Assembly (NCBI RefSeq): GCF_964204645.1
Contig: NC_134034.1
Location: forward strand, 8,506,962-8,570,961
DNA: 64,000 nt
DNA from: Tubulanus polymorphus
Taxonomy: Eukaryota; Animalia; Nemertea
Direction of reading: 5' to 3'
This document shows positions 1 to 64,000 of the stretch, one piece after another. A program made the translations under genes and the position numbers. Within the stretch, counting starts at the first letter, position 1, and each line of letters starts with the position of its first letter. The notes beneath the pieces are model-generated. The model made no database searches. It was not told the origin of the DNA and saw only the letters and a list, made by a program, of their open reading frames with translations.

Positions 1-445
1 TACTCTCGATCTATGTCAAACCGCCTATATGTAATTGTATTAGGTTGTTTACAAAAACATCTGTGCCGTCTTTCATATTCAGTTGAATGGGGCGCAGCTC
101 ATTTGAATATTGATCGAATGTGCTATTTCAGTTGAAAAGGATTAATCAATTACATCACAAAGGAACATCTGTTACAATCCAATAAACAATAGCAGTGAGA
201 TATCAAATAGAATTTAAATAAAATATAATAAAAAAACAATAACTTCAACTAGCTAGTGAATTCTATTATATTTTTAATATTTTCTTTTCAAGAAGAGAAT
301 ACTTTATATTTTGAATAGATTCAAATAGAAATTCTTTAAATTCAAATAGCTAGTATCAGTAGTCAATACTAGAATCCTTTAGCTTTAACTAGCTAGTATC
401 ATTTGAAGAATACTTATATTTTTTTGCTTTTTTTCTCTAATATAA

Positions 446-1048
446 ATGTCAAAGAAATCTAATAAGAATAGTATTGATATTGAAAAAACATTAGATGATT
501 TGGGTATAAGTGATAATAAAGATACAGTTGTAACTAGTTGTGCTCGAGTTAATTGTAATATAGATTATGAATACTATTTATATTGCAAGCATCATCTAGA
601 ACTATTGATTGCCGGTGGAAAAACTAACGAGTTTTTAAATGGAATTATTACTTTTCAAGAATTAGACTCTATGAAACCAGATAAAGTAATAAAATATTTT
701 AAGATTTATGAAGAAGCTAGATTAGCTAGAATAAATGATTCTATTTCAGATGGTATTGGCAAATGTTATTCTAAGTTATGTAACCGGTTAATACCAATTG
801 ATGATGAAAATAAATTATATAGTGATTCGAAAAATGACTACTTAGTTATGACTGAATTACAAAAATGGGTTGGATATGCTTCATTTCAATTAGGATCGGT
901 TATGACATTAATTTCTACCGGTGTCATAACATTTTCGAACATCAAACCTATGGAATATAAATCAGGTAAGAACGAAACAGATGTACTACAACCAAACGTC
1001 GAAACAGAAAATGAATCAGAACAAAAATTAACTAAAATAAATGAGTGA
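446..1048 (+). CDS. Polinton hypothetical protein with a hydrophobic segment near the C-terminus
   Basis: 200-aa ORF preceded by T7-N8-TAAATG; function not recognised. Confidence 0.75.
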   Translation: MSKKSNKNSIDIEKTLDDLGISDNKDTVVTSCARVNCNIDYEYYLYCKHHLELLIAGGKTNEFLNGIITFQELDSMKPDKVIKYFKIYEEARLARINDSISDGIGKCYSKLCNRLIPIDDENKLYSDSKNDYLVMTELQKWVGYASFQLGSVMTLISTGVITFSNIKPMEYKSGKNETDVLQPNVETENESEQKLTKINE

Positions 1049-1409
1049 TAGCGTTAAGAAAAAGGATTGATCTGAAAAACAAATTAAATGGGCAAGAGAA
1101 TTAGGTGAAAGATCTTCAGAATTAAAAAAAGCTAAGAAAAAGAAATTAACTGATATAAATGAATCACAGACTTTATCTGATATTGATTCAAATAACAATC
1201 CATCTGATTCTTCTAATGCTGGAAGTAATTATAAATTATATATTACAATTGGATTAGTAACAGTTATTATATTATCCGGTGTAATATATAAATCAAAATT
1301 CAAATCTGATGATAAAGATGATTCCAATGACAATAAACCTATCATACCAGAAAATAAATCAAATCATAAAGCCATTGAAACTAAATCTAAATTATTATTA
1401 ATGGATTAA
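1041..1409 (+). pseudogene. Small Polinton single-pass membrane protein gene with one nonsense codon (absent from ORF track)
   Basis: TAAATG start; reads MSDSVKKKD*SEKQIKWARELG...LYITIGLVTVIILSGVIY...LLLMD*. The TGA at codon 10 is plausibly CGA>TGA. Confidence 0.65.
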
Positions 1410-1415
1410 AAGAAG

Positions 1416-2497
1416 ATGAAAAAAGAACAATATTTAAGAGAGTTATATTATAACCCAGAAAGTGAAGTATCATGTTCTAACGTTTCAGAATTATGGGGTA
1501 AAATTAAATCTGATAATGAAAATATAAAATATAGTGAATTGAAATCATGGTTACAAAATCAACCAACATATCAAATCCATAAGAAAATGGATAAAACTTA
1601 TTTAACAAGAAAAGTTATGGTTTCATATATTGATCAACAATGGCAAGCAGATTTAATTTACATGAAGAGCTTAGAAGAATACAACAAAGGATATTTCTGG
1701 ATATTAAATGTTATAGACATATTCAGTAGATACGCATGGTCAATTCCAAAAATAAAACTTGTATAGAAGCAACAAATGCTTTTAAATCAATATTTAAAGA
1801 AGCTATACCAGATAAGATACAATTTGATGAAGGTAAGGAATTTTATAACAAACATTTTAAAAAACTATTATCTGATAACGATGTAAATTATTTTTCAACA
1901 CTCTCAGATAAAAAAGCATCTATTATAGAAAGATTTAATAAAACATTGAAAACTAGAATGTGGAAATATTTTATTGCTAATGAAACATATAAATATATCG
2001 ATGTATTAGATGATTTAGTGAAAGGTTATAATAATTCTAAACATAGTTCTATAAATATGAAACCTATACAAGCTAGAAAAGAAGATAATTCGGAAATAGT
2101 ATGGAATAATTTATATGGCGCATTTGTTACACACGATTTCGGTGAACCTAAATTTAAAATAGGACAACACGTTAGAATATCTAGATATAGAAACACATTT
2201 TATAAAGATTATACTCCAAATTTTACAGAAGAAATATTTAAGATTAAAAAGATAATATTAACTAAACCTTTTGTTTATAAATTAGAAGATCTAAAAGATG
2301 AAGAAATATTAGGTTATTTCTATGAACAAGAATTATCACTTGTACCAAATCCAGATGAAATAGAATACAAAATAGAAAAAGTATTGAAAACAAAAACTCT
2401 TAAAGGAAAAACGTATTCTTTGGTGAAATATAAAGGATATGATGATAAATTTAATGAATGGATTTTATCTAGTAAAATTAAAAGAATAAATGAATAA
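1416..2497 (+). pseudogene. Retroviral-like (rve) DDE integrase with C-terminal chromodomain; one frameshift near 1745
   Basis: QWQADL, IDIFSRYAW, IQFDEGKEF, IIERFNKTLK; C-terminal YKIEKVL..LVKYKGYDDKFNEWI. Split over ORFs 1416..1766 and 1736..2497. Confidence 0.95.
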
Positions 2498-3101
2498 AGA
2501 TTTATTTATATTTGAACCGCATAATATGTTAGTTACTGGAGTAACCAACTGTGGTAAAACACATTTCATATTAGATTTGTTAGAAACTATTTATAAGAAT
2601 CATTTTGATAATATAATATTATTCTGTCCTACTTATGACATGAATAAAACATATAATAGAGATATAGTTAAGATGAAAAAGTTTATTATATTAGATCCTA
2701 AAACAGTAAAAGATAATTTAGATAATTGTATAAAAATAGCAATTGATACTTATAAAGGATCAAATACATTATTCATTATAGATGATTGCGCTAATTTACA
2801 TGATTCAAAAGTGAGAGAAAGTGAGTTATGTTATCTAGCTTTCTCTGGAAGACATTTCGGGATAACAACATGGGTTTTAAATCAAAAATATAATTCAATT
2901 GTTAAAGACTTTAGGGAGAATATAAGATTTCTAGTTTTATTCTACAATAAAGATAGAAAATCTATGCAACAATCATTGGAAGAAAATCAAATTATACCTA
3001 CTGAATTACATGATGAATATATGAATAAAGTAAAGAATAATAAAGGTTCAAAATTATTACTGAGACTACAATTTCCCTATGAATATAAATTTATAAAATA
3101 A
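2490..3101 (+). CDS. A32/FtsK-HerA-like DNA packaging ATPase
   Basis: Walker A VTGVTNCGKT, Walker B LFIIDD, GRH motif, then NQ..FRENI. Confidence 0.93.
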   Translation: MNKDLFIFEPHNMLVTGVTNCGKTHFILDLLETIYKNHFDNIILFCPTYDMNKTYNRDIVKMKKFIILDPKTVKDNLDNCIKIAIDTYKGSNTLFIIDDCANLHDSKVRESELCYLAFSGRHFGITTWVLNQKYNSIVKDFRENIRFLVLFYNKDRKSMQQSLEENQIIPTELHDEYMNKVKNNKGSKLLLRLQFPYEYKFIK

Positions 3102-3119
3102 CTATTTATAATTTGGAAT

Positions 3120-3506
3120 ATTATAGAAACTAATTTATATATCTATGTACTAGACGTACGAGTAAGAAATTAAGATTCTTGCCAAGAAAGTAAGAAAGTA
3201 AGAATCGTGGGTAAGAATTCTTACGTACGTCTAGTATATAGATATATAAATTAGTTTTATAATAATTATTCTAAATTTAAATTATAAAAATGAATAAATT
3301 ATATGTTTTCTCTTAATAATAATAAAAATAGATTATATTATAACTATTTCTATACTTAGATTAATAATTTTATGTTTTTAATTTTTATGAAAACTATTAT
3401 ATATATATATATCTATGTACTAGACGTACGAGTAAGAAAGTAAGATTTCTTGGATTCTTGGATTCTTACTCGTACGTCTAGTATATAGTTATATAAATTA
3501 GTTTTA
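3120..3506. terminator. Two related long hairpins (3120-3263, 3389-3506) between convergent gene blocks; putative 3'-end signals
   Basis: Arms TATATATCTATGTACTAGACGTACG / CGTACGTCTAGTATATAG occur twice and abut the ATPase stop (3101) and the zinc-finger gene stop (3513). Terminator role is inferred. Confidence 0.5.
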
Positions 3507-3512
3507 TAATAA

Positions 3513-4672
3513 TTATTCTAATTTTGTTTCTAATATATTTATAAAATCATCTTTGTTTATATCTAATTCACCAAAAGTCTTAGGTAGATTTATTAATTTT
3601 AATTGAGCCATCTTAACATAATAATTAGTAGGTATATTAGCTTTTTCTCTTAATTTTTCTAAGTATTCATCAAAATCATCATAATCAAAATCAAAATGAT
3701 GTCCAAAATTATTTATCAGATAACTTAAATCTATTTTTCTTAAATATAATAATTTATATATTTGTTTAGGATTATCTTCTGCATAAGCTAATAATTTATC
3801 AAATAAGAACTTATAGAATATATAATATTAGTTAGTTTTAGGATTAAAATATTTGATATCATTATTTGGGTTATTTAACAATGGTATCATACTCACCATT
3901 TTATAAACATTAATTAGATGTAACTTTGATTTATAATGAGTATTTTCATCAACAGGTTCAATTTTTTTATTACAATATTGACACGTTTTATTTCTTTCCA
4001 TTTCTTCTAATTTCTTTTCATGTTCTTCTAACTTCCTTTCATTTTCGATATGCGCTTGAGATTTTTTATGTTTAGAAAATTACTTTTAGAAATATCTAAA
4101 TTACAAATGTTACAATGTTTTTCAGAATCATCAATTGTTTCATTATCATTAGTTTTAATTGTATCAACATTATCTGTTATATTATCTATGGTATCATTTG
4201 TTTCAATTGTATTAACATTATCTATGATATTATCTATGATATTATTATCAGATATATTATTATCATTATTATTATTTTCTTTTTCTATATGTTTATTTGA
4301 TTTCTTATGTGATGCCCAATTTTTATATGATATATATTTCTTACATACATCACAATATTTTTCATTTGTCTTTTTGGTTTTGATATCAGGTTCAATCTTA
4401 TCATTATTAGATGTAGAAGGTATTACATTATTAGACGTAGAAGGTATTACATTATTAGATGTAGAAGGTATTACATTATGATCAATTACATTACTTAAAT
4501 TATCAACAACACCACTTTTATTATTATCGATTTCTATTAGTTTAGTTTTATAAATTTTGAAAATAGGATCAAATATCAAAGCTATATTACAAGGTATTAC
4601 ATAATATAAACCGCCATTATTTTCATGTGTATCGATGTATGGAACATGTTTATATACTTTACCTCCTTCCAT
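3513..4672 (-). pseudogene. Polinton protein with three C2H2-like zinc fingers; frameshift and stops
   Basis: CDVC..HKKSNKH, CNIC..H and, after a frameshift near 4070, CQYC..HYKSKLH; reading continues to ..ILETKLE* at 3513. Contains a 24-bp x3 repeat (NNVIPSTS). Confidence 0.7.
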
Positions 4673-4742
4673 TTATTATATAAATTTTTATTAAAGTTAA
4701 AATTCTAATACATAACACTATTTAATTGAGAATTTACAATAT

Positions 4743-5948
4743 TTAATGCGCGTCAGATATGATATAAATGTGCATTTTGAAATTTTTGATACCTTTATTC
4801 TTTGTCATGAATAATTGTATTCCATCTTTAGTGTTCTGTAATTTTTTTCCAGAACCATGTAATGAATTATCCTCTGTTGTTCTAAAATCTAACCATAATG
4901 CATATTTATTACCGGTATAATAATCAATTTGATTAATGTTACAATTTTCAGATGATTTTACTTTTTCATTCATAAAATGTTTTCTAATATCTGGCCATTG
5001 ATCAATCATTCTCATTCCTTGACAAAATATTTTATTTGCTATTCCTTCGATAGTTATTTCTACTTTTGTTATTTCAGGATTATAATAATTATCAACATTT
5101 ATTGCGCCATTAGTATATGTTGCAATGGTAATAAATATTAATATACCTTTAATAGATCTTCTTGGGAAGTTAATATTCTCATTAATAATTTCATCATTTG
5201 CATTAATAGTAACAGTAAATTTATCAATATAATCATATAATAATGAAAATCCTTGATTGTATTTAGTTTGAATTATACTTGAAATATTTTCATCAGTTAC
5301 TGTATCATATTCTAAACATATATTCGATAATTTATAACTCATATCTTTATTAACGCTAGATATTACGATTTCATTTACAGGAGCAAATGTTATTTCGAAT
5401 ATAACGTCTTCTTGAATTGCATATTTATATAAAGGTGCATTATTATTTATCAATTCAAAGTCTAATGGAATTTTATATTTGCTTCCATATATACCTTTGA
5501 TCAATTTATCTACAGCATTAGTTAATATTGCATTATGCGCTTCTGATCTTAATTTATTTTGGTTTTCTGATTGGATGCCTTGAAATATCATATTATTTCT
5601 ATTTTCTTTAGTTAACCATAAATCTTTATAATGCATAAATAAATTATAATCATCTAATGAGAAAACTGTTTCTGGACCAATCTTTATTGTTAACTTTTTA
5701 ATCAAATATCTTCCAACATTATCAACAACATAATTATTATTATTACCGATTACTTTTATATCGGCTGATAAATAAATACTATTTGGAACATAAAAAGTAT
5801 TTTGTGTTAATCGAGGGATTCTAACATAAAAGGTTTCATCGGGATTAATATTAGAAGGGTTATGAGTAATTATATGATGTGATCTTTCTGCTTTAATAGC
5901 ATTAGATATTCTATGATTCTTAGAAGGATTGATATAACTCCCACTCAT
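4743..5948 (-). CDS. Major capsid protein (double jelly-roll), possibly C-terminally shortened
   Basis: 401 aa, beta-rich; HIITHNPSNI, YKIPLDF, NICLEYD, N.PRRSIKGIL, YALWLDFRT resemble invertebrate Polinton MCPs; genomic context. Confidence 0.82.
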   Translation of the reverse strand: MSGSYINPSKNHRISNAIKAERSHHIITHNPSNINPDETFYVRIPRLTQNTFYVPNSIYLSADIKVIGNNNNYVVDNVGRYLIKKLTIKIGPETVFSLDDYNLFMHYKDLWLTKENRNNMIFQGIQSENQNKLRSEAHNAILTNAVDKLIKGIYGSKYKIPLDFELINNNAPLYKYAIQEDVIFEITFAPVNEIVISSVNKDMSYKLSNICLEYDTVTDENISSIIQTKYNQGFSLLYDYIDKFTVTINANDEIINENINFPRRSIKGILIFITIATYTNGAINVDNYYNPEITKVEITIEGIANKIFCQGMRMIDQWPDIRKHFMNEKVKSSENCNINQIDYYTGNKYALWLDFRTTEDNSLHGSGKKLQNTKDGIQLFMTKNKGIKNFKMHIYIISDAH

Positions 5949-5968
5949 TTATTTAACAAAAAAATTAA

Positions 5969-7396
5969 TTATTTATTTTTCATCATGTTTACTAATCCAA
6001 AAATAATAGCACTTACAACTGTAATTAAACATAAAATAATATGTTCAGCAGCAAAGTTAATAATGTTTCCTGCAGATTTCAATATAAAACCAACAATTGA
6101 TGCAATAACTCCTGGCAATGCTGCGGCAGATTTTTTAGATAGTTCCCATAAATATTTAGCTAATTTCTTTAAACCATCTTTAACTTTATCTTGTATAGAA
6201 TTATTATCTGGGGGTTTATCCGGTTTATTGGGAGTAGGAGTAGATTTCAAAGCATTTGATATAGCTAAACCAATTGTTGTGAATAACATAGTTACAGCTG
6301 TTAGAATTGAAAGAATTGTTATTCCTTTAAACTTAAATAATAATTTTATTCTATCTTTCAATGATATTTTAGAATCTGGTTTTATTAGATATCTTTTAAA
6401 AACATCTTTTAATCTATTAATATTATAATCATATGATTTTAATAATAATTTAATTTTTTCTTTTTGTAATTCTATGTTATATTCTAAATCATCTTTTTCT
6501 TTTTCTAAACGTAATTCTTTTTGCCTATATTCTATTTCATCAATTACTTGATGATCTAAATCAGACCTTAATTTTTCTATTTCTTTATTTTTATCAGTTA
6601 ATTCTTTTTCTAAAGTTCTAATTTTAAAATCTCTTATACTTTTATCATGCGCAATTTTATCAGATGCAAGTCTTATACTAATAATTTCTCTTATTGCTTT
6701 ATCAGAAAATATATCTAAATCTTCTAATTCTTGATCTGTTGCATCAATTAATCCATTCGGTAAAAGTTTTTCAATTGGAACTTTATTTGATTTAAGTTTA
6801 CTAGTTTTGGAAGTTATATTCTGTTCGGAAGTTGTTTCTGTTTCTGGATTATCTTTGATTGTTTCAAATAATTCATTAATTCTTTTTTTAAATACTCTTT
6901 TATTTTTATTAATTTCTTCTTGTGTTACATCTTCTATTTCATTACTATTTCTCATTCTCTTAATTCTAGATAGTAATGAGTCAGACTTAAGCAAAGTTGA
7001 TTTTGCTATTATTTTTTCTTCTTTTTTATTAGAGATATTAATATAATAATCATCTTTCAATTGATAATGATATTCACCATCTAAAAACTTTAATTCTTGT
7101 ACTAAAAGTCTGGCGCCTCTGGCATTTATATTATATCCAGATTCTTCAAATACATGTTTGAAATTATAAATATATTCATTATATTCTAAATTTTCCTTTA
7201 ATAAACCTGGATTTTCATTTACAATAGGTATTCTCGATCTAGTTCTATCAAATTCATCTGTTGATGGGGCTTTAGTACCACTTTCTTCTAAATTAGAATT
7301 ATATGTTGTATCATCATCATTATCAATATTAGTATCAGCAGTCATATAATCATCATTGTTAGTATTGGCATCATCATTATTTCCCCTGTTTTCCAT
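5969..7396 (-). CDS. Coiled-coil protein with two C-terminal hydrophobic regions (putative virion/membrane protein)
   Basis: Acidic N-terminus, long coiled coil, GITILSILTAVTMLFTTIGLAI and IILCLITVVSAIIFGLV. Probable original start at 7426 (TAAATG mutated to TAAAAG). Confidence 0.75.
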   Translation of the reverse strand: MENRGNNDDANTNNDDYMTADTNIDNDDDTTYNSNLEESGTKAPSTDEFDRTRSRIPIVNENPGLLKENLEYNEYIYNFKHVFEESGYNINARGARLLVQELKFLDGEYHYQLKDDYYINISNKKEEKIIAKSTLLKSDSLLSRIKRMRNSNEIEDVTQEEINKNKRVFKKRINELFETIKDNPETETTSEQNITSKTSKLKSNKVPIEKLLPNGLIDATDQELEDLDIFSDKAIREIISIRLASDKIAHDKSIRDFKIRTLEKELTDKNKEIEKLRSDLDHQVIDEIEYRQKELRLEKEKDDLEYNIELQKEKIKLLLKSYDYNINRLKDVFKRYLIKPDSKISLKDRIKLLFKFKGITILSILTAVTMLFTTIGLAISNALKSTPTPNKPDKPPDNNSIQDKVKDGLKKLAKYLWELSKKSAAALPGVIASIVGFILKSAGNIINFAAEHIILCLITVVSAIIFGLVNMMKNK

Positions 7397-7426
7397 TCCA
7401 ATATCTTCTACACCTTCAACATCCTT

Positions 7427-8814
7427 TTACATAATAAAAAAATAAAATTTAAAATATAATATTCTTCCGATTACAATTCCTATACAAGTTATAGCTAATT
7501 TAGTATTTTCATGGGATTTATTATCATCATTTAGTTTAATTATTTCATGTTGAATATTATCAGTTCTAATATTTTCTGATGTATTGTAATCTTTTATTTT
7601 AGAATCATTATTTAATTTAATATAATTAGTTTTAGTTTATGTTGATTGAATATGTTTTTTATTTTTTTCACCTTCCATTAATTTTGGAGCAGTAATAATC
7701 TTTTTATTTATATCATTCAATCCAAATGAATTATTTATTGTTGCAGTTTTAATTAGATTATCATAACCAATTATGTTTCCCATCTTTAAAACTAAATCAT
7801 TAGAAATAATAAATAGATTACGGCCTATACAATAATTTAATCTAATATGTGATTTATCTAAATAATTTTGATATCTTACAATGTTTTCTGGAATCGATCT
7901 ATTTTTATCATTATGAATGGAATTGTTTCTGTGTATCAAATGATGTATTTAAATTTCAAATTATTGGGGATCTTGTTTCAACTTGTGCACCTAGAATACA
8001 TATCAAATAAGTTCTAATAGATTGATTTATTCTTTGTATACCAGCGTTAGTAAAACCTTCACTATTTTCTAAAATAAAATTAACCCAACCATCATTATTT
8101 TGTTGTTGTTTGATTTAAATATAATATTTTGGTATTTCATTCCATTTAAACGTTTTTGAGTTTGTATTTTTTATTTTCTTTCTATATTTTTTAGTATAAG
8201 GGACAGCAAATTGGAAATGATGAATTATTCATTGCATGCAAAGCTTTCTCTACTTAAGATAAATCTCCCCCTGTAATTGTTCCCATCTTTGATCTAAAAT
8301 CAGAATTATTTATATCTATATTAAATTCATTACATATTTTATAATACTTTGATAAATTAATGTTATTATCTAATTCTTTAAAATATCTAGACCCAGGTAA
8401 AGGACACTCTAATTCATTTAATATTAATCTTATTTGAAAGTATGTATGAAATCTAAAGAGTGATAATATTAATGGTAAACTTGGTTTATTTAAATGATCA
8501 TTCCAACTTATTCCGCACCCTGTTGTTGCGCAATAAACAGCAAAATTTAATTGGTTTTGCCAGAATTGCATATTTGATTTTAACATCCATAATTTTGCTT
8601 TACTTAATTCTTTTTCAAAATTAATTTCATAAACATTGAATATATTTTCCATCTTTACATGAAAATTATTACTTTCAGTAACATAAATATATAAATCAAT
8701 TAATGAATCTAAAACTTCATTTCTATATGTAATATCTTTATCAAAATCTATTGCAGGAATATTATATTTAATTGATTTATTATATTGGAAAGCTTTTGGA
8801 AAACTATCTGCCAT
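7427..8814 (-). pseudogene. Conserved Polinton protein with C-terminal TM; several frameshifts
   Basis: WQNQLNFAVYCATTGCG; out-of-track segment EGFTNAGIQRINQSIRTYLICILGAQ; IVRYQNYL; ends HENTKLAITCIGIVIG..*. Joins ORFs 8254..8814 and 7637..7939. Confidence 0.7.
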
Positions 8815-8834
8815 TTATATAATTAAAAAATTAA

Positions 8835-9263
8835 TAATTAACTAATTCTTTTAATGATTTATCTTGTTCTTCAACTGTTATATGACCATTTGAACTTATT
8901 ATATAATCTAGTGTATTCTTTAATTTATTAATTTCTTTTATATTAGTTTTAATTTTTTCTTTATTACTTTTTATATTTAATTTTGAACTTATACCAGTTA
9001 AACACTTGAAACAATCCTAATACACCAATTGATATAGCTAAAGGTGTTAATGGACTGAATATTGCTAGAAATGTTATTACAGAACTAATTGTAACCGAAC
9101 CACTTATAATCAAATAATATATAATATTAGATTTTAAATATTTTTTCTTTTTAACTTTTAAGTCACTTTCAAATTCTAATATTTGTTTTTCTAAATATGT
9201 TTTTAATTTAGTTTTACTGATATCATGAGGAATAATATCAATATTATCAACTTTATCTTCCAT
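8835..9263 (-). pseudogene. Small two-TM Polinton protein, frameshifted near the 3' end
   Basis: TAAATG start; hydrophobic stretch IIYYLIISGSVTISSVITFLAIFSPLTPLAISIGVLGL; coiled-coil tail continues in another frame. 3' end approximate. Confidence 0.6.
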
Positions 9264-9281
9264 TTATTTAGCAAAAAAAAA

Positions 9282-9707
9282 TTACTCATAAGTAAACTTA
9301 TACGCTACAAATATAACAATAACAGTTCCACCTAAAATCCATATTATTTCATATTTCTGTTGTTCTTTACTTGGGGTATAATAATCTGATATTGTAGGTT
9401 TATGTAGATGTAATTTTTCTTTATTTGTTACCGCGTTATATAAACTCATTGCATCATCAACTGATTGAAAATCTCTATGTGAAATCTTCTGATCATGTAA
9501 TTCTTTATTGATGTAATCCATATAGTTTTGTCTCTTTTCTCTATATTCTTCCGCTGCTTTATTATATTTCTCTAATGCTAAGGTATGTCTTTTTTGTTCT
9601 GTTAATGAACTATTTTTATCAATATGTTTAAATAAATATCCACCACCAGTAAATGCTAAAGCGTTAACAATTGCCGATCCTATAATAGTTACAGCAGCAG
9701 AAGCCAT
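9282..9707 (-). CDS. Small Polinton protein with N- and C-terminal hydrophobic segments
   Basis: MASAAVTIIGSAIVNALAFTGGGYLF..coiled coil..IIWILGGTVIVIFVAY; TAAATG start. Confidence 0.8.
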   Translation of the reverse strand: MASAAVTIIGSAIVNALAFTGGGYLFKHIDKNSSLTEQKRHTLALEKYNKAAEEYREKRQNYMDYINKELHDQKISHRDFQSVDDAMSLYNAVTNKEKLHLHKPTISDYYTPSKEQQKYEIIWILGGTVIVIFVAYKFTYE

Positions 9708-9731
9708 TTATTTAGTAAAATAATTATGTAT

Positions 9732-9953
9732 TTATATGGAAGGAATATATTTTTGTTTTTCCAAATAATCAATAGTTAAATTAGATAAAGTAACTGCTAA
9801 TGTTAATTTTAAAATATCATCTATATCAAATCTATCAACATTAACACTTCCCATTTTGAATACTTTTTTTAATACCATTGAATAACCAACAGTTCCAACT
9901 GATAGTAATGCTCCATTATATACTCCAGTTATTATCCACTTATTATCACTCAT
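9732..9953 (-). CDS. 73-aa Polinton hydrophobic protein
   Basis: TAAATG start fused to the upstream stop; ends DYLEKQKYIP; compact gene packing. Confidence 0.7.
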   Translation of the reverse strand: MSDNKWIITGVYNGALLSVGTVGYSMVLKKVFKMGSVNVDRFDIDDILKLTLAVTLSNLTIDYLEKQKYIPSI

Positions 9954-10310
9954 TTATTTATCAAAAAAATTACTATCATCAAAATATTTAGTCAACTTAT
10001 TTATGATTATTTCAACATTTATTTCATTACTAGTTTCATTTGTATATATTTCAATTATTATTTTTTTAATATCATCGATGATAAAATCTTCATCTAATTC
10101 ATAAAATCCTAAAGATTCTCTAATTAAATTAGTAATCTTTTCTACATTTAAAGTTTCTTTATCTATTGTTGTTTCATACTCAAATGTTGTTTCATTAGAA
10201 AATGCAATATTTTTAATATGTGTAATTACATCATTAACGTTAAATTTCATTTCTTTCTCATGTTTAAAATCAAACCCAAAACATATACTCGGTCCAACAG
10301 TTATATTCAT
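9954..10310 (-). CDS. Polinton hypothetical protein
   Basis: 118-aa acidic ORF with T-run-N7-TGAATG start; stop abuts the next ATG. Confidence 0.65.
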   Translation of the reverse strand: MNITVGPSICFGFDFKHEKEMKFNVNDVITHIKNIAFSNETTFEYETTIDKETLNVEKITNLIRESLGFYELDEDFIIDDIKKIIIEIYTNETSNEINVEIIINKLTKYFDDSNFFDK

Positions 10311-10326
10311 TCATATAGTGAAAAAA

Positions 10327-11083
10327 TTACTCTCTACATCTTATAACTAATTCATATATCACAGGAAAGTTATTCAAATCAATTAAATATCCATTATGAT
10401 TTCTTATTTCTAATTTAAAATTATTAAATTTAGGAATGCATGGTTTGAAATCACATTCTGTTAAATAATAATTTATTTGAGTTCCAAATTGTTTAACATT
10501 TTTTTAGCGGTAAAATATTTAGTATACTAGAACTACAAATTGTTTCTTTAGTTGCTTCGAAAGTTTTTGTAGGCTCGATTAAATTGCAATAAATATAAAA
10601 GTGTGTAAAAGGTATTATATTTGAGCTGCCTTCTGCGTTTCCAGTAACTGTAAGCGGTTTAATTCCTAACATTTTAGCCAGTGGTTTGTTTACCATAAAT
10701 TTATGTTGTTCATTAGATATCTTTATTCTAATTTTATTAGTACTATCAATTTTATTAAATTTAATTTCAAATAAAGAAGTGCCCCCGATTTTCAACCGAG
10801 CTCTTCTATTAATTTCCTGCGCTAATGATTCTAAATTATATAATCCTGGTTTTAAAAATATATGAAACCATTTATCTTTATTTCTCATATAAATCATAAA
10901 CCCTCTATGTTCAAAAGTTTTATCCGATATATTATAAAAAGAATTACATAAACTTATATTAACTAATTTTAAATCTACACAATTCTTGAATTCTCTATCT
11001 AATTGTACTAGTAAATTATGTGATCTATAATTTGTAAGTTTTCTTGAATCAACAAATATTCTGTATTCTTTTAATTCTACCAT
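10327..11083 (-). pseudogene. Minor capsid (penton-like single jelly-roll) protein, frameshift near 10500
   Basis: N-terminal IFVDSR..L...F.....L..ISL.NSFYNI, then FYIYCNLIE, SSILNILP; out-of-frame C-terminus KLEIRNHNGYLIDLNNFPVIYELVI typical of Polinton/PLV pentons. Confidence 0.7.
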
Positions 11084-11111
11084 TTATTTTACATATTTTC
11101 TTATTCGAAAT

Positions 11112-11453
11112 CTATTTCATGGTGCCCTTTTTCATTCTTACCTTTGTATACGAATGGAAATCTCCAGAACATAATTCTTCTAAATCTTCACTTGATAATC
11201 TATGAAATCTATCCGGTAAATATGTTCTGAATTTATATGTATTTCCTTTTAATCCTTCATATTCTAAATGTATAACTAATTTATCTCCATATTTGTTAGT
11301 AACTCTATCAATATTTGTAATTAGATATTTCTTATGGATTATTAATTCTGTTAACTTTTTGAATTTATAATCTACAGATTTTACATTTGAAGTATCTTTT
11401 ATTCTATCTAGAAATAATTTGTTGTTCTCACTGTGCGCTTGTTTACTCTCCAT
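11112..11453 (-). CDS. Probable OB-fold/SSB-like small protein next to pPolB
   Basis: FKKLTEL..KKYLIT....VTNKYGDKLVIHL...TYLPDRF pattern seen in small Polinton proteins; fold inferred. Confidence 0.5.
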   Translation of the reverse strand: MESKQAHSENNKLFLDRIKDTSNVKSVDYKFKKLTELIIHKKYLITNIDRVTNKYGDKLVIHLEYEGLKGNTYKFRTYLPDRFHRLSSEDLEELCSGDFHSYTKVRMKKGTMK

Positions 11454-11482
11454 TTATAATACATATTTTTATTAAAATTTGA

Positions 11483-14400
11483 TTAACACGTTATAATCCT
11501 ATTCATTATCTCGTTCTCTTTTGTTTCTTCTCTTTTAAATTTTAAGTATTCATCTAAATTACAACCATAAGCAACTGTATGAATTCCATCATCTAAAATA
11601 TATCTTTTATCATCAAATGGGTTTAGACTTATCTTATCAATTTCTTCAATAAACATTTCATGATCTTCAGATCTTAAACATCTCATTTTATGTTTTCTAA
11701 CTTCTTCATTGAATATAGAATTGATGTAATCTTTGAAATGAATATTCTTTTCTACTACACTTTTGGTTATTCCTTTTAACTTTTTAGCTTCATGTTCTTT
11801 AGTTTTATATGAATACATTTTAGATCTAATACCTATGAATTCAATCATTTCTTCACCACCTAATTTATCTTTGAATTTACCGGGCACCTTTTTATTATCA
11901 TTGCTAAACAATTCATGATTTTTAGGATAATTACTGAAATCAAAATGATATTTTAATGTTTTTAAATCATTAGTTATGTTATCAGTTTTTATCTTTAATA
12001 TGTAACTGTCGGTATCAAAATATAGTATTTCTATATGTTTTTCTCCAAAAAGTGGTTGTAATACATTATAATAGAATTCATACATTAGTAATTTTGATAA
12101 TTCTAAAACTGAAGCGCCAACATAGATTGGTTTATTAAATTTCATTGATGTTCTTCTCATCTTAACTGCAGCTAAATTTTCATCAAATATTCTGTTACCA
12201 ATGAACTTAGGATATGTTTGTAAATGTCTAATTCTTTTACCATTACTTACTAACTCAATATCATTTCTATTTCTAATATTTTCACAAGTCTTACCATAGA
12301 ATGCATTATTCATTAACTTGAAGAAATCTTTCTCGAAATCAGTTTTAGCTTCAGTTCTCTGTTTGGTGTTAAAATCTATATATTTTTCTAACCACTTAGA
12401 TTGACTGAATGAAATATATCTATGTACTTTTTTTAGAACCATTCCTTGTTTTGGATAAAACTTTAACATTCTATAATGTACTACATAATTATATTTATCT
12501 TCTTGAGTTACCATTAACTTTTCTGTATGAATATGATTTTCGGGTTTAATTCTTTTTTGGTAATTTGATAATTCTTCATGAGTTACAGTTTTATGTTCGG
12601 GACAGTAAGCTAGATTTCTAGATTTAAATTTAATATGTTCAGGATATTCTAAATCTACAACAAAGAAGTAACCAGTATCTGAATCATCTGCAATATCTAG
12701 AATTCTTTTCTTCCAATCAAATTTATCATTATTTTTATTCTGTAAAACTTCAGTTAATTCAAATACTCCATAAGGTTGTGGTTCCATCATTGCCCAACCA
12801 TACAAATTATTTGCATCTATATATAATAACTTATATCCAGGGTTATCATTTACATTGAAATATCTATCGCCTAATACACCTGAAACTCCTCCTCTTATAG
12901 ATTTTTCAAATAATAGTAATTGATCTATATTTGTTAACAAATCCATTTTTATATCTGTAAATTTTAATCCACAATCCCATGTTAAACCTGGGCTAGAATA
13001 ACAATGACAAGGATCAATGTTAAAATATTTTAGGTTTACATCTCTAAACCTTTCGAATATATCGGTTAACAATAATACATTTGATTTTAAATATAAATGT
13101 ACTAATTGTCCATGATTTTCTATTTTGAAATGATTCCAAATATCCAATGTTCTATTATATACTTCATCTTTAACATATTCATTTTTTTATTCATCATAAA
13201 ATTGTTCTTTTAATAATTCAGTTATGTTAAAATCATTATGAATTTTATAGAAAGAATATGGAATTGCTCTATTATATCTCATTAATTTAAAATCATCATT
13301 ATTTGGGTAATATTCTTTTAATATCTTTAATTCATCATCAACTAATGATTTTGATAAGTTATCTAATGAACTATTTAAAAATCTATATGAGTCTATAAAT
13401 CTTAAACACACAAATTGGAATGATATATAATTCTCAGATGTTTTATCTAACATTTTAAATTTATAAGTTGGTATTTTATCTTTTGATCTATTTGAATTTA
13501 ATCTTTCTATTTCATTATTAATTTCTTCTATTTTATGACATAACTGTTTGGTGAATAAATGTGCATCATATCCTGATAGATTATGAAATATAACTGGTAC
13601 AAAATTAATTTTCTTAGCTTGTAAGTTACAATTCTCATGCGCGGCGCCTCTAAACTTTCCATTCAAATGATCATGGTCTCTTACTTTTTTATCTTTATAA
13701 TTAAATATCTTTTCACAATAATAACATTTATCTGCAAACTCAAATTCTTCTTTTTCTTCTTCTGTCATTATAATTTCTATATTTGTATTCAATAATTTAC
13801 TAAATCTTATTTCATATTCAATTAATAAGTCACAAAAATGATTGATTACATTTTCATTTCTATAATCATAATATTCACTTTCAATTAGTTCTGGATAATC
13901 AGATTTAATATATAACCTGAAAGCAGCAGCTGATTGATGAATCTTTTTAATTGTATTTGTTTTTGGTGGTTCATCTGAAAAATCATTTTCATTAGAATTT
14001 AATTTCTTTCTTTTATAATATATTTCTTTTCTATCTTGATAAGTTAATTCTTTATTTAATGATTCAAAATCTCCATATATAACAAATGGTACTTTATTTT
14101 TGTAATCATATTTTTTGAATTCTAATATTTTATCCTTTTCATTTGATAAAACTAATTTACAATAATCATGATTTTCACATAATTGTTTATGATTTAATAC
14201 TAATTTAATGTACTTTCATTACTGAATCTATGTAAACATTTTCTACAAAGATATATTTTATGGTGATCATTTTCTGATTTAAAAAATAAATCGATTTGTT
14301 TAATCCACATATAATGATTCTCATAATATAATATATCTATAACATCATTTGAATCATAATCTTTTGATAGGTATAAAGGTTCTAATGTATAATGTTTTAT

Positions 14401-15549
14401 ATTGTTACCTTTTGTATTTGGTAATTTGATTAAATCAAATACATTTATTCTTAAATTATTATCTCTTTCTATTTTTGGGATGTTTTTAATTTTAAATTTT
14501 TTTAAATTTAACAGGATACTTATCTATCTTATAATTATTTTCAAATGGTTTATAATGAGTTAATCTAAAACTATGTTGTTTATAATCTTCAACTGGGTGT
14601 AAACAACTTATTATAGCCCATAGAAAACATTTATCATCTTCATTTTGTACATTTATTACAGCATTAGTTTTAAATGGTAGTTTAATATAACTCGATGCTT
14701 CAATATCTGGTTCTTTATAATATGATACATTATTTTCATCAATTGGTTTCGATTTAGTTAACTTATTATATTTTGTGTTATAAACATGTAAAGTCATAAA
14801 TATTATTTCATCAAATATTAAACCAGATCCTTCAAAATATTTCTCTTCTATTTTAGTTTTTACTTCATTATAACATTTATCTAATTTATCATCTATATGT
14901 TGTTTTGAAATAATATGTTGTGAATGAGAATTTATATTATATATTGGATTATCTTTCCAGATTTTATAAACTTTACTTTAACTGATATACTTATTTTAGG
15001 GTATTCAACATCAGTTATTATTTTTATTATTTCTTTCATATTTTCTAAATGTTTTTTATTTTCTTCTAATGTTTTTCCTTTATGAAATTTAAACTCGATA
15101 GCTGCTGGGCCAATATCACTTTTAAATGCTTCGGTTATCTCTATATCTTTTTTATTACCTAATGAATTAATATAATTTCTTACATCTTCCATGTATGGTC
15201 TTTTATTGTTTAATTTATTTTTTATGCTTTTAATTGTCTTCTGTTTCTTATCATTATCTTTATCAAAATAATCTTCACCTAAAATATCATTATTCTTATT
15301 TCTAATATGACTTTTAGATTTTAAATGTTCTTTATAATATCTTTTATCACTGAATGATTGATTACATGTATCATATTTGTATGTTTCTTTTTCATTCGTT
15401 AATTCATCTAATTTAGTTTCTAATATATCATCTTCATATTCCAATTTCAATTTATTCTCTAAATGTGTTTTAGTTTTATTGTGTCTTGCTTTTTGGGATT
15501 TATCTATATTGATATTACATGTTGGGCAGTAGTACTTATTTGCTTCCAT
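11483..15549 (-). pseudogene. polB: Protein-primed family B DNA polymerase polyprotein (zinc fingers/terminal-protein region, vOTU-like protease, exonuclease with EndoVII/HNH insert, polymerase); several frameshifts
   Basis: YIDANNLYGWAM, KLMNNAFYGK, YFDTDS; exonuclease IYGDFES and FHNLSGYDAH; VRDHDHLNGKFRGAAHENCN; NVQNEDDKCFLWAI and NHYMWIK; N-terminal CPTC..HNKTKTH. Confidence 0.95.
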
Positions 15550-15600
15550 TTTAATATCAAATTTTTTTTTTAAATTGATTTTAGAAGTTCAATGATTTAT

Positions 15601-15987
15601 ATATGAATTATTTCAATCACACTTTACTAACACTTTTAATGTTTAAAAATCTAACTCATACAAATATGAATATTGAAATAATGTTTAAAATATATCTATA
15701 TATCTATTCTATAAGAGCTTACACTTTTATATTGAATAATCTGTCAATTTAAATGTTATTCATGTAAATTATGTTTATATATTTATGAATATCTTAAGAG
15801 TAATAGGGGTAATGGGCTTTCAGGTTAAAGGTTGAAGGGGCAAGTGAGTAAAAAATGAAAATAACAATAATTTACAGTTGAATAAGGAGTGTGCGCGACT
15901 AATTCAACTGTAAATTATTGTTATTTTCATTTTTTTACGAGCTCGACCCTTCGACCTTTGGCTTGAAAGCCCATTACCCCTATTACT
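15601..15987. repeat. Right terminal repeat of the Polinton, including a 189-bp terminal hairpin (15799-15987)
   Basis: AGTAATAGGGGTAATGGGCTTTCA...TGAAAGCCCATTACCCCTATTACT; 15601-15800 aligns by eye with 37369-37590. Confidence 0.88.
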
Positions 15988-16339
15988 GTCCACACTTCAA
16001 ATCTATTCCAGTTCGAATTGTAAGATATATTGCATTTAAAAAGTTCATCATTGTGATTAGTTATTACAAATTGTTTCCTTCTAAACAGTTTACTAAATAA
16101 GAATTTATCGATGGCAACGAAACATTTCGTTGCCACGGCTGTGCAAACATAATTCAGTCTCTATTGCGAATGAATACACTGCAGAAGCATCTTGCTTTGA
16201 AATGTTCCTGAAAATCACCAAGTCGGCGTTTAACCTACTTTTGTTGAATATTTGGGGATTTTTACCTAGGGGATGTTTTTCCTGGATTTTTTTGTTTTGT
16301 TTTACCTACAACCGGGTGAGGGCAGTGTGTGATTACAGT

Positions 16340-16952
16340 TGGTCGAATATGCAATTTTTGTTGGAAATGAGCTGAACATACCATAAAAATCGCAATTTTT
16401 TGAAGCTTAATGTCTGAAAATATGGTATTGATTGGACTGCTAATTACTTAAATACTCTCTGTAATTGATTACCAATTATTGCTGAATATGGGTTTTCTTC
16501 CTTTTTTATTTTTGGCAAACCGTCGAATATCCATAAATATCCATATATGAGCATGTATATCCGTCGAATATGGAGAATGAATTGAATTATTACACAGCGA
16601 ACTGTCGAATATGCGTCGAATATGGAAAATTATTTATATGATTATTTTGGTGAACCGTCGAATATGCGTTGAATATGGTCACTCCATCTGAAATGGTTTT
16701 TCCGGACCCCGTCGAATATGGTGACCCCTTTTTTCAGTTCAAAAATGTTGGTAACTATCAGTCATTTTCGGTATTAGCTTGTTTGATATGCTAATACAGT
16801 ATCTAAATCAACTTATTGTGACTTAATATCCGAGATAAATGAATCTGATATCGGAAACGAGAGTGACAAAAAAGTTCAAAATTTCAAATTGATTTTTCTC
16901 AGTTTCAATAAAAGTGCATATTCGACGGTTCGCCAGAAACCCAGCGAATTTT
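16340..16952. repeat. Cluster of (CC)GTCGAATAT(G) motifs; probable non-autonomous DNA transposon end
   Basis: About eight direct copies in 16340-16720 and one inverted copy (CATATTCGACGGTT) at ~16917. Confidence 0.5.
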
Positions 16953-17634
16953 TCAAAGCACTACGGCATAGGAACGACACCGACAGGGATACGGTGGCCG
17001 AGTCGCGCGAAGCACTACCGACATAGGCGACCTATGCAGCTTGTGCTTTGAATGACATAGCGAGCGTAGTGTCGGAGCAGCGGACCCTATGCAGCCTGTG
17101 CTTCGAACGGCATAGTACGCGTAATGCTTCGGCGATGTACGAGTGCATAGGAGGGCTATGCACGACACAACATACGGCGTCGTATAATGCGCATCGGCGC
17201 TCGGGTCGGGCTACCATTCGTACTCGACTCGTCGTTGTGACACGGAGCGCAGTTTCTATCAACTCTACCCAATAATCATCGATTAATCACGTCTGGCCGA
17301 GGCAAGGGCGGTAAAGGAAACGTGATCGCGCGCGTGTTGTGTTAGTCGCCCCTACACGGCGTTTTCTCGCGGCCTGTTACAAACCTTCGGATTACTTAAG
17401 TAACGCTGTTGCGCCTTTGGATATATTATATATTATATTATCGAGATCGGATTACTCCAGTGAGAGATATTACTTGCCGGTGAAATCTTTATATTTATTC
17501 TCATATTTATATTATATTATATTTATATTGCACTTGTTTGATTAAATTTTTCTCATAACCTTAACCTCATTGTCAATTGTTGAAATTAACGTTTTTTTCT
17601 CTCCTCAATGTTTATAAATATAACGTCCCCGACA

Positions 17635-18577
17635 ATGACTGTATTAATTGACCGGTCAAGGACACTAGTTGTAGAGAGCACATACTCACTACAAGATTGG
17701 ACCCAAAACGACATTATTAAACTATTAAGGTCACAAGACATCCACGTGGGCGAAATAGCCCAAATCTCTAGAGTAGGACAATACCTCTACGAGGTATCCT
17801 TCTCAGACCCATTGGTCGTTGATACCTTAATTAAAGACAATAAAGATGTTGATATCGCATATAAAGACATCTCTGTACGGTTTAAACGTGCAGAAAATAT
17901 AACCACTGACTCCGTACGGAATACCTACCTGCACGTATGGAGCCCCATACGAGATGTCCCGAGCAGATATCCAAAATAAGCTTGCAGAAAAATACGGGTT
18001 TACCGTAACTTCGTACAAGCGGGGACCACTGAGGGAACATCCTCATATTTTCTCAGGCGTTCGCCACTTTGTTGGCATCTTGGACAAACCCATATATCGT
18101 ACTCTATATGTGAAAAAAGTCAGGCTCACCATCAAGTACGAGGGGCAGGAAGTACTTCCCCCTCTCTGTTATAGCTGTCGAGAAAGAGGCCATATAGCTA
18201 AGGATTGCCCAGGACCAAAACCCACCCAATGACTCAACCAACAACCGGAAGCTCCATTATACTCCCAGGTCGCAAAAATCCCACTACCCGACCCAGTTGA
18301 AAATGAACTAGATATAGACCCGGTTGAACCCAAACCAATCGCCGGTCCATCACATCTTGGTGATAATGTCAGCTTCACCTCCACAGATAAAGACGACATT
18401 TACTACCGGGAACTCGAAAGTCTTCCCATATACCAACACAACATTGATGAAAACCTGGATGCCTGTGTGTCGCGCCCTATCAGGAAGACATCTACCCCAA
18501 ATAGGAAACGACAGCACGTCTCACCTGAAGAAAAAGAAAAAAAGCGGCGCGCAAGCGTCCACTATGTAGACGTCTAA
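17635..18577 (+). pseudogene. LINE ORF1 (RRM-like region + CCHC knuckle), frameshift and stop
   Basis: MTVLIDRSRTL.., CYSCRERGHIAKDC; stop TAA immediately followed by the ORF2 ATG. Confidence 0.85.
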
Positions 18578-21500
18578 ATGTCCAGTCAAACAAATACAAC
18601 TAATCCCCTCCGAGTCATATCCCTGAACACGGAGGGCTTGTCAACCAAAATTACGAATATAGTCCACCAACTAAAACGATACTCAAACACAATTATGCTC
18701 CTTCAAGAAACTCATAATCCTAGCCCTAAACATCTCGTATATCTAGAAAATAAACTCCACATAAAGATCTACAACAACCCAGGCACGAAACAACAAGCAG
18801 GCACCATAATTACGTTCCCAAATAACCTGTTTGCACTCTACAGCATAACTTTCGAAATTCAAATACCGGGCCGACTCTCCACCCTTAAAATCAACGTTAA
18901 AAATAATAGAACCCTACTACTAATTTATAATATATATGCGCCATCCGTGAACCTTCGTAAGAAACACTTCTTTGAAGAACTCAATGAAAAGATTAATACA
19001 AATAACGTCCCCATCATTGTAGCAGGCGACTTCAACATGATTCTCCAACCCATAGACAGTAGCAAATACCAATTAGTTAAAAATACAAAATCAGTCCTCC
19101 AAGCCTTGACCCTTATCCTATCAAACAACAACTTAACGGACGTTTTCAGACATAATCACCCAAACAAACAAGAATATACACGCACACCTAGAGGAAAATC
19201 CATCCATCGTTTAGCATCGACACGTCTTGATAGAATATACACTAACGACAGACATATATTAAGCTCATCGAAAATAGAACACATACCTATACTTTTCTCA
19301 GACCACTGTGCAGTACAAATAACCATTCCGTTCCTGATCCCAACAGCCGCTGTTAAAACCCATACAGGCAAAAATTCAGATACCCTCTGGAAATGTAATA
19401 ATTCAATCCTAAGCCACCCAAAAATTAAAGAAAATATCAGCTGAAATTGAATCCTATGTAAATTATAATAAAACTTTAAAATCCGCCCAAGATTCATGGG
19501 ACGAACTAAAAACTAACTAACAGAAATTAACAGACGAGCAAGCGGCCACCTTAGAAGAACTTTTATCAATAGACGAAACCTTTACTGCCCTCAAAGGAAT
19601 GAATAAATCACCAGGCCCCGATGGACTAAGTAAAGAGTTCTACCTAACCTTTTGGAATCAAATCGGACCCGAAATTACCGAATTATTCAACAACATACTT
19701 TTCTCAAACTCATTAACAAATTCACAAAAAACCGCCCACGTCAGGCTCATCCCAAAAAAAGGTGACATAACACTCATTAAAAATTGGCGACCAATCTCTC
19801 TTTTAAATATTGATTACAAAATTCTAACAAAAGTCTTATCCAATAGACTAAAAACAGTTATGCCTTACCTCACACACCCTGACCAAACCTGCGGTATCCC
19901 AAATAGACAGATTTTTGAAAATATATATTTAGCCCAAGACATCTTTAACTTTTATAGAACTAAAAATACCACCCATGCCATAATGTCAATCGACCAAGAA
20001 AAGCCTTTGACAGATTAGATCACAACTTTGTGAAAAAAGTAATTCGAAAACAAAATTTCGGCCCCAACTTTAGAAAATGGATCGACATCTTATACGAAAA
20101 CCCACACTCTAAAATTATTCTAAATCACCAACTTACAAACCCAATCGAAATTCAAAAAGGCGTGAGACAAGGGTGCTCACTATCTATGCAACTATTCATA
20201 TTATGTATCGAAATAATCGGCAACATGATTAGACAAAACACAAATATCAAAGGATTCAATCACCCCGGTGGAAAAACTCGCACCAAACTAACTCAATACG
20301 CAGACGATGTTAACACCTATATCACATCATTGGAAGAAATGAACCTCATCTTCAAAATATACGATAAATATGGCCTGGCCTCAGGATCAAAAATCAACCG
20401 TGACAAAACTGAAATTTTACTCATTAATCCCACTGCCAAAAATCCATACCCGGCCGAATACACGAAACCCTTCATTAAAATTCTTGGCTTACAATTAGGA
20501 AACATCACCAACAAAGAGTTATGGACACCGATCATTGAGAAAATTATTACCACTTTTAAAATCATGACTATTAGAAATCTGAACTTTATACAACGGGCAA
20601 AACTAGCAAATACCTATATACTTAGCAAACTTTGGTTTATAGCAAGATTCATTGAACCACCTAGAGACTATATCAATTTACTGCAAACCGAACTATTTAA
20701 CTTTATTAGGCATAAGAAATTGCCAACTATTTCCCGAGAAATTATGTACCAACCAATTGAAGACGGTGGCTGTGGTGTCACAAATATCAGTAAAAAACTT
20801 AAAGCTCACCTCATCCAAAAACTATTTACACTTTCATCGCTAACCCAAAACAATATTAGACCAGCCTGGGCAGATTTTATGATATACTCACTCGGAACCA
20901 ATAGAGTAAAAAAACTCATACCTAACATAGATACCACAAACATACCATATAACCTAACAACACCACCCTACTACAGAAACCTAGAACTCACTATCCACGA
21001 ACTCTCAAAGATGAAAATTGATATTAACAGTCCAGGACTAATAGTACAGAATTTTTATAAACCCCTAGTTTACAACATTATAGCTACCGCAAAAGTTCGA
21101 AAGAAAATCCCATTACGAAATTGGAAAAAAGTCTGGAGCTCAGCATGGGGAAAATTTCTTCCAAACGTCTACCAAGAGCTTAATTACCGTATAATCCACG
21201 ATGCCCTTCCACTATCCAAAGCCAAATATCTATCTAAATGCCCCCACTGCAACCAAAAAGAAACCATTAAACACGTTTTCATAGACTGTATCCATATTAA
21301 AGAAACTCAAAACCTCCTCAAAAAATATTTCAAAATAACAACTAACTCTAAAATAGATATCAACTACGAATTGATCTGCTTTAACCATATAAATTATACT
21401 TTGAAATCGAAAACCTACGAGGAATACACCCTCACACTTCTATCGGCATACAAATACAGCATATGGAAATATCGCAACAACCACAAACATAACGATCCCA

Positions 21501-21580
21501 TAAAAATTCTTCCGATCCAAACCTTTAAAGCAGAAATTAAAAGCTGTAAAAACATTAAAACAGCACCAAATCCCCTATGA
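18578..21580 (+). pseudogene. LINE ORF2: APE endonuclease, reverse transcriptase, C-terminal CCHC
   Basis: LQETH, AGDFN, RLDRIY, FSDH; KSPGPDG, WRPISLLN, KGVRQG, QYADD; CPHC..H...C. Confidence 0.95.
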
Positions 21581-22889
21581 ACTGTAATAGACCTGTCCAC
21601 ACATCGTATAGACTAGACAAATATACAACATTGAAAAATTACTACGATCTATAATACTTGCACTTATACCTTTGTATACTTCTCAACTGTGTACCTTCGG
21701 TACACACACGTCCCTAATTAGACATATCATAATTTTTAGACTATAAATGGAAAAACTATATATTTCTAGAAATTGTAAATATACTTTTAAGACAATACAC
21801 AAACTCTGCCTTTGTGTATCATCCTGTTTCCCAGTTTATAGACTGTCAGACATCATACAGCCCTTTCTATTCCCTATATATTACATATACGTATCGACTA
21901 CGCGGACCATCCGTATATAACAATAAACATATATACTTTCGTATGTATTTGCAAGCTTTAACCGCCTCAAAATCACATTTTCCCCGACTCGAAAACATGC
22001 ATCCCTGTCCCGACACACAGGCAATCGACTCCTGATTAGACAAACTGACTACGTAGACAATCCTCGTGTACACAAATAGAAAGGTGGCTAGCCATCAGCC
22101 CCTCTCTCTAGCCCAATAAGCCTCAAGCATAAAGCTTTACATCCTAGACGAATATTTATATGAAACACTCTCCTTTCTATGCAGCACAAACACTGCAGAC
22201 CTGCCTCAACAATGTTCGAAAGGATTGCATACAACTGTCTCTGACACAATCGACCGCCATTGTTTAAATTTGGCAACAGTACCGATATCCGTTTGTCAAA
22301 ATTTGGCAACAGCATCGATATCCGTTGACATGGATCCATTTGCCGATACCTAACGCTTCGACAACGCAGCAAATATGACGCATCTAACAGTCGTCTAAGA
22401 CCCAATGCAAAATTAGTATGTTGTCAAAAATCCGGCAACATACTAAAAATATACCCTTTTCCAAATGTTTCAATCTGAAACTTATATACATAAGTATATA
22501 CCCCTTCTTATCAGTTGTGCACAGATTTTGCCGGCTTTTCCCCTACCATGTGTCAAAGAACACATACTGCATGCAGTCGTCTAAGTAAGGACAACTGACC
22601 AAACAGTACTGCCCTTGTATTCCTATAATCCCTATTGATACAAATCTCAATCTCTATTAATAGACCCCTATAGTAATTGGAAGATGTGGGTTTCAGATCA
22701 GAGGACGAGAGGACGAGACACCACTCATCACCACAAGTAATTTTTTTTCCTAATAAATGGGAGATAGAAAAGCATTCTTAGCAACAATAAATAACAGAAT
22801 AAAACCAGTAAAAAAATAATTTGAAATAAAAAAGTTAATTGATGTTAGAAAAGAAATTGAACATAAAATATTGAAACTAGAAAAACATC

Positions 22890-23580
22890 AGGGCCGAAAT
22901 AGAATTTTACGCAAACTATAAGAAAACTTTAAAATCCGCCCAAGATTCATGGGACGAACTAATAACAAATTTTTAAAAAGTCATTGTTAAAATATCCGGC
23001 GAAATAAACCAAGAACACATCAAATTGGAAAAGGAATTAAACGAAAAACTAATTACAAAAATACAGATATACAATAACACCAAATGTAAAACAGCACTCA
23101 TCGAAATTAACATCTAAAACAGCAAATCAACGAACTTAAACTATACAGAAACAAAGCCTACCAAATCCAATCACGAGCGAATACACTTTTAGAAAATGAA
23201 AACAGCGCTTTGTATATTGAAATACTTAGAAACGAATAACAAAAAAAGTACAAATTAAATCCCTTAAAGATAAAAATGGTGAATAAAAACATAATATAGA
23301 AGATTTAAAATCAATAGCTTCTTTTATCAAGACTTATATACCGAACAAATGAACAAGCCAATTCACTAGAACACTTAATAACCATTGACGAAACACACAT
23401 AGCATTAAAACAGATGAGCAACAACAAATCCCCCGGCCCAGACGGGTTAACAAAGGAATTTTACATGACCTTTGGGACCAAACATATAATAACATTTTAC
23501 TATCAAATTCATTAACAGAAACCCCAAAATTATGAAAAACTGGCGACCCATATCTCTACTTAATGTTGATTATAAAATTC
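22890..23580 (+). pseudogene. Degenerate family-A LINE ORF2 fragment (linker to early RT)
   Basis: Homologous to 19450-19510, 35510-35773 and 37809-38345; contains KSPGPDG and WRPISLLN codons. Confidence 0.8.
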
Positions 23581-23690
23581 GGGTGTTTCTAAAACTATGC
23601 ACTACTAAAACGAAGACCGAAGACCTATGCACTTTGCGAAACTAAAACTATGCATGACTAAAACGAAGACCGAAGACCTATGCACTCATT
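23581..23690. repeat. Short tandem duplication, possible DNA-transposon end fragment
   Basis: CTAAAACTATGCA..ACTAAAACGAAGACCGAAGACCTATGCACT occurs twice after GGGTGTTT. Confidence 0.5.
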
Positions 23691-23955
23691 AGAAATCGTA
23701 ACTAGGGGCGCTATTTGTATATTCAACCACCTCTGTCGATGAGTATAGGCAATAGGGACCTACTAGATATATATCATCTTTTCGATACCGGACCGGATCA
23801 AAATCCAGCTGGAGACAATCATTATCGGTGAAACCTTTTTCACTTTGTAGTGCACCTATTTCATGTTATCATTTTGAAAATTAAAAGTTCTTACATTAAC
23901 ATTTTAACTATAACATTTTGTCTCTTCGCACTTATAATATATATATATATGCATT

Positions 23956-24894
23956 ATGACTACTCTCTTAGACAGGTCAGCTACCCTGATCTTAGAGCCT
24001 GAGCCCGACGATAATGACAATAGGCACATAACTCAGACAGAAATAATCCTCCAACAGTACGACATTGAACTTTCTGAAATATACCAAGTGTCGAGAACGT
24101 CTGATAACATTTATGAGGTCAGTTTTACTGATTCCAGAACGATTGGAGGATTTCTAAGAGACATTAGATATAAGATACCTTCAATCAAAGGCACCCGAAT
24201 AAATTTTCAACGTGCACCCAATGTTACATCCGACACGAAACCTTTTGTGTGGCTTCATATATATGGGGCACCCTTTGAACTGGCAAGCCAAGACATTGCC
24301 AAAAAACTTTCCGAGAAATACGGGTTCAAGACCCTTTCGCATAAAAGAGGAGTCCTCAAAGACTATTCGCAAATTTTTTCGGGAGTCCGCCACTTCAAGG
24401 GCTACATTGACAAGCCTATATATCGTACCATGTACGTTAGAAAAGCCAGAATCACGGTCAAGTACGATGGCCAGGTAATTCAACCTCCTCTCTGCTATGT
24501 ATGCCGCGAGAGGGGGCACATAACAAAGGACTGCACGAAAGATGTAGCTGCAACACCAGCTCATCAACAGCATCTAACGTATGCCCAAGCGGTATTTATA
24601 CCACATACTATACAGGAACCTTCCCAAGAACAGGCCCAAATACCGCTCCCCGAACCAAGTGTCGAGGAAGCCGGCGAGCTAAATGATCAGGATCTTGCGC
24701 TCCAACCTCCAATAACCCAGCAAACCGAATACACCTTGGATGTGGACCATAACATCCAAATATACAAGGATACGATCGATCTACCGATATATCCGCCTAT
24801 ATGCTCGTATGATGATAAAGCTGAACCTCGTGTGTCGAGCCAGGCTCTAACATCGACCCCAAAAAGACAAGAAGCACACCCGAAGAAAAAATAG
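23956..24894 (+). CDS. LINE family B ORF1 with CCHC knuckle
   Basis: 312 aa; paralogous to family A ORF1 (LHIYGAP, KYGFK, FSGVRHF). Confidence 0.85.
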   Translation: MTTLLDRSATLILEPEPDDNDNRHITQTEIILQQYDIELSEIYQVSRTSDNIYEVSFTDSRTIGGFLRDIRYKIPSIKGTRINFQRAPNVTSDTKPFVWLHIYGAPFELASQDIAKKLSEKYGFKTLSHKRGVLKDYSQIFSGVRHFKGYIDKPIYRTMYVRKARITVKYDGQVIQPPLCYVCRERGHITKDCTKDVAATPAHQQHLTYAQAVFIPHTIQEPSQEQAQIPLPEPSVEEAGELNDQDLALQPPITQQTEYTLDVDHNIQIYKDTIDLPIYPPICSYDDKAEPRVSSQALTSTPKRQEAHPKKK

Positions 24895-27800
24895 ACAAAA
24901 GAAAAAAAACCTCCACAAAGAACATACAATTCGTTGATGTCTAAATTATATCTACATGAATCTGAATCCTCTAAACGTAGTAACCCTCAATACTGAGGGT
25001 CTATCAACCAAAATTCCTGACATTGTCGTACAAATTAAAAAATTGAGAAAACCAATTATCCTACTACAAGAAACCCACAACCCCCTGAAAGAACGATCAA
25101 ATACCTCGAAAACAAGACGAGCAACCATATTTTCAACAACCCAGGCACTAAACAACAAGCTGGAACCATGTTTTTAATTCCCAACATAATAGCAACCGAA
25201 CACTATATAACCTTTCGGATTTTAATACCAGGACGATTATCACACATCTATTTAACAAACAAAACAAGCAACTCAAAATTAAGAATAATCAATATATACA
25301 ACCCGGCTATTAATCTTCAAAAAACAGAATTTTACCGAGTCCTCGAACAAAAAATTAGCGTTGATAACACCCCCACTATTTTCGCTGGAGACTTTAATAT
25401 TATACTCAACCCCCTAGATAGCTCGAAAAATAAGTTAGATCCCAGCTACACACGTATACGAGAATTCTTTAGTCAATTTTAGGAAAATAATAAACTCATT
25501 GATATATTGAGACACCAACATCCCAATAAAACTGTCTACACACGAATGCCTAGAGACTCGCCTCTAGCCGACTAGACAGATTCTATACTAACGACCGACG
25601 CATTTTAGAAACAACCAAAAGACATTTTCCAATAGCTTTTACCGACCACCAGGCAGTTCAAATCGAAATACCCTTTCTCGATCCAATCACTACTAGTAAT
25701 TTACGACCTAAAAACAAAAACTTTGCACTCTGGAAATGCAACGTTAGCATATTAGAAAATAAGAAACTTAAACAATCAATTAACGCCGATATTAATCATT
25801 ACAGAAACTACACTAAAAAACACATGACTGCACGCGACGCCTGGGACAATTTAAAAGAAAAATTTAAAAAATCCATTAATAAAGTCACTATAGAACAAGC
25901 CCAAAAATATAAATTAGCAGAAAACCGTCTCGACGAAGAACTAACTTTGAAATCCCAGCAATATAATGACACTCCTAGCGAAACTTTAGCAACTGAAATA
26001 AACAATATTAAAAAAGAACTCAATATTACACTCTCCCATAAAAATAAAGGAAATGAAATTAAAAGCAAATCTGACAATTACTTTGAAGACGAAAGCAGTC
26101 CCATTTATATAAAGAGACTTTTGGACTCCCAATATAAAAACACTATCATCGAAACCTAGAAAAATAAAAACAATGCTCCGACCAATAACACGGAAGAAAT
26201 GAAAACGATCACACAAGAATACTATCAAGACCAGTATACCAAAGAAAACCTAAACGATGCCAAACAAGAGGAAATTACTAATCATATAGGTAAAACATTA
26301 ACACAAGAAAATGCGGACCGTTTAGAAGATTTTATAACTACTGATGAAATTTTTTAAGCACTAACTGATATGAAAAACAATAAAACACCTGGACCAGACG
26401 GACTACCTAAAGAATTTTATTTGACTTTTTGGAAATACATAGAAGAATTAACTGAACTGGATAACAACATCTTCCTTGCTCAATCCCTCACAGAATCGCA
26501 ACAACTAGCTTATATAAAAATTATTCCTAAAAAAGGTGATTTGGAACTCTTAAAAAATTGGCGCCCAATTTCGTTATCAAATGTGGATTATAACAAAAGT
26601 TTGAGCTGCAAGATTGAAAACAGTTTTAGGAGAAATTGTCCATCCCGACCAAACATGTGGGATTCCTGGACGACAAATTTTTGATGATATATATTTAGCC
26701 CAAGATATTTTTCAATATATCCGAAACACTAATACACATGCGGCTATAAGGAAAAAGCCTTTGACCGAGTAAACCATAACTTCCTTTTTAAAGTAATTAG
26801 CAAATATAATTTCGGACCAAACAGCTAACCATGCAACACATATATCCACAATGGGCTGACTTCACTATTTATGCCTTTGGATCATTATAGATCAAGAAAA
26901 TTATCCCTATTATTGATATAAGACACATTCCATTAAAACTAACCACTCGACCAGACTATCAGATACTCAATCTACTACAACAAGAGATCAAAGACAATGG
27001 ATATGACCTGACCCAACCGACAGACACTTTGAAAACTCTATACCTACACCTTATTAAATTTGAAAAAATAAAAATTAACATCCAAAGGAGAAACCCTCAT
27101 CTAATCAACGAAAAGATTTGGAGAATTATCTGGTCAAAAACAATGGCTGACAACTTCCAGGAACTGAACTACAGGATTGTACATGATGTACTACCCATGT
27201 CAGAGGGTAAATACATAGCCTTCTGCCCACACTGTAATCAAAAAGAAACCTTAGATCACACCTTTATACTGTGTCAACATATACAACCCATAAAAAAAAT
27301 TCTACGTGAATATTTAAAAGATACGAGTTCAGATACCTTATTGAACAATACCCTCGATAGGGAACTGATATTTTTCTTTCATCCTAAATTTAAGTACAGA
27401 GACAAACAGGCTGAGAACAACGCCGATATATTTATTACAACCTATAAATTCATCATTTGGAAACACAGAAACAAAACTAAGCATAAAAAAGTTATACCTT
27501 ACCCCCTATACTAGAATTTAAAAATCAAATAGCAAAGTTTAGAGGAGAAACTAAAATCAGAAATGCTAATATATCGTAAACAACTGTTGAGCCATTTCTG
27601 TACGCAGTATTGTTTTGGTATTATTTTTCAAAAACACAATGTCTATATGTATATGTGTGTATATATGAATACATATGTATATGTGAGTATATGTAGATAT
27701 GTACGTATACATCACTAAAATTTCATACATATTCAAAAATAATATCGGGGCAAACCCTTTATAACCATATCTACTATGCTTGAATGCCCGTACATTTAAT

Positions 27801-28057
27801 GGCTTAACTACTAGATAATCGACACACTACAACGTATTAAAACTCTGGAAATCCACCACCACAAATCATATTCTCTTTATATGCGTGTAATACCTCTATA
27901 AACAGGCTGCGCGTTTCACTCTGCGGAGTACTCCGAACACTGTGCGGGGCAAAGAAATACGATAGAAAAAGTCACGTGACTCTCTCAGACGCTACTCTGC
28001 TACTCCACAAAATTTGGTGGGGCAGCCAGAATTCCGCTAGATGGCAGTGTGTTTAAA

Positions 28058-29599
28058 ATGACGACCCTTTACAAATGTGCTCAGTGCATGTTCTCAACTT
28101 AAAATGATGTATCTCGTCACAAGTGTAACGACGGTAAGTTAAAAATTAGAAATAAATCCACTTAAACACTTTATTCTTGCCGGTACGAGTCAATCCCAAA
28201 TGGTACTGTTGGTAGAGAAGTAGATTTCTACGACTAATACTAGGCCTACTTTAGTGTTCTTCTTAACTTAAGTACAAAATGTACTGCCTCAGTCCAAGCC
28301 TCAAAGTATGGTTGCTAAGATCAGTAGACCTTCGGCTACAGAAACTGGTTCAGCTTTTGTTAGTATTGGTAGCGGTAGTTTGGCTGTCCAAGAAGGTAGG
28401 GATGTAGATTTTATATTAGGAGAATTCTAACTAAGCTCAACCTGTACCTTTTTTGAATATTTATCTGATTTTATAGGCACCCAGTCCGGACTTGAGCTAC
28501 ACAATGTACTGCCTAAGCCCAAGCCTCAAAGTGGTATGGTTGGTAAGATCAGTAGACATACGGCTACAGAAAATCGTTCAGCTTGTGTTAGTATTGGTAC
28601 CGCTAGTTTGGCTGTCCAAGAAGGTAGGGATATAGCATATGTTATATTAGGGGCATTCTAACTAAGCTCAACCTGTACCTTTTTTGAATATTTATCTGAT
28701 TTTATAGGCACCCAGTCCGGACATGAGCTACACAATGTACTGCCTAAGCCCAAGCCTCAAAGTGGTATGGTTGGTAAGATCAGTAGACCTACGGCTACAG
28801 AAACTCGTTCAGCTTGTGTTAGTATTGGTACCGGTAGTTTGGCTATCCAACAGCGTCAGCAGCATGATGATTACATGTCCAGTTCCAGTGACGTTATAGA
28901 TGACTCAACTTCAAAGTGATTCAAAGTGATTTATCAGGTAAATAAATGACTAGGAATTGTTTTCAATAACGGTCTATTGTATTCCTAATAAACGTTGCAT
29001 GACTTTTTGATTAAGTTTGCAAATTTCTTAAAAATAGGTTTAAACCTATTCGGTGTTAAATTCCGATAAAATCAACTAATTTGGATAAATTTTACGGTTC
29101 TGTTTGACTATTATTATTCCATTTTAGTATCAGAACCAACTGCTTGGAGGAGACCTGAAACTCTAAAGAGGGTTATTTCTTTACTGCGGACCAGTGTGAA
29201 GGTCGATGGAAGACTTTTGTAAGAGGTCTGAAGAAAGTGGTCGACCATAACAATAAATCTGGAAATGACCCAAAATCTCATCCATTTGAAGACGAATTAG
29301 ACTTTATCCTTGCTAAGCCAAACATAAAACCTGAATTTGTATTAGGAAGTGGTGAAGATATTGAGGTGGATATTAACAATAATGACAGTGAAAGCGATAT
29401 TGATTCTGTTCCCTTTCCTCCTCCACCAAAAAAACGTAGGTCAAATATAAGTGACGTAATGGATCTAATGAAATCTCACATAGAGGAAGAAAGGGAACAG
29501 AAAGCTGCTGTGTTGAATAGATAAGAAAAGATGCATCGGGAAAACCTCGAATTAATGCAAGGCTTCCTTGAGGTCTTCAAAGAATCAATGAAAAAGTAG
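28058..29599 (+). pseudogene. Harbinger Myb/SANT-like (trihelix) DNA-binding gene, multi-exon, decayed
   Basis: ATG at 28058, GTAAGT donor; last exon AWRRPET..QCEGRWKT..KKVVDHNNKSGNDPKSHPFEDELDFIL plus coiled-coil tail. Confidence 0.75.
28276..28850 (+). repeat. ~231-bp tandem repeat x2.5 (exon+intron unit)
   Basis: AATGTACTGCCT..AAGCCTCAAAGT at ~28278, ~28503, ~28734; units carry AAG|GTAGGG and TTTATAG|G. Confidence 0.85.
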
Positions 29600-29968
29600 C
29601 ACAGTTTTATTGCTTTCCCTTGATTCGAGTTACTGTGCATTCAAATGCGAAGACAAACTTTGTGTGATTATTAGAGATTTGTCGGATTTCTAATGTTATT
29701 TTTGGCAAGCTAGCCACTTGAGAGGAAAAAACATGTTAAATGGTGTTTTTTCAAGACTTTATTTTTCTTAAACATGTTTTAATTTTAGCCAACATGGCTA
29801 CATACATTTTTGTATGTAATATTGAATAAAAATTCTTTAATTTGTTAATACATATATTTTGTTTTTAGTTGATTTACACTCAGCAATGATGTATAGTTCA
29901 GTACGCATAAGTCGGATCACTTTGCCTGACTTGCATGTATTCCAAAAATTGCATATTTCAATATCAGT

Positions 29969-30137
29969 CAGTGGAACCTCGTTACAGCGAACTTCGCGAG
30001 ACCAGAAAATATCTTCATTTTAACCAATAGTTTGTTATGTACAGTATGTAATTAGTGAATGTCTCGCTCGGGACGAAATTATATATTTGTTCTATCCGAT
30101 GAATCATCTCCCAGTTCATTATAATGAGGTTCAACTG
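29969..30137. mobile_element. Small mariner/Tigger-like MITE
   Basis: CAGTGGAACCTCGTTA ... TAATGAGGTTCAACTG followed by TA. Confidence 0.7.
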
Positions 30138-30214
30138 TATTTACTTTAGATGGATCTTGAAATTTTAGCATATGAAAATGTACTACAATTTCTCAATAGG
30201 ACCGAGATATGTTA

Positions 30215-30429
30215 GGCTAAAAAAATTGATACCTTGTTTCTCCGCTCTGCTGAGCGTAAATTTTGACCCGGCCGCCTATCTACCCTATACGTTACTTTTT
30301 TAAAAATCGTGATCAATTTTACCATAACAGACCCGGCCGCTATAGAAATGAACTGTTTATAAATTTTATCATATTTTACAAAAATGACCCGGCCGCTGCG
30401 GAGAAACAAAGTATCATTTTTGTTTAGCC
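30215..30429. mobile_element. Harbinger/Tourist-type MITE with TTA TSD
   Basis: TTA|GGCTAAAAAAATTGATACCTTGTTTCTCCGC ... GCGGAGAAACAAAGTATCATTTTTGTTTAGCC|TTA. Confidence 0.85.
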
Positions 30430-30541
30430 TTATCCAAACTTGACTATCTTATCCCCAAATGTACAGGATCCATTAACCGGGACTTAAGAAATTGACATGT
30501 CCGTATATCCGACTTATGCGTACTCAACTGTATTCGCTGAA

Positions 30542-31920
30542 TTAGAAACCATCTGCAAAAAGGTCACGTTTTTGAGTTGCAGCATCTCCTTCGGCTTGTA
30601 TCAAAGCTTCGTCATCCAACATCACCTCAGGATCGATGGATAAGTAGTCCTCCAAGGAATCATGGTCAACAATACAAATTTTGTGGAGAATACAACATAC
30701 TATAATGATTTCAACAGCAGTTTTTACTGACTTTGTGTCTATGTATTTCAGTCTCCTGAAGCGTCCTTTTAAAAGCCCAAATGCTCTTTCTATTGCAACT
30801 GTGGCACTGGATAATCGATGGTTAAATCGTTTTTGTTTACGTGTTAGATTTCCAGTGTCTCTGTATGGAGTGAGGAGCCAAGTATTAAGTGGGTAAGCCC
30901 CATCTCCAACTTGATGTCTCTCTGCGCCACATAGGACAGGAGCTTTCTCCCATAGATCACAGTTTCTAAATATACGGGCATCGTGAACGCTGCCTGGCCA
31001 GCCTGCATAGACATGGGTGAATTTTAGATCCTGTGAACATACACCTTGCAACACTACCGAGTGAAATTTCTTTCTATTCACATAAGCTTGCGCATTTTTA
31101 CTTGGAGCTACAATTTGTATATGCGTCCCATCAACCGCTCCCAGAATATTAGGAAAATGAGAACTTCTCTCAAATTCTTTCGCAATTATCCCCTTCTCCA
31201 CTTCTGATTCTGGAAGTCGTATGAACTGATTTTTAGGTGCCTCGGGATTACTGTCATAACTCTGGATCTGCTTTTAAGAACGGTAGAGTCTGTAACATTG
31301 AAACGGTCCGCTATTCTGTGTATAGTATCCTGATGGGACATATACCAAATAGTAATCAGCAATTGTTTTTCATTGCTGATAGGTTGTCTTCCGCCTATAT
31401 TTGCGTAGTCCAGATAGGGAGACACGTGCTGTAAGATAGTTTTAAATGATGTTCTCGACATGCGAAAGAAACATCTAAAATCATCCATTAAATAGTTTGG
31501 AACTGTTTGCTCAACATAATTCGGTATTTTCATTAAAATTCCTAAAGATTAAGATTCATTAAGATTTTCATTAAGATTCCTAAAACATAAAAGTAGAGAT
31601 GACCGGATCAAACACATATTATAAAGAAATATTCATGCTAGATCGTAGTTTTGTTCCCCTTTGCTCAGGTTCTGTACCACCCACGAATATATGATGAATG
31701 ATGAAAATTCAATTGAATTGAATTGCGAGGCCTAATTTCCGTTTAAATTTACTTTTTCCCTACTAAATGTTACCATTTGTACTCACATTGCGGTTATCAA
31801 CCCAAACAGATGGAATATTATAGTATCTTCGTAACTTTGAAGCAAACTGACTGATCCACTGCCCTCACCAGACAAATTTTTCATAATTATTGATAACATT
31901 TGCATTCGTTTAACCGCCAT
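30542..31920 (-). pseudogene. Harbinger DDE transposase (HARBI1-like); one frameshift and a probable intron ~31543-31786
   Basis: FRMSR, GAVDGTHI, GWPGSVHDARIF, GDGAYPL, IERAFGLLKGRFRRL; exon 1 MAVKRM.. ends at a GTGAGT donor. Confidence 0.92.
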
Positions 31921-34900
31921 CTTGGTGTCCGATTCTGTTCGTTTAGCTAGGAAATCTCGAACACCATTCGGAGTACTCCGCAGAGTGAAACGAGCAGCCT
32001 GATATATACAATATCCCAATTGGCGAACCACCCCTTGACAACTGACAAAAAACCTTTTTATATGAACCTGGCTCGACACACGCGTGATTCTAATTTGTAA
32101 CGAATCTACATGCAAATATGTAAAGATTATGACCCATATGATCCTCTCTTTGCTTGCCAATAGAAAGATTGAATCCAACGGCAACTTTTTCTTTTCTTAT
32201 TCTCCAGGCGTTTCTGCATGACTGTGCTTAAACCATGGACTCTCAGATATTCTACAGTCTGTTGCCACATAGAAATTCGCTTGTCACGTCAATAAAGAAA
32301 TGAAAAGGTTTTCACATGCATCTCTTTATGTAGCGCATAAAGCTATACCTTAAAAACATAGACTGTTAGATATCCTACAGTCTATTGCCACATAGATGAT
32401 TGCCCTTTAAAAATTGAAAGATGTCCAATGTGCACCTCTATACATGTACAAGGCATGCAGCTACACATGCCCCTGTATACAATTTGGGGTAAACTCGCGA
32501 CACCTTTATCTACCAATCGCCTCGACGACAGAGACAGACACCAAATAGTACACATCGCAACCGGACGTATAATAGTCCTTCCACACCCCCTCCCCAACAA
32601 CGGGAAACCAGAAATATGAGTAGTGCGTACTGCTGTATGAAATTAATAGCTACGTACGCGCCATATTAGTCATTCTATCCAAACCCGAAAAATTACCCCC
32701 TATTACATACGTATGACAGCCAGCCTATACATATATATTTCCGATTCTCTAAATACTATACCCTTGCATCCACGTATAGTAACTTATACGGAAAGGCCAA
32801 TGCATCTGATAAATAAAACACCAGCAAATAGAGCCAAGCGAATTGCAGCGTTAGCGCAGCGCAGCGCGCTATTAATTCCAACAAACTTTTAATTCCTTTC
32901 CAGATTTCTTTCCTCGAGACGAAAAGTAGAAGATTATTCAACTGTTCAAATGTTTATTTAACTGTTTAACCATTACAATGCCCCCTTTTCTTGCAGCACA
33001 TATCCAAAACATCAGGAAACTAACCTATCAGGATCCAAATATAACTTACCCCAAGCAAAAACAAAAAAAAGCCAATGATGAAGGACTATCATATCCAATA
33101 TTTAGGATATGAGACCGACTGCCAGATCAAATTATCTTTTCACTGCTTTTAGCTCTTAGTTCTCAATAAATATCAGCCGTCGAGTAAACTTAAATATACC
33201 TATTTGAAATCTTTTCTTTAAACATAGTCGATCTCTCTCTAATTACTACAGCTCACCATTTAAAACTTCAGGCTTTCAATACATATGGTAGTATCAGAGG
33301 CAAAAAAGGGCGAAAGACTAGCGTTGTGTTGGTCGTCCTTACGCGGCGTCCTCGGTATACCAGCGTATCCCGTTTTCGACACTGGAATACTGGAATACGA
33401 TTGGATTTATCATTATTACGATTGGATTTATCATTATTAGTGTTTACGTGCGAGACTAAATCGCCCGATCGGATTTATCTACCAGCTGGAGCCTCTCACC
33501 CAGGTGAAATCTTTTTATACTTTTTTTTTCTTCGAACTGCACTCATTTGTTCATGTTCTCTTTTTCTATTGAAAAATTAAAAACTATTCAATTAACAGTA
33601 TTATTGTCACCCGTTATGTAATATTTGTCACGTCTTTTTCTATTATTGGTTAAATAACCCTGAAACTGCGTCATCGCACGCAACATTTTTTCCAATATGA
33701 CAATCCTTATAGACAGATCTAGAACTCTAACTATTGAGAGTACATACTCGCTCCAGGATTGGTCCCAAGCAGACACAATCAGCCTTTTACGAACGCAAGA
33801 TGTCCACGTGGGCGAAATCGCCCAAATCTCTCGCCTCGGTATGAATACATACGAGGTATCCTTCTCAGACCACCTGACGGTTAACAACACACTGGTCAAG
33901 GATAACAAGGATTCGGAAATTCTACACAAAGGCATACCTGTCAGTTTTAAACACACTGATATTGTTACAACAGACTCTGCCAGGGACACATATCTCCACA
34001 TATATGGTGCCCCCTATGAAATGTCCCCTGAAGACATCCAGAAAAAACTAGCCGACAAATACGGTTTCAAAGCCAAATCATATAAACGAGGTACCCTGAG
34101 AGAGCACCCCTATATCTTTTCAGGTGCTCACCACTTCACCGGCACGCTCGACAAGCCAATATTCCGCACTCTCTACGTAAAAAAAGTAAGGCTAACCGTG
34201 AAGTACGAGGGCCAAGAAGTGCTTCCCCCTCTATGCTACAATTGTAGAGAGCGGGGACACATTGCGAGCAACTGCAATAAACAAAACGTACAACCACGCC
34301 CACAACCTCCCGAAAAAAAAAACACCGGCATCAACCTATGCCGAAGCCACCATGTTACCGCTCCCCGCCCCTAGCGCGGAGGTAGAAGCTCTTAGACGAG
34401 TTTGAAAGTCCCGCTACTCCTGGCGAAAATTTGACTTTTGAAATTGAAGAGAACATCAGGAAATACAGAAGTACTCAATGTTCTCCCAAACTACGACAGA
34501 AAAGACAAACTGACAGAGTCCCTGGATGCCTGTGTGTCGGGCCCGACCAGAATGACGTCAACCCCCACCAAAAAAGACCTCTCTCCACTCCTGAAGATTT
34601 GGAAAGGAAAAGACGCGCTAGCGTCCACTACGTAGACGTCTGAAATGTCTAATCGGACAAATTTACTAAACCCTATCCGTATTTTCTCCTTAAATACGGA
34701 AGGCATGTCCACAAAAATCACGAACATCGCAAACCAACTTACGATATAGAAATACAATAATACTACTTCAAGAAACCCACAACCCTAGCCTTAAGCACAT
34801 AAATTATTTAGAAAACAAACTCGATATACAAATACTTAATAACCCAGGCACCAAACAACAAGCCGGGACCATAACCATATTTCCTAACAACATGGTCACA

Positions 34901-36224
34901 CTATACAATACAACCTTCAAAATTCTAATACCAGGCCGTCTCTCTATTTTGGAAATCATCGACGAGAACAACAATAGCCACTTATCAATCTATAATTGTT
35001 ATGCCCCATCATTGAACGTACACAAAAAAGCCTTCTTTGAAGAATTAATTTAACGACAAAATAAATACGAATAACCCAACTATCTTAGCCGGCGACTTTA
35101 ATATGATACTCGACCCAATTGATAGTAGCAAATTACAAATTGTGAAAAACTCCAAATCAATCCTCCAAGCCCTAACACTGATCCTACACAATAATAACTT
35201 AAATGACATTTTTCGTTTCAAATACCCCAATAAACATGAATACACGTATACCCAGAGGGGATTCGATACATCGACTAGCTTCAACACGCCTCGATAGAAT
35301 ATATACTAACAACACTCAACATATTGAACCATTCAGAAATAGAACACATAACTATACCATTTTCAGATCATAGTGAAGTAAAACTAACCATTCCACACTT
35401 GATATTAAACACCATCGATAAAACTCAAACGAGTAGAACTTAGACCTTTGGAAATGTAATAATTCGATCTTAAGCCACCCAAAAATTAAAGAAAATATAA
35501 GAGATGAAATTGAATCCTACGTGAACTATAATAACAAAACTTTAAGATCAGCCCAAGGTTCATGGGACGAACTAAAAACTAACTTCAAAAAATATCCGGC
35601 GAAATTAACCAAGAACACATAAAATTAGAAATTAAACGAAAAACTAATTTCAAAAACACAAATGTATAATAACATCAAATGTAAAACAACACTTACTGAA
35701 ATTAATAATCTAAATCAGCAAATCAACGACCTTCAACTACATAGAAATAAAGGCTACCAAATCCAATCACGATAGTAATAGGGGTTTAGTTGTTCTATAC
35801 GAAAGGTCGAACGGTCGAGCTCGTAAAAATGAAAAACATGAAAATAATAACAATTTCTACTTGAATTAGTCGCGAAACTCATAAAAATGAAAAATAATTC
35901 TCGCACACTCGAATTTATTTTTCATTTTTTATGAGTTTCACTCCTAATTCAAGTATAAATTGTTATTATTTTCATGTTTTTCATGTTTTTCATTTTTTAC
36001 TCATTTAACCGTTCAACCTTTAGTATAGAACAACTAAACCCCTATTACTCTTAAAATATTTATATACATGAATAAAATATGAATAACATATAAATTGATT
36101 GATTATTCAATATAAAAGTGTTAGTAAAAAAGTAACGAGTAATTAACGAGCTCTTATATATGGATATATAGATATATTTTAAACATATTTCAATATTTAT
36201 ATTTGTATGAGTTAGATTTTTAAA

Positions 36225-36541
36225 CATAAAAAGTGTGAATAAAGTGTGAGCGAAATAATTCATATTTAAAACAGTGAATATTTATATTTATATGCGTTAA
36301 ATTCTTATTTTTAAACATTAAAAGTGTGAGTAAAGTGTGAGTGAAATAATTCATATTTAAAACAGCTAATATTTATATTTATATGTGTTAAATTCTTGAT
36401 TTTTAAACATTAAAAGTGTGAGTAAAGTGTGAGTGAAATAATTTATATTTAAAACAGTGAATATTTCTATTTATGTGCGTTAAATTCTTATTTTTAAACA
36501 TTAAAAGTATGAGTAAAGTGTGAGTGAAATAATTCATATTT
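36225..36541. repeat. ~91-bp tandem repeats in the left mini-Polinton TIR (mirrored at ~36990-37415)
   Basis: AAGTGTGAGTAAAGTGTGAGTGAAATAATTCATATTTAAA recurs at ~36231, 36322, 36414, 36505. Confidence 0.85.
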
Positions 36542-36956
36542 AAATATAGATAATTTGTTTATTATCAAAATTGAAATAATATAATTGTCTTTTTTCAATT
36601 CTTAAGTTAATCAAATCATTGTTATCTTTAGAAAGTATTATATCACTATCTCTTTTATTAAAAGGAGTTTTAAGAATATTAATTATGTTTTCATCTAAAA
36701 TTCCTTTAAAATTTAAAACTGTATTGAACAATTTAGGATTTTTAACGCCATTATCAAAAGTATCGACTAGTTCAGTAATTAAATAAGTTTCATTTGATAA
36801 TATTTGATTAATCATAGTTATGTTATCGATTTTATAATGTCTTGCAGACACTAAATTTGTTGCTGAAATGAAATTTCTAATGTTAAACTGTGAAAATGAT
36901 TTATTGGTTTCATTGATTTCGATTTTAAAGCTGGGTTCTTCTTCTTCTTTCTTCAT
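36540..36956 (-). CDS. Orphan 138-aa cargo ORF of the mini-Polinton (MKKEEEEPSF...)
   Basis: Fills the unique region between the TIRs with no stop; preceded by TTTTAATAAAAATTTTGTTATAAAAATG, so ATG 36956 is preferred over 36986. Confidence 0.7.
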   Translation of the reverse strand: MKKEEEEPSFKIEINETNKSFSQFNIRNFISATNLVSARHYKIDNITMINQILSNETYLITELVDTFDNGVKNPKLFNTVLNFKGILDENIINILKTPFNKRDSDIILSKDNNDLINLRIEKRQLYYFNFDNKQIIYI

Positions 36957-39438
36957 TTTTATAACAAAATTTTTATTAAAACTCATTCAAATATAAATAT
37001 TCAATGTTTTAAATATGAATTATTTCACTCGTTAATTACTCGTTACTTTTTATATTAAAAATCAAGAATTTAACACATATAAATATAAATATTAACTGTT
37101 TTAAATATGAATTATTTCACTCACACTTTATTCACACTTTTAATGTTTAAAAATAAGAATTTAACGCACATAAATAAAAATATTCACTGTTTTAAATATA
37201 AATTATGTCACTCACACTTTACATGTTTAAAATTCAAGAATTTAACACATATAAATATAAATATTAGCTGTTTTAAATATGAATTATTTCACTCACACTT
37301 TACTCACACTTTTTATGTTTAAAAATAAGAATTTAACGCATATAAATATAAATATTCACTGTTTTAAATATGAATTATTTCGCTCACACTTTACTCACAC
37401 TTTTTATGTTTAAAAATCTAACTCATACAAATATAAATATTGTAATATGTTCAAAATATATCTATATAAATATATATAACAGCTCGTTAATTACTCGTTA
37501 CTTTTTTACTAACACTTTTATATTGAATAATCTATCAATTTATATGTTATTCATATATATTTTATTCATGTATATAAATATTTTAAGAGTAATAGGGGTT
37601 TAGTTCGGTTGAGTGAGTAAAAAATGAAAAACATGAAAATAATAACAATTTCTACTTGAATTAGGAGTGAAACTCATAAAAAATGAAAAATAAATTCGAG
37701 TGTGCGAGAATTATTTTTCATTTTTATGAGCTTCCCGTTTTCATGTTTTTCATTTTTACGAGCTCGACCGTTCGACCTTCGGTATAGAACAACTAAACCC
37801 CTATTACTCACGAGCGAACACACTTTTAGAAAATGAGAACAGCCCACTATATATTAAAAGTCTACTAGAAACAAATTACAAAAAAGTACAAATTGAATCC
37901 CTCCAAGACAAAAACGGCGATCTAAAACATAGTATAGAAGACCTAAAATCGATAGCTTTCGAATTCTATCGAAACCTTTACACGAAACAAATACTCAAGG
38001 AAACGGATCAGGAAAACGCAATCTCCCATATCAATCAGAAATTAACAAATGAACAAGCCAACTCTCTAGAACATTTGATAACCATAGAAGAAACACATAA
38101 AGCACTAAAACAAATGAGCAATAACAAATCTCCCGGCCCAGATGGACTAACAAAAAAATTCTATATTGCCTTTTGGGATCAAATTGGAAATGAACTGACC
38201 GAAATATATAACAACATCCTATTATCAAATTCCCTAACGGAAACACAAAAAAAAATCGCGCACATAAGAATAATTTCGAAAAAAGGCGACGTCACACTAA
38301 TAAAAAACTGGCGACCTATATCTCTTCTTAACGTTGACTAAAAAATTCTAACAAAAATTCTATCGAACAGACTTAAAACCGTAATGACACAACTAATCCA
38401 CCCCGACCAAACTTGCGGCATTCCTAATAGGCAAATCTTTGATAACATCGATTTGGCCCAAGACATTTTTTCAATTTTCATAGATCCAAAAAACAACACA
38501 TGCCATTATGTCCATCGACCAGGAAAAAGCTTTCGACCGCTTAGATCATGATTTCTTGAAAAAAAGTAGTTGATAAACAAAATTTTGGCCCAAATTTAAA
38601 AGAATGGATAAATATACTCTACGAAAATCCCAAATCCTCAATAATAATAAATAACCAATTAACTAACCCCATCAACATCCAAAGAGGGGTAAGACAAAGC
38701 TGCTCCCTCTCCATGCAACTTTTTATCCTTTGCATAGAAATTATAGGAACCATGATTCACAACAATACTAACATTAAAGGTATCGCCCACCCTGGTGGAA
38801 AAACATACTCCAAGCTAACACAATACGCCGACGACGTTAATACATACATCACATCACGCTTAGAAATAGAAACAATTTATGAAATATATGACAAATATGG
38901 ACTAGCATCTGGATCAAAAATTAATAGAGAAAAAACCGAAATCCTCCTTATAAACCCTACGATCCAGAACCCATATCCTCCAGAATATACAAAACCTTCA
39001 ATAAAACTTCTAGGACTTCAAATAAGACGAATTACCAATGAAGACCTCTGGACCCCAATCATTGAAAAAATAAACAATACCTTCAAATTTATGACTATCC
39101 GAAATCTCAATTTTATTCAAACAGCTCAACTAGTAAACACATATATCTTGAGTAAATTATGGTATATCGCAAAATTTCTGGAACCACCGTAAGAATATAT
39201 AAGCCTCATCCAAAATGGACTGTTCACTTTTATCTGGAAAGGCAAATTACCGATCATATCAAGACAATTAACCATGTGTCAGAACATCAATAACGGCGGA
39301 TGCAACGTAACCATCATTGAAAAGAAACTCAAATCACATCTACTACAAAAAAAATATATAGACTTGCTATAACACTAACACGACAAAATATCAGACCTTC
39401 ATGGGCACCGTTCGTAATTTATTCACTTGGCCCAACTA

Positions 39439-40121
39439 AAGTCTATCCCAGTAGTTATGACCGCGGTGCATCAAAGAGTTGTTACACTAACAGATCGGGA
39501 TCCCTGTAGTTTTTATCATTCAGCCATACGAGTAATAGAGGTCAAGCGACTACTGCATTCAAGAGTGAATAATATACCATCAACTGGCCATTCATTAAAG
39601 GATATGAAATTCCAATTTTTATAATTTTACAAAATCCTTTCTTGAATTTTTAGTTTCATTTTAGGAATAATCATGTCATGTGGCAAATTCAATGTGATTG
39701 ATTTTGTACATCTGTAAACTCTTCAGAGTGTGAGCATAATAGGTAATCTCATGAGTCGAGTGCTGTTGTTTTGCTTGGAACACCGTCTAAATATAATCTT
39801 TCAACTTGGAAATTGGTTTTGACACTTCATAATGTAAACACTGACTTCAGCATCCAGCGAAAATGTTCACTCTTGAATGCAACAAGACTTCAAAACTGAA
39901 TTTTCATTGCTTATTACTTCATTTTCTTGGATTAAGTGTGGAAAAGTTTTGCTCTTTATTCACTCTTGCCTGTAACCATAGTAACAAGCAGCTGGGGTCC
40001 AGCGAAGCAGCGATGCTCAGTGTGAGTTTGACCACTTAAAGCTGTCGGTATCAATTAAATTGTTGTTGATACTAGCTCTTTAAGAGTGAAATGCCGCGGT
40101 CATAACCAATGGGATAGACTT
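39439..40121. mobile_element. Non-autonomous TIR DNA transposon (683 bp), TA TSD, inserted in LINE ORF2
   Basis: TA|AAGTCTATCCCAGTAGTTATGACCGCGG ... CCGCGGTCATAACCAATGGGATAGACTT|TA; removal restores colinearity with copy 1 near 20890. Confidence 0.88.
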
Positions 40122-41777
40122 TAGAACTAAAAAACTAATACCCGGCATAGATACGACATCCATACCTATCAACTAAGAGGCACGCCCCTATTATACAAAC
40201 ATTATCTCGATTCTCAACGAAACCGAGAAACTTAAGATCAAAATGACTGACCCAGACATTAAAGTGAAAGATATTTATAAACCCTTTGTCGTAAATGATA
40301 ACGCTATTATTAAAATTAAAAGTAAGATTCCCCTCAAACTTGGAAAAAGATATGGAACTCAGCATGGGGAAAATTCCTACCGAATACATACCAAGAACTC
40401 AACTACCGAATAATCTACGATGCACTCCTGGTATCGAAAGCAAAATATCTATCTAAATGCCCCCACAGCAACCATTAAACACGTTTTCACAGATTGTATC
40501 CATATTAAAGAAACTCAAAATCTCCTCAAAAACATCTCAAAATAACAACTAACTCTAATATAGATATCAATTACGATTTGATCTGTTTTAACCATATGAA
40601 CCATACTTTGAAATCGAAAATCTACGAGGAATACACCCTCACACTTCTATCGGCATACAAATACAGCATATGTAAATATCGTAACAACTGTAAACATAAC
40701 GATCCCTTAAAAAGCCTCCCGATCCAACCCTTCAAAGCAGAAATTAAAAGCTGTGAAACATTAAAATAGCACCTAACCCCCTATGAACTGCAGTAGACCT
40801 ATCGATTAGTAGATTAGACAAATATACATTATTGATAAATTAGTACAATCTATAATACTCGCACTTACAACCCTTTGTATAATTCCTCATGGAAACTGCG
40901 TACCTCGATACACACACGTACTTAACTAGACATACCATACTTCTAGGCTATAAATGAAAAATCATATATTTTCTAGAAATTGTAATATAGATACAACACA
41001 CAAACTCTGCTTTTGTGTATAACTTTGTTCCCAGATGACTGTCAAACATCATACAGTCGTTTCTACTTATTATACGTTACATATACGTATCGACCACTGA
41101 CCATTTGATTGTAACAATAAACACACATACTTTCGCATGTATTGCAAGATTTAACCGTCCTAAAATCACCTTTTCCCCGACTCGACAAACATGCATCTCT
41201 GTCCCGACACACAGGCCCCCGATTAGACAAACTGACTACGTAGACAATCCTCGTGTACCACAATAGAAAGGTGGCTAACCATCAGCCCCTCTCCTTAGCC
41301 CAATATGCATTTACATCTCTTAAAGTTATGAAGTATATAGTATAGCTAACATCTACAGTATTGGAAAAACCGCTTTTGACTCCAAAAACACGATATGCCT
41401 CTGTCTCACTTTTGTGTACAAACTATCGCTTCTGCATACATCAACGGCGTTTCCCGCATGTTAACATAAGAGAATGCATCAAATAGTCGATTCTGCGTAA
41501 ACGACCCGCCAAAGTCGTCCTCTATATTCCCCTAATTTTTAGCCGGCTGAAACTCATTGCACCATGAGACGTCTCTCATGCCAGTTTTCTTTACCCTCCT
41601 GTTTCAGGAACGTAATTCCTGACTTTACGGTCATCCTTTTAATTTAGTATGCATTGAATATGTGTAAGCATGTATCATATACCCCCCAGCATTTAACATG
41701 CTCCCCACTATATGATGTTATCTGCAAGTCTGCCTCTAAATCCTTGCCTGCTAACAGAGCCTGTGAAATGCGTGCTT

Positions 41778-42556
41778 ATAACCCCAGGCCAGACGACTGT
41801 CTGAATAATTATCCATGCAAAAAGACTAACTCTTCACACCAATGGCCAACGAGCCAAAATACCCCCTATATTCCTATAACCCCTGCTGATACAAACTTCT
41901 ATTGATACTCATTATTTATATATATTATCTACATCAATAGTGCCTTTGTACGTACTGCTGTGAAAATAGATACGTACGCTCGATACTAGCCATCATATGG
42001 AAACCAGCCCTTTAAATCATTGTTACCTAATGGAAAACTATTACAATGGGCATAAACTGGTTAAAATGGCATTAAATCCTGTGCAGATCCATGGCGTGTA
42101 ATGCTATAGCTACACACCATACATATCTAATACTTCGGATAATTTCTGGTTTTTTTCGCCTTTATCACGACAAAAACTAGCACCGTTAAATACCTAATAA
42201 CCCAGGCGAAATGACTGTCAGTACAATTATCCATGCAAAAAGAATAACTCTTCACACCAACGGCCAACGAGCCAAAATACCCCTTGTATTTCTATAATCC
42301 CTATCGATACCAACTCCTATTGATAAACCCTGTATATGTACTGCATATTTATAAATGTTATGTACATCAGAAGTGCATCTGTGCTTACTGCTGTAAAAAT
42401 AGCTAAGTACGCTCCATAATAGCCATCATATAGAAACTAGCCCTTTAAATCGTAGTTGCTTAAATGGAAAACTACGGCAATGGGCAGAAACCGGTTGAAA
42501 TGGCATTATATCCTGTGCAGAGCCATGGTGTGTAATGCTGTAGCTACACACCATGG
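41778..42556 (+). repeat. Diverged ~420-bp direct duplication in the LINE 3'UTR, each unit ending in a stem-loop
   Basis: ATCCATGCAAAA..CTCTTCACACCAA.GGCCAACGAGCCAAAATACCCC at ~41811 and ~42229; CCATGGTGTGTA-N10-TACACACCATGG at 42523-42556. Confidence 0.8.
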
Positions 42557-43122
42557 ATCGAGACTATATATATATACCTAATAACCCACCGAGCAGCAAA
42601 GAAACAACCCTGTTCACTAGTTTACTAAACGCTTCTATCCCCCTTGATATACTCCTTGGGTAATAGTCGTTTCCGACACCAAACCCAATTTTTCCATACC
42701 CGCTGATATACCCATATATACCCAAAAAACCCAACGAGCTCTTATCCTAATCCAACTGATCATGAAAAAATTACGTACATGTAATTATGTGAAAGCTATA
42801 TAAACTATAAAAGATTATACCCCAAATTACATCTATCATGCATGAAGACCCTTGGTACGTACCAGCAAAGCAATTGCTGCGTTAGCGCAGCGCAGCCGCC
42901 ATTAATACAAACAAACTTCTCAATTCCTTTTCAGATCTTCCCTCGAGACGGAAAGCAGAAGATGGAAGAAATCTCAATTGTCTAAACTGTTTCTCTTTTT
43001 GATTAAAAACTTATTGTTTCTTTCTACTGAAAATTAAAATTTGTTCAAATAGTAACATTTATATATTATTGTCACCTGTTATTTATTTACTGCCAACATT
43101 TTTTGTCTCTCAATCACGTATC

Positions 43123-43874
43123 ATGACTACCCTCCTGGACAGATCGGCTACACTGATCCTAGAACCGGAGCCTGACGGTAATAATACCCAATATATTAAC
43201 CAGACGGAAATTATAAAACTCCTTCGTGAGTACGACCTTGACATATCAGAGATCGCACAGGTATCTAAAACGCCAGGGAACGTATGAGGTAAGCTTTACG
43301 GATCCCAGAACCATATGCGGCCTTCTCGCCGATATAAAATACAAGATCCCCTTCATCAAAGGTACTCGTATAAAATTTCAGCGGGCCCAAATGTTACGTC
43401 CGACAAGCAACAGTACGTGTGGATACACGTATACGGTGCCCCCTTTGAACTTACGAGCAGAGACATTGATAAGAAACTCGCTGAAAAATACGGATTCAAA
43501 ACCCTCTCGCATAAGAGGGGTGTCCTGAAGGACTATCCCCAAATATATTCTGGAGTTCGACATTTCAAAGGATATATTGATAAACCGATCCTCCGTACCA
43601 TGTATGTTAAAAAATCACTCATAAAAGATGCAAATGCAGCACCACCTCATCGGCAGGAACCAACGTATGCCCAGGCTGTACTTCATCCATCCACTGTAGC
43701 GCCTTCTAAGGAACCGGCCCAAATACCTCTCCCCGAGCCAAGTATCGAGGAAGCCGATGAGCTTAACGACCTTGAGATCCCACCTCAACTAACCCAACCC
43801 ATCGAATACACCTTGGATGTGGACGATAACCTTCAGTGATATATAGGATATGAGTGACCTCCCGATCTATCCAT
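43123..43874 (+). pseudogene. LINE family B, copy 2, ORF1 (frameshifts, knuckle deleted), cut off by a Gypsy LTR
   Basis: MTTLLDRSATLILEPEPD.. as in 23956; homology stops at ..DLPIYP. Confidence 0.88.
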
Positions 43875-44181
43875 TATTGGGAAATAAATAATAATATCTA
43901 TATTCGGAAGTTAATCAATAAGATTCAATTAAAGAAAGAGTGTAACAGCAGCTACGTATTATTAAAAACTGTGGTTGAACCCTATCGTTGTTGAATTATG
44001 GTTGAACCCGTATTAGATTTATATTTATTCGTGGTAGTCTGGCGAGTGGCTAATATAAGGAGGGTCCCCGAAATCTAAGAGAGAGATCAGAGACACCGAG
44101 ACACCAGAAGACGGAACTGCAGAAAAGAATAAAGCACACTGTTCACTGGAGAAGAATCTCCCAACGTTCATTTCCTATCAC

Positions 44182-44199
44182 TGGTGGAGAACCCGGGCA
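44182..44199 (+). promoter_or_regulatory. Primer-binding site complementary to a tRNA-Ala 3' end
   Basis: TGGTGGAGAACCCGGGCA one base after the LTR-terminal CA. Confidence 0.75.
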
Positions 44200-47100
44200 G
44201 GTCACAGGCAAGTAACTAGTGCGACATCGGAACAAGTGAGTTAGTTTTCAAACGGAATTTGACAAAATGAATGTGCCATTGTCAGGGTCCGTAGAAAAGA
44301 GCGATAATGGTGGACAGGCATTAGCACCTGGTCTACCCGATTTGCGGTTGCAGCTAATGCAGCTAATGCAGCTGCAGGCGCAAACTGCATCGCTTGATAC
44401 AGACACGTCTGACAAGCTACCGTTCAAACCAGATGACACATTTTCGGGTAACTCAGACGAAGACGTAAATAGTTTTCTTAGGGATTTTGAAGCTAGAGAC
44501 AATTTTGGGGGGTGGAAAAAGTCGAAGGATGTGGCGGCTTTTCCGATGTGCTTAAGTGGAAGAGCTAGAAATGATTTTTATGAGTTAAAAGATCGAAGTA
44601 AGGACGAACAAGGAAATGCCACTGATATTAATTTAGAAAATGTTTTTAGATTGTTTAAAGAAAAGTTCGGTGGTAAAGACATGGAATGGGTTTTACAATC
44701 GGAATTTTATTCAATTAAAATGAAGGAAGGAGAATCATTAGATTCTTACATATCTCGAGTGGTTGGCGATATTTTGCAACCCTTTATTCACGGGTTACTA
44801 CCGAATACTAAGGCATTTGTGCTGGGGAAGTGCCCAACTTCATTAGACCAGGCTATAAATAAATCGCGTCTGGCGGTGGAGTTGGATAAACTTGTACCAG
44901 CACAAGCCCAGGTAAGGTCTATACATCTCGATTACTCGCGGCAGGTTGCATTGGAACAGGAGGTAAAAGGATTGAACGAAAATTAACCCAGCTGCTGTCT
45001 TTACAGAGAAGTAATGATGGTGCCGACCAGCGGAGACCGATAAGGTTATCCGATGGTCGTCCCTATTGTGAAAACAGTAACACAGCTGGCCACACTACAG
45101 CTAGGTCTAGGCGTAACAATAATTCCAATATAACCTGTCATAACTGCGGTCGTCGAGGTGATATTTCGCCAAATTGTCGGGCGCAAAGACATGATTTTTC
45201 TCAAAGAGCTCAATTCCACAGACCGGAACCTCCGCCTCGAACGCCGCAGCGATATCAATATCAAGAATACGGTTCCATACCTCTCAATACACATGCGCAG
45301 CAGCGAAACTATCCAGACAATAGACCAAACATTCGTTCAGGTAAACCGGGGACACAACAAAATAACTATTATCAACCACCGGGTCCAAACCAGAATCCTC
45401 CTGTTTTTTAGATGGATTTGGGAAACGAAAATCGGCTTATGAGTATGAGGTAAATCATAAGCCATGGCCACAGCAAATCATTTGTAGATACGAACAGGAA
45501 AACAGCGTTTATCCAAATGTGTACAACAGTACGGGTTGTATCCGTAATTCTAATAAAATCATAACGTACGGTGACAACAAACTGAACAGCTGTTATAGTA
45601 ATAATCCCTGGTATAGAGACAGCTCGAAATTTAAAGGTTCAGTGCTGGAAAACTCATGTAGTTTCATTGTAGATAATAACGTGCGTAAATCGCAATATGA
45701 GAGTAGTGACCAATGAACGTTGATAATTTAAATTCAGTATATGATAATTGTCTATGCATTTGAGGTACAAGAACTTCTAATGAAGGAGTTAATGAAAAAA
45801 CAAGTGTCAATAATAATAGTAATAGCAATAGCGATTCAAAACCTAGTTTGGAAGTAACGACCCGAAAAGGGTCGACGGAGCAAGTTATTAACGCTACTGA
45901 GTTTAGAGAGTGAATCAGCAGATAATTCAGAAATATGTAAAGAGGTATTTTCAAAGCGTGGAAATGATAATATATTAAGTAATGAAAATAATTCGAGTTA
46001 ACGGATTCGAATCTGATTAAGAATTTAGGGTAGCAGATAATAAAATAATCTCCAGCGCTGAGGGTTCTTCCAGTAAAGAGTTGTATACTAAGGATGAACA
46101 AAGTAAAACTATAATTGATTCGTACGAAAAGGACACAAATTCCTTCGTCAATAATGATAGTATTAAAAAAATGTCTACGAATAATGCTGAGGCTGATCTT
46201 GCCTCAAACATGAACAGGGAACCCGTCAAATTTGACCCTGGGGAGGATATTCAAGGGCTCTGCAGATGGGCAGGAAACTGATATAACGCAGTCTCAAATG
46301 TTTTGTGACTTTCTCAAAATGTATCAAAAATTTAACTAATTTTTAGTTCATAAGTCCTCAAATATTCATAAATGAACAGTTAAAAATTGTTGAAACATGT
46401 CGACTCTGCCGTAAAATCAACCTATTAACAGTCCGGAATTTGGGATAATATTGGGCTTTAGAGAACATAATGCCCCCGAGGTCTTCACATTTACAGAAAA
46501 TATTACGTAAGTGATTCACGCGCAGCGCGCGATAGGAGCACAATAGAAATCTGAGCCGCGCGTTCTTGAGTGTCACCAATTAAGAGGACCGCTATTGTGA
46601 AAATTGACTGCGGGAGGAATATTCCTCCCAATGTCAATCGATGGAAACTTGACCATGGGGTCCGATATTTTAACAATTGACTTTGGGAGGAATATTCCTC
46701 CCAAGGTCAAACGAAGAGAATTTGACCTTCAGGTCTGATATTCAAAGTATCAACTTCGGGAGGAATGTTCCTCCGAATGTCAAACGAAGGAAACTGGACC
46801 TGGTCTGTTATTCGAAATATAGACTTTGGGATGAATGTTCTTCCAAACCACTAAACGCTTAAACCTGAGCTTTTAGAATGAAGGTATATATATATATATA
46901 TTAATTATATTGGTGTAATAATTGTTTTAATAAGTAGTATACTATAGCGACGACATCAGACATATTTAGGCAATTTGAGTGATAATGTACACGGTATTTG
47001 AGGGTCTGCGACGAATGATTTATAGAAAGTTGAATAGCTGTAGTGCAGGTTCTAATAATAAGCCTAATATAGTCTTCACATCGCAATCAGTTGTTAGAAT

Positions 47101-47624
47101 GCATCTTCCTTTTTCTTTACTTGATCTTGAGTCTTTGACTATAATTAACTATAATCAATATTACTTATTTCATTATATAGCGCACTGCTGCAAATTGTAA
47201 TCAGTGTGCTTTGCATGAGTATAAAATCAACACAAGCTGAAAGAATCGAAATTTAAATACGTGGATGATAAAAATCAAGTTAAAAGGTGTAGGGACGGAG
47301 AGATCTGGCGAAGAAAAAAAAACAGTAATGGGCGCAAAATGGACCCTTGCCTAATCGCCCGACCTAAAACTACGGACCAGACCTGAGTCAAATTAAGCGT
47401 GTTGATTTAAACTGGTTCTGGAAGTCAGACACTTCGCTTGGTTTAAGTATGGACTCGTTTTAGATTCCATGGTTTAAGCATTGTTTAGTAACGAATGAAT
47501 GTGTTTAAATTTGAATGTGAAATGAATTTGAACATGAAAATCTGCGCGCTCTTTGGTAAGCCATGCGTAAAATTTAAGTCGGACCTGATTCGAGCCAATT
47601 TAGCCCCGACAAATCGTCTCTATA

Positions 47625-47881
47625 GCTGCGATCACACGTGTATTTTTGGCCAGGGCCAAATTTGGCCCGACCAAAAACGTCGGACCAGGCCCGAGCACCA
47701 GACAAATGACTGCGTTTGAATTGCAACTAGCACCGTAAATGATCCACTTCGCTTTGTTTGAGCATTGTTTAGTATCGAGTGAATGGTTTGCGTGTGAACG
47801 CGCTCTCTAATTACCAAATTTGGCCCGAGCCTGATCGGTGCTAATTTGGCCCGGGCCAAATCATCTCCGTGTGATCGCGGC
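47625..47881. mobile_element. Harbinger-like MITE, with an older related remnant at ~47365-47620
   Basis: GCTGCGATCACACG ... CGTGTGATCGCGGC|TTA; internal GGCCAAATTTGGCCCG repeats. Confidence 0.7.
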
Positions 47882-49781
47882 TTATGTGGGTCATGATTGT
47901 TGGGAGAAATCTTTCCCTTTATGTTTGCAAATTAGCCATTGTCCTAGTTTTAACTTCTGATTTGTACCCTGTATAGGGTTTATATTTCTGTTTGTACTCT
48001 TTCATAGAAATACGACAGATATCAAATGGAATCTTTGATTAAAGACACTGTAGACCGGTACACACTAATATGTCCATCCATCCGACCTACGAGCGATCAT
48101 CTCATTAATGTGATAATTGCTCGTAAATCCGACAGCTACATTTTACAACTAGAAATATATTAGATCAGATTCCTAACAATAAAATCATTACTATTAAGAA
48201 TATGTTATTGATTATGAATTAATTCAAAATGAATTGACAAAATATATTGCTTTGAATGGCCTTTAGATATTGGATAGGGCGATTTTGAATTATTTTTGGG
48301 GAAATTTTATCGAGAAGCTCAAACTCAGATAAAGTGTTTAAGGCGGATCTTTCCCGATTATGATCCCACCATATGAATTGCTCACGAAACTACTATGTAT
48401 AAACACCTCACAATTAACGTAATGACCCAGTGACGTCCTGTTGCACAAGCTATATTACACCATGATAAAAAGCCTATTATAGTCGAGTAGGATTTCTCGA
48501 TGTATAAATGCAGGGAGGGTTGGGAGCTTTATGTTCAATAACATTAGGTTCCAATGTTTGCTCTATGGATTTCAGAATAAAAGAAAAATCTACGTTTAAA
48601 CGTGATATCTGTTTCATTACTCGTGATATATCGGGGAATCTCTGTAGTAAAATTGGGCGATTTCAAAAATATTACAAAATGAGCAAATTGCGATTCTTAG
48701 TGATTTTTGCTAACAGTATGGATTCTAGCGTATACGCGGATTTGTGTGTTATGTAATAAGTATCGTAGCGAATAATCAAAGTATCTACTGTAGCTAGATA
48801 TGACAATTAAATATCCCCCAGAATATCTCCTTCAAAATAGCTTGATCCGTTCAAAAAAGATCACCTGGTAAAGATTTCCTATGTAGAAATCTAAAAAATC
48901 TAAACCCTACGTAAACATGGTAAACATACCCTGGGTAAAAATCCCCCAAATATTCATACTTGGTGATTGTCAAGAACATGTCAAAGCACGATGATTCTCG
49001 AATTTGCAATGAGACTGAAATATGTTTGAACTTTTAAATGAAATCTTTCGTTGCGATAAATTCTTACGGATAAAATAAATTGTAAGAATTAATAAGAGTA
49101 ATAAACTTTTATTTGTAATATCTTAAGATTCGAACTGGAATATTTTTGAATTTCAGCTGTGCGATGCCATGAATTATTAGAAATAACGTACTTTTGATAT
49201 TAAATATTTTAGATTCAAGCTAGTGTTATATATTTGAAATGTGCGATGAACCCCTTCACTAAGCTGTGCAATAACTACATGTATATGTACTAATTTAGTA
49301 TCAATGAAAGGTTAATTTGTAGTATGTTTTAATTTAAATAGCATAGTTTGTATGGGCATATTGATATCCTTACGGTGTTCGACAGTAAAATATGAATAAA
49401 TTGGATATACGTATCAATAATACGAATTAATTGACCTTAAGATTGTATCTACTTATAATCCCTTCAAAGGGAGGGGATTACCTAATTTGAAGAATTGGGG
49501 ATTTTTACCGAGGGGATTTTTACTCGCTTACTTAGATGTTTTGAATTATTGACTTAGTTGTTTTATTAAGTTTAAGTTAATCACTAGTAAGTTTATTCAT
49601 TGACCACTTGCATGATAGTTCTCGATATATTCATTATATGCAATGAAATGAAATGTAAGTTCATCACATTTCTGAATTCATTAATACCGATTTTAATTGT
49701 TTTAAGCCCCATGAAAAATATGTGATGTCATTATATTGAAAGCTTAATGTTTTATTATCATTGGCAGTAGTTCTCATAAAT

Positions 49782-49902
49782 TTTCCTTGGCCTTTTTTTC
49801 CGTGGCCATTTTAACCTTGGCCATTTTTTCCTGGACAAATTACCTTGGCCATTTTTTCCTTGGCCATTCTTTCCTGGCCATTTTTCCTTGGCCATTTTTC
49901 CA
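49782..49902. repeat. Minisatellite of ~14-15-bp TTTTCC(T)TGGCCA units
   Basis: About eight degenerate tandem units. Confidence 0.8.
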
Positions 49903-52790
49903 ACATTCTGGGTTTTTTTTACAACTAACCCTTAGCAATCCACTGTAATGAACAATTTACTTTGTTTTGCTAAATTAACTACTTGTAATCAATTCACCAT
50001 AGAACTGTGGTCGATCCTAACAAAGAGTCCGGCGTGCTATTCTAAACTTCAGTGGACAAAAATCTCTTTCTAAAAATTATATTGCTAAGATATTCTTAGT
50101 CTTCATCCTTCAGCATGAACTCTAGGCCTGGATATATTTCGGATTCATTAAATGGTATCATGTGTGTGTAGAACGTTTGGGCGAAGGTATTATCCCCCTG
50201 GATCACGCGTAAAACAAACAGAAAACATATTTTCATACATAGGTCATCGCATTATAGAAATTGAACTGATGACAAGTTGTATTAAATCTCTATAGATCAA
50301 ACACTGTTAAGGAAAATGCATTATGTGTGTTGTTTCTATATAACTACTATCGACTGTGCGCCTCGGGCTCAGTCAACTCGCCATCTTCATGATTGAAATA
50401 TTTGATTAGGCAGTCCTATCAAAAGTGGCGTAAATTCATACAAGCGAATAATTTGTTGTTTCCAAAGGTTTTTGTTACCGGCTCGTCTACACGGTAATGG
50501 TCGAAAGTCCCCGGTAAAAATCCCCTAAGAATACCAATTAAAGAGCTTATGATTTGCTGCCGCTGGTATGTTTTCGTTTGTATTGCAAAATTAAGTCCAA
50601 AATAACTGGAATCGTTTTAAAGGATTTCTGTGAAAATTTTCAATTTTTCCCCACACGTCAACAAGTGCCTTTCAAATCAAGATCGATTCCTCATGCGTAA
50701 AAACGATTGAAGCAATTTTTGCAGTTTTATTTATTTATGGTTTGATACGTCAAGATTTCAGTAAAAAGGGCAACATCATCGTTTATGTTAGCGAAGCTTG
50801 GTATACAAGCAGGCTGACAATAACAAGCCACTGAATTTTATCGGTTTAGGCTTTGTATAGCTCATTATCTATAGAAAGTCAGTGATTAAGTCCTAAGTAA
50901 ATATTGCTCAATTAAATAGAATTCATTATGACAATGTACAAGCGATGACAGGCCTATGAGGCACCCGTAAATCAAAAATGTATTTCACGGATTTTGCTGT
51001 GCGATGCGATAAATTATTGAAACTTTTTATTTAAAATATCTTTGAAATACTATTGAAATTTGAAATATTATTTTACCAGTGCGATAATTTTTAGTATTAG
51101 TTTAGTACTAATGAAGTATTTCAATCTTTGGATAAACGTTGGAAAAATGGCAAGGGGAAAATTGCCGCTAAATAAACATTAGAATTTGCAAGTTTTGTAA
51201 TAACTTTGAATTGTTAAATTTTACTGGACATTGGTGTATGCTGAATATCACGAACAACGAAACATATATCTCATAAAAACGTTGATTGACTTTTTCAACT
51301 TTCATCATTTCAATAACAATCAATCGATTTTTAAGTCGATTTAATTACCAGGATAGCGACTATATGCGTTTGTGCTTTTAATCAACTAGTTTCCGAATCC
51401 GTGGTATGTCAATCAAATAATAATTTTTAAGTCGAGAAAAAGTAAGATGCATTCTATCAACTAATTTCAATGTAAAGACTATAATGCTTCCTATATGAAT
51501 CAATACTAAAGCATTCATACCGCAGGCCACTTAATCTTAAGATTGATTGTGAGAGGTGTTTAAACATAATGGTCACATGAGTAATTAAATGGTTGTGTCA
51601 CAAAGGGAGAAATCTGCCTTAGACATAACATCCCGATATCTGGAGTTCTGGGCTTAGTAACGCATGTTTAGAATGAATTTTATCCAATATTTTTGTAACA
51701 TAATGTTTTCTCTCTGCAAATTCCTGACGTTTTCTGGGTGCTAACGTTCAGTGGCTAGTAGGCTGGATTGTATTTTCCCTTTATTTCATAGATCTCCATG
51801 CATATAAACTTGAACTGAACTGAATGGGAACTGAGTTCGGTTAGGAGTAAAAACCTCCTTATCAACTCCTATTTCTGAATTGTATATAAAGGAGTGAAGA
51901 AAGAAACAAACCCTCATACCGAATACACTTTTACGTATAAATGAGAATAATGCTCACTAGGACAATGGCTAATTTGCGAATTTGCGACCGTAAATGAAAG
52001 AAATACGACTCGAATAATTTTTTTTATCATGCGTGACACGCGAATCTCCTATGAACGCTAGTAATGAGAGAAGAATCCACACGAATGAAATGTATCAGCT
52101 TCATGATGATCTTTGATCTTTAATCCTTGAATGACCATTCTTAATTAACACAAAACACTTAATATAAATGATTTGTATCGATTACTATAGAATTTCCATT
52201 TAAAGAATGCATTTATCAAATTACGTCCATTGACTCCGAAAATGAACCTTTAAACCCGTAAATTAGCTAAACTCGTGCCGTTAAGCTATTTAGATTTATC
52301 GCAGTCTAGCGAAAATTTGTAAGCAAACCTAATATATTCCCTGTATAATCAAAACTTAATTTCTATGTTATGCACGTGTTTTAATTACGATTTCCCCTCT
52401 ACATGTTTATCGGGAAGGGCCTGATTACAATCTGATTACAATTGATTGTCAACAAAGTTATAGCAATTTACTGTTAGACAAAGAAAATACAAAATCTATT
52501 TAGTTTTCTAAAATTGTATGTAGGCCTATGTCTCATACCGTCTCATTACCTCGAACACTGTGTATCGTATCACTCGAAATTCATAAATCTACCGGCTTTA
52601 TGGCTTAAAAAAAACTAATTACACCCAAAACACCTATCTTTCTAAAATTTCAGGTTATAGCGTTTAGTGGTGGGAGGAAAAATTCCTCCCTAAATCAATA
52701 TACTTTGAATCTAAGACTCGGGTTCATTTTCCTTCAGTTGACAAATGAAAATATTTCGAATATCAGACCAGGTCCATTTTCCTTCGTTTG

Positions 52791-52826
52791 ACCATGGACG
52801 TATAAACTAGATTATACGTCCATGGT
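52791..52826. mobile_element. 36-bp palindromic micro-insertion with 3-bp TTG duplication
   Basis: ACCATGGACGTATAA-ACTAGA-TTATACGTCCATGGT; absent from the partner TIR at ~46780. Confidence 0.8.
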
Positions 52827-53638
52827 TTGACATAGGGAGGAACATTCCTCCCGACGTCGATACTTTGAATATCAGACCTGAAGGTCAAATTCTCTTCGTT
52901 TGACCTTGGGAGGAATATTCCTCCCAAAGTCAATTGTTAAAATATCGGACCCCATGGTCAAGTTTCCATCGATTGACATTAGGAGGAATATTCCTCCCGC
53001 AGTCAATTTTCACAATAGCGGTCCTCTTAATTGGTGACACTCAAAGAACGCGCGGCTCAGATTTCTATTGTGCGCCTATCGCGCGCTGCGCGTGAATCAC
53101 TTACGTAATCTTTTCTGTAAATGTGAAGACCTAGGGGGCATTATGTTCTCTAAAGCCCAATATTATCCCAAATTCCGGACTGTTAATAGGTTGATTTTAC
53201 AGCAGAGTCGACATGTTTCAACAATTTTTAACTGTTCATTTATGAATATTTGAGGACTTATGAACTAAAAATTAGTTAAATTTCTGATACATTTTGAGAA
53301 AGTCACAAAACATTTGAGACTGCGTTATATATATTAAATGTGCACGTCAGAACCAAATAATTGAAAACTGTTGGAAGAGGGTGAGAAAAAGAGGTCGCCT
53401 GTATGCCAAAGGTCTGGAGAGGAAATACTTCATGATGGCTAACTTTATAGATTGCGCGTTTTAAGTTAATACAGGAACTTTAATAGACAATTCTACCCTA
53501 GATTTTGAAAATAAATGTAGAATTTTCATTAAGGAACTGCCGACTGTTGAGTGTGCGGAATATTTGAATATTTTGAATGAACTTAACACACTGTTAGATC
53601 GGTTAGCGAAATTGGGTACAATGGTATATATACAATGG

Positions 53639-54374
<736 letters not shown>

Positions 54375-55970
54375 GTGCTATGATTTCCGTTATGGATAGC
54401 CAAATTTATCATAAATCCCCATTATTGAAAACTATTTCGATTAAAGAACGACAACTTAGTGTCGCTCACTCTGCAAACGGTTCTCTAGAGGGAACTGTAG
54501 AAATTCCGATTCAGAAAGGTCAAGAAAAGTTTAGACAGACGGTTTATTTAGCAAGTCCACTACAACAAAAGTTAAAATTTGGCCTAGATTTTATGAACGA
54601 AAAGAGAGTTCAGTTAGATTTTTGTACAGGGACAATGTCCTGAGATAAGGGTTATCCAATACAGCTACAAAAACAGGTTGGCCTCGGTCATCACGCCAAG
54701 GTTACGGCAATTAGCGATATGACTATTCCTCAAAAATCACAATGTAACATAAGCGGCAAACTAAATATGTATCTTGCAGATCATAACTACGTTCTCTTCG
54801 AACCGGATTATGAAAACCCGCTACAATATCAACAGTAACGAATGTATTGTGGAAATTCATAAGAGACGAGTACCACTAAAATTATGCAATACTACCAACA
54901 TACCTCTGAAAATTAGGAAGAGTACAGCCATAGGTTTTGTAACATTGGACTTTTCGGCAGTTTCACAAGATCGTTTCGACCAAATACATCAATTAAATGA
55001 ACAATCCGATATTAGAGATTATTTATGCCCCTTAGCAGTAAATAACTTGGACATGACGTGACCAATTCCGACCTGAGTCCGAACGGAAGAAAAAAAGTTG
55101 GAAGCTTTACTCGAGGAATATCGAGACATTTTTGCAAATGATAGTGGGGAGCTTACACGAGCTAATGTGCCGTGGCAACACCGGATCCATACCGGTGCAA
55201 CACCACCTATCGGGCGTAGACCGTATAAACCTCCATTTGCACTGAGGGAGGTCGAAGATAAGCTAGTTAAAAAGTTGGCTGAACAAGGCATTGTCAGGGA
55301 GTCCACGTTTGAATGGGCATCTCCGTGTATATTAGTACGCAAGGGGGGCCAAACAAATCCTGATGGCTCACCGTCCGATCGGTTGGTTCATGATTATCGC
55401 CAATTGAATAAGGCAACTAAAATTGATACGTTTCCTGGACCAACTATAGCAGAAATATTTACAAATATAGGAAAAAGGAAGGGTCCAATTGTTACGACCA
55501 ATTGAGAATCCTCTGGAAATCTTGTTGCGAATTCCTCGAAGTCAAGTATTAAAGACCAACGACTTCCACTTTTCAGATAACAGCAATTTATTTTACGTAG
55601 TACTGGTCTGGCCGTAACTCTCGAACTGCCTGCATGTTCACAAAACCAGATATTTATATTGAAGACCGTGACTGTGAACAGACAGTACAGTTCAGTGGTT
55701 CTTAGCACACATTATATATAGAAGTTATACAGACAGTTTAACAGAGAAATATGAATATACTTGATAGAATACCATGGAGATTATATACATTTCACATACA
55801 TGGACATAACAGACGCCCCCCCCCTTAAAAGGGTCAGTCAAATTTATTATAGCACTTTAATAAACTATAGAATGAACTGCAAAATGTTCAGCCGTTACTC
55901 ATTAAGACTTATCATAATTCAGAATTCCTTCTTCAAAATTCAATCATCACAGTAATAGACCTAAGTACAA

Positions 55971-57539
55971 CTAGATTCTGGAAAGAGCGTCGGCTATCAC
56001 ATTATTCTTGCCACGAATATGATAAATCTCAAGATTGTATTCCTGTAACATAAGACTCCATTTCATCAATCTTTTATTACGGTTACACATTGACTTCAGA
56101 AATGTTAACGGGTTGTGGTCCGTAAACACGAGTAGTGGAAACTTTCTCATGGATGTATACACATTAAAATGTTCAAGAGCGAGTATAAGTGACAAACATT
56201 CTTTCTCGATTGTCGAATAATTCAATTGTGCACCAGCAAACTTCTTAGAATAATAACATACCGGGTGCTCAATACCGTTTTCATCAGTTTGAACTAATAC
56301 CGCACCCGCGCCAATGTCCGAAGCATCCACAACTAATTTAAATTGTTTGCCGAAATCAGGTGCTAATAAGACAGGACTACAAGTTAACAAACTCTTCACA
56401 GATTCAAAAGCAATCTGACACTCTTTGGACCAGAACAATTTAACGTCTTTCTTCAGTAAATTCGTTAATGGTTGAACTACTGAAGAAAAGTTTCTGCAGA
56501 ACTTTCTGTAATATCCAGCCATTCCAAGAAATCTCATGATACTTTTTTTATCTATAGGAACCGGATAATCAATAATAGTTTGAATTTTAGCTGAAATTGG
56601 TTTGACATGTCCTTGACCAACTACGTGACCCAAGTATCTAACAGTCGCTTTTCCGAATTCACTCTTAGATAGATTAATGGTGAGATTAGCAGCAGTCAGA
56701 TTTTGGAACAAACCACGTAATTGTTCGAGATGTTCATTCCAATCGGTAGAAAAGACAATAATGTCGTCCAAATAGACAATGACACACACTAACCCTTTCA
56801 CAACTTTATTCATTAACCTTTGGAAAGAAGCGGCCGAGTTTTTCATGCCGAAGGGCATAACCTTATACTGATACAACCCATCCGGAGTTACGAAAGCAGA
56901 TATCTCTTTCGCACGGTCAGTCAGTGGAACCTGCCAGTACCCTTTATTTAGATCAAATTTCGACACAAATTTTGCTTTGCCGATTTTGTCAATAAGATCG
57001 TCAATTCTAGGCATCGGAAAACAATCTGTTTTAGTAAGTGAATTAACTTTCCTATAATCAGTGACAAAACGCCACTTACCGCCAGGTTTAGACACAAGGA
57101 TACATGGTGAGCTCCACTGACTGTCGCTAGGTTCTGCTACTCCTAATTTCAGCATTTCGATCACTTCTTCCTTCATGATTTCTGCTCTTTCAGGATTTAG
57201 ACGGTAATGATGTTGTTTAACAGGACGAGAATTACCAACATCAACATCATGTTTAAGGAGATCAGTTAAACCAGGTTTTTCTGTGAACAAATGTTTATAC
57301 TCAATTAGTAAATGAGTTAATTGAGCCTTTTCGTCAGATTCTAAATGCTCCAAATGACAACTAATCTTTTCAAGAAAATTATCACTAGTTACAGTTTCCT
57401 TAACATTGTTACTACCCGAACTAGAACGGTCCAAATAGTTATCAAATTCACAACAATCATCATCAATTTCATCTAAACTATTTACAGTTTGAACACTAGA
57501 ATACGATTCTGAGACTAACGGTCGGTTTAAAGCATGCAA
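55971..57539 (-). CDS. pol: Reverse transcriptase-RNase H of the Gmr1-type element
   Basis: WSSPCILV, DYRKVN, MPFGMKNS, YLDD, VDAS, TDHNPL, NVIADALSR. Confidence 0.96.
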   Translation of the reverse strand: MHALNRPLVSESYSSVQTVNSLDEIDDDCCEFDNYLDRSSSGSNNVKETVTSDNFLEKISCHLEHLESDEKAQLTHLLIEYKHLFTEKPGLTDLLKHDVDVGNSRPVKQHHYRLNPERAEIMKEEVIEMLKLGVAEPSDSQWSSPCILVSKPGGKWRFVTDYRKVNSLTKTDCFPMPRIDDLIDKIGKAKFVSKFDLNKGYWQVPLTDRAKEISAFVTPDGLYQYKVMPFGMKNSAASFQRLMNKVVKGLVCVIVYLDDIIVFSTDWNEHLEQLRGLFQNLTAANLTINLSKSEFGKATVRYLGHVVGQGHVKPISAKIQTIIDYPVPIDKKSIMRFLGMAGYYRKFCRNFSSVVQPLTNLLKKDVKLFWSKECQIAFESVKSLLTCSPVLLAPDFGKQFKLVVDASDIGAGAVLVQTDENGIEHPVCYYSKKFAGAQLNYSTIEKECLSLILALEHFNVYTSMRKFPLLVFTDHNPLTFLKSMCNRNKRLMKWSLMLQEYNLEIYHIRGKNNVIADALSRI

Positions 57540-57573
57540 GATTCCACTTTCTCATTATACGGTTTAAGCATAT

Positions 57574-60463
57574 TTATATGACACAATTCCATTCTTTTCG
57601 GCGATCAGGAGTTTGTATTAGATAGTCAACATCATTTAATCGCTTTTGAACTATGTACGGACCGTGGAATTTAGCAGTCAATGAATCGGTCCGAATAGGG
57701 AAGAGTACTAAAACTTTATCACCACAGTTGAATTTTCGATTTCTAGATTTCTTATCATACCAATGTTTCATCTGAATTTGTGCTTCTGCAAGATTTTCAC
57801 GAGCACATTTCCACGCGTTATGTAGTCTAGATTTGAAATCAGATACATACTTTAATAAAGGAATATCCTTTACATCCGACAACCAATGATCTTTAAGAAG
57901 TTTTAGCACTCCTCTCACTTGATGTCCAAATACTAATTCGAAGGGCGAAAAACCCAGAGACTCCTGTACCGACTCTCTCGTCGCAAAAAGTAATAAATGC
58001 ACCCCTTCATCCCAATCCTTTCCGTTCTCATTACAATATACTCTTAACATAGACTTTAAAGTCTGGTGAAATCTCTCAAGAGCTCCTTGTGATTCGGGGT
58101 GATAAGGACTAGACTTGCTTTGCGATATACCTAGCTGAAACATAACCTGTTGGAAAATGCCAGACATAAAATTGGATCCATTATCAGATTGTAACGATCG
58201 AGGAAGTCCAAACAATGTGAAAAACTTGACCAGAGCTTTACAAATTGAAGGTGTATCAATTTTTCTCAATGGAATAGCTTCAGGAAATCTAGTCGCTTTA
58301 CACATGATAGTAAGTAAGTATTGATTACCCGATTTCGTTTTCGGTAAAGGCCCTACACAATCACAAATTATCTCTGAAAATGGTTCACCAATGGCCGGAA
58401 TTGGTATTAAAGGAGCAGATGGAATTCCTGACTTCCCCTTTCCACTCACTTGACAATCATGACAAGTTTGACAGAATTTCACTACTGAGCTTTTCAAACC
58501 AGGCCAAAAGAAATGTCTCAAAATCTTACTATACGTCTTATTGACGCCCAGATGACCTCCTAATGGAGTTTCATGCGCAAAATGTAATATATCAGAACGA
58601 TATTCAACAGGTATAACAATTTGATAAACTGTTTGCCAATCGTTATTAGCAGGCGCCGTAGGCGGTCGCCACTTACGCATCAATATACCGGACTGATAGA
58701 AATAACCAGTAGAACTATCTAGAAGTTGTTCTTTTGAATCAACAGCACTATTCATGATATTTGTCAAACTCTGATCAGACGACTGTAAAACAACCAAATT
58801 ATCTTTAGACAACAAATTACAGTCAGGTATATCACAAGCAGAATTTTCAAATATTTTCTGAAGAAACGTTTTATCTAAATCAACTGCTAAATTTTCAGCA
58901 CTATCACCAGACAATTCAGAGATTTCTGTTTCCAAAGATTTAGACCTACTACGAGTCGTTACACAAGCAGGAAATAATCCTGGCGTTATTTCATTCAAAT
59001 TCTCTGTCGCCTCGTCACAGTTTGGGATCAAGCTAACAACTGGATTTAAGTAAACCTCTCCTCCAGCAATATCATTACCAAGTAAGAATTTTATATCTTT
59101 TACCGGTATGGAAGTACAGACCCCAACAACGAAAGATCCATTAATTATTGCCGAATTTAAATGAACTTTATGTAATGGTATACTCAGAACTTCATTGCCT
59201 ACACCCTTAATTAAGACATCTCTACCTGTATATGTTTTATCAGACAATGGCAACGTATTTTCTAGAATAAGACTTTGTGATGAACCAGTATCTCTAAGCA
59301 TTTTAACACTCACTGACGGAGATGAATCAATAGATACCGTACAGTCAGAAACAAAAGGATCATACAACTTAACCGAAGTAGAATGCATTTCAGGTTTACT
59401 TTGAAATTGTAGTGTTGTAGTGAGAACGGAACCAGACTGAGGTGAAGATGTACTATAAGTTTTCTCATTTTCACGTTTGTTTTGTAGCTTAAAGCAATTA
59501 GACATAATATGACCTTGCTTTTTACAGTAGTGACACACAATGGATTTATTTACATCCTTTCTAACTGTAGAATTATCAACCGTTTGAACTTTAGGTTTGA
59601 ATTGTTGATTTTTATTAACTTTATGAATCAATGAATATTCATCAGATGATTTAGCTGCTTCTGATAGATTATCAATTTTCCGTTCATCTAAATACGTATG
59701 TAAACTAGGAAAAATGCAACGTTTGAATTCTTCTAATAAGATAACTTGACGTAAACTTTCATAATCACGATTAACCGATTTTGAATCACACCAACGGTCG
59801 AAAAGCACCTCTTTTTCACGTGCAAACCCAACGTAAGTTTCGTTTTCATCTTTCTTTCGGTTTCGAAATTTTTGCCGATATGCTTCAGGAACTAATTCAT
59901 ACGCACGCAAAATTGACTGTTTAACGGTTTCATAGTTAGCACTATCTTCCGGTGACAAAGAAGAATAAGCATTTTGAGCTTTACCGACTAAAACGCTTTG
60001 CAATAAGAGTGGCCAAAATTGCTTTTGCCAATTAAGGCTTACCGCGACTTTTTCGAATAATAAAAAGTACTTATCTATTTCTTTTTCATTGAATGCAGGT
60101 ACCAGACGGATGTGTTTCGTGTTTCGTAACGTCGAAGTCCGTGTCTCAATGACGGTTGCTATTAAATTCAAGTTCTTTCAGACGCAGGTCGTACTCCAGT
60201 TCCATTTCTTTCAAACGAAGTTTCAGGCGTGTCTCGTATTGCAGTTCCAATTCACGAATCTCTGTATTTTCTGAAATAGGCTTGCATTCCGAATCTTTGA
60301 ATATACCCTTCGCAACCAAATAACTGGCAATAATATGTTTAATTTCATCTTTCTTCATTGACATTTTACACGAAACATCATAATGTTCGGCAACAGACAT
60401 GAGATCAGTTTTTCTGAGTCTATCCAAATATTCACTCGACGGTGACTTCAGAAATTCTTCCAC
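57574..60463 (-). CDS. Gag (SCAN-like region, CCHC)-protease-integrase of the Gmr1-type element; frameshifts near 60170 and 57540-57595
   Basis: ILLEEFKRC, CHYCKKQGHIMSNC, LRDTGSS, HETPLGGH..CHDC, DCVGP, SDNGSNF, ERFH, GPY. Confidence 0.94.
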
Positions 60464-62579
60464 TGACGAAATGATGAATAACTGATGAAGTCAAATAAGG
60501 CACAAAACAATAAATTTCACACGGTACCTTAATAGAAAGACGAAGACTTCATCTGGAGTCGAGAACCAGTACTACGTATGCTAAATGATATTTGCCGACG
60601 TTCAGTAAGGACGAGCCCCCATTTTGTTACGACCAATTGAGAATCCTCTGGAAATCTTGTTGCGAATTCCTCGAAGTCAAGTATTAAAGACCAACGACTT
60701 CCACTTTTCAGATAACAGCAATTTATTTTACGTAGTACTGGTCTGGCCGTAACTCTCGAACTGCCTGCATGTTCACAAAACCAGATACTTATATTGAAGA
60801 CCGTGACTGTGAACAGACAGTACAGTTCAGTGGTTCTTAGCACACATTATATATAGAAGTTATACAGACAGTTTAACAGAGAAATATGAATATACAAGAT
60901 AGAATACCATGGAGATTATATACATTTCACATACATGGACATAACACCAATATTTACAACTCTTGATCTACATTCAGGGTAGTTCCAAATACCCATGCAC
61001 CCTGATACAATAGAGAAAACAGCTTTTGTGTTCGATAGTAGGAAGTGGGAGTATTTGCAAATGGCTCAAGGTCTGGCAGGAGCACAAGCCACCTTTTGGA
61101 GAAATATTACATATGTTCTTAGGGATCTGTTACACGATATTTGCGAGCTTTTCCTTGATGATATTATCATATTTTCCGAAGAGTCCCATATTGAACATCT
61201 ACGGCTTGTGTTCCAACAGCTTAGGGAAGTAAAATTGAAGCTAAAAAGTACGAAATGTCATTTCTTCTCTAAGATCGTCAAGTATCTAGGATATCTAGTA
61301 TCCGAATCGGGGGTACTTCCATGTGGCGAAAAGATAGATAAAGTTAAGAATTGTGCGGATCCCAACAACCTTAAATCATTGAGGGGATTCTTGGGGTTAA
61401 CAGGGTTTTACAGATCGTTCATCAAGGATTATGCAACTATATCTAAACCCTTAACTGCACTTTTGCAGAAAGATATTAAAGTTGTGTGGTCAAAGAGTGT
61501 CAAACGGCTTTGAAACGCTTAAGGCTGCTCTTCAAACTCCGCCCATTTTCAAGTTCCCAGACTTTGACAAACCATTTATTCCACAAAGTGATGCAAGTAA
61601 TTTCGCATGTGGTATGGTATTGAGTCAAGTCGGTGAGGATGGGAAGGAACACCCAATCGAGTACGCCTCAAAACAGTTTACTAAGGCAGAATTGAATTAC
61701 AATACCAAACGCAAAGAATTGGCTGCTATATTATATGGAGTTCGTCATTTTCGACCATTCTTATACGGTCGACATTTCTTTATACAAACTGACCACACAA
61801 GTTTATCGTTGCTACTGTGGATGAAAAATCCTACTCCACAATTGTTGCGTATCCTTGATGAATTATCCGAGTATGATTTTCAAATTAGACATAAATCTGG
61901 TTGCATTCATGGAAATGCCGATGGTTTGAGTGGAATGAAGTTTGAAGATCCTATAGATGATTTTGCCGTCGTATCTGAAGTACATGTGGATTCAGTTCTC
62001 AAAGAACAAATGGAAGACAGAAATTTAGCTGACATTCTCAACTATTTGACTAGCGGTATATTACCGATTGATAACAAGGACGACGCAAGAACTGTTCTAC
62101 TGTCGGCCGATCAAGAATACACTAAATGATAAGGGTGTATTATATCATATCCCAAGGCCCCCTAAGAACCAGAATGGCGATTACTTCTTATAGCTTGTTG
62201 TGCCGGAGTCACTTATATTAGACATTTTAAAGTTCATGCATGACGAGCATATCACAGGTCATTTTGGGGTTCCTAAAACTTATGCGAGAATATACCAGAA
62301 TTATTTTTGTAAGAATTTGTATAGGGATGTAAAACACTTTGTAAACAGTTGCCCTGCTTGCAACCAACGTAAGAAACCTAGTAAACCTGCACGTGCTCCA
62401 GTCCTGCCTCAGGATATCCCTGATGGACCATTTGTAAAAATTTCCGTAGATTGTGTTGGACCTATTACTAAGTCCGAAGATGGTATGACGCAAATTGTAG
62501 TTTTTGTTTGTAACTACAAACGATACTGTGAGGCATTCGCTGTTCCGGATATCACAGCACCTACAATAGCCAATACCTT

Positions 62580-64000
62580 CTCTCTATTCTTGTCTCCTGG
62601 CGGGTTGTACCTTACATGAAACTACAAGAAACACACAATCTAAGAATAATGGAAATGATGAAAACGATGATTGAGATATTGAATAAGTATAATTTTTCAA
62701 CATACCGATGGAAAAATTCCAACTGACACATTGCATCAGATGGATATTGAATATTCAGATTGAAGTATAAAGCAAATAAGCCCTTAAGAGCATTCATATA
62801 TTCTCGCGTTTGAAGAATGACAGTACCGTCGACACTTCACATGTACTGAACCGTGTTACCTCCCAAAGCTGGAATTTAAAAAAAAACCGATTCTGAGGCA
62901 TAATCCTGAATTCAATTTCAAAATCAGAGCTCCTTTCTCACTTACTTAGCTGGATTATCAATGGATTGGCTGAGAGTGTTTCGTCAAAGTCTTCTGCTAT
63001 CGCGTGTACTTTCCTGATTACACTGGTGACTTTTTCTTTGAATGCCATTGCGAGTAAAGGTAGTGCAGAATGAATTCCATCAAATTCAAAATCATTGATA
63101 CCATTGACATAAGTTTTCTTTAGATACGCATACAAAGACCTACTCCTTGCGAGTACGTTTTCTTCCATGTTTTTGAAGTCAACACGTGTAATGTATTTGC
63201 AATATTTAAAAAATAGGGAAGTTCAAACAAATGTGGCCATTTGCATTTCAAAGCTGTAGTTGGCATGCTAACCTTGATATCAGCTTTTATAAGGTCAAAA
63301 GATTCAGTTATTAGTTGTTCTACGACGTTTGAAATTTTTTCTCCATCATTGTAGAGATGAGATAGTTTTAGTCGCTTTTCATCGACGATAACATGACTTT
63401 CCAGTGGTTCGCGTTTTCGTTTAGAACAAGAACTACGGTTTTCGTTATCACGATGATTTTCCAATGACCTTATTTTGCTCTCTTGTCCGTCAGAAATAAG
63501 TTGGTCTCCTAAGAAGAGGGAAAATGCCTTGTCATATTTTGCAACTAGCTGCGCAGCAATTTTTTTTAAATCTTTCCTCCCAGGCTTCTCGTCGTTTTTT
63601 TCTGGTTTTAAGATCGTCCCATAAAATTCGCATCAGATGAGAACGATCTCTCGATGACGGTCTCGCCCCGGCAGCTAGTATTGTGATGCCTTGGGGTATC
63701 TTGTGCCAGGGAATCGTGTATAGTGATTATCTTCACATGTAGGTTCTTGAACAGCGTATCACTCGTTGAAGCCAGGGATATAGAGCAACTGGGATCCTGG
63801 TACTCTACAATGAAAATATGAGATGAAATAACTTCTTAATCAATCATTTTTCATCTTTGACCGATAAGACTTATTAAATCTGAATGAATAATCCATCAAA
63901 TAGATGGAATTCTTTTTCAACTTGCCTAATAGTCCGAGTTTACTATTCATCGTGCAGAACTGAAAAACATCCTCGTCTAGTTCTACTTCTTCGTCTACCA
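62580..64000 (-). pseudogene. Probable accessory (non-transposase) gene of a CMC/EnSpm-like DNA transposon, intron-containing, decayed
   Basis: LKCKWPHLF and ALKGLFALYFNLNIQYP...LEFFHRY resemble the second ORF of animal EnSpm-like elements; replaces the Gypsy integrase 3' half. Confidence 0.55.

Follow-up and report, generated by a model that had tools for sequence, protein, structure and literature searches.

Which RNA polymerase reads the genes of an animal polinton? The question is raised by the window analysed here (the whole stretch of 64,000 nucleotides), of which positions 1-15987 are a decayed capsid-encoding polinton in a host that is likely Tubulanus polymorphus. The polinton has a GC content of 20-27% and roughly 10^2 copies. 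Its right end lies at 15987, which is supported by 1829 reads that diverge from the window sequence past this position, while the left end is outside the window. pPolB and the rve integrase are both present, each broken in the window copy, together with an A32 ATPase, a double jelly-roll capsid and several membrane-type proteins. A non-autonomous derivative at 35774-37808 has both ends and the flanks CACGAT/CACGAG; the 6-bp target duplication was seen on this derivative. The features are listed below, where T-N8-TAAATG denotes one T exactly 9 nt ahead of the T in TAAAT (T at -9).

446-1048, plus strand: ORF of 200 aa with a T-N8-TAAATG signal at 434..448, kept in relatives, no family match
1041-1409, plus strand: small conserved ORF with T-N8-TAAATG at 1029..1043, interrupted by a stop in the window copy
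1416..2497, plus strand: rve integrase with a C-terminal chromodomain, split over two frames, no start motif here
2478..3101, plus strand: A32-type packaging ATPase (2490-3101) with T-N8-TAAATG, Pfam Pox_A32 E 8.6e-12
3127..3525, no strand: nested inverted repeats where the two gene blocks converge
3516..4684, minus strand: variable zinc-finger-like ORF starting at 4672, T-N8-TAAATG at 4670-4684, fragmented in the window copy
4743..5960, minus strand: double jelly-roll capsid, predicted model with pLDDT 83.5 and a Foldseek match
5969..7438, minus strand: protein of 475-485 aa with a hydrophobic C-terminus, start degenerate (TAAAAG), T at -9 retained
7640..8826, minus strand: conserved 442-aa (~440-aa) protein, T-N8-TAAATG at 8812-8826, fragmented in the window copy
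8964..10322, minus strand: four small ORFs (99, 141, 73 and 118 aa), with hydrophobic stretches in all but the last
10493..11095, minus strand: candidate minor capsid protein with T-N8-TAAATG
11112..11465, minus strand: 113-aa ORF with T-N8-TAAATG
11483..15561, minus strand: pPolB, PolB motifs DANNLYG, NNAFYGK and YFDTDS in the translation
15799..15987, no strand: right terminus, a 189-bp imperfect palindrome ending in ...CCCCTATTACT

The capsid model matched PBCV-1 and iridovirus capsids in Foldseek (E 2e-14), and the protein leans to Capsid_N/NCLDV-like clusters; its relatives, with 37-40% identity, are on large animal contigs, one of them named Mactra antiquata. Relatives of the capsid and ATPase were not found in viral contigs, nor were capsid relatives in prokaryote genomes. 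The 442-aa protein has a confident predicted fold (pLDDT 88.5) and no match in BFVD or Pfam. The product of 10493..11095 is a candidate minor capsid protein by its position and by a profile that matches it to the corresponding slot of other polintons, and the 113-aa ORF presumably resembles the single-strand-binding-type ORFs of polintons. The window pPolB is 37-44% identical to full-length pPolBs; the Pfam scan gave no PolB family match for it, and an Endonuclease_7 match (E 7e-6) falls in the same region. No adenovirus-type cysteine protease was matched by Pfam in the window or in the related locus L001; as both are without one end, the protease could sit outside them. Scans with Pfam and NCBIfam revealed no helper-derived genes, and the Pfam scan of 82 proteins matched neither a subunit of a poxvirus RNA polymerase nor a late factor, though remote homologs could escape it.

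The preliminary description of this DNA had reported 11 gene starts reading exactly TAAATG and two one-base variants (TGAATG at 10310, TAAAAG at 7426), and all of them were found at the positions given. Among the four small ORFs, TAAATG stands at 9263, 9707 and 9953 and the TGAATG variant at the fourth, all with T at -9, and the homolog of the 5969..7438 protein, L001:4328-5782 (485 aa), starts with TAAATG. Across the whole window TAAATG is not enriched (97 observed, 98.9 expected), so the signal is positional: within 1-15987 it was present at 11 of 15 candidate true starts compared with 5.1% of the other ATGs (34 of 662; binomial P 7e-12), and a mechanical gene call of the same region gave 10 of 18 starts (P 5e-9).

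The upstream part had been described as a run of four to eight T separated by 6-8 nt from TAAATG. The T-run is real, since four T with a spacer of 4-10 nt precede 34 of 61 non-redundant promoters versus 13 of 123 non-start TAAATG sites (shuffles 11.0 +/- 2.8; 0 of 2000 reached 34), but it is partial, and one fixed T is the better rule. T at -9 was found in the window at 11/11 starts versus 15/34 non-start sites (P 0.001), and at 56 of the 61 promoters (92%), a set containing orthologs and not wholly independent, versus 37% of the 123 non-start sites (P 1.5e-13). It is present in 19 of 23 promoters from loci with a GC content of at least 32%. The promoters are T-rich over -12 to -7, and T at -10 occurs in 41/61 (67%). 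In L004, L006 and L014 TAAAT is followed by a separate ATG, as it is in vaccinia A3L and A6L (PMC7117657 Table 1), which indicates that the unit is TAAAT and not a stop codon plus ATG.

When the polinton and 15 related loci (20-44% GC) were taken together, 67 of 85 called genes started with TAAATG compared with 119 of 2864 other ATGs. The 18 remaining starts comprise eight internal starts of broken genes, one shadow ORF, five TAAAT/TAAAAT variants, two TGAATG and two that are motif-free. The frequency in outgroup loci was 1/50 genes and in other pPolB elements 16/248. The motif is far commoner at gene starts than in an AT-matched background. On the capsid tree, which is a quick tree, the 15 motif-bearing loci form one side of a branch with 97% SH-aLRT support. 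T-N8-TAAATG is the common start signal of one capsid-encoding polinton lineage, and we found no published account of such a promoter in polintons. The canonical-type Maverick L109 has 5/16 TAAATG and three TAAAATG starts, and the motif may thus be a broader polinton habit. In L027 TAAATG is present at 7/7 starts, yet T at -9 in just four.

The integrase and pPolB had been described as lacking the exact motif, with an early/late division of the genes implied. The first statement holds for the window copy (integrase start at 1416, PolB start at 15549, TAAAATG) and not for the family: TAAATG is the start of the intact integrase homolog L002:4463-5548 (rve E 1.7e-9) and of the PolB genes in L014 and L027, and the implied division finds no support in intact relatives. 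A split into late and intermediate promoters was also considered and rejected. In poxvirus intermediate promoters a TAAAAA core lies ~14 nt ahead of TAAA and T is not conserved around -10, whereas in the A-rich AATAAAAA subset (4672, 11453 and orthologs) TAAAAA lies just 9 nt ahead of TAAAT and T at -9 is kept. The poxvirus early terminator TTTTTNT was found at few gene ends (1/17 convergent, 7/41 tandem, 2/10 terminal). Its depletion in coding strands (12 observed, 35 expected) is mostly a general avoidance of homopolymers that is seen in other elements too, with a weak residual (P 0.02-0.04).

A pattern of this kind might arise from AT richness, stop-start overlap or start-context bias with no promoter function, and the low GC content and close packing of the genes, as well as a G directly after the ATG in 40/61 starts, as in Kozak-type contexts, would fit such an origin. 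However, the background is 4-5% against 73-79% TAAATG at gene starts, the first ATGs of non-gene ORFs carry it in 18/334 cases, and the motif is retained in relatives at 36-44% GC. The upstream stop codon supplies the TAA of the motif in just 2/41 tandem genes, and 14/22 divergent starts sit 19-34 nt from the opposite ATG, with the motif at both ends. Position -3 of the motif starts is T, which is a poor Kozak context, and we know of no translation signal with a fixed T 12 nt ahead of the ATG. These observations contradict the compositional and translational explanations, and we regard an artefact as very improbable.

Two other routes of transcription were weighed. The polinton might be read by the host and live autonomously in the nucleus as a virus or transposon, with an unusual RNA polymerase II initiator and almost leaderless mRNAs, or with an AATAAA end and an immediate next start. 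This agrees with the high germline copy number and the mobilised non-autonomous derivative, with AATAAATG at 32/74 starts, with AATAAA within 60 nt past the stop in 23/61 genes versus nine on the other strand, and with the transcription of other animal polintons in unmanipulated tissue; the genes of coral polintoviruses are transcribed in ordinary coral samples, the helper status being outside that study (PMC11131425). Nevertheless, AATAAA is missing there from 42/74 starts, 28 of which read TATAAATG, the motif stands at both ends of divergent gaps where no upstream gene is to be terminated, and neither a TATA-like element conserved between -25 and -30 nor an AG splice-leader acceptor ahead of the ATG was found. 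Sister elements in the capsid tree are without the motif, and AATAAA in coding sequence is not avoided (159 observed, 153 expected), a weak test because other pPolB elements show likewise. Transcription by the host seems unlikely on balance. We give still less weight to a polymerase supplied by a companion cytoplasmic element or by some family copies, as in pGKL1/pGKL2, or to a motif that is a relic of a lost helper. Yeast virus-like elements derive from polintons (PMC11161782); their genes have a TAAAN initiator and poly(A) leaders and are transcribed by a pox-related polymerase that the elements supply themselves (PMC6211774). The decay of the window copy is in keeping with a companion or a relic. 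Against a companion, position counts revealed no ATNTGA-like upstream element (no dedicated pattern search was made), and no polymerase gene for transcription was found by Pfam in the window, the 11.5-kb L001 or the 9-kb L027; retention of the motif across loci whose capsids are just 50-75% identical favours continued selection over a relic.

The motif is probably a poxvirus-late-like initiator, read by the RNA polymerase that a large DNA virus brings into the same cell; a shared late-promoter-like start signal means that these polintons likely depend on such a virus for transcription. Among contigs from large non-pox DNA viruses that the motif scans picked out, a selected set, TAAATG was present at 49/204 genes (in L081 at 11/17), and over the set T at -9 was found in just 17/36. 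The helper was sought by its motif in two scans of viral contigs (35 + 20 loci), and none carried the polinton signature except L027. The pox-like helper proposed earlier gains from the two-part late-promoter build and from the finding that the polinton encodes neither an RNA polymerase nor a late factor that could be recognised, whereas the identity of the helper as a poxvirus is weakened by the T lying one base off vaccinia and by L081. We consider a pox-like virus and a different nucleocytovirus roughly equally likely as the helper.

By analogy with vaccinia, transcription would start within the AAA of TAAAT and slippage of the polymerase would add a poly(A) leader, so that the mRNA would read A(n)-AUG and a templated 5' UTR would be unneeded. 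A search of the RNA run X8 gave four weak contigs, which speak neither for nor against expression. If mavirus is a guide, integrated copies would be silent until a helper infects the cell, after which all polinton genes would be expressed together; replication would be carried out by the polinton's own pPolB, packaging by its own ATPase and capsid, and re-integration by the rve integrase. To leave about 10^2 copies in the germline and a non-autonomous derivative with a 6-bp target duplication, the polinton must have reached germline nuclei repeatedly, and this is not easily reconciled with a helper confined to the cytoplasm. More tentatively, ribbon worms and other marine invertebrates may be infected by an unknown lineage of pox-like viruses that live in the cytoplasm and whose late promoters are one base shorter than that of vaccinia; an endogenous virophage, present in hundreds of copies in the host germlines, would be an inherited parasite of this virus that infection triggers. 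We hold this to be possible rather than probable. T-N8-TAAATG would then be a sequence fingerprint for tracking the helper.

Animal polintons might be nuclear elements that act on their own or satellites that depend on large DNA viruses, and a 15-base signal ahead of nearly every gene makes this question directly testable. Dependence on a helper predicts a cytoplasmic DNA virus in the host group, for which our searches found none. The start motif is also a simple key for sorting polinton lineages by likely helper.

Vaccinia late promoters have TAAAT(G) across the start codon and one conserved upstream T amid weaker T's (PMC11980589), with the consensus T-N9-TAAATG (PMC11423596 Table 1). In the polinton, too, TAAATG overlaps the start codon, some starts are TAAAT-A variants whose ATG follows after a few bases, a single T roughly one helical turn upstream is strongly conserved within a T-rich tract, and the intergenic gaps are very short. 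Unlike in vaccinia, with its published N9 spacing, the conserved T sits one base nearer, at N8 (N8 peak 92%, N9 position 67%), the motif stands at essentially all genes, polymerase and integrase included, and no early- or intermediate-type class was found in the polinton.

Virophages use the promoters of their helper (10.1101/2022.07.28.501842). Like mavirus/CroV, Sputnik/mimivirus and Gezel-14T/PgV, the polinton is a small capsid-encoding element with an integrase and its own replication gene, with no RNA polymerase found and with one motif ahead of most genes; those systems have protist hosts, helpers related to mimivirus and other motifs, whereas the host here is an animal. With Maverick/Polinton elements, coral polintoviruses included, it shares pPolB, the rve integrase-chromodomain, the A32 ATPase, the double jelly-roll capsid, AGT...ACT ends and the 6-bp target duplication (the latter on the derivative). 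It differs from them in a capsid profile that leans to Capsid_N/NCLDV-like clusters, its several membrane-type proteins, the lack of a protease match and the start motif; capsid profile A2 gave no capsid match in L086-L113, including L109.

AHEV_PLV1/2, CBEV_PLV1 and Ca_PLV1 are entomopoxvirus-associated polinton-like elements proposed as poxvirus parasites in animals (PMC11296320, the main text of which holds no promoter analysis), and they resemble the polinton in element type, animal hosts and proposed poxvirus link. They encode an adenovirus-type protease and an L2-mu-like protein, and two have PolB without a detectable integrase, whereas the window polinton has an rve integrase and no protease match; the polinton is not evidently their kin. 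The cytoplasmic linear elements pGKL1/2 of yeast are likewise polinton-derived and AT-rich, with a TAAAN-type initiator that gives poly(A) leaders (PMC6211774), but they have their own polymerase, require an upstream ATNTGA element, encode neither capsid nor integrase and do not integrate.

The stretch at 1-15987 of the window is a decayed polinton. This element encodes an rve integrase with a chromodomain, an A32 ATPase, a pPolB carrying an endonuclease VII domain, a candidate minor capsid protein and several small or membrane-type ORFs; the integrase, PolB and several further genes are fragmented in this copy. The capsid protein is a double jelly-roll (model pLDDT 83.5) whose best matches were the capsids of PBCV-1, an iridovirus and other large viruses. 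The right end lies at 15987, where 1829 reads depart from the window sequence, and is formed by a 189-bp imperfect palindrome (15799-15987), so that the terminal sequence is present twice, head to head; the left end lies outside the window. The depth of read run X6 was 400-890 in most bins of the element and 42-125 in three interior bins (85% cut-off), compared with 3-5.5 for the host bins of least coverage (90% cut-off), which corresponds to roughly 10^2 copies.

Nested inverted repeats at 3127-3525 separate the converging gene blocks, and as the depth of run X5 was far above that of the rest of the element there, they are possibly a separate inserted repeat. A conserved protein of ~440 aa, encoded at 7640-8814 and at 2996-4321 of L001 (a contig locus closely related to the element), has 2217 relatives at E<=0.001; its model is confident, yet structure and Pfam searches gave no match. 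A 2-kb non-autonomous element at 35774-37808 shares the polinton's AGTAATAGGGG...CCCCTATTACT ends, palindromic on both sides as in the polinton design. Tandem repeats occur in its interior, and it is flanked by a 6-bp duplication whose two copies differ at one base. Gypsy-type domains were matched in the host background flanking the polinton. One such flanking protein shows 100% identity, across the region searched, to a Tubulanus polymorphus record, which makes this nemertean the likely host. The interval 17600-63000 is rich in what we take, from the translations, to be non-LTR retrotransposon, Gypsy and Harbinger-like remnants.

The preliminary description placed TAAATG at 11 gene starts, with two variants, and all of these positions proved correct:

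446, 1041 and 2490, forward strand: TAAATG starts
4672 to 11453, reverse strand: the other TAAATG starts
10310: variant start, TGAATG
7426: variant start, TAAAAG

Over the whole 64-kb window TAAATG is not enriched (97 seen, 98.9 expected), which makes the signal a positional one. Within 1-15987 it occupies 11 of 15 candidate true starts, picked by hand, but only 34 of the 662 remaining ATGs (P 7e-12). It also occupies 10 of 18 starts in a mechanical gene call that includes broken-gene fragments (P 5e-9). A T nine nucleotides before TAAAT (-9, giving T-N8-TAAATG) is present at 11/11 motif starts as well as at 10310, at 7426 and where PolB begins, but not at the start of the integrase.

A capsid alignment used as the query retrieved 24 metagenome loci. 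The enrichment over background held across the lineage set (the window, L001-L014 and L019, under one mechanical gene call), with TAAATG at 67/85 starts and 119/2864 other ATGs, compared with 1/50 starts in the outgroup loci L015-L018 and L020-L025, a grouping made after motif and capsid identity were known. Among non-gene ORFs, 18 of 334 first ATGs carried it. A quick capsid tree, from which L003 was omitted as a near-copy of L002, grouped the 15 motif loci together, set apart by a branch with 97% support. TAAATG began 16 of 248 genes in 21 other pPolB elements from viral contigs and 5 of 28 in seven from genome contigs, all five within a single locus, L109. The integrase and pPolB were said to lack the exact motif, which is true of the window copy; in relatives, TAAATG begins the L002 integrase and the PolB of L014 and L027, and the two exceptions are therefore no early class. 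L027:1-9034 is a distant element (PolB 37% and ATPase 27% identical) with TAAATG at 7/7 genes; its integrase has an extra N-terminal region, presumably protease-like. A sister element outside the clade (L018:83-2492) has TAAAAATG, a longer A-run variant, at 3/4 called starts, back to back across a 37-nt gap.

Removal of near-identical upstream sequences reduced 74 motif starts (67 plus seven from L027) to 61 promoters. The -9 T is found in 56/61, against 37% of 123 non-start sites (P 1.5e-13; the set contains orthologs, and P values overstate independence). The sequence from -12 to -7 is rich in T, 50/61 promoters have A at -1, and in 40/61 the ATG is followed by G. The T-run proposed upstream was only partly borne out, a four-T run with a 4-10 nt spacer being present in 34/61 promoters and absent from the remainder. 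In three loci TAAAT is followed by a separate ATG. The observation is thus real, lineage-wide and sharper than first described.

No TAAATG or T-N8-TAAATG promoter in polintons was described among the matches listed (titles and abstract openings); the one listed paper joining polinton, TAAAT and promoter concerns yeast elements. The main texts of two 2026 preprints on polinton-like virus diversity (10.64898/2026.10.13.758929, 10.64898/2026.06.19.733378) and of the egovirus preprint (10.1101/2024.03.23.586382) nowhere mention a promoter. In those texts, a few animal elements are noted that fall outside the main Maverick groups (10.64898/2026.06.19.733378), and basal egoviruses are placed in marine sediments (10.1101/2024.03.23.586382).

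Stop-start overlap fails as an explanation, as the TAA of the motif is the upstream stop in just 2/41 tandem cases. At 14/22 starts of divergent genes the opposite ATG is 19-34 nt away, and the motif stands at either end of the gap. L005-L007, at 36-44% GC, retain the motif in 9/11 genes, and a compositional artefact is very improbable. Host nuclear reading of the motif is unlikely. Having T at -3, the starts fit the Kozak context poorly; the position counts of the 61 promoters contained no AG acceptor, and no upstream TATA-like position was conserved in them. The many germline copies count against a helper virus, as does the expression of coral polintovirus genes in ordinary samples reported in PMC11131425. 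So does L109, which suggests related starts in canonical Mavericks. L109, a Maverick of the canonical type, was misbinned with a bacterial genome; at L109:1024-7567, eight of its consecutive-type genes begin with TAAATG or TAAAATG and have TTTAAAAA or TTAAATAA 14-18 nt upstream. This may be a second, differently spaced promoter, nearer the vaccinia intermediate consensus.

We consider it rather probable that the element is transcribed by the polymerase of a helper virus. No recognisable RNA polymerase or transcription factor is encoded in the element, one signal stands at nearly all genes, and there is no room for templated leaders; together these argue for helper transcription. A helper RNA polymerase would read this one signal ahead of nearly all element genes, which is the likely mechanism; the transcription start, the poly(A) leader, dependence on a helper and the identity of that helper are all inferred. 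Motif scans of viral contigs found no helper genome. Transcription by the polymerase of a companion element, or by a relic one, for which the yeast linear elements offer a parallel (PMC6211774, PMC11161782), is less likely still than host reading. L001:10343-10981 encodes a deoxynucleoside kinase (Pfam dNK, E 1.7e-31) with the same promoter, which fits replication outside S-phase nuclei.

Mavirus and Sputnik, according to 10.1101/2022.07.28.501842, carry their helpers' late promoters, and the polinton resembles them in having one signal before nearly all genes. The reading by a pox-like polymerase stands as regards the two-part build, which is like that of the vaccinia late promoter: there TAAAT, most often extended by a G, overlaps the start codon, and one conserved T stands upstream amid weaker T's (PMC11980589, PMC5294985). 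It is weakened by inexact spacing and by the lack of a detected helper or transcript. Slippage at the vaccinia promoter gives poly(A) leaders; salmon gill poxvirus (PMC4542343) and an entomopoxvirus gene (PMC3061580) retain the same promoter element. The vaccinia consensus is T-N9-TAAATG (Table 1 of PMC11423596), whereas the polinton has T-N8; in the P11 promoter both of these sites are occupied by T (Table 1 of PMC7117657). African swine fever virus late genes differ in having TATA in place of a TAAAT-type signal (PMC7163114). In non-pox large DNA virus contigs, selected by motif scans, 49/204 starts were TAAATG, and the -9 T was present in 17/36 unselected TAAATG starts. At L081:1430-15446, on a 505-kb large DNA virus contig, TAAATG stood at 11/17 gene starts, with T at -10, the vaccinia spacing, in 7/9 unselected ones. 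Given the N8 versus N9 mismatch and the TAAATG starts in non-pox contigs, the motif does not specify a poxvirus; judged by its sequence, it would be of large-DNA-virus late type, with the poxvirus late promoter as its closest described match.
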